Source of the DNA: Callorhinchus milii | Lineage: Eukaryota | DNA length: 64,000 bases | Assembly (NCBI RefSeq): GCF_018977255.1 | Contig: NW_024704742.1 | Coordinates: 74,464,001-74,528,000, forward strand | Direction of reading: 5' to 3' | Shown here: positions 1 through 64,000 of the stretch, piece after piece | How positions within the stretch are numbered: the stretch's first letter is position 1 | How the letters are laid out: every line of letters starts with the position of its first letter | The notes under the pieces: model-generated | Database searches by the model: none | Told to the model about the DNA's origin: nothing | The model's input: the letters and a program-made list of their open reading frames with translations, nothing else | Position numbers and translations under genes: made by a program

Positions 1-410
1 AAAGGGGATGATTACCCATGTTAGAGGAGTGAGCAATGAGCAACTATTTGACAATCTGGGGCTCTTGAGTCTTGAGAGAAGATGACCAAGAGGGGAAGTC
101 ATTAGAGGTGTATAGCATGTTTAGTGGGATTGAAAAATTAAACCCAGGTCAATACTCTAGGATGCACCAGGGTAGTAGAACAAGAGGACATAGGTTTAGA
201 GTTGCAAAAAGCAAATTCAGAACAGATACCAGACAGTTTTTCTTTACTCGGAGGATAATCAATGAGTGAAACAGGTTGTCAGGAAGAATGGTTGAGGCCA
301 AGACACTGGACTCATTTAAAAAAACAGCTGTAAGTTGTGACGGAAGGAAGGTAGGTATTCTAGAGGCATGAGATAAAATGGGCTGGTGCACCTTCTTCAT
401 CTGAACTAAT
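1..410 (+). mobile_element. CR1 3' fragment
   Basis: SRTRGHRFRV...RQFFFTRRIINEW-like. Confidence 0.75.
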
Positions 411-421
411 CTAAACTAATC

Positions 422-747
422 GGAGTCCTGTAGCTCAGTGGTTAGAGCACTCGCTTTGCAAGCGAGAGACCTGAGTTCAATTCCAGGCAGAGGGCGAAAC
501 CTTGGGCAAGTTTCCTTACTCCACTCGCCTAATAATAATCCCTCCAAAACAAAAAACAATAATAAATTGGTCATTTTCAATCTACGACTGTTTGTGGGAC
601 ATTGCTGTGCGCAATTGGCTGCCGCGTTTGCCCACAAATATACAGTCAATTCACTTTACAGTATATTCTGTGAAGCGCTTTGGGACGTCCTCCCGACGTG
701 AAAAGCGCTATATCAAATGCAAGGATTATTATTATTATTATTATTAT
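422..747 (+). mobile_element. tRNA(Ala-TGC-like)-derived SINE with L2 tail, short subfamily
   Basis: A box TAGCTCAGTGG, anticodon arm ctcgc-ttTGCaa-gcgag, B box GAGTTCAATTCC, L2-like tail, (ATT)n. Confidence 0.92.
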
Positions 748-2139
748 AATCTTGTGTGATTTTATGAACAAAACATCTCTGCAGTGATTTGAACTGCTAA
801 CTCAGTGGAGGAGCTCCATCTGGTGCTGAGTTAGTGAGTTGACCTTGTTCCTCTCCCAGCTCGAGCTTCCAGTCAGCTGTGTGAAAGCACATTCTCCCGA
901 CAGGAAAGGCGCTATATAAATGTTGTGTTCTCTTATGTCTGAGGTACAAATATCTTTAATATTCTCTGGCTTAAAACCATTTTTCTTAGCATTTTGGAAG
1001 TATTCAATTCAGCCTTAATTTGGAGTGAATTTACAATAGCATCGAAGAAGAACGGTGCCATTGGCTTCCAAATTACAATTAGCAATGTGTTCAGAACTGT
1101 GTACATGCTGTAAACATACAGAGATCAATTTGGTCATCTGGTGCAAGATAATGCCCATGGTTACGGAGCATAAGAAAAGGAGGGCAGAGCGTCCCATGTT
1201 TTCTTTGGGATAGAATTTGTGGTACAAGAAAACTCACAAAAGTCAGGACCATAACATTTAATATAAGTTATACAAAGCATGAGTTACAGGCAAACTTGCA
1301 TAAATTGGATTTTTTATGACTAAAACATAACAGTAAATAAGTACTCATTTTCTGCACTTTCAATGGAGTTTTGGATGTGCGTACTTCAATGCAGCTGATT
1401 ACATGATAAGACAAGTTAAGACTTCCTGCAATGCAACGTTTGAAACAGGCATTGTAAATGGGAGTCGATAAGTGTGGCAGCGACATTACAAGTTAGGAGA
1501 TGATTTGCATAAGATTTAGGATTATTTGGGATTAAGAAGCCCTTACACTTTAACTGTTTATCGATTAATAAAATACAAGTAGTGCAAGCTCGTGCAAAGA
1601 AATCTAAATGTTTTTGGTAGGAAACTGGATGGGACATAAGAGATTATACGATTTATAAAGATAAGACTTATGTGAGTTTTACTGTGTTGTGTTTTTAATG
1701 TTGGTGTAAACCACTAAATGGCAACACACCCTCCAGATAAGTGGATTCTTCTTTTTCACTGCGTGCCCTGCCCCCACCATCCCTCTTATTTTGAAGATGA
1801 TTGAATTGGCCAAAGACCTCTGGCCCAATATATATAAAGTATATATATTTTGACTGAAGACTTTTGCTGTATCCCTGGCAGATCCCTGCGAAAGAAATAA
1901 CCAACAATAAAAGGAACATAGAGATTGATATAGGGCATAAAGTTTACAAAATGTCATTCATCCAGGGAGATTTAAACAAATGATAGTCACTTATCTGGAG
2001 GGCTGTGCTGTCATCTGATGGTGTTAAATAAGGAACACCACAAATATTATCCCTGTATTTCCTCAGGCAGCAAGCAATAAATATTTATTTACGACAGTAC
2101 CAAACGTGTTGCAGTAATACAGTTGATTCTTCTGAGTAG

Positions 2140-2266
2140 ATTTTCCCAAGATGCTCGAAATCAGAGGGGCCTGAGAGAGAACCTTACGATGTCCAAGAAG
2201 TCAAATATTGGGAAAAGAAATAAAGATTATCCCTCAGGAGAAGAGCACAAGTCGTTCAGTTCAAAG
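2140..2266 (+). CDS. CDKL2: CDKL2 internal coding exon just after the kinase domain: (R)FSQDARNQRGLRENLTMSKKSNIGKRNKDYPSGEEHKSFSSK
   Basis: Acceptor ttcttctgagtag|A, donor AAG|gtacga, phase 2 in and 0 out. Peptide resembles the recalled human CDKL2 segment RFSQE...DARNVSLSKKSQNRK. Confidence 0.8.
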
Positions 2267-2855
2267 GTACGACCAGACACAAGCACTAGTAAAGCAGAGG
2301 TCAGCGGGCACTGAAATAATCCAGTCACAATTTGGGAAAGCTTGCTTGACTTTCTTATAACATTCTTTATATTCATTAATACAAAGGGTTAAGAAAGTTC
2401 TTCCTTTGATTTAATTAATGCCAATCTTCTTTAATGAACATTTGCTGTTACTCAGCTTTGCTCCTGACCTCTGTACCCTTCCAGAGGTCTTGGGACGTCC
2501 TCCCGACGTGAAAGGCACTCTATAAATGGAATCTTGTTGTTGTTGTTCCAGCCCCTCCTCCTTCTCAACACTTTCCTATCATTCCCCACTCCTGCCCTCA
2601 CTCTGAAACGTCTCGAAGACGTGATAAGGGGCTATATCAAATACAAGGATTATTCTTATTATTAATGACTTGTTAATGTTTGTTAATCCAGTATTTTAGA
2701 CAGGGTAAGAAGAAATGTAAATTTATACAATGACTGTGTCCTTTTTCACGGTGCACTGTTAGATAGTGGTTAGTGTGGATGTGCTAAGGACACAGTAATT
2801 GGTTGATCCTTTAGGGGAAGGGCATTGATCTTCTTGTTGTCCTCCCTGAATACAG

Positions 2856-3187
2856 GAGTCAAGTTCTGACGTCAAGACAAAAGAAATTAAATCTGACACC
2901 AAGCTGCTGAAAACAAAACCATCCAAAGTGGAGGCTGGGCAGATGGACCGAGCTTTGAATGACATGAACGAGCGGGCTGCTGACAGTGGAGCTCTGCAGG
3001 GTTTCGGTCCCAGCAAGCTGGTATCCCCTGCACTGCTCAGAGAGCTGAGCAGCAGCATCAATCACACAAGCTCACCACCCAGCAATGGCATCCCTCCTAT
3101 TCCTCAGAACCCTCCTCCTGTCACAACCGCAGGCATCAGGGTCAGCCTGAGCCCTGGTGTCGCTGTGTCAACACAACCCAGCTTCAG
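2856..3187 (+). CDS. CDKL2: CDKL2 internal exon ESSSDVKTKEIK...GIPPIPQNPPPV...STQPSF(R)
   Basis: Acceptor cctccctgaatacag|G, donor CAG|gtgggt, 332 nt open, phase 0 in and 2 out. Resembles recalled CDKL2 ...VAIPPLTHN...QGYR. Confidence 0.85.
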
Positions 3188-4174
3188 GTGGGTGGACCTG
3201 TCACAATAGGAAACAAGGCCATTGCACAATGTTGGTTTGCAAGTGATACATATGGTAACATTTTGGGTTTGACCTTCCCTCAGAATTCACCTTTCTCTGT
3301 CAGATAGTGACTGACCAGCCCGCTGGGCAGAGAAACCTCGATATTTTCAGCTCAGGAGGACCACTGCTGAATTGTGTTTCCAAGTTTCCTTTTGTTTTAA
3401 ATATGAATGCCACTTTCCAGAATTTTTTCCATATCCAGTATTACTTTTACTGCTCAGGTACTTATCCAGTTCTGTTTTAAAATGTTCTATTGATTCAGCC
3501 TACCAACCAGTTACTATCCTCCTAGGGGGAGGTAAACATTCATGAGCTGACAACAGAAATGTTAGACTGGAGCCAGTCCTCTGTGACGGTCTCTAATCCA
3601 GTTCCTGAGGCAGGTGCGTTCACAGTATTCCAAGTCACTGCTGATGACAGCGCAGCCAACCTGGCTCATCTGCAGGACTTGGAAGAGCAGACCAGTCACT
3701 GGGGGCAGGGAATCCTCCCACTCAGCTCCTGTTAACCCTGCAAGCCAAAGCCCTAATGGATAGGGTGGTTCCAACTGGACAAGCAGTGAGAGGTTTGCCA
3801 GACCGTGCTCTCAATAGCTGGTTAGACGACAATACCCCAAAACACTCACTGCAGGCCCCAAGCCTTGGCTTGTGCCTAATACTCTTGAGCATGGTGATGG
3901 ATTTCTGCAGGTATTAGACGCTTCTTTGTGAAGGAACTCAGCATGCTGGGCAACACTGCTTTGTGGCTGACCAAAAAAACTGCAGCTTCGATAGCCACTT
4001 ATAATCAATTCCACATCCTAAAAACTCTCTGAATGAAGAGATTCCTTCTCACCTTTCCCTGATTCCTCTGCTAACAATCCTGAAGTTACCAGGGTCCTCA
4101 CACTATGATGGAAGGAGAAGTTGATGGTGCTGTTATTTAGCACAAACTCTTGTTTCTGTTCCATTTTACTTTAG

Positions 4175-4268
4175 GGTCAACAACAAGTTGAAGAAACACA
4201 TAAACCCCCTGAAAAAAGCAAACCAGCCACCTCCATCCAACTCGCACAGCATGAGCCTGAACGGGCCG
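4175..4268 (+). CDS. CDKL2: CDKL2 internal exon (R)VNNKLKKHINPLKKANQPPPSNSHSMSLNGP
   Basis: Acceptor ccattttactttag|G, donor CCG|gtaagc, phase 2 in and 0 out. Resembles recalled CDKL2 RVDEKTKKCSIPFVKPN. Confidence 0.85.
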
Positions 4269-4589
4269 GTAAGCCAGGGACTCTCCACACGAAGGGCTGC
4301 CTCACAGCAGTATTGCTCAGTATGCTCATTTCCCTCACTAAGCTCTTGTTGCACACTGTTACACTGTGGGCAATCCTTGACTGCCTGCACTCATGTAGTC
4401 TGATCTGGTTCTCGTTATACCCCAAAGGGGAAGAGCTGGGACATCTAACACTGTGCTACTTATCCAATAGACAGAGCTTGCTTCCTCTGCTCCAGGCACT
4501 CATTCCTTTTTTTCTTTCTCTCTTTTCTCCAATTATTCCCTTCTTTGTCTTTGACTTCCTATTCCATCCATGTATAGTTGCGTGTTGGG

Positions 4590-4945
4590 AGGATGTCTCA
4601 AAGTACTTCACAGGAGTGTAGAGTGGAATGACTGTATTTTGTGAGCGAACTCGGCAGCACATTTTCCGTCAGCAATGTCCCACAAACAGTCACAGAGTGA
4701 ATGACCAATTTTATTTGGGGGATTGTTAGTCAGGACACCAGGAGAATCTCTCTTCCCTTTCGAATAGCACCATGAGATATTTAACATCCACCTGAACAGG
4801 CAGGCTGATTTAATGTTTCATCCGAAGGATGGCACCCCCAACAATGTAGCATGCCCCCAACGCTGCATTGAAATGTCAGCTAAGACTATGTGGGATCCAA
4901 GTATTGAACCCAATGTATTGGTTCCATGGGGCTTGAATCCAAAAC
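4590..4945 (-). mobile_element. Old Deu-domain SINE (SacSINE1/AmnSINE-like). Similar decayed copies at about 26810-27110, 34650-34920, 46200-46320, 48570-48960, 49730-50090, 53560-54000 and 62820-63090
   Basis: Motifs tttaacatccacctga...catccgaaggatggcacc...gaaatgtcagc...ggggcttgaa, recalled from Deu-SINE consensus. Confidence 0.65.
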
Positions 4946-5879
4946 TTTAAGTAACATTATGGGATATAGCACATAGGTAGTTTGGAACATAAGTGTATGC
5001 GACCACCAGGAAGGTGGAAGGAAAACTAGATGGATCTTGGTCTTTTTTCATCTAGCATTTCTTATGTTCTTAACGGGTTGGTGGTCTTAGCTGGACAAGC
5101 TTGCTGGACAGCAGTATCAATGGCAAGTTATGTGGCTTTAACTGGTTAAACTCCAGCAGCACCCCAACTCATACTTCAGGGTCCCCAAGCCTTGGCTCTT
5201 GCCAACCTGCACCTAATATTTTCCGGAATTAGGTAACCAGGATGTGTCCCTCCAGTGACAGTGCGCATTCCATACCAACAATCTATCTGGGATTTCTATG
5301 TGTAGATGGGATGCATTGAATTCTGTTTGGTTTGGATACACTTAAGCATGCTGATGGGTTTCCCACATGTTTCAACTCACCCGGCTGACCAAAAAAAACC
5401 CTGACTGATTTTCCTCCTCCCTTACAACTGTCACTGCACCTGCAGTTCCTGCTTCTGCCAGCGAATGGCACTCACAGTACAGATAATAATTAAAAGGAAC
5501 TGGGTGAAAGTGGCTGTATCAAAGCAGTTTGGTCCAGGATGAGTTTGTTCTCGGATATCACTTTAAACCCGTCCCAACCAAAAACTTGTTCAAGGTTTAG
5601 ATGTTTACATGTAGGGAAATTACTCCAAGTTGAACTTGTTGTGTAGGACTCTGCCCCCTGTATTATTGCTGAAGCAGCCTGTCAGAGAAGTGCACTGAGC
5701 ACCGACTGGGAAGGTGCTGGTGAGTCTGCTCAGTGTGATCTCTCTTTGTTTTCCTGTGTGAGAGAAACCAGTTTCTCCTCCAGCGGATGTTAGTGACTGA
5801 TGCTCTGAAATTAGGGAAAAAAGAGACAAATCTGAGAGCACAGAATGAGGCTCAGTCCCTACTGCACTGTGGGTGGGTT

Positions 5880-6178
5880 ATAATAATAAGCCTCGCTTTT
5901 TACGTCTTCGAGACGGCTCAAAGCTCTCCACAGAATATACTGTAAAGTGAATTGATTGTATATATTTGTGGGCGAAACAAGGCAGCCAATTGCGCACAGC
6001 AGTGTCCCACAAACAGTGGGGGATGAAGTGACCAATTTATTTTTGTTTTTTTTCTTTGAGAGATTATTATCAGGCATGTGGAGTAAGGAAACTTGTTCAA
6101 GTTTTCGCCCTGCTGGAAATCAAACCCAGATCTCTCGCTTGCGAGGTGAGTGCTCTAATCACCGAGCTACAGGACTCC
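5880..6178 (-). mobile_element. tRNA-SINE copy
   Basis: Homologous to 422-747. Confidence 0.9.
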
Positions 6179-6346
6179 ACTACTGAACTACAGGACTCTT
6201 TTATTTGAACAAGCTCTTTTATTTGAGCATGCATTCTGTCATAAATAGGGGCTCATGTGCTGAGTGATATTACTGTGTTTGTGTGGAGCAAGCATGTGTT
6301 CCTCCTTTTAGGTTCTTTTAGGTTCATTCTTTTGAACTTCTTTTAG

Positions 6347-6491
6347 GTTCAACATGAGAAACTGGAACGAGCCACAATGATGGAAAGGGTGGGAATCACA
6401 GGCAAGAAGAGGTGGGAGCTCTTTAAATCTGAGAAGGAGGTTCATTTGCTGGCCAACAGCAGTCATCTGCCAGAGCTGAGAGGAGCAGAAG
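6347..6491 (+). CDS. CDKL2: CDKL2 exon VQHEKLERATMMERVGITGKKRWELFKSEKEVHLLANSSHLPELRGAE
   Basis: Acceptor cttcttttag|G, donor AAG|gtaaca, phase 0 in and 1 out. GKKR...HLPELR matches the recalled long CDKL2 isoform. Confidence 0.85.
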
Positions 6492-6539
6492 GTAACAGCA
6501 CGTCCAATTTGACTTTTCTGCAGTACACAAGGTTTTATT

Positions 6540-7130
6540 TCAACAACAACATGCATTTATATAGCACCCCTCATACAGGGTAGTGTCCCAGAGCGTTTGA
6601 TAGTGACGGAGCATAACGCTAAGTTGGGCAGAGGGGGGAGGTGACCAGAGGCACAGTCGAAGATGAAGGTCTTCAGGCGCGACTTGAAGACGGGGAAGGA
6701 AAAGGCAAGGTGGTGGGACAGACGAAGAGTGTTCTAGAGTTATGGGGAATAGTGGATGAAAGAGTGGCCACTGATGGTGGAACAAAGGGCACGAGTGACA
6801 TGCAGAAGGCTGGAGCCAGTCGGGAGAAGGCAGCGGGTAGTGGGTTGGGGGATGAGCAGGTCTCAGAGGTAGGGAGGTATCGGCACATGAAGGGATTTGA
6901 AGATGAGTGTGAGAATTAATTCGATTCATTCGATTATAGGGATCAGTGGAGTCTGGCTAGAACTGCTGTGATGGGGTACGAAGTTTAGTGCAGTTGAGTA
7001 TGCGGGTGGCGGACTTTTGGATTAACTGGATTTTGTGGATGGTGGACCTGGGGAGACCAGCGAGGAGGGCATTTGAGAAGTTGAGCCGGGAGGTGAGAAA
7101 CGCACGGGGTGGATCGGGTCGGGGCGGCAG
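6540..7130 (-). mobile_element. Degenerate L2 3' fragment
   Basis: SRLNFSNALLAGLP...KIQLIQKSA and a (GTT)n tail. Confidence 0.8.
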
Positions 7131-8764
7131 CCAAAACACGAATGGAGAGAACTGGAGCAGAGCATTCAGCAGGACATGCTCAGCGCGCAGGCATGGCGGG
7201 GCGAGGGGAGACAGGTCAGAGGAGGAGAGAGAGGGGAGGGTACTCGTGGCTTTGTTTGGACCAAAGCCAGAGAGGGAGAGAGATAATGAACGGGACGGCA
7301 AAGGAGGAAGTCAGGGATAAGGTAAAAAAAAGAAATGGAAGTAATGTCACGCAGGCAGTTTAAGCGGGAGATTTTGAAATGGCGTCTCCGCGCCAGGAAC
7401 AATCGAGCCTTCGACCACCCACCCCCCACCCCCGCGCCTGTCATTGCCCGCTTGCCCACCCGAGGCCTCATCTGGGGGCGAGAAATTTAAACTATTTCTT
7501 AACAGGGTTCCTTAGTATCAGGAACCTGAGTTGCGGGACTGCTTCTGGTAAATGACAGTCCATCTCACAGACCGGTGGAAACTCTTTTGCATGATTTACT
7601 CCCAGCGGGAATTGTATCAGAATCCCTTACTAAGATATCAGGCAGTTAAGAGAGGATGCACTGTGCTCAGCTGTGCTGAGCTGATTTCCATTTAGGATCA
7701 GTAGAAGTGCTCCAGGTTGTATTTCCATTGAAATAGAGCTATGTTTATTTATTAGTTTTCTAGCCAAAGTAAGACACAGTGTTAAATTCTGTGCAATATG
7801 TGAGTGAAGTACTTGAGACTAGAGCTCCACTTAAAGCTCAGTCATAACCTTGCCAAGCACAAAAGATTCAAATACAGGTTCACAAAATCACGGGGAAGAT
7901 TTGGGTGAAGATCCCCACCCTATCATCCTCCCACCACATCGTTAACCAGTTTTTTTAAACGAGTCCACTGTCCTCAACTTGACCACCATTTCTGCCAACC
8001 TGGTTTAGTTGTTAATTACCCTCTGTAAAAAACACTTATTGTCTAGAACTTGCCCTTTGCAACCCTGAAACTTTGTTCTCATGTAGTCTGCTGTCTGTAC
8101 ATCTGGAGGCATTGTTCTGAGTTTACTTTCTCAATCTTTTTAAAAATGTTATACCCCTCTATAAGGTTCCTTCTGATACATTGCTTGTCAATACTAACTT
8201 GCCCTAGCATGGATCATCCTTGATCATAGCTAATTCCTCTAATACTGGGAGTTTCCTGGTTGCTCTCCTTGCACTGCCCAAGGATCTGGACAGTCCCCAT
8301 TAAAATGGCTACATGGCTTGTTTCTCACTGACACAGCCAGGCAGCAGAAATGGGCAGCAGAGTGACCTTTTTTAAAAAAACAAATCCTCTGAAACGCAGA
8401 ACCAATGGGTGGTTCCCATTCAGACTGTATGGACTCGTCTGCTTGGCACTCCGGAATGCTACCCTGCATGAGCGGCGCTATATAAATGCAAGTTGTTGTT
8501 GTTGTTGTTGTTGCTTCCTTGGTTGAAGTGAGCAGAGCTAAGAGGAGACACGACATGATTGTTGGCAAGAAAGAGAGAAAGAGCTTGGGTTTCTTCAGTT
8601 TTTTGCCATGTTTTGGTGTTCTTGCACTGGGAGAATGTTGCCCTGAGCCTTTCTTTCTCTTTCACCCAAATGAAGCTGAAAGCATCACTGAGGTAGCTGA
8701 TCTTCAACATTTGTCTTATTCCTATTCTGTGAAGGTTAACACTAATGGGTTTGATATTTCCTAG

Positions 8765-8868
8765 CCAAGCATTCTAAACCCAAGAAGGAGAACAAGAGAA
8801 TCCCAGAATCCAGAATTCCCTCTCTGGCTGCCATGGACATACCTCATCAACACAGTCTGGCTTCCCAA
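8765..8868 (+). CDS. CDKL2: CDKL2 exon (A)KHSKPKKENKRIPESRIPSLAAMDIPHQHSLASQ
   Basis: Acceptor gatatttcctag|C, donor CAA|gtaaga, phase 1 in and 0 out. KKENK..ESRIPSLAA.D matches the recalled CDKL2 C-terminal motif closely. Confidence 0.92.
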
Positions 8869-10258
8869 GTAAGAGTCTATATGAAATATGCATCCCCTAC
8901 TCTGGTGAATTGTTACTGCACGTGTTGGGGGGAGAAGGGAAACAACACTGATGAATCAGGAAACAGAAAAAGAGCCAAACTCCATCACTGATACAAGAAA
9001 ATAGCCTTGAGGCCTTCCTTCCAGTGTATCAACATACCGTCATTCTGTTACACCCTCAAGCTCTCTCTTAAATGAGGCCAGGATTCTGACCTCATGCACC
9101 CTTCCTGTTCCTCTCATTGGTTACCCTCTGAGTAAATAAATACTTCCTGCTGTCTATATTGTCTACCCTTTTTGCCTGAGATCAGCTAACACAGAAGAGC
9201 AGAAATTGAACCTAGAATTTTTGACGTGTTTGGCTCAGTATCACTACCCTGAGGTACCAACCTTCTTCAATGGATATTATTGAATATTTATCCCATTCTA
9301 TAGCTTTGGCCGCCACATTTGCCTACAAAATACATAGTCACTACACGTCATGGCAAACCCAATGAAGCAGTTTGAAACATTTTGACAAAATGTGATAAGG
9401 TGTTATATCAAATACAAGGTTATTTTTAAGATTATTTTGAGGGATTGGTCCGTTTCATCAGATTGGCAGAAATATGAAATATCCATCAAATTTCCTTTTG
9501 ATAACTCATTGATTGAACTCAGACTTCATTCCACGACTTAAGAGCACAGAGTTCAGCGCTGGCTGATAGGAAACTTGGGTAAAGAATCAGGGAAGAGATT
9601 GAAAACAATTTGTTCATTCACAGAGTTGTCAGGTTTGTGGAATTCATTGTCACAAGTGGCTATTGAGGCCAGATTAATTGAAGTATTCAAAAGGGAAAGG
9701 AAAGCATCTGAGCAGTAAAATCACTGGGATATAGGAGAGAGCTGGAAAACAATATTAATATAGTACTTAAAAAAAAGATAGTTTAGAAAATCAATGGTCT
9801 GAATGACTACCTTCTGCACAGAACATTTCTATTTTTAAGGAAGAAAAAGTAAAGTAAGTCTGATATTCACACTCTGTAAAATAATATAAATCCTTAGATT
9901 TGATAGAGCCTTTCATGTAGGGAAAACCCCCCTAAAGTGCTACTCACGTTTACTGTAAAGTGCAGTGACTGTGAGTTTTGTGTTTTGCCACAATAAATTC
10001 CAGTTCCTTGATTCCCTGTCAAACTGCTTTTCCTAAAAAGAAAAACACATACTGGAAATGAGAAATAAATCCTAAATGTGCAGAGGGTCGATCAGCCCCT
10101 GATAGTCACTTCGGGTGTGACTCAGGAGAGGTTCACTGACTGACCTCTCTGAATAATCACACCTGACTTCCCTTCAAGCTTGGACTGACCTGCTGTTTAT
10201 TTCCAGAATTTCAATTTATTGATTAGCATTTCTGACAGGTTTTTCACTCTATTCCCAG

Positions 10259-10351
10259 AGCTCATTAACTTCTCAGCATGAATCCACAGAGGGCGGCCTT
10301 CCCCACATGGAGCACTTGAATCTGCTTTCCCTTCCGTATGGGAGCCCCTGA
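10259..10351 (+). CDS. CDKL2: CDKL2 last coding exon SSLTSQHESTEGGLPHMEHLNLLSLPYGSP*
   Basis: Acceptor ttttcactctattcccag|A, phase 0, TGA at 10349-10351. LPHMEH matches the recalled CDKL2 terminal LPQMEH. Confidence 0.88.
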   Translation, partial: SSLTSQHESTEGGLPHMEHLNLLSLPYGSP

Positions 10352-11189
10352 TCGTGATGGACATACCAACTCCAGCTTCCCCATTCAAGGCTAACTACAG
10401 CACAGGATGGTTTTGGTGGTGACTCACATTCCTGAGGGAGGGCTCAGTGTGCCAGTTAATGCACTTTCGTTTACAGCAAACTTACACAGCTCAGCCTAGA
10501 AAATCAGCTATTCCCCCACCACCCCAGTTATCTATTTGTAGTTTGACAAGTGACAATGACTCCTTATATACATATCTATATATATATATATATATATATA
10601 AAGGGTTGAGTGGACGGGGGTCTGTGAGAAATCCCTTCCTGACTTGGAGGATTTCCCCATACAGAACAGAGAGAGAATGCGAGCGAGGGCAAAAGTAAGA
10701 CAAAAAGAAACTGAGACAAAAATAAAATAAAAAGATAGAAAATTGGTGAGAAAGAATTCAAAGACTCGAGGAGGGTGGTGCAGTCAGACAGACAGAAGGA
10801 TTTAGTTTTGCTCAAGGTGAAGTACGGTTGGTGTGGCTGCTTTCACTAACACCTGTGACCATGGTTCACAGATGAGTGCAGAGAGCAAATGTAGTCAAGT
10901 CATTCAACACAAGGGACATGACAGCTGAGCCTGATCCTGACGTGTCCTGAAACACAGAATTACAAACACTGCTCACTGCACTGTGCTTAAACCTCTGACA
11001 CTTGAGTAAGTCTTACACCAATCACTAAAAAAATTAGGCCTTTATAATGGTACTTCCCAACCAGTGCTCTACATTACAACATGTCTGGACCTGGGCTTGT
11101 TTCTGCATTTGTATGACCTCTTATGCTGTTGGAGGGAGACACTAAGTGGAGGCTCTTCTTCCTGTCTTCTACCCTCCCACTCCCAAGTA

Positions 11190-11440
11190 TGTGCACACAC
11201 ACAACACACACACACACAACCAAACTCTCACACACACACTTATATAAACATGCAGATTTTCACACTCACTCGCACACCCAGTAGCAAGCATGCACATTCT
11301 CATACACACACATGCACACTCACATGTTCACACACACGCTCATACACATGTGCACGTACACACATTCATACACTCGTACACACACATGCTTACACACATA
11401 TTTACACACATACACGTTTTTTTTTATACACATGTTCACA
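11190..11440. repeat. Degenerate (CA)n tract
   Basis: Directly visible. Confidence 0.9.
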
Positions 11441-12758
11441 AGCACAATTGCAGGAATCAAGGCAAATCCTGGCTGTCACTTAGTAGCAGAGCCTTGTAAA
11501 ACTGGTTGGCTGCCTGCCCTGCCCTACTGGCAAGGATATGTAGTGCAGAGCCTGCTATCGCCCTGCAGTGTGAATCACTGGCTTTCAGATTTCAAGCCTG
11601 ACTTATATTTTGGCTTTTGCATTGATTCGGAACAGATTTCTCACTGAATCAACATGAAGGTATTGTATAAATGAAGCATGGCATTTCTGAAAAAAAATCC
11701 TGGTTTTGAAATCACTTGTTGGGTCAATTTTGCACACATAACATAAAGTAAATTTGCGATGTTTAATAATGTATGTCGGTGTAAATTATCACTGTAATTT
11801 TTTATATTTGATGTGAGCCAGTGTTCTGTGAGGTGGGCGGGGTGGGAATGAGAAACCTAGTGCTCAGTTAATATCTCACACAATGTTCAGAGTGATTTGT
11901 TCACACTAAACATTACCAACGGACCCGCTAACCCTGCAGGAGAAATACACAGTAGATATTCAGCAAAACAGCTGTAGATTTGTTAAAAAAGCAGTAGAGT
12001 TTAGATAGTTGCATTGTCAGTAGGGTTGACACTTCCGAGACCAGAAAACAAACAGGCTTTGGATGCCACGTTACACTCCCTCTCAGGACTTTCTGATTTA
12101 TTTGCTTGAGCACTACAAAGCACCTCGGTGGTGGGTGAATATTTTCTTGGGGGGTAAGGGGTGGAATAAAACTTAGTAGCAGCTTGAATAGGTGCAAATT
12201 GTATCAATTCAAACTGCAGATTAAACCAAGCGACCTTTTATGTTAGCCTCAATAGTTAATTAACATGCAATGTTAATAATAAATATTATTAATTAATGTT
12301 AGACACCAGATACCATTTGAATGAAAGCACATGATTCGCACTTTCATGCAAATTGTGGTTCAGCCCCACCCCAGGCACATGCTGTCACTTCGCCTGAAAA
12401 ACACTAGCTGATCTCTGCCCATATCCTGTAGCGCTTTCCCCGTAGACCAATAGATAGGCCTCAAAACCCATAGTCTATGTGGAACACCTGTAGAGAGTTG
12501 GCAGTTAAGGGTGGTCCTAGCTGGACAAGCTGTGGGAAAGCATCAATATCAATGGCAAGCTATGTGGTTTTAGTTGGTAGACTCCAGCAGCTACCCCAAC
12601 TCACACTCTGGGGTTCCCAAGCCTTGGCTCTCGCCAACCTGCGCCTAATACTTAAGCAGGATGCGCCCTCCACAGTCCATTCCAACAATCTATCTCTGGG
12701 ATTTCCGCATGGAAATCTCAGCTTGGTTTGGATACTGGTTGGCTGCCTGCCCTGCCCT

Positions 12759-13027
12759 TCCAGGCAGGGCGAAACCTTGGGCAAGTTTCCTTACTCCACA
12801 CGCCTAATAATAATCCCTCCAAAAAACCAAAAACAATAATTAAATTGGTCATTTTCAATCTACGACTGTTTGTGGGACATTGCTGTGCGCAATTGGCTGC
12901 CGCGTTCGCCCACAAATATACAGTCAATTCACTTTACAGTGTGTTCTGTGAAGCGCTTTGGGACGTCCTCCTGACGTGAAAAGCGCTATATCAAATGCAA
13001 GGATTATTATTATTATTATTATTATTA
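12759..13027 (+). mobile_element. 5'-truncated tRNA-SINE inserted into the unclassified repeat
   Basis: Begins at the end of the B box; the host repeat resumes at about 13028. Confidence 0.9.
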
Positions 13028-13593
13028 TACTCTTACGCATGATGATGGGTGATGGGTTTCTGTTGTGTCAGACACCTGGCTGACCAAAACAAAATGCATT
13101 TTGTTACGGGCAGGAGTCCATCACTGATTTCTTTCAGAAATTCTGTTGAGAAATGCTGCAAAATTGACCCTGCATGTGGTTATAAAATCACCAGAGACTT
13201 TTAGCATTGCTACATACCATTCAATTTATCAAAATGATGAAAGTGTCCTGATCAAAAAGTGATCACACATAATCGATGAGAAACACTGTGTGTGAAAGTC
13301 ATGTTTTGTACAATCATTTTCATGCTGTCTAGGAGGGAGATGCTTACAGAATAAATATCATTATGTCAAGACATCTTAAGTGACATGTCTCATTTATGTA
13401 CCTCCCCTATCTCTCTGATCTGCTTGTACCTCACTCCTCTCCTTATCCCCTCCACTCAGCTACCACAGGTCTGCTGTGTGATCCCTGGCCCCTCCATGCT
13501 GCATCTGTCTAAGGCTTCAGGTACTATGGCCCTAACCTCTCTCCCATCACCTCACCCCCTCAATATCTGACCTTAAATCTCACCTCAACACCT

Positions 13594-13906
13594 AATAATA
13601 ATAATAATCCTTGCATTTGATATAGCGCTTTTCACATCTTCTAGACATCCCAAAGCGCTTCACAGAATATGCTGTAAAGTGAATTGACTGTATATTTGTG
13701 GGCAAAATGCAGCAGCCAATTGCACACAGCAGTGTCCCACAAACAGTCATGGATTGAAAATGACCAATTTATTATTTTTTTTTTTGAGGGATTATTATCA
13801 GGCATGTGGAGTAAGGAAACTTGCCCAAGGTTTCGCCCTGCCTGGAATTGAACCCAGGTCTTTTGCTTGCAAGGCAAGTGCTCTAACCACTGAGCTGCAG
13901 GACTCC
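13594..13906 (-). mobile_element. tRNA-SINE copy
   Basis: Homologous to 422-747. Confidence 0.9.
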
Positions 13907-14597
13907 CCAATACCTATTTGACCATGCCTATGGTCACTTTCCCCACCCCTTTCAACTCCGCCATTTTAAAGTGTTCTGATACATTATCCTTCGCGAAGAG
14001 TAATCATAAATACAAGTTGTTATGTACATTTTGCTTAAGATATAAATTGTTAGTCAGCAGTTAGGGTGTTGTGTCCAATTTTGATCATCCTGCTTTAGGA
14101 AGGAAGTCAGGGCCATAGAGAGGATACAGGGGAGTGTTTTGGAACAAGATGATAGCATGGATGAGTAGTTCGACCTTTGAGCAGAGACTAAGAACTGAGC
14201 CTATTTTCGCTAAAACAGTGAAGGTTGAGGGCAGACCTGATTGAGGTCTTTAAAATTAGGAGGGTTTTTGATTATTAACGAGAATTTATTTCATGGTATC
14301 AAGTTAAAATAATTAGTAAAGCAAAGGGGGAGATTAGGAGGTTTTTTTATATTAGGATTTTTTTACTATACATTATTATATTATTATTATTCCAAAATGC
14401 TACCCCACCATTCTCCCATCCCTGCATCAAGTGTTTTTTTTAAAAGCTCAAGTCCAGTGACCTAGCTTAAACCACCCTTCCTGGTAACCTGTTCCATTGT
14501 TAATTTTCCTCTGGGTAAAGAAATATTTCATGGCATTTGTCCTGAAATTGCCCTTTGCAATCCTGCTGTCTTAGTTCATCCAAAGAATTGTTATTCA

Positions 14598-15340
14598 ACA
14601 TAACAACATAACATGTATGAGCCGGAGTAGGCCATATGGCCCTTCGAGCCTGCCCCGCCATTCAATCATGGCTGATCTTCTAATCTAACTCCAGCTAATA
14701 ACCTAACCCTGCCTTATCCCCATATCCCTTAATCCCTTTTGCAATAAGAAATCTATCTATCTCAGTCTTGAATATGTTCAAGGACTGAGCGTCAATAGCC
14801 CTTTGGGGTAGTGAGTTCCATACATTCACCACCCTTTGAGTGACGAAGTTCTTCCTCAACTCAGTGTGAAAGGGCTGGCCTCTGATTTTAAGGTTGTGAC
14901 CCCTGGTTTTAGTTTCTCCAACCAGGGGAAACAATCTCCCACTATCTACTCTATTATGCCCTTTGATGATCTTATAGGTTTCTATAAGATCCCCTCTAAT
15001 TCTTCTATATTCCAGAGAATATAGGCCCAAATTGGTCAGCCTATCCTCGTAACTCATCCCCTTCATCCCTGGTACTAACCTAGTAAATCTACGCTGTACC
15101 CCCTCCAAGGCAAGTACATCCCTCCTTAAATAAGGAGACCAAAACTGCACACAGTATTCCAGGTGTGGTCTCACCAGGGCCCTATACAGTTACAGCAAGA
15201 CTTCCTTACTCTTATACTCTAATCCTTTCATAATGAATACTAACATACCGTTCGCCTTCCTAATTGCTGCTGCACTGCAGACTAACTTTCTGTGATTGGT
15301 GTCCAAAGACACCCAAGTCCCTCTGGACGCTAACACATTC
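14598..15340 (-). mobile_element. CR1 LINE 3' fragment, young
   Basis: [13 protein letters not shown]...TRGHNLKI...FVTQRVVNVWNSLP plus 3'UTR. Confidence 0.95.
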
Positions 15341-16500
15341 TCAATCCCTTTAAAACCTTGTTTGAGAACCCAGGACATTAGCATGCGTTAAGGACGATAT
15401 ATAACCGCAAATTGTTGTTCAATCTCTAAGATCCCTCTGAGATATCTCATTAAAGAGAGTTTCTCCTGGTATCCTGGCCTACAATCCACCGGATTAATTA
15501 ATCATTAACAATATGCATGATCTGCTACTACAAACAATTAAATGTAAATGTTTTGATGTGATGAGGTATACAAGTTCTTTCTTTACATGTCAGGTTTCCC
15601 CTATCCTGTGACCCAGTAGGAAATTGTACATATGTGGACATCAGGTGAGAAGAAGATGTGGCTAAGCTATGATCTTGATTATGGAAAAGCTTTCTGCCAC
15701 TCAGTGTTTGGCTCACACATTAAAAATGCCAGCCTTGGGTGAGGTACCTGGCAGCTGGCGCCCATTTGAACCTACACTGATTCTGAGTCAGGAGTTCTAG
15801 GGAGATAATTAAACAGAAAAGCAAACACAGAAGCAATTTAAATGACCAAAGTTTGTTAAGATCCACCACTGTTCCAGGTGAATTTGCAGTTAAATGGTGA
15901 TTGCATGAAGCAAACTAATTCACTATCACACAGAGTGATAATGAACTCAAGCTTTTGGAAAAAAGGGTCTAAAGTAAGAATTTAACAAAGCAATTTAATT
16001 GTAACGGAATTTAAAATGCAGAAAAATATCTTAAATAATAGCTTGACATCTCTTCACAAAGATCACTTGCTGGTACAACAACAACAACAACAAGATTCCA
16101 TTTATAAAGCGCCTTTCACGTCAGGAGGACGTCCCAAGGCGCTGGTACATGCTTTAAATACCTAACTATATAACCACAAATGTAATTACCTGGAAAGTAT
16201 AGTGTATCGACAACATGTAATCTCCATATTGCTATAATTGTGTGAAAAAAGTTCTGCTGAGAAGCACAATGCGAATTAGAAAACACAAAGTGTGCCAAAG
16301 CTGTAATGTGGCATGTACATCTCAGGTAATTGCTGTAATATAAAGTGCCAATTTTGGTGAACAGCACAGCAATGCCCTACAGACAATGCCCTACAAGCAA
16401 CAACAAGATTACATTTGTATAGCACCTTTCACGTCGGGAGGATGTCCCAAGGTGCTGAAGTGAACCATGAAGTGAATGATTGATTAACTTATCTTGGGAC

Positions 16501-16757
16501 CCTAGCAGTAGGTAGGAACTCAGTTTTCTTAGTTGATTGGCGGATCACTTTTCCAGTGGTAATAATTCCTTAAAAATAAACTAATTGGTCACTCAATCCA
16601 CAACTGTTTGTGGGACACAGCTCTGCGCAACTGGCTGGCACATTTAGTCCACAAAGTATACAGTCAATTCATTTCACAGTATATTCTGTGAAGTGCTTTG
16701 AGACGTCTTGAAAACATGATAAGGCGCAATATCAAAAGCAAGGATTATTATTATTAT
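16501..16757 (+). mobile_element. Partial tRNA-SINE, long subfamily
   Basis: Contains the extra cctagcagta...gcggatcacttttcc segment. Confidence 0.8.
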
Positions 16758-16896
16758 AATTGTTGGCCAGTAAATCAAGAGAAATTCCTCTCTCTTTTTG
16801 AATAGTGCCCTGAAGAGGTAAACAGGATTTGGATGTTTTGTCTGAAAATGGGGATAAATTAATTTTTATGAGATGGACTCAAATGAAAGAATAAAT

Positions 16897-17260
16897 GAAT
16901 AATAATCCTTGCATTTGATATAGCGCTTTATCATGTCTTTGAGACATCTTAAAGCGCTTCACACCATATGCTGTAAAGTGAATTGCCTGTATATTTTCTG
17001 GGCGAAACGCGGCAGCCAATTGCACACAGCAGTCCCCCACAAACAGTCGTGGACTGAGTGAACAATTTATTATTTTTTAAAAGGAATTATTACCCACGGA
17101 AAAGTGATCCGCCAATCGACTAACAATCAGGTTGCTACTTACTGCTAGGTAAACAGGCGTGTGGAGTAGGGAAACTTGCCTACCATTTTGCAGTGCCGGG
17201 AATTGAACCTTGGTCTCTTGCTTGCGAGACGAGTGCTCTAACTACTGAACTACAACACTC
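16897..17260 (-). mobile_element. tRNA-SINE, long subfamily
   Basis: Full head, extra central segment of about 60 bp, and tail. Confidence 0.88.
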
Positions 17261-17771
17261 TGTACTTATAGATACATATGAAGGGAAAACTTCTGAAAGT
17301 ACTTCACAGTAATTACGGTCAATTTTATTGTTTGTTGCAAGCAAATACATATGTCATTTTGTGCAAAGTAAAAGTCTCACAGTCATGCTACTTAGCAAAG
17401 GGTGGGCTATATGCATGTGAGAGCCAACATCAAAAAGGCAGGAGAGTTAATGGCTACATGTAGCACTATCATGGTCAGTGGCCATTTGGAAAGGATGATG
17501 TGAGCAGATGGACTGGGAGAGAACAGCAGTGAGTTGATTCTCATTCAGATTAAAGGCATCAGACTATCCAAGGAGAGGCAGAACCCTTTACTAGCATTTG
17601 TTGTTGACAAACAGTAAAGTTCAAAATGCCATTAATCTCCCAAATTCAACTAAAAGAAGCAGTATACCAAATGCACCTAATACGTTCCAGAATCAGGTAA
17701 GCAGTATGTGTCCCTCCGTGGAGAGAGTGCGCATTCCATTCCAACAATCTATTTCTGGGATTCCCATGTTT

Positions 17772-20715
17772 ACAACAACAACAACAACAACAACAAGATT
17801 CCATTTATAAAGCGCCTTTCACGTCAGGAGGACGTCCCAAGGCGCTGCACAGTTGGGTCATGACCCGAGCAGGGGGAAATGGTCAGGGTGAGGGGAGGGA
17901 GGGAGCGAGGAGGGGGGAAATGGTCAGGGTGAGGGGAGGGAAGGGAGGGAGAGAGGAGGGGGAAATGGTCAGGGTGAGGGGAGGGAAGGGAGGGAGCGAG
18001 GAGGGGGAAGAGAGTCGAGAGGGGAGCTGAAGGCTCGGTCAAAGAGAAAGGTTTTGAGACCGGCCTTGAAGGAGGAAAGGGAGGAAGCGGCGAAGGCACT
18101 GGGGGATGGAGTTCCAGAGCCTCGGGGCTGAGAGGCTGAAGGCCCGACCACCGATGGTAGGGCGGTTGGGGCGGGGGACGTGGAGCAGACCGGAGCCAGA
18201 GGAACGGAGGGTACGGGCAGGTAGGTAGGGGGATAGTAGGTTGGAGAGGTAGGAGGGAGCAAGGCCGTGAATGGCCTTGTAGGTGAGGATGAGGATCTTG
18301 AAATCAATCCTCTGGGGGATGGGGAGCCAGTGGAGGCGAGCGAGGGTGGGAGTGATGTGGTCCCGAAGCCTGGTGCGGGACAGTACACGAGCTGCAGAGT
18401 TCTGAATGACCTGCAGCTTGTGGAGGGAGGTGGCGGGAAGGCCGGCGAGGAGAGAGTTCCCATAGTCCAGCCTTGAGGTGACAAAGGCGTGAACCAGGGT
18501 TTCAGCAGCGTGAGGGGTGAGGTAGTGCCGTAGTCTGGCGATGTTCCGGAGGTGATGGAAGGCGGTGCCAGTTGTGGTGCGGATGTGAGGGAGAAAGGAC
18601 AGCTCAGGGTCGAACAAAACGCCGAGGTTCCTGACTGGCTTTGAGAGGTGGAGAGTGCAGCCTTGGATGCTGATGGTGTCAGCGCCTGAGGTGCGGAGGC
18701 GCTGACGTGAGCCAATCAGGAGGGCCTCGGTTTTTCGCACGTTGAGCTGAAGAAAGTTGTCTCTCGTCCAGGACTCGATGTCGGACAGGCAGCTGTCAGG
18801 ACATCGGTGGTCGTGGAGTTGAGAGTAGAGGAGGAAAGGTAGAGTTGGGTGTCATCCGCATACATGTGGAAGTTAACTCCATGTCTGCGGATGATGTCAC
18901 CGAGGGGGAGCATATAGAGGGTGAAGAGGAGGGGACCGAGGACAGAGCCCTGAGGGACACCACATGAGACAGTGCGGGGGGTGGAGGAGAAGCCATTCGT
19001 CGAGACAAGTGAAGACGGTGAGAAAGGTACGACCTAAACCATTCAAGGACAGTGCCTTGAAGGTTGAGGTGGGAGGACAAGCGGTGGAGTAGGATAGCGT
19101 GGTCGACCGTATCGAATGCTGCCGATAGGTCGAGGAGGACGAGGAGACAGAGGGAGCCCTGGTCACAGATGGTCAGGATATCATTGGTGACCTTGACCAG
19201 GGCAGTTTCTGTGCTATGGGCAGCACGGAAACCTGACTGAAGGGGTTCGAAAAGAGAATGGGTGGAAAGGAAAGAGCGCAGTTGGGAGGCGACAACTCTT
19301 TCCAAGACCTTGGAGAGAAAGGGGAGGTTGGAGATGGGCCGGTAGCTTGATAGCTGCGACGCATCAAGGGAGGGTTTTTTCAGGGTGGGCGTGATGATGG
19401 CAGTTTTTAATGGAATGGGGACAGAGCCAGAGGAGAGGGACAGGTTGATGATGTCAGTGATATGTGGGGCAAGAAAATGGAGCTGGGAGATAAGGAGTGG
19501 AGTGGGGATGGGGTCAAGGGAGCAGGTGGTTGGTTTTAGGGATAGGATGAGTTCAGTGACAGAGGGTGGGGAAACGGGTACGAAGGTGTGTAGGGGAGGA
19601 TGGGTAGGAGTCGGAGTGTGGGAGGGAAGGGGTGGGTGGTGGGTGGAAGTTGGAGGGGAAGTGACCGCGGAGCGGATTCCCTTGATCTTGGATTCAAGGA
19701 AATCCAGCATCTCCTCGCAGTGAAGGTTGGAGGAGATGACCTGCGCGGGGTGGCGGGGGGGACGGAGGAGTCGGGTTGTGGTGGAAAACAGTAGCCTGGG
19801 GTTGTTCTTCGCCTCCAGGATTATCCTGGAGTAGAAGGACGACTTGGCCGAGGCTAGAGTGGAGCGGTAAATTTTGAGGAGGTCCAGCCAGATTTGTCGG
19901 TGGACCGTTAGGCCAGATTTGACACAGGTGCGTTCAGCAGCCCGCACCTGGCTTTTCAGTGAGCGGAGGTGGGTGGTGTACCAGGGGGAGGAGCGGGAGT
20001 AGGAGACAGTGCGGGAAGTGATGGGGGCAAGAGTATCGAGTGTGGAGGAGAGGGTATTGTGGAGGAGGGAGAGAGGAGAAGAGGGGTCGGTGAGGGTTGA
20101 AGGCCAGAGGGAGAGGAGTTCAGAGGACTCCAAGGCATCGGTTAGGGATTGTGGGGGTAACTTCTTCCAAGGGCGGTAGAAGATGGTGGTGGGTCTGGTG
20201 GAGGTGGGGAGGGGGGTGGAGGTGGTGAAGGAGATGAAGTAGTGGTCAGAGATGGCCTTGTCGGTAATAGTGACATCCGAGACACTGAGGCCCCGGGTGA
20301 TCACCAAATCGAGTGGGTGGCCGTGACTGTGAGTGGGGGAGTTTATGTGTAAGGAGAGGTTGAGTGAGGAGAGCAGGGAAGAGAAGTCTGTGGAGATGGA
20401 GCAGGAGGGGGTGAAGTGTAGGTTAAAGTCGCCCAGGATGATGAGGCGATCGGAGCAGAGGCAAAGAGATGTGAGGAGTGTTGAAATGTCAGAGATGAAG
20501 GTGGGAGAGGTTTTAGGGGGCCGGTAGAGGAGGAGGATTTTAAGGGAGAGGAATGAGGGGTGGGAGAGGGTGAGGTGCTCAAAGGAGGGGAAAGAGCCAG
20601 TGGAGTAGGGGGATAGGGCAAGTGGTGTCCTTGAGATAAGGGCAACACCACCGCCACGGCGGTTGGGGCGGGGGATGTGGTGGGAGGTGTAGCCGGGTGG
20701 CGTGGCCTCCGTGAG
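17772..20715 (-). mobile_element. L2-clade LINE, about 2.9 kb, 5'-truncated within the endonuclease domain, ORF2 frameshifted
   Basis: APE remnant (GGGVALI, GDFNLH), RT motifs [30 protein letters not shown] and [11 protein letters not shown]-terminal LHWLPIPQRIDFK, and a (GTT)n tail. Confidence 0.95.
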
Positions 20716-22219
20716 GTGGGATGCGTGGAAATCTCAGCTCGGTTTGGATACTCTTAAGACTGGGGATGGGTTTCCAGCTGACCCAAAACAAAACTAAATT
20801 CTGACGTGCCAAGATCTCAAGAGTTACAGGTGAAAAAGGCTCTTTGGCTCATTTGTTCCCCCCAATCCCAGCATTAAAGCTGCTCCATACCAGTTCAGTG
20901 TTATGGCCTCCAGCCCTAGCTTATTTTAAGGATGAATAAGAGGCACCTTTCTATATCTAATTATTATTATAATTTAATTGTAATTTAAAAATAATAAAAT
21001 AAATTTACAAATAATTTGGTTGTTTTCTGTTCCACAAGTATTGAAAGCCAAACAAAACAGCAATCCCACACTCTGCGGAAGATTTCTTTCATTAATATAT
21101 TTAATAATAAAACTTTCTAATTATTATCATAATCCTCCAAATAAAACTGGTGACTCACTTCATGGCTTTTTAGGGGACACTGCTGTGTGCAATTAGGTGC
21201 CATGTTTGCCCACAAAATACACAGTCAATCAACTTCACAGTAAATGGAGTTCTCCCGATGTGAAAAGATGTACAGAAATGCAAGGATAATTATTATCTGA
21301 CAGATTACGTTGTCACAATACAACAGCTGAACTCCCCATGCAGCAGCATGATTATTGGCAAGGTTATTTCTCTAGGGATTGCTACTGCAGCGTATTATCA
21401 ATATCAACAGCAGAGAGGGTGATGATTGTGCAATGAAGGCGGGGTAGCAGACAGAGCTCTGTGACTTCGAGCCATTGCTATTTTGTACTCACAAGTCAAC
21501 TAAAGAGTGCCTACAGTGAACTGTGCTTTTAATTACAGGGTTTCCGAAAATAATTTTTATTTATTTGATCAAAAATGTCCCAAATTTAAGTAACTTGGAG
21601 TCGTAATCTTCTTATTATTGTGGTTCCAACTAGTTTTAAAACTTGGAATAATGACTATGGAGAGCAGGGTGTGTGGGCTGCGGTGCACTGCATCTGACTG
21701 ATGATGCCTGTTTACTGCCTCTTTCACATCCATTAGTCAACCAGAAAAAATTCTTTCTGCAGTAGGTGACATTGCTCTTTTTGTTTGTCTCTCAGCACTT
21801 GTGGCAACAGAAAATAATCAAACAAAGACACAAAATAAGACTGAAAGAACTTTAGTAATAACAATACTTGTCAAAATGTGAAGTTCAAATTCAAAAATTG
21901 AGAATTCAAAAAGAGGGCAATAATTATAAATGAAATCAAAATTCAAAAGCAAGGCAAATAAAGTTTTGTAACAACAACTTTCACAAACGAAACATTTTGG
22001 AACATCTTTAAGGATTCGATTAGAGATGTACACGCTTTGAGGGTTTTGAAAACAAGGAGAAAAAGTGTAAGGTGAAAAGATATTAAGAGAGCTTCAGAGA
22101 GCGAGGCTTCTTGGCTGAAGGCGTGGGCACTGGTAAAAGGGATTGAGATTGGGATGAGATAGTTAGTGGAGTATATGGGCAAGAGTTAGACCTGGCGAAA
22201 ACTGCAGAGACAGATTTTT

Positions 22220-23010
22220 TTTTTGATTAGCTGGGTGTCTGACATGTGCAAAAATCCATCACTGTGTGCTTAAGAGTATCCAAACCAAACTGAGATTTCC
22301 ATGCATCCCACCTACACGTGGAAATCCCAGAGATAGATAGATAGATTCTTGGAATGGAATACACACTCTTTCCCTGGAGGGACACATCCTGCTTACCTAA
22401 TTCCAGAAATTATTAGCGCAGGTTGGCAAGAATCAAGGCTGGGGGACCCCAGAATGAGTTTTGGGGTAACTGCTATAGTCTAACCAGCTAAAACTGCTTA
22501 GCTTGCCATTGATGTGGCTGTCTGGCAAGCTTTCCTGCTGCTTCTTCAGCTAGGACCAACCTAACTGTTAGGGCTTTGGGTTGCATGGTTAACAGGAGTT
22601 GAATGGGATGACTCCCTGCTCCCAGTGATTGGTCTGTCCTTCCAGGTCCTGGCAATGAGCCAGGCTGGCTGTGCTGGAATACTGTGGACCTGCCTAGCTT
22701 AGGAACCGGACTGCCAAGACCACCGCAGAGGGCTGGCTAGATTATGACATTCGGTTTCCAAGCATGTCACCTTGAACCCAGTTCAGCTCCAAAGAGACCC
22801 CGCTTACCTCCCCCCTGAAGGTTGGTTATTTGACACCTGACAAGTGTGGGTTTGAGCCCTCACTATGTGGATGGTAGGTACCAGGAACACCCTGCGAGCT
22901 TCCCGGTGAGCAACATATCTCAGCATGAAATGTGTGAGAGCATTGCCAGCGTCTTCTTGTCCGCAGCTCTGGCACATGTCCCTTCCCATTGAGCGATAGT
23001 TCCACCATTT
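22220..23010 (-). mobile_element. Longest copy of an unclassified non-coding interspersed repeat of about 0.8 kb ending in gctgacc(A)n
   Basis: Homologous segments at about 3565-3985(+), 5072-5400(+), 12498-13095(+), 17685-17770 with 20712-20795(+), 25915-26250(-), 40150-40360(-), 50910-51635(+), 54055-54475(-) and 58850-59055(-). Confidence 0.8.
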
Positions 23011-24072
23011 TGAGGTGTGTTTAAGCAGATTGTCCTGCAGAGAGAAAAGCAGCTGCAGCGAAAGATAAGGGTAAGACTGTGAAGGGATTTGAAAGTCGGA
23101 ACGAAGATCTTCAAGTCAATCTGCTAGAGCTGCTGGGAACCACCACAGACTGACAAGAGCTGTGTGGACCAGAGGCAAGAATCTATGTTTAATCGACTGT
23201 AAACAACAGGATTGTAGCTAAACACCCCTAACTTCAGCAGAATGGATCTCCCTACTCAGCCAATGTTCTCAGCACCTTTGCTCTTAAAAATATAGTTTGA
23301 GCTGATTGTTTGATTATTTGTTTGATCCAGACATGCTAGAACAGGATTAAAACCAAAAAAATGTTACTTTTGAAAGAATTTCCCGGTTATTATCTGCCAA
23401 AGAAGCATGGGAGGTAGGACAGATTTGGAAGTATTTAATAAGGCTGTGGAAAACGGGATCTGAGCTATCACTGGATCATCAACAAGACTCGAAGGGCTTT
23501 GACCAGATGGATTGCTTCATTGTAACTCCAACTAAACAGCCTTACTTCTCAGCTGTGGAGGAACAGCAGTAACTGGACTAACAAAGAATAGGAACACCAG
23601 TCAAACCATTCAGCCATTTGGCTGAACTAATTCACGCTAGTGTTTATAATTCACACAAGCCTCCACCCCTCCTATTCCCCTCTTCTATACCCCTCTATTC
23701 CCTTCTCCCTCACGTATGCATTATAAATATATTTGCTCCAATCACAGCTTCTGGCAGTGAGTGCCACATTCTCACGCACCCTTGGCAAAAAGAAGTTCTA
23801 CCTAAACTCCCTTTTAGATGCGCTACTAGCTATCTTATATTCGTGCTCCCTTGTTTTGCACTCACCAACAAGTGAACGCAGCTTATTCATTTCCACCTCT
23901 TTGAATCCTTTCATAATCATAAACACCTCAGGTTCCATCTCAATCAACTCTGCCATGAGAGCAAAGCTCCAACCTGTTCAATCTTTCTTTCCAGTTGTAT
24001 CCATTCATCCTTGTAAATCATGCTGTACTCTCTCCAATGCTACAATATTCTTCTTGTAGAATGGCAACCAGA

Positions 24073-24440
24073 CATAACATAACATGTAGGAGCAGGAGTA
24101 GACCATTCGGCCCTTCGATCCTGCCCCGCCATTCAATCATGGCTGATCTTCTAATCTAACTCCAGCTAATAACCTAACCCTGCCTTATCCTCACATCCCT
24201 TAATCCCTTTTGCAATAAGTCTTGAATATGTTCAAGGACTGAGCGTCAACAGCCCTTTGGGGTAGTGAGTTCCATACATTCACCACCCTTTGAGTGAAGA
24301 AGTTCTTCCTCATCTCAGTGTGAAAGGGCTGGCTTCTGATTTTAAGGTTGTGACCCTTGGTATTAGTTTCTACAACCAGGGGAAACAATCTCCCACTATC
24401 TACTCTATCATGCCCTTTGATCATCTTATAGGTTTCTAAG
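24073..24440 (-). mobile_element. CR1 3' fragment, same subfamily as 14598-15340
   Basis: Near-identical 3'UTR and FFTQRVVNVWNSLP. Confidence 0.9.
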
Positions 24441-24891
24441 TACTTTGTAAAGTAATCCAAATGTGGAGTAACCACATTATTACTTCTTCATTTTTCCTAA
24501 AATCCCAAGGTTCTCTCCCCACAATGAGTGGCCTTATTATTAGTAGAAATACCTGATAATTCTTAGAGGAGGCAGATTCATGTTTAATACACAAATACCA
24601 ACTTCTAATATAAAAACACATATAAACGATTGTCTTGAAAGATCTCTGTACAGCATTTTATATTTAAAAAATGTTTCTAGGTGTTTCACCTTCACTTGGT
24701 TAGTCACCTATTGTTGGCTGTTTGTGGGACATTGCAGTGCGAAGTGCTTTGGGATTCCTTCCTGATGTGAAAGGTGCTATATTAACAATGCCAACAACCT
24801 GTATTTATACACAGCCTTCACACAGGGCAGTGCTTAACAATGGCCGAGATTGACGTCGAACTGGGGAAATCTTATTATTTTATTTTATTTT

Positions 24892-25216
24892 GGAGTCCTG
24901 TAGCTCAGTGGTTAGAGCACTCGCTTTGCAAGTGAGAGACCTGAGTTCAATTCCAGGCAGGGCGAAACCTTGGGCAAGTTTCCTTACTCCACACACCTAA
25001 TAATAATCCCTCCAAAAAACAAAACAATAATAAATTGGTCATTTTCAATCTACGACTGTTTGTGGGACATTGCTGTGCGGAATTGGCTGCCGCGTTCGCC
25101 CACAAATATACAGTCAATTCACTATACAGTGTGTTCTGTGAAGCGCTTTGGGACGTCCTCCTGACGTGAAAAGCGCTATATCAAATGCAAGGATTATTAT
25201 TATTATTATTATTATT
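24892..25216 (+). mobile_element. tRNA-SINE, short subfamily
   Basis: Near-identical to 422-747. Confidence 0.92.
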
Positions 25217-28200
25217 TATTATCATTACCTTCAGACTTCCATGATTCTCTATGGGGGAAGTAACCAGCTTCCACTTATTACGTCTTAATGATGGGCAAAA
25301 TGAAGAGGTCATCATATGAGGCTCAATATAAACATAATAAAGCCAGGTTTCTAGGGTGGTAAAAGTTTCTAATTCTATTTCCCCACTCTTTCGCCATATC
25401 CCTATTTATGTTTTTTATGCTTTAAACAGCACAATCAATTGTGTATCCATGGCAGTGGCAGTGCATTCCATATTCTCTCAACTTTTTGCATCAAGAAATG
25501 TTTTGTAGATTCACTAACTGTTTCAGGTTTAATTTTAAGATTATGCCCATTGCTCAAGATTTCCCTAGTGGGAGGAAGAGTCATTCTTATCTACCTTGTC
25601 AATTCTCTTTATTATTCAAAAGATCACCCCTTAAACTCTTCAGATCTTGATTAAATTTCACTGGACTTGATCAAATGCCAGTAAATCCTTCCTCAGAAAA
25701 GGAGCCAAATTAATACAATACTTCAGAAAGGACATCATCATGGAAGAGGTACATCATATATTCAGAAGATTGCGACCAGAGATGAAAGCTTATAAGGATA
25801 GACTTGCTTGATAAATTGGTTTTCGTTCACTTGAACTGAGAAGGTTAAGAGGTAACCTAATAAAGACTTTCAATATTTTGAAAGATTTTGAAGTGATAAA
25901 CAGAAGTTTGCTGTTTTTTTTTGGTTGGTCGGGTGTCTGACACGTTGCCATGCTTAAGAGTGAGAGTTCCACACATGTCACATACACCCAATGAAATGCA
26001 CACTCTTTCCCCAGAAAGATGTGGCTCATTACATAATTCTGGAGAGTAATAGTTGCAGGTTTGAAAGAGCAAAGACTTGAGGACCCCAGAATGTGTGTTG
26101 GGGTAATGCTAAAACCACATAGCTTGCCATTGATATCGCTGTCTGGCAAGCTTTCCTGCTACTTGTCCAGCTCGGACCACCCGGCCCGTTAGGGCTTTGG
26201 ATGCAGGGTTAATGGAAGCTGAGTGGGATGACTCCCCGCCACCATTAGGGTCCAGACACACAAGACACAAGCTAACTTCCAGGATTAGAAAAAGCATGTA
26301 ATTCAGCCAATAAAAGAATGTGAGTCTACGGTATTTTGCTACTGAAAGTTTTATATGCAAGACTTTTAAAGAAAGTTAAGGCTCCCGGTATTTAGTGCAG
26401 TGAAGTAATTGATGGGAGCTTAATGCTAATCTACTCTGCTCATTAAATGAGGTGGAACAAATGTGGTGCTGTTATGCCCTTGCAAATAACTAATGCAAAC
26501 AATTTCTAATGCAATTTTTTTTATAATTTAAAAATGTATTACAGTTATATAAATAGTGCAAAGGTAAATTTGTTAAAACTTCATGAAAAGACAGGATTCA
26601 CCCAATTCAACAGAGCAAACAGCAGCAGATCTGATAGTAATAATGACCAATTAGCTGGAATTTTCAATTGGTGATGTTCTCCAGGATGTGTGCTGGATTA
26701 GTTAGAGATGAAAGAAGTATAATATTGATGTATCAATTTGCCTCCTGGCAGGATGTTAAGAATTAGTTGTATTACCCAAAGCACAAAATGCCAGAAAGAA
26801 GAAATTACAGCACTTTATCATGTGAAAATATCTCAATGTGCTAATGACTATTACGTGTAGTGACTGGTTTTGCAGGCAAACTTGGTAGCCAATTTCCATA
26901 CAGCAAAGTCCCTAAATAGAAGAGAATTATTGACCAGGGAAGAAACTCTCTTTTTGTTTGAAAAGACATCAGATCTTTAACGTCCATCTGAAGAGGTTGA
27001 CGGAACTTGGCGTAATATTTTATCCAAATGATGGCACCTCCAACAAAGGCATTAATATCTGCACAAATACGCACAAGACGACATTGTGTGGGTACCTTGA
27101 ACACATGACCTCCACCAATAGTTTGCAAGATGCATCCTAAACTTGGTTGGTGTCACCAACTGGTAGTGACTGGTCTGCGCCAGCACAAAGCTCTACACAA
27201 GTGACCTCTGATAGTGTAAAGTTCTACATTTCCTCCCATACCAGGGAGGTATTGGCAGAATCATTTCGGTCCTTATCCCAGCTGTAAACGGAGGGGAAAA
27301 GTGGCTGAAGACTCAGCCACCAATGATTTGATGCTGGGATTGAGGATCTTGCAGTACAACACAGTTGGAGGAATGTGGACATGGTCCTGAGAATAGATCC
27401 TGAGGAGATTGCAGATATCAGATGTGACAATATTCTGAATGGATTTGAAGGTCAAGGATGTTGAAGTGAATCTGTTGAGGACCTGGGCCATTGGAGAGAA
27501 TAAGGGGAATGTCCCCATCCCCCTCTGTCTCCCCCTTTCTTTGTCTCTTACTCTCTCTGTCTCTCCACTCTGTCTGCGACACACTCTCTCCTTCCTACTC
27601 TCAGTCTACCCTTCTCTCTGCCTCTCTCCTGGTCTCACCTCCCTCACTCTCCATCCACTGACTGTGTAGTAACTTATCTCACTCTGATGACATCACTGTT
27701 TGGGGCTGAGAGGGAATTTTGAAAAAAACTTTTTAAAAAAAAATTACTTTTGGATGTTTCAAAATAAAAACAGGCACAAGTATGTTCACTCAAAGGTAGA
27801 TAGAAAAAAATATTTGTTTTACATTCTAGGATACTTTCTGAATGTGATACTTTCTGAACAACAGTAAAATAGAGCCGATTATCCCATCGCCATTCAATGA
27901 GACTGTCTGCAGTCTCTCTGCAGCTTCTTCTAAGGTATCAATTTGTTCAAAAATGGGAATGTTTCCAAAATTATTGTTGGGTATGCAAGCAATCTTTAGA
28001 ATCAAATTCCTCAATGTAGATTTAATGTAAACCTAGTAATTAATGATTTAACAGTCTAGACTGAAAACTGCTATGTTATTATATGGCACATAAAATTTAA
28101 TTTTATAGCACAATAGTTCTTGAACATTATTGCTTCTGGGTAAAAGTTTATTTTATACACTGCTATGTGTAAATATACACATTTTTATGCACAAAAAATT

Positions 28201-29257
28201 ATTGCCCATACATTGCGTACATTTTGTGCGTCTCCTGAAAAATAAAGTCTATTTTAGACAAATGAGATTATACATTTTGGGAGAAAGATAAAGGAGAATA
28301 AGTATATATTGGGTGGTAAATATTAAAAGAAGTGGAAGAGCAAAGGGACTTGTGCATCAATCCTAAAAGATGGGAAGGTAGGTGGCCAAAGCTGTCAAAA
28401 AATCAAATGGGGTCCTAGGCTTCTGTTTGTCCGTGAGGATTCAATGGGACAAATATGTTTCTCTTAGTGTCCTAGCAAACAATACTCCACATTAAAAAAA
28501 AGGGTATTTTTGGAAGAGTGCTCTTTGTAATTGGCCTGCCACATTCATCTACAAATCCACAGTCCACAATTAAACGTTGAGTCTTCTGCCCTCACCCCTG
28601 TCTTTTTAAACTCATTCAAGAACCACTTAGTCTCTTAATCTGGCTCTCTGTTTCAAACACCTCTTAACCAGTATCTTGAGTCACTTATAAATAATAAATA
28701 ATAGCAATAATTATACTTACAATTGATCTAACACTTTTCACATTGGCAGGATGTCTCAAAGCACTTCATAGGTTATACAGTAAAGTGATTGTGTATTTTG
28801 TGAATTAATTGTTTACTTTAATACAGTTCGGGAGTCAATAGTTGTACAGAGAGCATTGAACCACCATCACCAGACACAATAATGTTAGCAACCAGGTTTT
28901 AGAGAATATGCATTGATCAGTTAACTATGCCTGGGAGGGCAGCAGGCACCTGGGAGTTGGTCAGATCTGCACCTCACTGATACTGACTAAAACTCCTTCT
29001 TTTATGTTCAAAAACTTTATTCACGTGAAGACTACAGGCAGAGGTGGAGTCAATGTGTCCAACCATCGTTCAGAACTAGTTTGGCCAATCACAGCTCAAA
29101 GTTGTTTTGTCCAATCACCTTACTACACAGGGTAGGATATAAATTACCAGTGTAAGGTATTTACTAATGAAATTAGTTAAAAATAATACGTTACTTTATT
29201 TTGACACTAACTAACAAATTATATAACATGGTCAGAGGTGGAGTTTTATAAGACGCT

Positions 29258-29868
29258 AAGATGTAGGAGCAGGAGTAGGCCATTTGGCCCTCAAGCCTGT
29301 CCTGCCATTTAATACGATCATGGCTGATCTTCTAACCTAATTCCATTTACCTGCCCTATCCCCATATCCCTTAATCCCTCTATCCTTTAGAAATCTATCA
29401 ATCTCAGTCTTGAATATGTTCAAAGACTGAGCACCCACAGCCTTCTGGGGTAGAGAATTCCACAAATTCACTCCCCTCTGAGTGAAGAAATGTTTCCTCA
29501 ACTCAGTTCAACAAGGCTGACCCTTAATATTGAGACTATGACCCCTAGTTTTAGATTCTCCAATGGGGGAAACAGTCTCATGGCATCTACTCTGTCAAGA
29601 CCCTTAAGAATTTTATAGGTTTCTATAAGATCTCCTCTAATTTTTCTATATTCTAGAGAATATAGACCTAGTTTACTCAACCTATCCTCATAGGTCAACC
29701 CCTCATCCCAGGAACCAACTAGTGAATCTGCGCTGCACCCCCTCTAAGGCGAGTATGTCCTTTCTTAAATAAGGAGACCAAAACTGCACACAATATTCTA
29801 GGTGCGGTCTTACCAAGGCCTTATACAATTGCAGCAAGACTTCCCTACTCTTGTACTCTAATCCCTTT
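29258..29868 (-). mobile_element. CR1 3' fragment
   Basis: YEDRLSKLGLYSLEYRKIRGDLIETYK. Confidence 0.9.
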
Positions 29869-30310
29869 TTTCATGGCTCCTGGGCATATATCACTGTCCT
29901 TTGATGGGTCAAAGGAGATAACTTTTTGGTCAGAAACAGACAGGCATCTCTGTCCTAATTAAGCAGTCAATTGTCACACATTTGCTCCAGCACATACCAA
30001 ACTAATCTGCTTATCCAATTAACAGTACCAGCTAACTACATCTTCCCATCCTCTGCATGAACTTTCGTGCTCTCTCCTTCACAGTCTAGAGACTGTGGAT
30101 GCAGTCTTTGACGATACCTCATAAAAGTTACTTAACTGCCTCTTCTAAAACACATTACAAAATGCTTGTTTAACACAACATTCAATGCACCAACAAATAT
30201 GATGATCCGCAGTTCATCTAAGTTTTTCAATATCATCAATTCTGGAACAAGATCTTTCCCACTTAGATTATTAAAATGCAAAGGAAACAAAGACATGATT
30301 TCAACAAAGC

Positions 30311-30331
30311 TTTATTAAAGTTACATTTATT
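30311..30331 (-). terminator. Tandem AATAAA polyadenylation signals of the repeat-protein gene
   Basis: tttatt at 30311-30316 and 30326-30331 on +. Followed on - by a GU/U-rich element (catgtctttgtttcctttg). Closes an AT-rich 3'UTR of about 1.55 kb. Confidence 0.65.
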
Positions 30332-31856
30332 AAAGTTGCATTCTAAAGTGAAATATATATTCATGATATAGTCATGATAGTAAGTCAACAGCCACCATTT
30401 GGCCATTCTCCTTTGAATTAACTCCTGATAATTCATTCATTGAGAATAGAGCAATTGATTTTACTTAGAGCAAAATGTAACATGTATTGATGTATATCTG
30501 TTGTTATTGCATTGTATCTTAATATAATCATACCTGGAGATAAATCCAATGATGTGGCTACTAACCTCTTCAGGCAAGATCATCAACACTAATGAAGAGG
30601 CTCAGAAAACAACAGCACTTTTGCAATACTTGCTGATGATTTTAAGACATTTACTCATGCAGTTATAATATATAATGTGGCTTTTCTACACCAAACGTTT
30701 ACCCTGTTTGCTAAATGTGAAATACCTTACCCGAAGTTACGTTATATAGGATACACCCTGAAATGGCTGATTCTACCTGCACACCCAGCTTGTGGCTAGT
30801 TGCACTTTTGCAAACAATCTTTCCCTAATTGGCTGGCATAAACGTGTCAAATGCAAATTTTAAATTGCATAATTGACCAGATTTTATAATACTTGCGAAT
30901 ATACCAAAGGAGGGAAGTCATTATCAATGTATCTATAATATAGAAAATTATTGCATTCAGTATTAATTAGGAAAAACAGTTATTTCTAACTGAAAAATCA
31001 AGTTTCAAATTAAAACTAAATTTAACAATTTTCCACAATTCTGCACAATTTGAAACCTTAAGACAAAATGATCAGTTTGATCTATTTCTAAAATGTGGTT
31101 CCCTCAAGAATTGTAATGTGATTCCATATCACAACATGCTTTTACAGGCTAAAACTAGATTGAGGATTCCTAACAGTTGATAAGAATGTAGAAAACAAGT
31201 ATTCATTTAGATACATATCAAATTGTGAACCGACAAAACATTTTATACTTGAAGGAGTTTAATTTAGTATTAATTTATGTATCGATTACATTTCTGAACA
31301 TTAATTTGTATTTGAAGAAACACTTTCACATGTGATACATATTCAAATGTTCTTCTTTGTTTTTTTTTAAAAAGCAATCGTCCAGTTAAACAGAATGGCA
31401 ATAGAGTTAAAGTCATCAAACAACTATTTTAAGTGTTCAGAACTCAGCTGCTAAAAGAGAGGAAGAGTCAAGATGCAATTAACCCTCTAATCATATACTA
31501 GCACAAGGTGACAGAAAGAATATTCCTGGCAACATTTTTAAAAAGTCCAATAATTTGCACTTTAATATATCTGTAATTTATATGCCAATTTGCTTTAAGA
31601 ACTGATCTGGTGATTACTTTCTTTCTACTGGTAATTTAGAGGCTGAAATTCCTCTTGTTGTTATGTGTTAAAGGTTGGTGATGAATGCTTATACTGGATT
31701 TTTAAATTGAAACTCAGTGACAAGAGGAATGTCTCCCCTTAAAACATTATTCAGTATCTGCCACTAAAACTAGCAATCATACAGGTATTGTTACTGGCTC
31801 TTGATTTACAAGATACTGGCTAATCTGGCGAGGTCAAGGGAACAGTTGAACTGGAT

Positions 31857-33567
31857 TTAATTTGGCAATTTATTATTTTTTCTAGAAAGGAACCTATATC
31901 GATAATTTGGGTGTAATCTATAATAATACAGTTTTTTAAAAGCAGAGGGATAATTCACACCAGCAATTGTATTCTGACTCTTCTCTGATTCTGACACCAG
32001 ACTAGATCTCTCATATTTCCCATTATCCTCATTAGTTTGACTATTAGATCCATACTGACTATGTTTATAATTATAATCAATATTCTGGATCAGATCAGAG
32101 TCGTAGACAGTACTTTGTGTAACTTTCCCATTGCCATATTGGTCATATTTGCTATTTTGTATTGGCTGATCATTTTGCTCATTGATTTTTGTTTCTTCCA
32201 TATTGCCATATTGGTCTTGCTGAATACTTTTCACTCCTTGACTAGTGTCTTGTGTTTCTTGTCCATTTCCATATGGATCATAGGTATTACTTTTCCCTCC
32301 TTGACCTTTGCTATAAGGATCATATTGAGTATTTGTCACCAACCCATTAATGTCATATTGGTTGAGTTGCTCTGTCTGAATGTTACTATATGAATCATAT
32401 CCATTGCCTTGATTATTGCCATATGGGTCATATTGCCTGCCTTTCAGTCCATCAGTCGTACCATATGGATCATATTGATTGGCTTCTTCTCTCTGACCAT
32501 TACCATATGGATCATACCCACTGCTTTTTATTCCCTGACTAGTGCCATATGGGTCATATTGACTGCTTTGTGTTTCCTGTGCATTGCCATTTGGATCATA
32601 TACATTGCCATTTGGATCATACCCATTGCCTTTTATTCCCTGACTGATGTCATATGGGTTATATTTAGATTTTTGTCCATTGTTATAGGGATCATACCCA
32701 TTGCCTTGCATTCCATGATGAGTGCCATATGGGTCATATTGACTCTTGTGTATTTCCTGACCATTGTTGTATGGTTCATATCCATATCCTTTTATTCCTT
32801 GACTAGAGCCATATGAATTGTATTGACTGCCTTGTGTTTCCTGTCCATTGCCATATGGGTCATATCCATTGCCTTTTATTCCCTGACTAGTGCCATATGG
32901 GTCATGTTGACTGCCTTGTGTTTCCTGTCCATTGCCATATGGGTCATATCCATTGTTGTATGGATCATACTCATTGCCTTTTATTCCCTGACTTGTGCCA
33001 TGTGGATTGTATTGACTACCTTGTGTTTCCTGTTCATTAGCATTTGGATCATACCCTTTGCCTTTTATTCCTTGACTAGTGTCATATGGGTCATATTGAC
33101 TACCTTCTGTTTCCTGTCCATTGGTGTATGGATCATACCCATTGCCTTTTATTCCTTGACTGGTGCTATATTGGCTGCCTTGTCCAGTCTGACTGCTTGC
33201 TTCTACCTGACTACCTTCTGCCTGACTGTTACTGTATGGGTTATACCTATTGCTTTTCAGGAGCTGACTAGTGTCATAGGGGTGATCCTCACTGCCTTGT
33301 GCTTTCTGCCCATTGAGATCTGGGTAATTTGTGCTGGTTTGTGTTTCTTCCCATTGTTATATAAATTGACATTGCCTTGTGTGTCCTTCCAGCCTTGGGA
33401 TTTTGAGTGAGAGGAAGGTTGTAAACTGTCCAAATTTGGTCTTCTTTTGTTGTTGGGAGATCTTTGGTAGGTTCCGTGTTTGAGGATTGGTGCAAATATT
33501 CTGCTGTAATGGCAGCGCCGGGCCCTAGATCGGGGCATGTGGTAAACCTCCGCTCCCTTTTGTAATT
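31857..33567 (-). CDS. Exon 2 of a secreted Tyr/Gly/Asn/Gln/Asp-rich tandem-repeat protein (ODAPH-like candidate), with a 1-nt frameshift at 33350-33352
   Basis: Acceptor ttttgttttgtag|AA is phase 1 and in frame with exon 1 (ELQKGAEVYHMPRSRARRCHYSRIFAP...). The repeat frame is open from 33350 to TAA at 31857 and includes track ORF 31857..32711. Adding one G to AATGGG|AAGAAACA gives NGEETQ and a 593 aa ORF. Confidence 0.8.
32200..33170 (-). repeat. Coding minisatellite, about 84 nt (28 aa) unit SQGIKGNGYDPYGNGQETQGSQYDPYGT, about 9 good copies plus degenerate ones
   Basis: Recurrent gccttttattccctgactagtgccatatgggtcatattgactgc on the + strand. Each unit is two roughly 14 aa halves containing YDPY. 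Confidence 0.9.
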
Positions 33568-34071
33568 CTACAAAACAAAATAATTGTAATACAACTTTTG
33601 CAGCTAACTATATTAGCAAAGCTTCAAAGGTCAGATGAAACCAGCGATTTACAGTTATTTTTCTGAATTCTTGCCAAATTACACAATATTATAGGGATCA
33701 CTAATCCAACACAACTGCTTTATAAGTAAAATATAGGTTCAGAGTTTGACACTAATCAATGAGCACTCATCGGTGATTTTACTTCTTGGTTGGACACCAC
33801 TTTCAGATCTACTGGCGCTTATGATTTCACGAAGGAAAATGAGCATGACATGACATACTCAATGGCTTTTGTTTTCAGAAATTGAGACAGATTATGGAGA
33901 TTTAATTGACTGAAACAATGGCCTTGCAAAGTAGCACATTACTGTACTAATGTAGCTTAATAGAATGCTAGGTTGAAGGATTTGAGTTCTCAATCTCAAC
34001 AAAGACATCAGGGGACACTGGGACAAGTGCTTTACCAGAGGAAATAAAATTAGTGAATAAGTAACCTAATC

Positions 34072-34380
34072 TTAAGAACATAAGAAATTCTAGATGAAAA
34101 AAGACCAAGACCCATCCCCATCTAGTTCGCCTTCCACCTTCCTGGCGGTCACATGCATATATGTCCCGATTTACCTATGTCTGTATCCTATAATGTTATT
34201 TCCTAAAAGAAAACTATCTAATCTGTGTTTGAAAGAATCAACACTTCCTGCTTCAACCATCTCCCGAGGGATCCTGTTCCACAGGTTCGCTATTCGCTCA
34301 CTAAAATAGTGTTTGCGTAGATTTGTTCTGAATTTACCCCCTTCAATTGCAGGCCATGTCCTCTGGTAATCACCACCCAC
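34072..34380 (-). mobile_element. CR1 3' fragment
   Basis: RKHYFSERIANLWNRIP and 3'UTR. Confidence 0.85.
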
Positions 34381-35109
34381 TTAGAAGGATTTCTAAAAGC
34401 TAAATCTTTCTACTGAGTCACCCTATTAATGATGTTCCAATAGGGAGCACCGTCTGGAAAACTTTCCAGCTTGCACCAACGTACTTATTTAGAGCTTTGT
34501 TTGCAGCATGAACAAGAGCTGACTGGTGGAGTCTGTCATTTCAGGTATTACTGATGAGTCAGGTTGGCTGAAAGAAGTCTAGCGCTTGGTTAAGACTTTA
34601 ACAATTTCTATGGTTCTGTGAACTAGATTTAAGATTAAATAAACAAATAATACTTGCATTTGATATAACGCCTATAACATTGAAAGATCACAAAGCGTTT
34701 CAGGGTTAATTGCTATAAAGTGAGTGACCTATATTTGTAAGCCAGACCAGTGGCCAATTTGTCCTTAGCATTGTCCCACAAACAGCTTGGTGGGTATACG
34801 TCTCATGTAAAGCCTGGTACCTCTAACATTGCAGCATTCCTCCAGCACCTCCCTCAAGTGTCAGCCCTGGTCGAGGAGCTCAAAGTCAAAGATTGAAACC
34901 ATTAGTCTGAGATGAAGAGAAAATGAATGAATGTTCTTTTGAGAATTCTGGTTCCGACAGCCATGATCAGGAGAGATGTAAGGAAGACTTTCAGGATGAT
35001 TTACTTACTTTGGTGTTTTGATCCTTTCATCTTTGCTTGCTGACATTCTGGAAGCTCTGGATAGGCTGTACAGTTTTTATCACGGGTTTTGATTGTAGTT
35101 TCATGATTA

Positions 35110-35700
35110 AGAACTAGGAGGATAGAAGAGATGCAGGAGAAATATATTCCATTAAGAAATAAGGGGAAATTAATAAATAATGAGATGCCATGGATGAATA
35201 AGGAGGTGAAGACAAAACTGCAACAAAGTAAAAAAGCATTTGAAAATTACAGAATTATAATAGAGAGGAAAACAGAAGTGAATACAGCAGACTTAGAAAC
35301 GAGGATAGGTTAGTCCTTTTTCACTGGAGAAAAAACCTTTAAGGGGGCATGTAATAGAAGTACTGAAAATCATAAAAGGGTTTGATAAGGGTGACATAAA
35401 TAGGCTGTTTCCACTGGTTGCGGAATCTATAACCAGAGGAAACGAGTAAAAGATAGTGACTAGGGGATCAAAAAGAGAATTTAGGAGGAACTACCTCATG
35501 CAGAGAGTAGTGAGAATGTGGAACTTGCTGCCTGAAGCAGTGGTTGAATCAGTTAGTATAGATGCATTCAAGAGGAAGCTAGACTTCAGAGGAGGGAAAG
35601 GGGAAGAGAAGTGTAAGGGATGAAGTAAGGATTGGTTGGTGACTCCTGTGGAGTATAAACACTGGCATGGACTGGTTATGCTGTACATTCTGCATAAATC
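35110..35700 (+). mobile_element. Internally deleted CR1 fragment
   Basis: QEKYIP...PWMNKE segment joined to RVVRMWNLLP-like 3' DNA. Confidence 0.7.
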
Positions 35701-35921
35701 TTTCAAAATGTTACTATTATTTTGTGGGAACAATTCCGATTCAGTTGTGTAGTGTTTCACCTCCTGATTTTGTTCAATTAACTCTGCTGAAAAAGGAAAG
35801 AAACCAGTGATAGCTTTCTTTCTAATAATGCCTCCTTAATGCGCATACAGTGAAATTCTAGGCATTAACTCTCGTTCATTTAGTGTTGACTGATTCTTAT
35901 TTTTTGCATAGGTTTAGGCCT

Positions 35922-36478
35922 AGGTTTAGGCCTCAGTTAGAATACAGCGCCCAGTTCTGGGCACCACACTATAGGAAGGATGTTAAAGCATTGGACAGGG
36001 TGCAGGGGAGATTTACAAGAATGGTACCAGGAATGAGGGACCTTGATTATGAGGAAAGGCTAAAGAGGCTGGGATTATTCTCATTGGAGCAGAGAAGGTT
36101 ACGAGGAGACCCAGTAGAAGTCTTCAAAATCATGAGGGGATTTGATAGGTTAGAAAGGGAAAAACTGTTTCCACTGTTGGGTGTCGGTGACTCGAGGTCA
36201 CAGATTCAAAATAGTCTCTAAAAGAAGCAGAGAGGAGGTGAGAAGAAATGTTTTCACGCAGCGAGTTGTTCAAGCACTGCTTGAAAGGGTGGTGGAGGCC
36301 GATTCGATAACTACTTTTAAAAACTCGGTGGACGGGTACTTGAGGAGGATGGTTTGCAGGGTTACGGGGAAGGGGCTGGGGAGTGGGATTGACATTACAT
36401 TGCTCTATTCAAAGAGCCGGCACAAACTCGATGGGCCGAATGGCCTCTTTTGTGCTGTACGATTCTATGATTCTATGA
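35922..36478 (+). mobile_element. CR1 3' fragment
   Basis: RPQLEYSAQFWAPHYRKDV and an (ATTCTATG)n tail. Confidence 0.9.
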
Positions 36479-37123
36479 AACCCCAAATAAATGTTTTTCC
36501 ACTAGTGGCTCAAAACAGTAATTAAATCAATCCATATAGTTTTGTTTTATTTGGCCTTAGATCTCATTAAAAGGACATTGACTTCCAAAAAAAGCCAATG
36601 CTTCTCAGTACTGTATTGAAGTATCAGTATCGACTTTGAGTTCATGTTGCCCATTTTAATGTTGTCTCAGCACCTTGGGACGTCCTCCTGACATGAAAGG
36701 CAACTGTAATTTTGTATTTTATTGTATGTTGGTTTAACCTTCTTTTATAAAACGTTAAATATTTCTAAACAAAACAAAATTGCTGCAGAGAGTCAATGAA
36801 TGCCTTACAGAAATTAAACTTAAAAGACAGTGGAGTGAATTACAAAGCAATAACCCACCCCAGGGTTGAGACAGTTCTCAAATATCAAAGCATTTATTTT
36901 CATTTCAACCCAACCAGAATGCGTTACTGATCTGCATCCTTTATATTACATACAAATATAACAATGTTTAGCTGTTTTCTATCTACTTTGATATTTTATT
37001 GCAATGAAAATGTTGTCACACAAAGCAATATTTTGCTCTTTGGCATTTGCACCCACAGCACAGGAGTACAAAGCTACCGACAAGTAATAGTTCTCAAATA
37101 TCAAAGCATTTTAAGCATTTTGT

Positions 37124-37429
37124 GGAGTCCTGTAGCTCAGTGATTAGAGCACTCGCCTTGCAAGTGAGACACCTGGGTTCAATTCCAGGCAGGGCGAAAC
37201 CTTGGGCAAGTTTCCTTACTCCACACGCCTAATAATAATCCCTCCAAAAAAACAAACAAAAAAATTGGCTATTTTCAATCCATGACTGTTTGTGGGACAT
37301 TGCTGTGTGCAATTGGCTGCCGCGTTTCGCCCACAATTATACAGTCACTTTGCAGTATATTCTGTAAAGCGCTTTGAGACATGTAGAAGATGTGAAAAGT
37401 GCTATATCAAATGCAAGGATTATTATTAT
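37124..37429 (+). mobile_element. tRNA-SINE copy
   Basis: Homologous to 422-747. Confidence 0.9.
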
Positions 37430-37439
37430 AAGTTGCTTG

Positions 37440-37900
37440 GTACCCTATCACCCCCACCGTTGACCAACTCCACTGGCTCCCCAACCCCCAGGGGATAGAG
37501 TTCAAAATCCTTGTCCTCGCTTTCAAAGCCCTCCACGGCCTTATTCCTCCTTACCTCTGTGACCTGCTAGCCCCATATCAACCTGTCTGTTCCCTCCGCT
37601 CAGAATGCTTCAGCCAGCTCCATGACCCTGCCCGGCCCGGCCCACCATCAGCCTCTCTGCCCCCACACTTTGGAACTCTATCCCATATTCCCTTTGCCTC
37701 GCTCCCTCCCTTGCCTCCTTCAAGGCACCTATCAAGACCCTCCTCTTCGACCGCACCTTCGGTCACCCTCCTGCCCTCCCTGCCCTCCACACCCCCCCCC
37801 ACCCCGATACCAAACCCCACCCCCTACTTGCGTTCAAATCCTGGACTGTCCAGCGCCTTGGGATGTGCTCCTGTGTGAACGGTGCTATACAAATATAATT
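37440..37900 (+). mobile_element. Degenerate L2 3' fragment in the intron of the repeat-protein gene
   Basis: LHWLP..EFKILVLAFKALHGL-like DNA and an L2 tail. Confidence 0.8.
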
Positions 37901-38487
37901 TTGAATATTGTATTGTAAGTAATACAAACCAATTAGACCATTGGTATGAAAAATAATGTCACTGTTTTATGAATACACTGAAGAACTTTCTGGATATTCA
38001 TACTAATTATGTACACCAACATTTCAACCTCTACCCCAAAACAAAGTTTTCTTTGAAGAGAATGTTATTTCAAAGGAAAGTGTCTCACAGTAAGATTTAT
38101 AACAACAACAAATTACATTTGCATTGCGCCATTCACGTCGATAGGACATCCCAAGGCGTTGGATAGTCAGGGACTGTCTGGTAAAATACAATGGATTTTT
38201 CCCGTAACATTCGGAAAAATTTACTTATTTACTGGAAATGATTAGTTCAACAAAGCTGCATAATCTTTCTGAGGCCTATTTCAAAACAAATAGGTACATT
38301 TGTGGAATATAATGCTGAACAAATTAGCTATTGAGGTCTTAAGTGAGACTTTCTAATATTCCCATTTACAACCATGCACATCAAAAAAAATATGCAATTC
38401 CTAAAAGCAACTTTGAAATTTCAATTTGAGTGTACAAATTGCTAGTGAACCTAGCAAGGGTTAACTGAGAGCACAGTAGATCCTTAC

Positions 38488-38557
38488 CTGAAGACAGGGT
38501 CATAATTTGTAAGCTGATGAGAACAAAGAGCGTGAGCACAGTGGCTGTAGGGTCCAT
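38488..38557 (-). CDS. Exon 1 of a secreted repeat protein (ODAPH-like candidate): signal peptide MDPTATVLTLFVLISLQIMTLSS
   Basis: Strong Kozak context GCCATGG, 23 codons plus 1 nt with a hydrophobic core, consensus donor CAG|gtaagg (phase 1), TATA box about 38 nt upstream. Confidence 0.85.
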
Positions 38558-38594
38558 GGCTGAAATGTAATCCCAGTGAAGAGCTCAGCTGGTG

Positions 38595-38672
38595 TTATAT
38601 AGAGGTACATGACATACATTACACTCCCTCATAACCTTAAACCAATAATTAGTGTGCATAAGGTACCAATCA
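38595..38672 (-). promoter_or_regulatory. Proximal promoter of the repeat-protein gene: TATATAA plus two CCAAT boxes
   Basis: TATATAA on the - strand at 38601-38595; CCAAT on the + strand at about 38642 and about 38666. Confidence 0.6.
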
Positions 38673-39234
38673 CACAATCACAGACGTTGCAATTTAGCCT
38701 AGAGATCTGTACTTTCTTCCAAAAGCCAAGATTTCATGACTTCCAGTGATAAACACATCATTATTCTCTCTGTACATCAGTTTTCATTTGGCTTTTTAAT
38801 AGAAAACATGCTGCCCTAGCATTTACATTGTGCCATTGTTCTTACGCTATATAGTAATTTATACTGTGGTACAGGGAATTTACACTTTGAAGATGTACAT
38901 TTTCATTATATATATGTTTGTATTGTGGGATCTTCATTATATATGTTTACATTTTGCCCACAAAATATACAGTCAATTCACTTTACAGTATATTCTGCGA
39001 AGGCTTTGAGATGTCCCAAAGATGTTATAAGGCGCTATGTCAAATGCAAGGATGATTATTATTATTATTTCTATCTACAGTTGCATTGAAGGATGCCCAG
39101 GCTCTATACAAATTTACACAATCTTTCTATGCCCCATTTTCTCCATTCTTGGTCAGCTAGGACCACCATACATGTCAGGCCTTTGGCTTGCAGGTTTAAC
39201 AGGAGCTGAAGGTGGTAGACTGCAAAGCTGAACA

Positions 39235-40070
39235 GAACAGGTTACAGGAGGACTTGAACATACTTGGGAATATGGCAGATTGATGGCAGATGAAATTTAA
39301 TGCAGAGAAATGCAAAGTGCTTCATATGGGGACAAACAATCCAAGAAGGGACTATTATTTAAATGGCAAGAAAATAATCTGAAAGAAAAAGGACCTGGGG
39401 ATCCTGATTGACAATAAATTGAAGCTATCGCAACAGTGCTCGGTAGCAGTGAGTAAAGCAAACCAGATGCTAGGTTGTATAAAAAAGGCAACATTGAGCC
39501 AAAAGAGTGGGGTAATCCTGACACATTACAAATCACTGCTGTTTGCAGTTCTTGTCACCGAAATACAAAAAGGATACTGTAGCAATTGAGAGGATACAGA
39601 AGAGGGTAACCAGAATGATTGAGGGGATGGAGGGACTGGACTATGAGGAGCGATTAGGTATACGGGGCATGTTCACACCGGAGAAGAGAAGGTTGAGGGG
39701 CTATATGATTGCGGTCTTTAAGATTCTAAAGGGACTAGATAATGTAGACCATGATAAGCTGTTTTATCTTGCACTGAACAGTAGAATCAGAGGACACGGC
39801 CTGTGACTCAAGGGGGTTCAATTAAAATAAATCTGCAGAAAAACTACTTCAGTGAGTGAGTAGTAAATGTATGGAACAGGTTCAGTAGGGAAACGGTGGA
39901 AGCAGAAAGTTTTGATTCTTTCAAGAACAAATTAGATGGATTTCTATTAGGAAATAATATCTCGGAAAGCAGTTTATAGTTTGGGACATGACACATTCAT
40001 ATGACTGCCAAGATGGAGGAAGGTGAACTGGATGAACCTCGGTCTTTTGTTTAGCAATTCTTATGCTCTG
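39235..40070 (+). mobile_element. CR1 fragment about 0.7 kb upstream of the repeat-protein gene start
   Basis: WQMKFNAEKCKVLH-like DNA and ERIQKRVTRMIEG...RGHGL. Confidence 0.9.
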
Positions 40071-40799
40071 GTGTTCTTATAGTAGGAGGCCCCTTCAATT
40101 GTTATTAATGAACCAAGTTGGTCTGCCCACTGAATCCTCCCCCAAAGGAGGATAGTCAATAGTCGATCATTTGACATCGCACAAGCAGGTTCGAGCCCTC
40201 TCTTGGGGGATGGCAACTGCCAGGATCTCCTGTGATGGTGCCAATACTCTCACACATTTCATGCTGGACAGTACAGCTCAGTATAATTTGTGAGAGAACA
40301 TTGCCACCAACCTCCTGCCCACATCCCTTCCCACTGAGCAATGGTTCCACCAATTGAAGATGCTGAGCTTGAGCAACAGCTGCTTACCTCTCTACCAACC
40401 AATCATGGTGGATTCCAAACCCTGGATATATGAGTATGAGTCAATGAAGCCACACTCCAGGTATCACCTTCCAGAGCTGTCAACCCAAACCTCACAGTTT
40501 CCTCCTCAGCTATTCAATAGACATCTGCCTTCAGCTTAGTGGGATGACCTTTACAGGACAGCTTGTGATGTGCCAGCCACCTTGATATTTTAGAAGCCAA
40601 AGGCCAATGTTTACTCAGCACTAGATGCTAAATCCAGGTCCTCATGTGAAGAACTTTGAAGCTAACTCCATGAAGCTGACTCTTTCAAGCACCACCACCT
40701 CCAGGTACTCAGCAACAGCCCTCCCACCCTGCAGCCTCTTGTTTACCATAGAGTGCTCTTTGCTCCTTCTCCATGGGGTCCCGCAGGCCACACACACAA

Positions 40800-41180
40800 A
40801 ATTACATTTGTATAGTGCTTTTCATGTCAGGAGGGCAGTCAGGTATTTGGACCCAAATGGAATTGGGGGGGGATGGGTTGGGGCGAGGGAGGGTGGAAGG
40901 CATGGAGGGTAGGGGAGTGGTCGAAGGCACGATCAAAGAGGAGGGTCTTGAGTGGTGCCTTGAAGAAGGCAAGGGAAGGAGTGAGGTGAAGGGAATGTGC
41001 AATGGAGTTCCAAAGGATGGGGTGAGAGGCTGAAGGCCCGACTGCCAATGGTGGGGTGGTCCGGGCATGGGATGGGAGCACTGGAACCTGCTAAGCGGAG
41101 GGAGCGGACAGGTTGAAGGGGTTAACAAGTCACTGAGGTTGGAAGGGGCTAGGCCGTGGAGGATTTTGAAGGCGAGTTTC
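40800..41180 (-). mobile_element. L2 3' fragment
   Basis: LAFKILHGLAPSNLSDLL, FKAPLKTLLFDRAF and tail. Confidence 0.8.
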
Positions 41181-41699
41181 CAAGCAAGGATTCGTGTCCA
41201 CCACAATCCCCACATACCAATAAACAACAACAACAACAACAACAACAAAATTACATTTATAGAGCGACTTTCACATTGGGAGGACGTCCCAAGGTGCTGG
41301 ACAGTCAAAAATTGTTAAACAGTTAAACAATCAATAATTGGGATGTGGACCTTGTATCTTCCAATCGGAACATTTACAATCCCCTCTTAAGCCATGTAAA
41401 GACATAATACTGCTTTTGTTGTCCCCATCACTAAGTGGGCCAACAGCAACAACAAATTGCATTTCTATAGCATCCTTTACCACATGCCCACCTGCAATCA
41501 TACCTAACCCTCAACATAGCTGAAACCTTCATTCAAGTATTCGTAACCTTCCCTGTTAAACTTTTCAATGTCTTCCTCACTAGTCTCCCCAGTTCGAGTA
41601 CCCACAAAATTCAACTGATCCCAAACTCTGCAGCTTGCATTCTCTCCCTAGCTCATTGTCAAGCTCCACTACTACAAGCGCTTAACACTGAACTGGGGA

Positions 41700-42070
41700 G
41701 AAAGAGGAAGTGACCATAGGCACTGTTAAAGCGCAAGGTCTTTAGATGTAATTTGGGTGAGAATACAGGCAGCAGAATTTTGGATCAGTTGGGTTTTGTG
41801 GATAGTAAAGCTGGGGAGACCATTGAGGAGGACATTGGAAAATTTGAGGCGTGAAGTGACCAATGCGTGAATGAAGGTTTCAGCTAAGTCAAGAGTGAGG
41901 TATGGTGGAGGCGGGCAATATGGTGAAGGTGGAGGAAAGTGGTCAGGGAGCAGATGTGAGGTAAGGATCAAACCTGATGCACAGATTGCCCACAGGTTCA
42001 GTGAATGAAGACAGAGCCGCAGGAGAGAAGACATTGATGGGAACCAAGGAGGATGGCTTCCATCTTGTCA
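41700..42070 (-). mobile_element. L2 fragment
   Basis: AETFIHALVTSRLKFSNVLLNGLP. Confidence 0.75.
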
Positions 42071-42949
42071 AAGGTATTGAAGGGCCAGCATTCAAGATGC
42101 CCAGGTGAGTTCTCTGGTTGATGATATAGTACCACTTCTGTATAAGATCTAAGAAGCAAGTAAAGACTTTGCCGTTTTTGTGCAGCAGGTTGTCAGGTCA
42201 ATGGCAACTATTGAAGAGCAATAGAATGGAAAGGCCATGTGTATGAGGGAACAGATGTTGGATTAGTTTTCCACAAACAATGTGCTGGAACATATTTAAT
42301 TTGTTTTTATTTTCAAAACTGAAATCAATTCTCCTTTAAGGATATATCTATGTCATAGCTAATTTTGCAATAAGTAATTCATATTTTCAGAAATAGCTTT
42401 TCCTAAGCTTCAAATTGATAGGTGTGTGATCCATAGAATAATTCCACATCACGGAAACTCAGCATATAAGTACAATTATCCCAGTCAACATGCTCAGTCA
42501 CTGGCTACTTTAATGACATAGCAATAAGATGGTACTTTGCCAGCAAACCAGCATTTAGTGTAGTGGAGCCAGTATAAGTGAAGCCATTTATAATTATCAT
42601 AATTTGTTTAATCACATAAATCATCAGTGGCATCATCAATAAGCAGATAGCATTTCTTCTGACCTTCATAAAACAAAGAGTTACATTTTGAGTTAAGGCT
42701 GGAATCTGATTAGCCTCACTGGGTTTTTGTGATTATACTTCCTTCTGCTTTGCATTTGTTATAAACATTGCATGACAATCAGAAGATAAGAAGTCAGTCT
42801 ATCTTTTTGTCAGGTGGATATCTGAGATTTATGGGACATCTTGTGATGTACCAGTTTTCTTGGTGTTCTCGAGGTCCAAGTCCAATGGAGTGTACCAGGC
42901 TTATTCTACATCAACTGTTTCAGGCTGCTCAGTGACAGAATATATCACT

Positions 42950-43520
42950 GGCATAGAATACAAAAGTCAGGAAGTTATGATGAATCTTTATAAAACACTG
43001 GTTAGACCTCAGCAAGAATACTGTGTTCAGTTCTGGGCACCACACTTTAGGAAGGATGTCAAGGCATTGGAGAGGGTGCAAAAGAGATTTACCAGGATGG
43101 TACCAGGAATGAGGGACTTCAGTTATCAGGAGAGGCGAGAGAAACTAGGGTTATTCTCTTTGGAGCGGAGAAGGTTAAGAGGAGACTTAATAGTTGTTTT
43201 CAAAATGATGAGGGGATTTGATAGGGTGAACAAGGAGAAACTATTTCCTCTGGCGGGTGGGTCAGTAACCCGAGGGCACCGATTTAATATAGTTGTTAAA
43301 AGAAACAGAGGGGAGGTGAGGAGACATTTTTTCACACAGCGAGTTGTTCGGATCTGGAATGCATTGCCTGAAAGGGTGGCGGAAGCTGATTCGATATAAC
43401 ACCTTTTAAGAGAGAAGTAGATAATTATTTGGTGAGGACAAGTTTGCAGGGCTATGGGGAGAGAGCGGGGCAATGGGATTGATTTGGTAGCTCTTTTCAA
43501 AGAGCTGGCAGAGACACAAT
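42950..43520 (+). mobile_element. CR1 3' fragment
   Basis: GIEYKSQEVMMNLYKTLVRP..EYCVQFWAP...FFTQRVVRIWNALP. Confidence 0.92.
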
Positions 43521-43904
43521 AGGGTATTTTGATTAAATTCCCACATTTTAACTACAAAACTAGGGCTTGTGCATTGTTTTTCACATGCATTTATTCCAAT
43601 GTCAGTTCTACATGGGAACATAGATATTTTTGACACACAGGGTACTATTCTGCCCATTGAATATGTGACCCGTAAGTTGGTTTATAATTCACCTTTTTAA
43701 TGATCACACTTCCCAGCTCTTTTGCTTTATCCCTTAGTGTTTAAAGTTGGTTATATGAGAGACAGTCGTATTCTTGTCGTACTTTTGGCTTCAGCTCTCT
43801 CAGCATTCCATTCTGCACATTGTAAACTTATTGATGTCATGAGTAATAATAACTGAAATGTTGATTATAGTTTAATAAGATCTCTTGAGTTAGAAGCGAG
43901 GTAC

Positions 43905-43976
43905 TTCTGTGACTAGGAGGTGAACCCAGGCTGTAGTGGTGAAAGCTCTGAATCCTAAGCGCAAGACCACCAGGGA
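43905..43976 (-). pseudogene. tRNA-Glu(TTC) pseudogene
   Basis: Reverse complement TCCCTGGTGGTCTTGCGCTTAGGATTCAGAGCTTTCACCACTACAGCCTGGGTTCACCTCCTAGTCACAGAA aligns over 72 nt with vertebrate tRNA-Glu, with CpG decay and broken stems. Confidence 0.8.
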
Positions 43977-44595
43977 GTAGATCACGGTCACCATGCTGTA
44001 ATAAAGCCAACCTTTGACGGAAATGGGAGGACAGGGTGTTGCAGAGTTTCTCCTAATCACGATGACTCAGCCAACTCCCTTATAAATGCAGTAGAAATAA
44101 CAGGGATCAGACAAATTTACATTCTGTCAAATTGCTACCTCATTTTTTCAGCTTGTAAATATTCATCCAGTTATGATGTACATCTAAAAAAAGTCACTGA
44201 GTTCAGTGTATCCTAGTCATTCAAAACAATTAACCTGAGGCTTAAACTCATGCTGTTTTATCTACAGTGATACTGCCAACCGAAGCGGGTAGAATTCTAT
44301 CAATTCAATGTAAGTGTAAGGTACCTAATTTTGGGTTCACAATAACACAGCAACCGTAAATTTATGTGTCAAAAGTCAATTTGTTTTTTTTTACAAAAAT
44401 TATGTGGTGAAAAGGACGTGCTAGGATAGTGTATTTTAAGATGTTTTATAAGTGTGTACACAGTTGAAGTGGGCCTTTAAATACACAACTCAAATAGATA
44501 AGATACCAAATAGAGTAAAACTCCATTATAATGCAATAGTTTGGATCCATGAAATCCCATGTCCCTGATCGCTGGTCAGCAATTCTTTAAGTTCT

Positions 44596-45068
<473 letters not shown>

Positions 45069-45610
45069 CAGGACGGAGTCTGATCATCAAGACGAGATGA
45101 GAAAAACTGAAAACAAAATATATCAAAAACAAGGGGAAAATCAAGAGCCTAAAGATCCTAGAAAGTTTCAGATAGTAAAACCAGACAACCAAAATACAGT
45201 GGTGGAACAAGAGGTACTGGTAGGAACAGATAATTGTGATGTGGTAGGAATCATATGACTAAACCAGAATGATGAAAGAGAATATAACTTAATTCAGCAC
45301 CCAGACAATACTTTAGGATGCACCAAGCCAGTGGAAAAAGAAGATGTAAGTTTGGAGTTGCAAAGAGTGATTTCAGAACAGATAGGGAAGTTTTTCTTTA
45401 CCCAGAAGGAAATTAATGACTGGAACAGGTTACTAGGAAGAGTAGTTGAGGCCAGGAAACTGGACTAATTTAACAAGCAGCGTAATGCTGTGCTGGGACG
45501 ACAGTAGAGTAGGTATTCTGTCGGGATGGTATTATACAATCCCAATAACCTTCTTCATCCAAATCAATCTTGTGAAGTTCTTGTTCCACAACCGTGTACA
45601 GGTATCACCA

Positions 45611-45630
45611 CAGCACCACCTAGTGGCCAC
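45611..45630 (-). promoter_or_regulatory. CTCF-like binding motif
   Basis: Reverse complement GTGGCCACTAGGTGGTGCTG closely matches the CTCF core consensus. Motif match only. Confidence 0.45.
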
Positions 45631-45819
45631 GCTCTGGTCATGACTGGAACTACAAAATATCATTATAATAATCCTTGCATTTTGATGCAGTGTCTTTTAC
45701 GTCAAATATCTCAAAATGCTTCACAGATAATTTCCTATCAAATGCAGTGACCGTGTATTTGTAAGCAACAGCAAAGTTCCACAGGAATGACTTCATAGGA
45801 ATGACATTAATCTCAGTGA

Positions 45820-46130
45820 GCTCTGGCCTGCTTCACATCCCCCGCCTCGCCCGCCCCACCATTGTTGGGCAGGCCTTCAGCCTCGCTGCTCCCACCCTCT
45901 GTTCTGTTACTCCATCCCACAGACTCTCCACCTTGCCCCTTCAAAACTCCCCTCAAGACCCTCCTCTTAAACCGTGCCTTCGGTCACCCTCCTTACCCAT
46001 AGCCTTCCCACCCTCCACCCCTCCTGACCCCAACCACCAGCTCAGGTGTGGATTCCTAACTGTCCAGCGCCTTGAGACATCCTCCTGACATGAAAGACGC
46101 GATACAAATGTAATTTATTGTTATTGTTAT
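45820..46130 (+). mobile_element. L2 3' fragment
   Basis: SGLLHIPRLARPTIVGQAFS and tail. Confidence 0.75.
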
Positions 46131-46942
46131 TGTCGCCCAAGAGAAACACAATGAAAAACTATCTTCTCTTTTTGAACATTATCAAAGGATCTCATTTATC
46201 TCATCTGAAGGGCAATACAGTGCACCCCACCAGCACTGTTTCTACAGCACTGCACTGAAATGTCAGCCTGGATTATGAGCTCATATTCTGACAGGGGTTG
46301 AGCCCATATAACATCACACCATGAAATACAATTTGTAAAGCAGAATATCATGAGAACAGAAATGAAGAGAATAAACTGAAGAAAATTAAAGGTCAAACCG
46401 AGTATGAATAAAGGGAACATTGCATGGAACATGAGAAAGCTTCCGATTTGTGCGATTTGGCTCATTGTTAAAATGTCTTTTCTGTCATTATCTTTTGAAA
46501 AACAACTTCAACAACAACAGCAACTTGCATTTATATTGTGCTGGACGGCGTATTGGAAATGGTTTTAATAATTGTGCAATAAGTACTTCAATTCCTTGAA
46601 GTGCACAAGATGCAAAGAATTCTAAGTTTCTTTGCAAATTGAAAAGTCCTCCCTACGTGAAAGGCGCTTTACAAATATAATTTTGTAATTTTATATTGTG
46701 AGTTTGACTTGGTATCCTGTGAAGTGAAAATGAACTGCCAAGTCTGTGGGTGGCAAGAACGTTGGCGGCAATTAATGGGTTCTGTCGAGGTGTGGCACAA
46801 AGGTGTTCATACCCAGAGCAGCTGATTGTTAAAGACTGAATTAGACCACAATCTCGGGAACGTGAGTAAACATATCACATTTTCACTGCATGGGATATTG
46901 GCATCCTTATCAGTATGTTTTCCAGATTAATTGCTTATTAAT

Positions 46943-47331
46943 GGAGTCCTGTAGCTCAGTGGTTAGAGCACTCGGCTCGCAAGCGAGAGACCTGGGTTTG
47001 ATTGCTGGCAGGGAGAAATGTTGCGAAACTTCCTTACTTCACACGTCTCTGTTTCTCTGTCAACCTAGCAGTAAGTAGGAACCTGGTTGTTTGTCAATTG
47101 GCAGATCGCTTTTCCGGGGGTAATAATTCCTTAAAAAAAAACAATAATTTGGTCACTTCAATCCACGACTGTTTGTGGGACACTGCTGTGTGCAATTGGC
47201 TGCCACGTTTTCCCCACAAAATATACTGTCAACTCACTTTACAGTTTATTCTGTGAAGCGCTTTGAGACGTCTCAAAGACATGATAAGGTGCTATATCAA
47301 ATGCAAGGTGCATTATTATTATTATTATTAT
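46943..47331 (+). mobile_element. tRNA-SINE, long subfamily
   Basis: Head, extra central segment and tail. Confidence 0.88.
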
Positions 47332-47879
47332 TCACTTCTTGGCTCTGTGTGAGTTTTTGTTTCAGGGTCGATTGAATTATATGATGTGTGTGTGCACTGC
47401 CTCATTTCTGGAACCCTGAGGTTCTTCAGGAAGGGAAAAGTTCAATCTTTGCCTTTTCTCTCTGACTTTCCCGTGGGTGATCTTCAGTTGTGCCATCCTT
47501 TTCGAGGTCGTTGGACATTGCCTTGCATTCTTTAGCAATTCTGGTGATGTGGGACATTTCCTGGGCTGTTGTATGTCAGTCACACTCAGGTATCAGCTCA
47601 ACACTGGACTTGATCAGAACCAGGACAAATGGACATCATTATCACAAACAGTGTACAGTAAACTTCTGATAATTCACCCCTGGTTTAACTAAAATGTTTC
47701 TAACTAGTCACTACCAATTATGTCGCCATGCTGTCAATATCCCTGCCACTTCATATGCAAAATATTAATAAGGAACTCTGCTTTACTTGTCACTCCACTT
47801 AATATGTAACTAGTTGCATTCTAGAAATTCTTGGAAGTAAATTGTAAATGTAAAATTGATTGCATAACTCATCTCATAA

Positions 47880-48285
47880 GATGATGTCCAGCTTGGCAAG
47901 GGCCTCCCGCTCTATCCTGTGTGCGGTACTGGCGCAGTATAGGTTGGATGCGCATGCTTAGATGCATTGCAGAGGCCTGTGGTCCACTAGAGGGGTGTGC
48001 TGTGGCCTCCTGCCTTTCACAGGATAGGGTGAGAAACCGTGACACACCCTCCAGTAGACCCGAGGCTTATGCGACACGGCCTTTCAATAGACCAGAGGTC
48101 TCTGCATTCCATCTGAGCATGTGCACCCTCTGCTGAGTGCCTTGTGGGCCCGGAGGACCTATGCCTAACTCGCCGCACCGGATAACTCGTCGCTGAGCTC
48201 TTTTCCCTTGGAGTGACGAGTTACCAGGAGTTTACTGTACATTGCTCAGCCAGGCATAGGGACACATCCTCAGGCTTATAACATT
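47880..48285. other. GC-rich, strongly self-complementary element of about 400 bp
   Basis: Several long imperfect inverted repeats; see the corresponding finding. Confidence 0.6.
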
Positions 48286-51200
48286 CACATAAAGAAGAGA
48301 GCATATATTTATCACCAGAAATAACCAAACACTGGATTTAGATTTTTACCACAATTACTCATTTGGGAAGAAAATGTCATTCTTGACGATGACCCTACAA
48401 AGAGGATTTAGACCTATGAATATTGTGCTGAAAAATGCAACGTTGAACAGATTTGAGACCACGCTCTTCTAATTTTGTATTCCATTATCTTGATTCTGTA
48501 GAAGTGAGACTTTTGAAATATTAACCTTCAAGATTCAGAAAACTAGTATGGACTAAGATAAAATAATAATAATGTGCTATAGAATCTATAATATTGAAAG
48601 GTCTCCAAGTGCTTCACAGAAAATTGCTTTGAGATATAGCAAAGCTTTGAGATATAGGAACTGTGTATTTGTACACCAACACAATTTTCACACGATAAGA
48701 TCCCTGAAATGAATGTTTCATTTATTGGCAGTGATTATTGGCCAGGACAAACTCTTTTCTCTTTTCAAATACTGTCATTGGATCTTTAACATTCACCTGA
48801 ATAGGCAGACAGGACCTTGGTTTTAATGTCTCATCTGACAATACTGCGCAATCCTCAATCCTTTACAGAAATGACAGCCTGTGAGCTCAAAGTCCCAATG
48901 TGGGACTTGAACCCACAATCTTCAGACACTCTTAGAGACATAAGCTCTTAAATTGAATTGAGGGGTGGGGATGATTGTTTCTTGTGTTGCATTAGTGAAC
49001 GCCATCATCCTTTTGCAGCTTTACCTCTTTTTAGTATCTACAATTGGTGGAACTGCTGAGAACAAGATTGGTATCAAAATACCAGTGAAGATTGGTTTCT
49101 TCCAATGTCCAAATCAAGTGTACCAAACTCCCTCAGCCAAAATGACCAGAGACAGCAGGCCTCTGATCACTGCACTCATCATTTTTGGAGGCTTGAATTC
49201 CACAATCTAATAGATTCCAGAGAGTGAGCTCTCAAAGTCTGAAACACTCATCTTTTGCTGCAGAATTTACATTTGTACTGGTCTTGTTCACATAGTGTTT
49301 ACTCAGATAGATACAGGAAACTTTATTCAGCTAAAGTGTGTAGTTCATGGAGAGATGCAACTCTGTTCAGTCTTGCCAGTAGGAGGGGCTATTCTACTTC
49401 AGTAAGTTAAAGCAATGGGGATTTGCTAAATGGTATGAAGGTAATACACTGTGAAATTGCTAGGATTTCAGATCATCCAACATTTATAATAGAAACTGAT
49501 TATCTAAATAAACGATTGTTTGGTTTAACAAATCACAGAGAAATTAGGATTTAGAGTACAAAGATAAGATAAAGGAAAACATTGGAATAGATGGAATAAT
49601 TTATATTGGTATGTGAGTTTATTCTGTGTCTAATACATAACGCATATTAGATTCCTTTCTGGTATGCTCTTAACGTTTCTAAAACAATAGGTTAATGCAG
49701 GGTATGTAGTGGTTATTTGAAAAATAAACAGCTTGTATTTTGATAGCATCGTATCACATTGCAATGTCTCACAAGAGCTAAACATTATCAAGATTCTGTT
49801 TTTATAGTATATGCAGCAGTCATTTGCACCAGCAAGATCTCAATAATGATGATTCGAATTATTCTCTTTTGAATAGTGTCACAGGATATTTAACCAGAAA
49901 ATATATTTTAATGTATCATCAGAACGATGACACCTCTGTCAATACTGTGCTCCCCCACCACTGTACTAGAGTATCTTAACAGAAATTCATCTAATATGCA
50001 TCATGAATCACACACAGAGCTCAAGTCTTGGCATGAGACTTGAAGACGCTTTCTGGCCCAGAAGTGAAAGTGCTGCCAACTGAGCTAGGCTGACACAACA
50101 CTCACTTTTCACTGCTCTTTATTTTCTTCAGTAAATTAACAATATTTCTGCTTGAGGTTGTTGCTGAACTCCTTGTGCAATCAAATTATCTTGCTATGTT
50201 TCTGTTTCTTGGGTGATGGGATTTCAGAGGACATGAACAAATGTAAAATGTCAAACGTTAATTGCTTGCTGTAGTGGAGACTTATGAACAATTCATTTGG
50301 AATTTTCTCCTTTCTCCTGAAGATGTGTGACTCATTTTTCTTTCTCCTGGTGCTCGATACCCTCTGTTACCCTGCTCAAACGGCTATTTTTTACGTGCAA
50401 CGTAATCAACCATAGGTAAGTGTCTCAATTATGTCTGATACTGAGCACAACAAATAGATAATCACAGGTATATCCACACATAATTACCCTTCAGCATGGG
50501 TTGATGGACATTGATTAGGCGAGGGAACTGTGATATATATTTCACCATTATATGATATAATGGTGTGATTTATGTGCCTTTTTTGCTGCCCTAGCTAAGA
50601 TCCTTGAATTCAGTCAGTCAAATACTGAAAACTAGGACATGATCTTACCTGCAAATGGATACAGGCTCATGAAAAATGGGCGAGCATGGATTTTTTTTAA
50701 TAAAAAAAGTAAATGTTAAAACAAAGTTTTAAAAAAAGAGGCAAGATAAGGAAATGGAAAAAAACAGTGTGAACAGAAAACGAAAATCTTTAAAGGTATT
50801 TAAGTTGATTATTTGTTAAATTTATTTTAATTACATAAAATTAATAGTGCAAAATTATGTTATTCCTAAACACATTCAATTCAGAAAGAAACATTCTTGT
50901 TAATCCGGTTAACCAAAGCTCTGAAGGGTAAAATGGTCCTCGCTGGACAAGCAGTGGGAAGGAAGCTTGCCAGACAGTGCTCTCAAAGGCAAACTACAAC
51001 ATGCATTCTGGAGTCTCCAAGTCTTGGATCTGGCCAAAATGCACCTTGTAACTGCTGTCCTCATGCGGGTGGGGAGGAGGTAAGTGGGGTCTCCTTGGAG
51101 CTGAACTGGCTCCAGGATAACATGTTTGGCAACATATGTCAGGATCGAGCCAACCCTCTGTGGCGGTCTGGATAGTCGAGTTCCTGAGTCAGGCAGGTCC

Positions 51201-52656
51201 GTGGGATTCCAGGACGCTGTTGCTGACAGCAAAGGCTCATCAGCAGGATTTGAAGGGAGAGACCAGTCGCTGGGGCCAGGGAGACACCCCACTCCTGTTA
51301 ACCCTGCAAGCCAAAACCCTAACAGGTAGGGTGGTCCTAGCTGGACAAGCAGCGGGAAAGCTTGCTAGACAGCTATATCAATGACAAGCGATGCAGTTTT
51401 AGCTGGTTAGACTCAGCAGTACCCCAAAACATAATCTGGGGTCCCCAAGCTCTGGCTCTTATCATCCTGGACCTAATGCTCTCCAGAATTAGGCAAGCAG
51501 TATGCATCCCTCCGGGGAGAGGGCACATTCCATTCCAACAATCTGGAATTTCCATGTGTAGGTGGGATGCATGGAAATCTCAGTTTGGTTTGGATAATCT
51601 TAAGCATTGTGATAGGTTTATGTATGTATCAGAACCCGGCACCATGATTGTTTACATTCAAAATGCTACTTCAAGACATCAAGTAATAATAATAATCCTT
51701 GGATTTGACATAGTGCCTTATCACAACTTTGATACGTCTCAAAGGAGCTGCATGACTTCAGCAAGTTCCTCAAGAATGAACTCCATGACTAAGGAGAGCA
51801 GCTTGGGTGGTGCATGAAGTCCATTATTAGCGATCAGCAAACTGTCTAAGTCCTGGGACAGGGTGAGTTCTACCAGAACAGAGGAGGAAAATTCTGCACT
51901 CCATTCTACTTAGAAAGAGTGATCCAGAGTAGCAGTAGATAAGGTATCCCAGTCATCAAAGCCAGCCATGACAATACCCAGGAAGGTCTTTGGTGATGGG
52001 GATATCTTGGAGATAGACAGTCAGTGGACATAAGACCAAAGTCAGCAGTGAAATGCTGTGGAAAGTAATGCTACATTTTTCACAATGCTATTGTTTAATT
52101 CTTTTTACAAATAATGTCACATTTGTAATATTTCTATTAATCAGCTATTCAATTTCTACTGAGCTAAATGACTCAATTTCATACTGAACATTTTGAATGT
52201 TAATTAGATGTGTTGGAATTTGAGGAGTGTGTACTTGTGTGTGAGTGTGTGTGTGTGTGAGTGTGTGGAGATTTTCACTGTCCGTAGAAATTCCATAGTC
52301 CAGTATTTTCTTTGTCCTTGTTGAATAAAACCGCGATGATGTAAACTCACTGGAGCATGTTAGGGTCTTTTCATTTACAGGTTCTTTGAATCCCACTAAC
52401 ATGCTCCAAACTCCTTTAAAAGACATGTCTGGCCTTACACACCATTTGCAATGGATACCATGGTCCTTTAAGAGTATTTTTTAACAGTGTTTTTTGTACA
52501 TTTGTGACTGTACAAGGCACAGTGTACGGTTGCTCCTTGTATCAGTCCTGTTATTTCCATTAACATTGTCTAAGCACCATCTCCATGCTAGGCTGTGTTT
52601 GGCTACCACTATTCCTACTTGCTGGACAGTCTTATGGGTTTGTGTGCATTCCATGA

Positions 52657-52976
52657 AATAATAATAATAATAATAATCCTTGCATTTGATATAGCGCTTT
52701 TCACATCTTCTAGACATCTCAAAGTGCTTCACAGAATAGACTGTAAAGTGAATTGACTGTATATTTGTGGGCGAAACGCGGCAGCCAATTGTGCACAGCA
52801 ATGTCCCACAAACAGTCGTGGATTGAAAATGACAAATTTATTATTGTTTTGTTTTGGAGGGATTATTATCAGGCGTGTGGAGTAAGGAAACTTGCCCAAG
52901 GTTTCGCCTGCCTGGAATTGACCCCGGGTGTCTGGCTTGCAAGACGAGTAATCTAACCACTGAGCTGCAGGACTCC
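52657..52976 (-). mobile_element. tRNA-SINE copy
   Basis: Homologous to 422-747. Confidence 0.9.
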
Positions 52977-54749
52977 AGTTTCATGTATACTGATGATCCT
53001 TCACTGAAATAAAGACCCATTTCATTTCACTCTTTGAATGGTTGTTTCCTGGAATTTCAAGCACAAGTGAGCATTTTTGTGCTTTCATTTAATCTTACAT
53101 TCTTACTGTGATTTCTCAAAAGACCACTGAAAATATAAGGCACAACAATTCCAGGATAGGAAATAGTATGCAGATTGTAATGTGCAAATTCATTCTTTGG
53201 AGATCAACATGTGCTGCAGGCCTTTATTTATCTTTGTAGCCCTACGTTAGACATAAATTATGATTATTAACCTGCTTTCTGGCAGCCCTGAAATCAAATT
53301 CTCCACATCAGTTGAACGTGTTCAGCCCTCGGGAAATGGTATCCCACATTTCTTCGGTGATATTAAAGTCTGCTTCTACAAGGAAAGTTTACTATATACA
53401 GCAGATTTTAAAAAAGCTCTATTCGCCTTAATCAGTATTAAATTATCCATAATGTTAAAATTATATAGGTATATTCACTCTACTGTGAAATCGTTCAAGA
53501 AGTCATCTAACATGAAAGATTCTATGCCAAATTAAGGATTTTTTAAATTAATAATAATATAATAATCCATACATTTGATAAAGAACCTTATCAAGTTGTC
53601 AAGACATTTCAAAATGATTTACTGTGAAGTGTAGTGGTTGTGTGTTTTGTAGGTGAACGTGGCAACCAATTTGCGCACAGCAATATCCCACAAACAGCCA
53701 TAGAGTGAGTGACTCATTTTATTTGGGAGATTGTTGGCCAGGACTCCGGGAGGAACTCCTTTCTCTTTTTGAATCTTTTTAAACGTCTACCTGGGCAGAC
53801 AAATGGGCATCAGTTTAACTCATGCAAAGGTAATGCATCGATGCAGTCTTTTGTTTTTCTGTAACCTACTTTTGTTTGATAAAATGCTTCATTTCATGTT
53901 CAGAAATACACCCCATCACTGCGCTGGAGTATAACAACATAGAATGTGAGCTTCAAGTCTAAAGGCAGACGCAGGGCTTGAATCTACAACCTCTGACTCC
54001 TCTAGTCTGTTTACAGTGTTTACTGTTTGGCTGATTGATGGCTGGAAACCCAGTGACAGATTGTTGGAATGGAATGTGCACTCTCTCCATGGAGGGACAC
54101 ATCCTACTTACCTAATTCCGGAAAGTATTAGGCACAGGTTGGCAAGAGCCAAGGCTTGGGAACCCCAGAGTGTATTGGGGTAGCTGCTGGAGTCTAACCA
54201 GCTAAAAGCACATCACTTGCCATTGGTAGTGCTGTCTGGCAAGCTTTCCTGCTGCTTGTTCAGCTAGGACCACCCTTCCCGTTAGGGCTTTGGCTTGCAG
54301 GAGCTGAGTGGGATGACTCCCTAACCCCAGTGACTGGTCTGCCTTTCCTGGTCCTGCCGATGAGTCAGACTGGCGGTGCTGTCATCAGCAGTGCCCTGGA
54401 ATAGTGCGGACCTGCCTGGCTCAGGAACCTGACAACCGAGACGGCCACAGAGGGCTGGCTTAATTCCATTGCCAGGCATAATAACAATAAATAATCCTTG
54501 CATTTGATAGAGTCTTCGAGACGTCTCAAAGAGCTTCACAGAATAAACTGTAAAGTGAATTGACTGTATATTATGCCAGTTCAACTCCAAGGAGACCCTG
54601 TTTAATGGTGCCATGGATCTTTAACGTCCACCTGGACAGGCAGATTGGGTTTATTTGAGATTAGGAGTATGTGTATAATTCCAAGTAATTTTTTCCACTG
54701 CCTTCAACTTTTCTTCAACAGCATGGTTTTGCTGCACCAATAGCCCACC

Positions 54750-55110
54750 ACACCGGACGGCGTCTCAGAGCGCTTCACAGTAACGGATCCCGGGGCCAAG
54801 CCGGGGGGAGGGGGAGGAAGGTGACCAAAGGCACGGTCGAAAGGAAAGGTCTTCAGCCGAGACCTGAAAATAGGAAGAGAGGGGGTGAGGTGAAGAGAGA
54901 GAGGAAGGGGGTTCCAGAGCCTCAGGGCATAGTGGCTAAAGGTACGGCCGCTGAGGGTGGAGCGGAGGACTCGGGGGACAAGGAGGAGACCAGACCCTGT
55001 GGAGCGAAGGCAACGGGTACTGTTGTGAGGAGAGAGGAGGTCAGAGAGGTAGGGGGTTGCGGAGGAGTGGAGGGATTTGAAGACAAGGGTGAGGATCAGT
55101 ATATTAAAGC
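54750..55110 (-). mobile_element. L2 3' fragment
   Basis: FNILILTLVFKSLH...LKTFPFDRAF. Confidence 0.8.
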
Positions 55111-55530
55111 AGTTCATTGGAGAGCTGTGCATTGCAAGGTCATCGTCTGTTACAAACTCCAGGCCAGACATTGTGCTATTTCAATTACATTTATAAACGA
55201 AGGTACATAGATGTCTATGACAATAGTGATCCACAGATTAAATGATTTGATCGCACAGCTAACCTCAGCACCTCTGTTAGTTAAATTATTTTACTTCATG
55301 GTCATTTCCAATCTGTCTTTATAATGTGATATACTGTGATTCTGAACAGTTTTTTATTGTAAGACAAACTGAAATAAGAATAAAAAGAGTCACCTTGATG
55401 GTTTCAGACAGCACTGTGTGGACCCCACTATAGAATTGAAGAGCTCCTATGGCATTCGTCGGTTTGGCACTTTATAATAATAATCCTTACATTACACTCC
55501 TAATCAACCAATTCTGGTAATAAATGATGT

Positions 55531-55853
55531 GGAGTCCTGTAGCTCAGTGGTTGGAGCACTCGCTTTGCAAGCGAGAGACCCGAGTTCAATTCCAGGCAGG
55601 GCGAAACCTTGGGCAAGTTTCCTTACTCCACACAGAGCCTAATAATAATCCCTCCAAAACCAAAAACAATAATAAATTAGTCATTTTCAATCCATGACTG
55701 TTTGTGGGACATTGCTGTGCGCAATTGGCTGCCGCGTTCGCCCACAAATATACAGTCAATTCACTTTACAGTGTGTTCTGTGAAGCGCTTTGGGACGTCC
55801 TCCCGACGTGAAAAGCGCTATATCAAATGCAAGGATTATTATTATTATTATTA
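55531..55853 (+). mobile_element. tRNA-SINE, short subfamily
   Basis: Near-identical to 422-747. Confidence 0.92.
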
Positions 55854-56419
55854 TAACAACAAATTACATTTGTAAATGCACATAATCCTTGCATTTAATA
55901 TAGCGTTGGGTCACAACATTTCAAAATGTTTCACAGGATTTACTGTAGAATACAGTGACTATATTTTGTAGGTGAATGCCAATTTGCACATAGCAATGTT
56001 CCATGAACAGCTATGAAGCAAATGACCAATTTTATCTGGAGGATTGTTTGCCAGGTGCTCATTTTTCTTTATGATTAGTAAATTATTACATATGCAAAAA
56101 CTTATACATGGATTATATAATAAAAATTATTATTTAAAATCTACTGCCTTACTTATGAGTTTCAGAATATAAAGAAATATAAAACAGTTAAGTAAAAAAT
56201 ATTTAGAATGTTTAGAATAATTATTTGGTTCTTAACTTTGATTGTTTTGTGCCAGTTGTTGAGAAGTGCATCCTTAATGAAAACATTCAATTAGAAAAGG
56301 AAACACTATTTGGGTTATTAATCAAATCACACACCTAATACATATTTCTGTGTGTGACTTAACTATTTAATAATTACATGTTCTGCTGTTGGCTGATTGG
56401 CCAATGAATAAATAAATTA

Positions 56420-57100
56420 CAACAACAAACAACAACTTGGATTTATACAGCGCCCTCCACGCCGGACAGCTTCTCAGAGCGCTTCACAATAACGGATCCC
56501 GGGGCCGAGTCAGGGGGAGGGGGGGGAAAGTGACCAAAGGCGCGGTCGAAAAGGTCTTCAGCTGAGACCTGAAAATAGGAAGAGCGGGAACGAGACGAAG
56601 GGAGTGAGGAAGGGAGTTCCAGAGCCTCGGGGCATTGTGGCTGAAGGCACGACCGTCGAGGATGGAGCGGAGGACCCGGGGGACAAGGAGGAGGCCGGAC
56701 CTGGTGGAGCGAAGGCAATGGGTACTGTTGTGAGGAAAGAGGAGGTCAGAGAGGTAGGGGGTGCAGAGGAGTGGAGGGATTTGAATGCAAGGGTGAGGAT
56801 CTTGAAGTCGATCCTCTCTGGGACAGGCTGCCAGTGCAGTCTGGCAAGGACTGGGGTAATCGGGGGCGGAGTTTGGTGCGGGTAAGAATGCGGCAGAGTT
56901 CTGGATGACCTGGATTTTATGGATGGTAGTGGAGGGGAGACCAGCGAGGAGGGCATTAAAATAGTCCAGCCGTGAGGTGACAAAGGCATGAACCAGGGAT
57001 TTAGCAGCTTTTGGAGTGAGGTATTTGCAGAGACGGGCGATGCGTCAGAGGTAGAAGAAAGCGGTGTTGGTGAGGGACCGGATGTGGGGGAGGAAGGATA
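56420..57100 (-). mobile_element. L2 3' fragment, same subfamily as 54750-55110
   Basis: ITPVLARLHWQPVPERIDFKIL and a (GTT)n tail. Confidence 0.85.
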
Positions 57101-60100
57101 ATTGGGGGTTGAACGTGACTCACATAGACTATATATAAATTATATTTATGAGTGTGTTCCCCTTCAGTCCCCTGGCTCCTTTCCTCTGGGAGGATCCACA
57201 GGGTAATACGGGGGAAGTGTAAGAGGCAGTCACTTGTCAGGAGAAGAGCCACTTGTAGGCAAGTGTCCCAAGTATTTGGTGCACTCCACATGTGGGTAGG
57301 ATAGTCACTAGTTGGTCAGCTGAATTCAGTTAGTATCTCTGCATCATCCGCTATAAATTATTCCTTTCCTTAATTACAATTTTTTATATCGTTCTTCAGC
57401 CATTTATACGGTTTAGTCCCCATCTATTTGGGGGCAGATAGCACAATGATTAATATTATTTAACTTGCTGACCAGGTTGCATTCATCTGCAGGAGGAATG
57501 ATTTGAAGGTTATGGATCCATAACAGAGCAATTGCTTTTCACATGAAATATGTTTCTGCAACAAATGAACTAGCTTTGCTTAAAATTTCTGGATTTGAAA
57601 ACTGTGTACTCCTTGTTCAAATGTTTGACTCCATAATAAGTTCCCTATTAAACATCTCTGAGAAGCAAAAGCCTTGCATTATTTATTGAGCCAAATTAAA
57701 AATTTATCACTGCATTCAAATGAAAAATTTGCAGTGTCAATTTTTCAATACTGCTCTTGGCTTTAGGAAATGGATTTAATTTTTCTTTGCTTTGTGGAAG
57801 TGAGCTGGTATTTCATTTTCATTATTTTAAATTGAATTATTGAATTAGAATTTTTTTTAATGGGGTGTTAATTGAATTGTTGAGGGATCTGAGAGACAGG
57901 CCTGCAGTATAAACAGTAGCAAATGAAAAACTTTACATATCCTTAACAATGAATACTCTTGCTCACTGGTATCGTATGTGTTTGCAAGACCAAAGTACAC
58001 CACCTGGGACCAGATCACACCAAACGATAATTTGTAGATTTTACTACATTTGGATGAAGTAGAGATTAAATGGAAACAAAAGGGTAGAAACTCTGGTGGA
58101 CAAACTGCAGGTGGAGTAAGGTATTCTGGATGGTGTGGCCAGATTTTTTTTGCTCTGGGGTTTGCTTCAACAAGTACAACTCGATGATAATCACTGGGTG
58201 ACTCGTTGCATATAATAATAATAAAAATAAACATTGTATTTGGTATAGCACCTTCCACGTTGGGAGGACATGCCAAAGCCCTTCACAAGATTTATTGTGA
58301 AGTGGAGGGATGTCCTCTCGATGTGAAAGGCACTAAACAAATATAATTTGTTGTTGTGCATTTGTGGGTACCGTCCAATTACATACAACAGTGTCCCACA
58401 AACATCCATTCAGAGTGAATGACCAAATTTATTGGAGGCTAGGGAATTGGGAAAATGGATGGGTGACTTCCTCCTCCCAATAGCTCAATAGTCAATCTCT
58501 GCAGGAAGCACTACAACTGCATAGTGCGTTGGCATCTAAAGATATTTCAGAGTGCAACATAGATGATGGGACAGTACATAGTAGAGCACTGCTGAGGTGA
58601 GGAGGAAAGAGGACAGGAAACATTACTACAAAGATATCTTATAGAAGAGGTTGTCTCAAGGTGCAGTCTTCCTGGAATGAATAAATGAATGTGTGAGAGG
58701 ATGAAGCCACTGATCTCCATCGCTCAGCCTCCCCTGTACACCATTTTATTTTGGCCAGCCACCATCTGACACATGGGGAAACCCTATCTATACATAAGAG
58801 TATACAGACCAAAACCAGTTCAACAACAAAAAGACCCCAGTTACCTACCACCCCAGTAGGACAGTCACTCATTGGTCATTTGACATCTGACAAGTGCAGG
58901 TTGAGCCCTCACTGGGTGGGTGGCACGTACTAGGAATTCCTTATGAGTTTCCCAGTGCACAACACAGCTCAGCATGAATTTGTGAGAGCATTGCCACCAT
59001 CTTCTTGCCCACAACTCAGACTACACATCCTTTCCTAAGGAGCAATGTTCCAGCAACAATCACAGCCCCTCATCCTGCCCCCTGACCCTGACTGACAACC
59101 AAAAGACATCGCCCATAGCCTGCCCACTGACTGACAGGCAGGGAGAGGGTTGGCGGTGAGAGGGGGGGAGCCAGGTAGCCAGGTTAGCCTGATCAATCTT
59201 CCCCTTGCTCCTCCCACCCCCAATCCTTTGACCGGTGATCTGCCCTGCAACACCAACACAACCATACCTTGTTACAAAGAGCTGTATATATGGTCGTCAT
59301 AGCATTGGCAAATTTTGGGGCCAAAGGCGCTGGAAAATATGGAGGTTTGAGTTCCTTTCCAATGGTTTGCCACAGCTACCGGATCCCAAGAAAACCTGTG
59401 CAAGTTTTTCACAGGAATTTGATACGTACCTTTATGTTCATCATTGTTTTCTACAATCCAAATTGTGTCACATTGTAACCTTCCAGCTGATGCAGCTTTC
59501 TACCCTCATATAAGTGGACATAGAACATAAGAAATAGGAGCAGGTGAAGGCCATTCGGCCCCTCGAACCTGCCCCGACATGTGGAAGTGGCTCGGTTTTG
59601 GTAGCTGCACTGGACAGTATTTTACAATTGATATGCTTAGTTTTACTCTATAGCTTATGTGTTGGAGTTTAGTACAAATAATGTGGTGGAGACGATTTAG
59701 CAGAAGCAATAAGTAAAATTGTTCTTTGGTGCATTGATCGATTCTACCCAGCAGCAGCTGCAGGACTCATCTGCATGTTACAACCTCATGCTGCTGACAG
59801 TTCTCTGTACATGGGCTTTAATTCTCATTAAGTCTGTGGAGAAAAAAGAAATATTCTGAGTACCATGTTTTGTGGTTATTGAGTGCCTCTACCCATATAA
59901 GACTTATGTTTTTCATTGCTTTAATCCTTTCTGTCATTCAAATGGCAACAAATTGAAAGAAAATTCTCCTTTCCATGCTTTTAGCAAATATAATTATTCC
60001 CTTAGCAGGGGATCCTCTAATCCCATAAATTCACAGCCCACTTATGTGCCTGCTTAAACCTTCCTCTATTCCACTGGTTTAGATTTATGTTGTGTGTGAT

Positions 60101-60967
60101 TGTCACTGTTTAGTATGGAGGCTATTTGGGCTCTGTTATCCTGTGGTTAGAACATGTTTGAAATTCTACATTTCCTTTCAGAATGCAAATTGTTTTAGCT
60201 ATTACTAGAATTTCTTCTCAAAACTTTCTACTGGTGAAACAATTGACATATCGACCACAGATCTTAAACAAAAATGTGTCTGCTTGTTTCCCCCCTGCTC
60301 GGGTCATGACCCAACTGTGCAGCGCCTTGGGACGTCCTCCTGACGTGAAAGGCGCTCTATAAATGGAATCTTGTTGTTGTTGTTGTTGTTGTTGTTTGAG
60401 CTGCACATTGATTTTAGTATACATTATAATACATTAGAATATACAGCACAGAAACAGGCCATTTGGCCCAACTGGTCCAACACTGGTCTATGCCGGTGTT
60501 TATGCTCCACATGAGCCTCTTCCTTCTCTTCCTCAACTAAGCCTTCAAGCCAGAATACAGTGAAGTTATTTTGAATATATAGACCTAAAAAGCTATTATT
60601 TAAAATCTATCAAAGTATCATCCATCTGGCCAATCTATCCAGAAATCCACAGCCAATATCCTCTGGTCTATCTATCCAGTCCAGAACTCCACAGCCAAGA
60701 TCCTTTCCTGCACAAAGCTGTATGAGTCCATCACCCCCCTCTCCAGGTGCTACAGGGCTAATATATAGCTCACCACGTGACTGCTTCTGGGTGTTTTTCC
60801 CAATGTTACTGTATATTGTCAATGTAAACAATTGGCGTAATGCAAGATATGTCCCACGTTATGTCTTAATGATATTGAGAAATTTGTGATATAAGGGAGC
60901 AATTTCCCGAGTTATATCATTTTTTTGTGATTGCTAACTCAGCCTTTATAAGACAGAGAAGAAGTTG

Positions 60968-61398
60968 CAACAACAACAACAACAAGATTTCATTTATAGA
61001 GCGCCTTTCACGCCGGGAGGACGTCTCAAGGCGCTGAACAGTTGGGTCAGGACCCGAGCAGGGGGGAAATGGTCAGGGTGAGGGGAGGGAAGGGAGGGAG
61101 CGAGGAGGGTGTAGAGAGTTGAGAGGGGAGCTGAAGGCACAGTCAAAGAGAAAGGTCTTGAGACCGGCCTTGAAGGAGGAAAGGGAGGAAGCAAGGAGAA
61201 GGCACTGGGGGGTGGAGTTCCAGAGCCTAGGGGCTGAGAGGCTGAAGGCCCGGCCACCGATGGTAAGGCGGTTGGGGCGGGGGATGTGGAGCAGACCGGA
61301 GCCAGAGGAACGGAGAGTACAGGCAGGTAAGTAAGGGGATAGTAGGTCGGAGAGGTAGAAGGGAGCAAGGCCGTGAATGGCCTTGTAGGTGAGGATGT
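60968..61398 (-). mobile_element. Young L2 3' fragment, very similar to the 3' end of the 17772-20715 element
   Basis: ILTYKAIHGLAP...FKAGLKTFLFD and a (GTT)n tail. Confidence 0.9.
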
Positions 61399-61559
61399 TA
61401 CCTTGCTCAGCTCCCAGCTTCAGGTCCTTAAACAAGAATGGAAGTTAGAAATTCTGTGCAATTTAATTTAAAAAAATAATAGAATTGGACGTAAGATGTA
61501 AGCGAGTATTGCTCACTCTAAACTCTAATTTGTGGAACCTTGATTAATTCTCAAAATCT

Positions 61560-62185
61560 GCTTTCTTCCATTTCCACAACACTGCCCACCTCCGCCATTA
61601 CCTCACTCTAATACAGACAAAACCCTCCTCCATAATTTTGTCACCTCTAAACTCGGTTTTCCAATGTCCTGCACACTGGCCTTACCAACTGCACTATCTA
61701 CAAACTTTAGAATATTGTAGTCCACAGTCAGTGTTCTCTCCAGCACTAGGCTCTGCGAGCCTATCACCCGTATCCTCCACTGGCTCTCTATCCCCCAGTC
61801 TTTGCGATCCTCGTCTTTATCTTCAAACACCTCCACGGCCTTGTCGCACCCTACATCTGTTATCTCCTGTGTCTGTTCTCCTCCAGATATCACCTATGCT
61901 CTGCCAACTCTGACCTGTTTTATATCCCCATTCTGACACATAATTAAAGGATGAGCTTTCAACCACATTGGCCCCAATCTGTCATTCTCTTGAAAAATCC
62001 CTCCAATGTCTATCCTTTCAAAACGCATCAAAATGAAACATCTCTTTGTGCATGCTTTTTGCATTTCCTCCATACCCAGCTCCCCCACCAGCTCCCTCTC
62101 AACCTGGGCTTCATTCAGCTTCTTTAAAGTGCTTTGAGACATTTTCGCTACATGAAAAGTATTATAGAAGTGCAAATTGTTGTCG
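61560..62185 (+). mobile_element. Old L2 fragment
   Basis: Degenerate ORF2 C-terminus DNA and tail. Confidence 0.65.
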
Positions 62186-63599
62186 CTGCTAACATTTTCC
62201 TTGTGCTTTTGTGCCACTGACCACTTCATTTATTTCTATCTTGTCAATGGATTGTCAATGACAATTCATTACAATTAATAGAATAATTTATAAAATATCT
62301 ATAAAAACAAGTAGAAACTCAGACATTGTGTTGAAATGAAAGATGATTTATTGTGTCTGCCGGTACTTTACAGTTTTTATTGGATACTTTTAAGACTGAG
62401 TATTTCCTCAGCATTTTCAAAGATTCATAGTGTGGAGAAGACAACAACAACAAAATTACATTTGTTTAGTGGGTTTCCTGTGTTAATGACTCAATAGCTA
62501 TCAGCCCTACCATCCATACAATCAATTCACGATTCAAACCTTTCATTGTTTACTAGACCAGCATTAGCAGAAAGATGAAAGCCATCATCAGTTTGCTGCT
62601 TTCACATTTCATGTGATTCTTTTACTTTGCCTTATCTTCCATAAAGTAGATGTTTACTTGAATTCTGCTTTACACTACTATCCCCTATGTTTGGTACATT
62701 TTTTTTGTGGGGTGTAAGTGCTCCAAAACAACCATCTAAGCAGGCATTGATTGCAATATGGCTCAGCGATTGGGCTAATTGCTGGAGGTTAATTGCTTGT
62801 TATAGGAGAGTGCAGATAATAATGTAATAATAATAATTCTTGCATTTGGTATAGCACCTTACCACATCGGAAGGACATCTCAAAGCGCTTCACAGGATTT
62901 AATGTGAAAATGAAGTGACTGTGTATCTGTAGGCAAAATGGCAGCACAATTGTACACAACAAAATACCTATGAAATAAATGACCAGTTTTATTTGGGGGA
63001 TTATTGGACAGGACACCAAGAGACCTTTTCTTTACAAATAGGGCCATGTCCATCTGTCCACTGTAACAAGCAGACAGGACTTTTCAAAAGGGCCCTAAGA
63101 AGCCCCTCTGCTACATCCCCAGGAGCTTGGATACATAAAGTAGTACAGTTTGCACACAAGTCTTGTATGGCACAAACTTGACTTGCATTGGGACCTTGAT
63201 GTTCTTGAAGAGAAATGAGCCTGACCAGAGTGTCCTTCACCCCTTCTCTGTGTGGTTCCCCAGGACAGTGTCCAAGCAAAGGTTGGTGTCCACCCCCCGA
63301 CCTCCCCGGCCAGATACCAATAAGAATCAACAATTGGGACTGATGCTTCTTGTATCAATAAATTCCCTCGATGTCTTCTCTTGAGCTGCGCAGAACCATG
63401 ATTTCACACCTGGGGGCGTCTTGTAAGAGATTCGGAGGAGACTACCAAAATAGTGGTGCAATGAAAAGAAATTTTATTCGGCCAACAAGTACAAAGTTAA
63501 TCTACACAAAGAATAAAGCGGTAGTTTTACCGAGAAAACTGTATTATCCAGTTCCTCTGGGAAGCGAGTTGACCCTGTTCATTTCTTTACTTGCCTTGC

Positions 63600-64000
63600 T
63601 TCAACTGCACTTATATTGTGCCCCCATGCAGGGGTAGCATCTCATAGCGCTTAACAGTGGCGGAGCCTGACTCCGAGCCGGGGGGAAGGAGGAGGTGACC
63701 ATAAGCACGGTTGAAGAGGCAACCTTTCTGGCGGGACTTGAAAAAGGGGAGAGAAGGGGGCAAGGCAGAGGAGGGATTGAGGGAGAGTGTTCCAGAGTTT
63801 TGGGGTGTAGTGGCTGAAAGCACAACCTCCGATGGTGGGGTGGAGGGTGCGAGCAGGAGGCCAGTGCCAGTCGAGCGGAGGCACCGGGTGTGGATTGGGG
63901 AGTGAGGAGGTCGGAGAGGTAGGGAGGTGCCAGAGAGTGAATGGATTTGAACATGAGTGTGAAGATCTTGAAGTCGATCCGTTGAGTGAGGGGGAACCAG
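63600..64000 (-). mobile_element. L2 3' fragment running off the window
   Basis: FKSIHSLAPPYLSDLL, IGGCAFSH. Confidence 0.8.

Follow-up and report, generated by a model that had tools for sequence, protein, structure and literature searches.

Beside CDKL2 in Callorhinchus milii: a probable secreted-protein gene with tyrosine-rich repeats, and its possible relation to ODAPH

ODAPH (C4orf26; PF15848) is an enamel-maturation phosphoprotein of bony vertebrates. A phase-1 junction after the signal peptide is common in secreted-protein genes, and such a junction therefore discriminates little among them. Tyrosine-rich repetitive proteins that are hardened by cross-linking include lamprey lamprin, the eggshell precursors of trematodes and the egg-capsule prepolymers of elasmobranchs. 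ODAPH is a small, proline-rich protein of ~130 aa. The human protein is given 130 aa and a signal peptide of 23 residues; ODAPH bears a Ser-Ser-Glu-Glu phosphorylation motif and two or three cysteines, of which exon 2 holds one and exon 3 the remaining one or two (PMC7807025). The same account gives three exons for non-mammals, with both introns in phase 1, and two for mammals, locates the non-eutherian Odaph orthologues downstream of Cdkl2, and sets Odaph, with its phase-1 introns, outside the SCPP family, whose introns are all in phase 0 (PMC7807025). Cartilaginous fishes are said there to be without SCPP mineralisation genes, the oldest ODAPH yet reported being that of ray-finned fishes (PMC7807025). 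ODAPH is also reported to decay in enamel-less mammals.

The window analysed here is a 64-kb stretch of the C. milii genome, for which a sequence-only reading had proposed a complete ODAPH-like gene lying tail-to-tail with CDKL2. Mapped by tblastn with the protein that UniRef names Callorhinchus milii CDKL2, the last five coding exons of CDKL2 are found on the plus strand at 2093-2266, 2853-3188, 4170-4322, 6347-6493 and 8764-8988; the last of these is matched by 78 of 120 CDKL2 proteins, none of which matches past 8988. The candidate gene, which like all of its features given below is on the minus strand, is the first recognisable gene 3' of CDKL2 and is convergent with it. One contig carries, in order, USO1 (-), a G3BP2-type NTF2 (+), CDKL2 (+) and the candidate gene (-); the order and orientation of the first three match the human arrangement, which the position of the candidate beside CDKL2 and its convergent orientation also fit. 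The tail-to-tail description holds for orientation and order, though the CDKL2 coding end (8988) is ~21 kb from 30290 and the gap to the candidate gene is 21-23 kb. The sole recognised family in this gap is one LINE (minus-strand ORFs at 9-30 kb were scanned in part), and the flanks of the candidate gene contain transposon fragments only. The proposed synteny is borne out on the G3BP2-CDKL2 side and not on the THAP6/RCHY1 side: no THAP domain was found within 1 Mb of the locus, and zf-CHY sits 0.62 Mb off, on the other side.

The putative promoter and signal-peptide exon that had been read from the sequence are both present. Two inverted CCAAT boxes (ATTGG, 38670-38666 and 38646-38642; consensus look-alikes) are found 5' of a TATATAA box (38601-38595), which lies 38 nt before an ATG (38557-38555) in the context gccATGg. 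The coding part of exon 1 (38557-38488) has 70 nt, that is 23 hydrophobic residues forming a predicted signal peptide plus one base, and ends at a phase-1 donor (CAG/GTAAGG; junction 38488/38487, GT at 38487-38486). The strong acceptor ttattttgttttgtag would end the intron at 33568, with exon 2 starting from 33567, giving a putative GT..AG intron of 4920 nt (38487-33568), a splice predicted from sequence. This intron is crowded with high-copy SINE and LINE fragments, and contig depth is very high at 33842-34843 and 35846-38183. When both strands of the 64-kb window were scanned for mini-exons (an ATG, 15-40 open codons, a hydrophobic core and a donor with at least 8/9 consensus), exon 1 was the sole candidate to pass; looser limits gave eight candidates on the minus strand and three on the plus strand of the window. 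Across the promoter and exon 1 (38144-38976), DNA contigs from three samples showed no differences from the window.

Exon 2 proved to be less simple than the single large second exon of a complete two-exon gene that had been claimed. Its N-terminal part (33567-33357), read in the frame that exon 1 dictates, is basic and carries an RSRARR dibasic site and a single Cys; over 102 residues this frame has a pI of 11.3. The frame entered from exon 1 stops at a TGA (33259-33257), yielding 126 aa inclusive of the 23-residue signal peptide, whilst the long open frame downstream, a YDPY-repeat ORF of 499 codons (33356-31860, stop TAA 31859-31857), is in a different frame; the N- and C-terminal strings earlier quoted as one protein are thus in different frames in the window sequence. 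Both frames are open through a frame-break zone (33356-33260) that has runs of three to four identical bases, and a single-base insertion anywhere within it fuses them, for a length of 70+1708+1 = 1779 nt, or 593 codons. X2, X3 and X4 are three samples from a single study; the DNA contig of each (spanning 32926-34101, 32926-34116 and 32926-33421, respectively) exceeds the window by one letter somewhere in 32926-33421, and a shift of +1 is precisely what is needed to pass from the frame of the N-terminal region to that of the repeats. A fourth contig (33423-34101) is without a gap relative to the window, and at 31020-32555 the contigs of these samples show one to three differences and no gaps. 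The window is probably short of one base in or near 33356-33260, whether through a frameshift allele or an error of assembly; the position of the extra base is known to within 32926-33421, and if it were to lie outside 33260-33356 the ORF would be broken in all samples. With a single base missing from the assembly, gene callers would overlook the gene.

The greater part of the ORF is made of ~26 YDPY-type units (33245-32241) set 14 codons apart and alternating between YDPYGNGQETQGSQ and YDPYGTSQGIKGNG. Twelve tandem-repeat rows were recovered in all, two of them outside the ORF; all ten rows within it repeat at whole multiples of 21 nt, with indels of 0-6%. For 17 in-register units the open frame gave pN/pS values of 0.48 and 0.56; three of four shifted-frame controls gave 1.00, 1.21 and 1.52, and the fourth (B units, shift 1) was low like the true frame, at 0.60. 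Stops would arise from 6.1% of single-base changes to the repeat ORF, and the remaining two frames of the region hold 14 and 73 stops. In a simulation, 55 of 20000 runs stayed open after 111 random changes on two unit consensuses, a figure that treats changes as independent; amplification of a tandem array also propagates its open frame to some extent. A coding repeat is favoured by three tests: periods divisible by three, pN/pS near 0.5 and the simulation. Beyond the units the ORF continues into a non-repeat C-terminal part (32240-31857), which finishes in a basic Tyr/Arg-rich tail before the TAA. An AATAAA 10 nt ahead of the stop codon (31874-31869) is a possible proximal poly(A) signal, and the poly(A) signal that had been proposed was recovered as two further AATAAA hexamers (30331-30326 and 30316-30311), a candidate distal signal.

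The 499-aa repeat ORF has a composition of 13% Gly, 12% Tyr, 12% Gln and 11% Asn, a pI of 4.66, a GRAVY of -1.61 and no Cys, with Pro making up 27 of its 499 residues (5%). An AlphaFold2 single-sequence model had a mean pLDDT of 37, which is weak evidence for the lack of a stable fold. Homologue searches of libraries including shark and chimaera proteins matched no related protein, and so supply no evidence of conservation. The gene is single copy in the genome, the six other genomic matches being satellite arrays.

Taken as a whole, the locus is probably a real orphan secreted-protein gene. The fuller form of this reading, to which we give about even weight, is a real single-copy gene of two exons encoding a secreted, intrinsically disordered protein of ~593 residues outside every described family. 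Exon 1 would supply the 23-residue signal peptide, and exon 2 a basic N-terminal region (with the one Cys and RSRARR), ~26 acidic 14-residue YDPY-type units and the basic Tyr/Arg-rich tail. Judged from composition alone, the protein may be exported to serve as a component of an extracellular matrix or coating, in which the Asp/Pro-flanked tyrosines would act as cross-linking or binding ‘stickers’, possibly by dityrosine or DOPA-type cross-linking or by cation binding through sulfated tyrosines, whilst the basic ends may anchor the protein to an acidic partner. The predicted protein resembles the lamprin, eggshell and egg-capsule proteins in its signal peptide, high Tyr and Gly, short tandem units and lack of a stable fold. 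No sequence relation to proteins of this type was found in the homologue searches, and we know of none among them in which a YDPY unit with Asn/Gln-rich spacers could be placed. With SCPP genes such as those for enamelin, ameloblastin and ODAM it shares a signal peptide on its own exon and the character of a fast-evolving, disordered, repeat-prone secreted matrix protein; unlike them, it has an exon 1 that ends after 70 coding bases and hence a phase-1 intron, is without an acidic Ser-x-Glu cluster and lies outside any gene cluster. Apart from any question of ODAPH, a probable protein-coding gene without a match in the protein libraries searched would be of interest in itself, its YDPY-repeat product being a candidate component of a hardened or adhesive chimaera secretion.

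The strongest rival is that the gene is a true but highly diverged chondrichthyan orthologue of ODAPH, which would have lost the SSEE motif and the Cys pattern and gained a Tyr-rich repeat insertion; we regard this as possible but doubtful. In its favour are the position just 3' of CDKL2 in convergent orientation, where non-eutherian Odaph also lies, a signal-peptide exon whose 23 residues equal the human value, followed by a phase-1 intron as in Odaph (PMC7807025), and a basic, Cys-bearing stretch soon after the signal peptide. The genome also offers no better candidate, as judged by PF15848: the whole-genome search gave no match above the 27-bit cut-off, and of six matches at E<=10 the top one scored 21.5 bits and none fell at the candidate locus. 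Weak similarity to ODAPH at the ends of the protein had been suggested; membership of the ODAPH family found no support in the sequence comparisons made. By hmmscan, four pieces of the locus returned no family at E<=10, PF15848 included, and the whole window is free of S(2+)E(2+) strings in all six frames. There is one Cys rather than two or three, and two exons here against three in non-mammalian ODAPH; when a further short intron that would restore three exons was sought, 21 GT..AG pairs fell within a suitable length class, with donors scoring 6/9 at best and with poor acceptors. The protein would have ~593 codons with the frames joined compared with ~130 aa, ~4.5 times the length, and would consist mostly of 26 tyrosine-rich repeats rather than being proline-rich. 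THAP6 and RCHY1 do not adjoin the locus, the phase-1 junction is weakly discriminating, and a gene that decays in enamel-less mammals would here have been retained in a lineage without enamel. To our knowledge, chimaeras make no enamel. Of the orthology proposal, then, position, signal-peptide exon and junction phase survive, whilst PF15848, SSEE, the cysteines and the THAP6/RCHY1 side speak against it; descent from ODAPH is unproven and rather unlikely, position being the sole argument for orthology. Should the gene nevertheless be a cartilaginous-fish descendant of ODAPH remade as a large tyrosine-rich repeat matrix protein, which we put forward tentatively, a non-SCPP enamel-maturation gene would already have been present in the jawed-vertebrate ancestor, and would have been remade in a lineage that has neither enamel nor SCPP genes; it would then be one of the rare instances in which a mineralisation gene can be followed through a change of chemistry at a constant address. 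A secreted-protein gene with an ODAPH-like first exon, found in a chimaera at the place that ODAPH occupies elsewhere, makes it possible to ask concretely and at little cost whether any enamel-matrix gene is older than bony vertebrates.

It is improbable, to a greater degree than descent from ODAPH, that the locus holds no working protein gene, being instead either a decayed, frameshifted gene or a minisatellite with an amplified open frame next to a chance signal-peptide-like ORF. The window sequence is itself frameshifted, homologues were not found in the libraries searched, the flanks and intron are dense with transposon fragments and one shifted-frame control was as low in pN/pS as the true frame, all of which would suit such an origin. 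Against it, the open frame runs on over ~125 non-repeat 3' codons, unit lengths are always whole codons, survival of the ORF by chance is unlikely (the 55 runs above), a unique exon 1 candidate, equipped with a TATA box, a Kozak context and a consensus donor, precedes it by 5 kb on that strand in a compatible phase, and X2, X3 and X4 hold the +1 letter that the frame needs. Finally, it is very improbable that the window is correct as it stands and encodes a 126-residue basic secreted protein with the repeats in its 3' untranslated region: the size is near the 130 aa given for human ODAPH (PMC7807025) and the sole variant seen in the N-terminal part (33364) is synonymous in this frame, but PF15848 has no match to it, the coding signatures of the repeats would be left unexplained, its last ~30 residues are the first repeat unit translated out of frame, and the extra letter is present nearby in all three other samples.

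The candidate gene lies on the minus strand, convergent with CDKL2, and the individual elements that the sequence-only reading had attributed to it (promoter boxes, signal-peptide exon, donor, acceptor and AATAAA) were all found on that strand. They comprise two ATTGG boxes (38670-38666 and 38646-38642), a TATATAA (38601-38595), a start codon at 38557 set in gccATGg, an exon 1 with 70 coding nt (38557-38488) that supplies 23 hydrophobic residues and one further base, a putative splice from the donor CAG/GTAAGG to an acceptor that is rich in pyrimidines and has its last base at 33568, a large open stretch, and two AATAAA hexamers, one at 30331 and one at 30316. Both strands were scanned for mini-exons that begin with an ATG, stay open for 15-40 codons, have a hydrophobic core and end in a donor agreeing with the consensus at 8 or more of its 9 positions. 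Under this strict definition exon 1 was the sole candidate in the window; a looser scan gave eight candidates on the minus strand and three on the plus strand. The candidate gene is single copy in the 0.99-Gb genome. Six weak genomic matches were considered as paralogues and rejected, all of them being satellites.

The further claim, that these elements enclose an intact two-exon open reading frame, was not borne out in the window, where the proposed N-terminal and C-terminal strings sit in different frames. The spliced frame from exon 1 carries the N-terminal string and ends at a TGA (33259-33257) after 126 residues, whilst the C-terminal string closes a repeat ORF of 499 codons (33356-31860) in a frame other than the one entered from exon 1. 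Both frames are open across 33356-33260, termed here the break zone. A one-base gap in the assembly probably masks the candidate gene at this point. When DNA contigs from three samples of one study (X2, X3 and X4) were compared with the window over 29500-39500, the contig starting at 32926 was found to be one letter longer than the window in each: 1177 letters on 1176 positions in X2, 1192 on 1191 in X3 and 497 on 496 in X4. The tightest interval for the extra letter is 32926-33421, from X4, and an X4 contig over 33423-34101 is gap-free against the window; if the contig-end distances are counted on the contig, those of the variants at 33035 and 33364 are consistent with an insertion lying between the two. 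An added base brings the N-terminal reading into register with the repeat frame only when placed between 33356 and 33260, and the joined frames then measure 1779 nt, or 593 codons. Since the reference ORF keeps a perfect 14-codon register from 33245 downwards, the missing base is not expected within the repeats; only in the break zone does the reference appear out of register, and it is likely that the extra base falls inside this zone. Two candidate sites can be named there: the G run at 33352-33350, where an added base would best match the repeat consensus, and the C run at 33282-33279, the longest run in the zone. In contigs of the same three samples, exon 1 and the promoter show no differences, and 31020-32555 shows one to three differences and no gaps.

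Two splicing explanations for the change of frame were considered. An acceptor at 33321-33320 would lead exon 1 straight into the repeat frame; it has a poor pyrimidine tract, the N-terminal region would be skipped wholly, and on its sequence this route is judged unlikely. A short second intron was rejected, as a search limited to GT..AG pairs of a suitable length class gave 21 pairs, of which the best donor matched 6/9 positions and all acceptors were weak. Single-base variants are also present in the other DNA samples, at 32708, 33035 and 33364; two of them alter a repeat-frame residue (Q>K in 3/3 samples, E>Q in 2/3), and the remaining one, in 1/3 samples, is synonymous in the N-terminal frame.

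The evidence that the repeat frame is translated is good, though not decisive. Of 12 tandem-repeat rows, the ten located inside the ORF have periods of 21, 42, 84, 105, 189 or 273 nt, all whole numbers of codons. The repeats contain about 26 YDPY-type motifs at a 14-residue spacing (a pattern search returned 27 matches, one of which, QEIH, corresponds to no unit). Across the 17 in-register units, which fall into two alternating types, pN/pS in the open frame was 0.48 in type A, with 10 units, and 0.56 in type B, with seven; shifted-frame controls gave 1.00, 1.21 and 1.52, with one other control at 0.60. The codons are stop-prone, in that 6.1% of single changes would create a stop, and when the 111 observed differences were placed randomly on the two consensus units the frame stayed open in 55 of 20 000 runs. 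The other two frames hold 14 and 73 stops, and beyond the repeats approximately 125 non-repeat codons are likewise open. Among the sequencing runs listed, none is on record as RNA. In X1, a sample that may be RNA, 5% of sampled words were present, a single 171-letter contig covers 32920-33090, and low depth is confined to bins 31838-33841, with no coverage of exon 1 or of 31504-31837. Among the contig joints listed (15 of 4567) all were repeat-driven and none was the predicted junction 38488/33567.

The predicted protein has four parts: a signal peptide, a basic region, an acidic repeat body and a basic Tyr/Arg-rich tail. The basic region (pI 11.3 over the 102 residues of the N-terminal frame) contains an RSRARR site and the only cysteine; the 499-residue ORF has a pI of 4.66, a GRAVY of -1.61, an abundance of G (67), Y (60), Q (59) and N (55), and no Cys. 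A single-sequence AlphaFold2 model had a mean pLDDT of 37 and no secondary structure, which shows no more than the absence of a confident fold. Word-indexed protein searches found no homologue of the 499-residue ORF (8000 candidates scored) or of the 102-residue N-terminal frame (one candidate, no match). Searching 1.84 billion representatives with phmmer gave 16 matches at E<=0.001, and the 10 of these that were examined were all unrelated repeat proteins; the ESM Atlas gave no usable match and Pfam no family. Shark and chimaera proteins are present in the searched libraries, as the CDKL2 matches demonstrate. Overall, the candidate is probably a genuine orphan gene whose product would be a secreted protein of tyrosine-rich repeats.

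It had been proposed that the gene is a highly diverged orthologue of the enamel-maturation gene ODAPH. One report places Odaph of alligator, lizard, caecilian, gar and reedfish downstream of Cdkl2; the gene is reported to have three exons separated by two phase-1 introns, and to encode an SSEE sequence together with two or three cysteines (PMC7807025). The candidate resembles ODAPH in its position and its predicted phase-1 signal-peptide exon, but it is unlike ODAPH in lacking the SSEE sequence and the two-or-three-cysteine pattern and in being neither small nor proline-rich. SSEE occurs in no reading frame of the 64-kb window. The Pfam ODAPH profile, PF15848, has no match at the locus and none above the cut-off genome-wide, its best score being 21.5 bits on contig C18; weak matches on C18 and contig C3 were rejected as ODAPH, the former being a zinc-finger-like exon and the latter an unrelated ORF. 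Thus, so far as this profile can detect, no better ODAPH exists elsewhere in the genome. Because a phase-1 junction after the signal peptide is common among secreted-protein genes, it is chiefly the address that speaks for orthology. The candidate gene occupies the ODAPH position and fails the ODAPH sequence tests, and its orthology, based mainly on position beside CDKL2, is possible but doubtful. No relevant paper linking ODAPH with sharks was found in the literature searched.

The address itself holds on one side only. On contig C1, which carries the window at 74,464,001-74,528,000, a zf-CHY (RCHY1-type) domain is found at 73.842 Mb (+), PARM at 73.925 Mb (-), the USO1 head at 74.350-74.364 Mb (-), a G3BP-type NTF2 exon at 74.417 Mb (+) and CDKL2 from 74.448 Mb (+). 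The human order is the reverse of USO1(-), G3BP2(+), CDKL2(+), gene(-), with RCHY1 and PARM1 beyond the ODAPH slot. Here, exons of the RCHY1 and PARM1 types are found at the USO1 end of the USO1-G3BP2-CDKL2 block (C1 73.84-74.50 Mb), and no THAP domain was found within 1 Mb. The expected synteny, G3BP2-CDKL2-X-THAP6/RCHY1-PARM1, is therefore retained on the CDKL2 side only, and a rearrangement breakpoint must lie close to the candidate gene. From the candidate gene to 64 kb, transposon fragments and one simple repeat are all that was recognised, and the 139 ORFs of 38.6-64 kb yielded no true Pfam family that would indicate a downstream neighbour. The simple repeat (44529-45258), some 700 nt long, has no stop in any of the six frames, reading as (RQTD)n or (LSVC)n, and its sole Pfam match, PFF1_TM, is below the cut-off and spurious. 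Extremely high-copy repeats occupy 36848-37515, in the intron, and 38852-39185, just upstream of the promoter; their summed contig depth reaches millions, they resemble tRNA-derived SINEs and they are the source of thousands of false contig joints.

Exons in and beside the window are 87-100% identical to UniRef Callorhinchus milii CDKL2, except for a 72% stretch at 2093-2266, and the kinase exons are much closer to human CDKL2 (PDB) than to CDKL3 (122.8 vs 76.5 bits and 118.9 vs 106.1 bits). The last CDKL2 coding exon ends at 8988, beyond which 0 of 120 CDKL2 proteins match, and one LINE is the only thing recognised between CDKL2 and the candidate gene. This element (18799-20733, minus strand, with neighbours over 17827-20848) has endonuclease and reverse-transcriptase domains and a 645-codon open frame. 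Residues 266-303 and 271-337 of C. milii CDKL2 match two separate sites, 8309-8422 of locus L012 and 2093-2266 of the window, at 87% and 72% identity respectively, which suggests that the end of the kinase domain may have alternative or duplicated exons.

Follow-up and report, generated by a model that had tools for sequence, protein, structure and literature searches.

Genes and repeats at the CDKL2 locus

The 64-kb stretch of DNA analysed here (the window) belongs to the elephant shark Callorhinchus milii, a chimaera. It contains the end of a known gene and, on the opposite strand, a second gene that is probably absent from the annotation. The known gene is CDKL2, whose last five coding exons, closed by a TGA stop codon, occupy positions 2138-8991 of the plus strand as located by a UniRef match and tblastn; positions 2850-3185 are 99% identical to C. 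milii CDKL2 (UniRef V9KJA9_CALMI). The CDKL2 exon at 6347-6493 (plus strand) has one Glu codon fewer than V9KJA9 and one Leu/Met change, an allelic or sequencing difference. The second gene, referred to below as the repeat gene, lies on the minus strand with its coding end at 31857, and the two genes are thus oriented tail to tail, 23 kb apart.

A Pfam screen of 149 ORFs chosen by splice signals in the intergenic and upstream DNA, a procedure that may miss short or poorly conserved exons, returned just LINE domains and one sub-threshold DUF. Within these 23 kb no secreted-type gene other than the repeat gene was found, no gene was recognised by the ORF screen on its other side (38.7-64 kb), and no paralogue of it was found within the 64-kb window.

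Several repetitive elements were also observed. Between the two genes (18039-20733, minus strand) lies an almost complete LINE ORF2, which encodes both an endonuclease and a reverse transcriptase domain and is split by frameshifts near 19030 and 18850, and LINE 3' fragments at 14695-15189, 36154-36525 and 42776-43399, which we take to be CR1-like, gave no above-threshold Pfam match. A tRNA-like SINE occurs in many copies (574, 12852, 52829, 55684, 37073-37430 and others) with very high read depth, and one of its strands resembles an exon that encodes a signal peptide and ends in a phase-1 donor, which can mislead gene-finding programs. Several spurious long ORFs arise from a compound microsatellite of tetranucleotide units spanning about 480 nt (44592-45068).

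Predicted structure of the repeat gene and its product

Based on splice signals only, the repeat gene is predicted to consist of three coding exons, with both introns in phase 1. Coding exon 1 (38488-38557, minus strand, 70 nt) starts with an ATG in a strong Kozak context, encodes a 23-residue hydrophobic stretch called as a signal peptide by a hydropathy heuristic, and ends in a strong phase-1 donor. It was the best-placed of seven ATG-donor candidates in the window, four of the others being copies of one SINE-derived stretch. A TATA-like box (TATATAA, 38595-38601, minus strand), read by eye, is located 44 nt 5' of the ATG, which suggests that the putative signal-peptide exon is the first exon and is preceded by a very short 5' UTR. 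Coding exon 2 (35009-35113, minus strand, 105 nt, phase 1/1) was identified by a splice-signal scan, in which its acceptor and donor were the best-scoring on the minus strand, and encodes Cys38-x8-Cys47 as well as an N-glycosylation sequon.

The coding part of exon 3 (31857-33567, minus strand, with the acceptor before 33567) terminates in TAA and encodes, in this order, a basic Arg/Pro/aromatic segment that carries Cys77 and an RxxR site, the repeat array, a Gln/Asn/Ser tail and a basic Tyr/Arg-rich end. A phase-0 reading of exon 3 was rejected, as it requires another donor phase and stops after 91 codons. The likely 3' UTR (30316-31856, minus strand), proposed from sequence signals alone, contains ATTAAA at 31566 and 31263 and AATAAA at 30331 and 30316. 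The read-through product has 628 residues with three Cys (38, 47 and 77) and is predicted to be secreted by virtue of its signal-peptide exon. In sample X7, guessed to be RNA, a 171-nt contig falls within the array, the introns are covered too and no exon-exon joint was found.

A base missing from the assembly

In the assembly the basic N-terminal part and the array are in different frames and can be joined only through a base that is absent. Spliced as assembled, the gene gives a product that ends at residue 161, because the frame in which exon 3 is entered differs from that of the array. One extra base was present at 33349-33352 in the long contigs of all three DNA runs examined (X1, X2 and X4, three samples from one study with the same species label, taken to be DNA from their even intron cover). 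Its letter varies between samples, producing a Gly or an Arg codon, and exon 3 has 569 open codons with either letter. It is therefore likely that the missing base is a consensus error of the assembly at a polymorphic site, and the repeat gene is taken to be intact in its predicted three-exon form. Programmed frameshifting was rejected, since other samples simply carry the base. The spanning contigs account for 9.5, 9.9 and 6 of summed depths of 13.8, 27.2 and 13.9 at the gap site in the three runs; other short records overlap the site, so that a segregating null allele is conceivable.

The sample contigs break inside the array, between 32555 and 32926. Three differences between samples were found in the array (32484, 32708 and 33035), all of them missense. 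The variant at 32708, shared by X1, X2 and X4, brings back the consensus Lys and could be a second assembly error.

The YDPY repeat array

The stop-to-stop ORF at 31857-33356 (minus strand) comprises 499 aa with no start codon of its own; when the exon was shuffled 2000 times the longest ORF had a median of 98 and a maximum of 278. Within it, Tandem Repeats Finder detected periods of 21, 42 and 84 nt and their multiples at 32415-33171. Combined with a listing of the units, this delimited a YDPY tandem array at 32244-33161 (minus strand), which corresponds to residues 195-500. A preliminary description of this DNA had estimated a repeat of 300-400 aa; the array is real, and its 306 residues lie at the low end of that range. 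It is composed of two alternating 14-residue units, in agreement with the two YDPY halves described before, plus variants of 7 and 11 residues. YDPY occurs 13 times and YDPYG eight times, and Tyr residues are separated by gaps of 3 and 11 residues in alternation. Both of the 7-aa internal duplications reported earlier were recovered, and the unit lengths (21, 33, 42, 75 and 108 nt) are each divisible by 3, as expected from the claim that indels in the array keep the frame.

The array contains no Cys or Trp, has 17 I/L/V/M among its 306 residues and carries a net charge of -21, while the N-terminal part (+13) and the C-terminal 45 residues (+7) are basic. The composition and the basic termini around a mildly acidic core are thus as previously noted, and intrinsic disorder, also proposed then, is predicted for the array by charge-hydropathy. 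Tyr represents 13% of the residues and G/S/Y/Q/N together 62%, with both Gln and Lys present. The suggestion of Tyr sulfation fared poorly, the sequence context being weak (three or more acidic neighbours at 5 of 65 Tyr).

Two rough tests, the units being related by duplication, were applied to the 14-residue units (16 of 22). Against the unit consensus, pN/pS was 0.50 and 0.48, and 95 substitutions produced no stop codon, an outcome seen in 0.9% of 20,000 neutral simulation runs (P=0.009). In addition, the 263 codons of exon 3 outside the array are open (P about 1e-8), likewise a sign of constraint. The tests on the units point to selection on the protein. In the array region the other two minus-strand frames are broken by 10 and by 44 stops. 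Hydrophobic plus-strand ORFs at 31995-33410 were rejected as an antisense shadow of the array that is interrupted by stops.

Relationship to known protein families

The 499-aa ORF gave no match at E<=0.001 among 8000 candidate proteins, nor did the 71-aa start of exon 3 match any of four longer candidates. Using phmmer against 1.84 billion representatives, 15 matches with 19-33% identity were obtained, and the eight inspected were unrelated repeats. Atlas searches returned nothing usable, none of 52 pattern matches in metagenome contigs was confirmed, and a PDB search with a CDKL2 exon had no matches.

According to the accessible text of Leurs 2022 (PMC9122587), members of the SCPP family require phase-0 introns and S-x-E sites. 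Membership of the repeat gene was rejected, as both of its introns are in phase 1 and its product lacks S-x-E. The product shares with SCPPs, including elasmobranch scpp and the Tyr-rich and P/Q-rich enamel proteins, a predicted secreted, disordered, Tyr-rich and partly acidic character and a plausible role in mineral matrix; in contrast, SCPP genes are found at the sparc-L locus and the repeat gene beside CDKL2, and none of the 149 ORFs screened in the window encodes a SPARC-type domain. The Spp2 duplicates of cartilaginous fish carry a cystatin-like Spp-24 domain, and membership in this group was rejected given that the repeat protein has no Pfam match and just three Cys. Lamprin, suckerin and FUS-type LCDs are Tyr/Gly-rich self-assembling or prion-like proteins which, like the array, have Tyr regularly spaced in a G/S/Q/N background, a likeness of composition only. 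Chondrichthyan egg cases are collagen-based, and no Gly-X-Y run of the kind found in collagen-type egg-case proteins was present in the array units.

Comparison with ODAPH

Liang 2021 (PMC7807025) placed non-eutherian Odaph downstream of Cdkl2 and described the genes of alligator, lizard, caecilian, gar and reedfish as having three exons and two phase-1 introns. Non-mammalian Odaph proteins have 2-3 Cys, one encoded by exon 2 and one or two by exon 3, and an SSEE motif (Liang 2021).

The chimaera gene likewise lies downstream of CDKL2 and, in the splice-signal model, has three coding exons and phase-1 introns only. Human ODAPH and CDKL2 are presumably also oriented tail to tail. In both the chimaera gene model and ODAPH a signal peptide of about 23 residues is encoded almost entirely by exon 1, which measures 70 nt in the chimaera, 67 nt in human and 64 nt in mouse; the first Cys of the last exon falls at codon 19, 21 and 20, respectively, and the last exon encodes basic Arg/Pro/aromatic segments. 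The total of three Cys fits the 2-3 of Odaph, with a split between exons 2 and 3 of 2+1 instead of 1+(1-2). The TATA-like element 44 nt before the ATG has a counterpart in the TTTAAA located about 48-56 nt upstream in mammalian ODAPH, as judged by eye. On the other hand, the chimaera protein is five times longer than human ODAPH (628 residues, 306 of them in the YDPY array, versus 130), and its host is a cartilaginous fish, unlike the known hosts of Odaph. SSEE, a feature of non-mammalian Odaph, and S-x-E, the kind of site used by FAM20C, are absent from the entire 628-residue protein, which does contain a single S-x-D (position 151) and, at 580-587, a patch of Ser and Glu.

A comparison with human ODAPH was made by eye, without statistics, using the CDS in the supplement of PMC12906968. 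Residues 76-86 share 4 of 11 positions with human residues 94-104 (R-C-x5-F-x-P), and residues 607-623 share 5 of 17, plus 4 similar, with human residues 104-120. These stretches are contiguous in human ODAPH and lie on either side of the array in the chimaera protein. As points against the comparison, Tyr and Arg abound at the end of either protein, the R-C-x5-F-x-P match may be due to chance, since this stretch is a gap in all four marsupial rows available, and the best-conserved therian ODAPH motif, around Cys43, was unrecognisable by eye in the chimaera protein. Pfam applied to single-exon pieces of the repeat gene gave no match and nothing above noise. The Pfam ODAPH model is built from mammals.

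Considered together, these data make it likely that the repeat gene is the elephant shark orthologue of ODAPH, into which a lineage-specific Tyr/Gly/Gln/Asn repeat of 300 residues was inserted. Orthology is graded as likely only, in view of the lack of a significant match, the missing SSEE, the marsupial gap and the unrecognised Cys43 motif, and ODAPH membership is not claimed because SSEE is missing. A less probable reading is that of an unrelated, lineage-specific secreted repeat protein lying downstream of CDKL2 by chance, its intron phases and short motifs being coincidental. Phase-1 signal exons are common among secreted proteins, no significant sequence match was obtained anywhere searched, SSEE is missing and a single flanking gene, CDKL2, supports the locus match; moreover, Emerling 2026 holds ODAPH to be therian. 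Against such a coincidence, the gene agrees with Odaph in its location, in how many exons it has and in the phase of both introns, as well as in the size of the signal exon, the number of Cys, the place of the first Cys and the presence of a TATA-like box near the ATG; nor was any other secreted-type gene found in the 23-kb interval.

The preliminary description had envisaged a structural or biomineral matrix protein of hypermineralised tissue or egg capsule. The signal exon, predicted disorder, composition and constraint are consistent with an extracellular matrix-type protein. As to the tissue, the mineralised option is favoured by a locus and exon structure matching those of the tooth gene ODAPH, and the egg capsule, which gains no support, is the weaker option.

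Proposed role in chimaera dental tissues

Mammalian ODAPH, that of the mouse for instance, is located in the basal lamina that separates the ameloblasts from the enamel, and binds LAMC2 (PMC10829723, PMC12273980); the phosphorylated protein nucleates apatite (as cited in PMC7807025). Toothed mammals without enamel have kept the gene, and toothless mammals have lost it (PMC13331816; bioRxiv 2021.11.10.468114). Chimaeras possess dentine tooth plates, tenacular teeth and clasper denticles and have no enameloid-crowned teeth (PMC12452905); their hypermineralised tissue, pleromin, consists of whitlockite and is formed by mesenchymal cells with scant organic matrix (PMC7596707, PMC6419362). The retention of ODAPH in enamel-less toothed mammals fits the dentine-only tooth plates of chimaeras.

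If the repeat gene is orthologous to ODAPH, a dental role is fairly probable, while the prospects of a dental matrix or attachment role as such are judged to be even. It can be hypothesized that tooth-plate or other odontode-forming cells secrete the protein at the boundary between cell and mineral. There, its short basic Arg/aromatic-rich ends, the ODAPH-like parts, would bind basal-lamina proteins or polyanions, and the unpaired third Cys could link chains. The disordered array would self-associate through its evenly spaced Tyr to form a hydrated, mildly acidic cement, in which Asp/Glu, in place of the lost phosphoserine, might hold a Ca/Mg-phosphate precursor. Taken as a whole, the explanation of an intact, secreted ODAPH orthologue with an inserted repeat that acts at the odontode cell-mineral boundary is held with barely more confidence than doubt. 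The fact that pleromin is made by mesenchymal and not by epithelial cells counts against this explanation, as does its scant organic matrix (PMC7596707, PMC6419362). A more specific proposal, that ODAPH was present in the jawed-vertebrate ancestor and that in chimaeras phosphoserine gave way to the Tyr-Asp repeat, which would condense and act as a template for magnesium whitlockite in the tooth plates, is regarded as improbable in that full form; under it, the repeat gene would have been overlooked owing to the one-base assembly error.

An ODAPH orthologue could also have been co-opted in holocephalans for a non-dental material such as egg case, skin or fin spine sheath, the loss of SSEE and the gain of the Tyr array marking a change of job towards quinone or dityrosine tanning. 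The missing phosphorylation motif, the 13% Tyr together with Gln and Lys within the array, and the absence of enameloid-crowned teeth in chimaeras (PMC12452905) agree with this scenario. It is nevertheless considered unlikely, as every ODAPH studied so far is tooth-restricted in function in the accessible sources (PMC13331816; bioRxiv 2021.11.10.468114) and, for the egg case in particular, the sequence has no collagen Gly-X-Y run. Far less probable is a decaying pseudogene or null allele, with a frameshift that is real in some fish and a long frame that is a by-product of repeat composition: the frameshift is present in the assembly and the spanning contigs, from three runs of one study, make up just part of the depth at the gap, but the frame is restored in 3 of 3 DNA runs, splice sites, Kozak context and TATA-like box are intact, pN/pS is about 0.5 and stops interrupt the other two minus-strand frames of the array, 10 in one and 44 in the other.

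Implications for the age of ODAPH

The age of ODAPH is disputed. Its origin was placed in the bony-fish ancestor by Liang 2021 (PMC7807025), whose accessible text leaves sharks unmentioned, whereas BLAST and synteny suggested a therian innovation, with no synteny support outside therians, in the accessible part of PMC12906968 (2026); the gene is also called a therian neomorph in PMC13331816. The elephant shark genome itself underlies the argument that chondrichthyans have no SCPP mineralisation genes (PMC9122587).

No report of ODAPH in any cartilaginous fish was found in the open-access text searched. ODAPH is not mentioned in PMC7814152 or PMC12120383. ODAPH/C4orf26 and shark were co-mentioned only in PMC12906968, where the accessible text refers to shark in connection with myosin, and the accessible portions of PMC13188829, PMC12200857 and PMC9999432 hold nothing bearing on the repeat gene. 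Likewise, no paper naming both ODAPH and CDKL2 was found in the open literature, Liang 2021 having misspelled the name.

If the repeat gene is orthologous to ODAPH, the origin of the latter would move back to crown gnathostomes, the first jawed vertebrates. Cartilaginous fishes and humans would then have in common a dental matrix gene outside the SCPP family, a finding that would bear on whether enamel, enameloid and other hypermineralised tissues have an ancestral toolkit in common. The product is a concrete candidate for the organic matter in the whitlockite tooth plates and would be, if the whitlockite-templating proposal is true, the first candidate matrix protein of the hypermineralised tooth plates of chimaeras.
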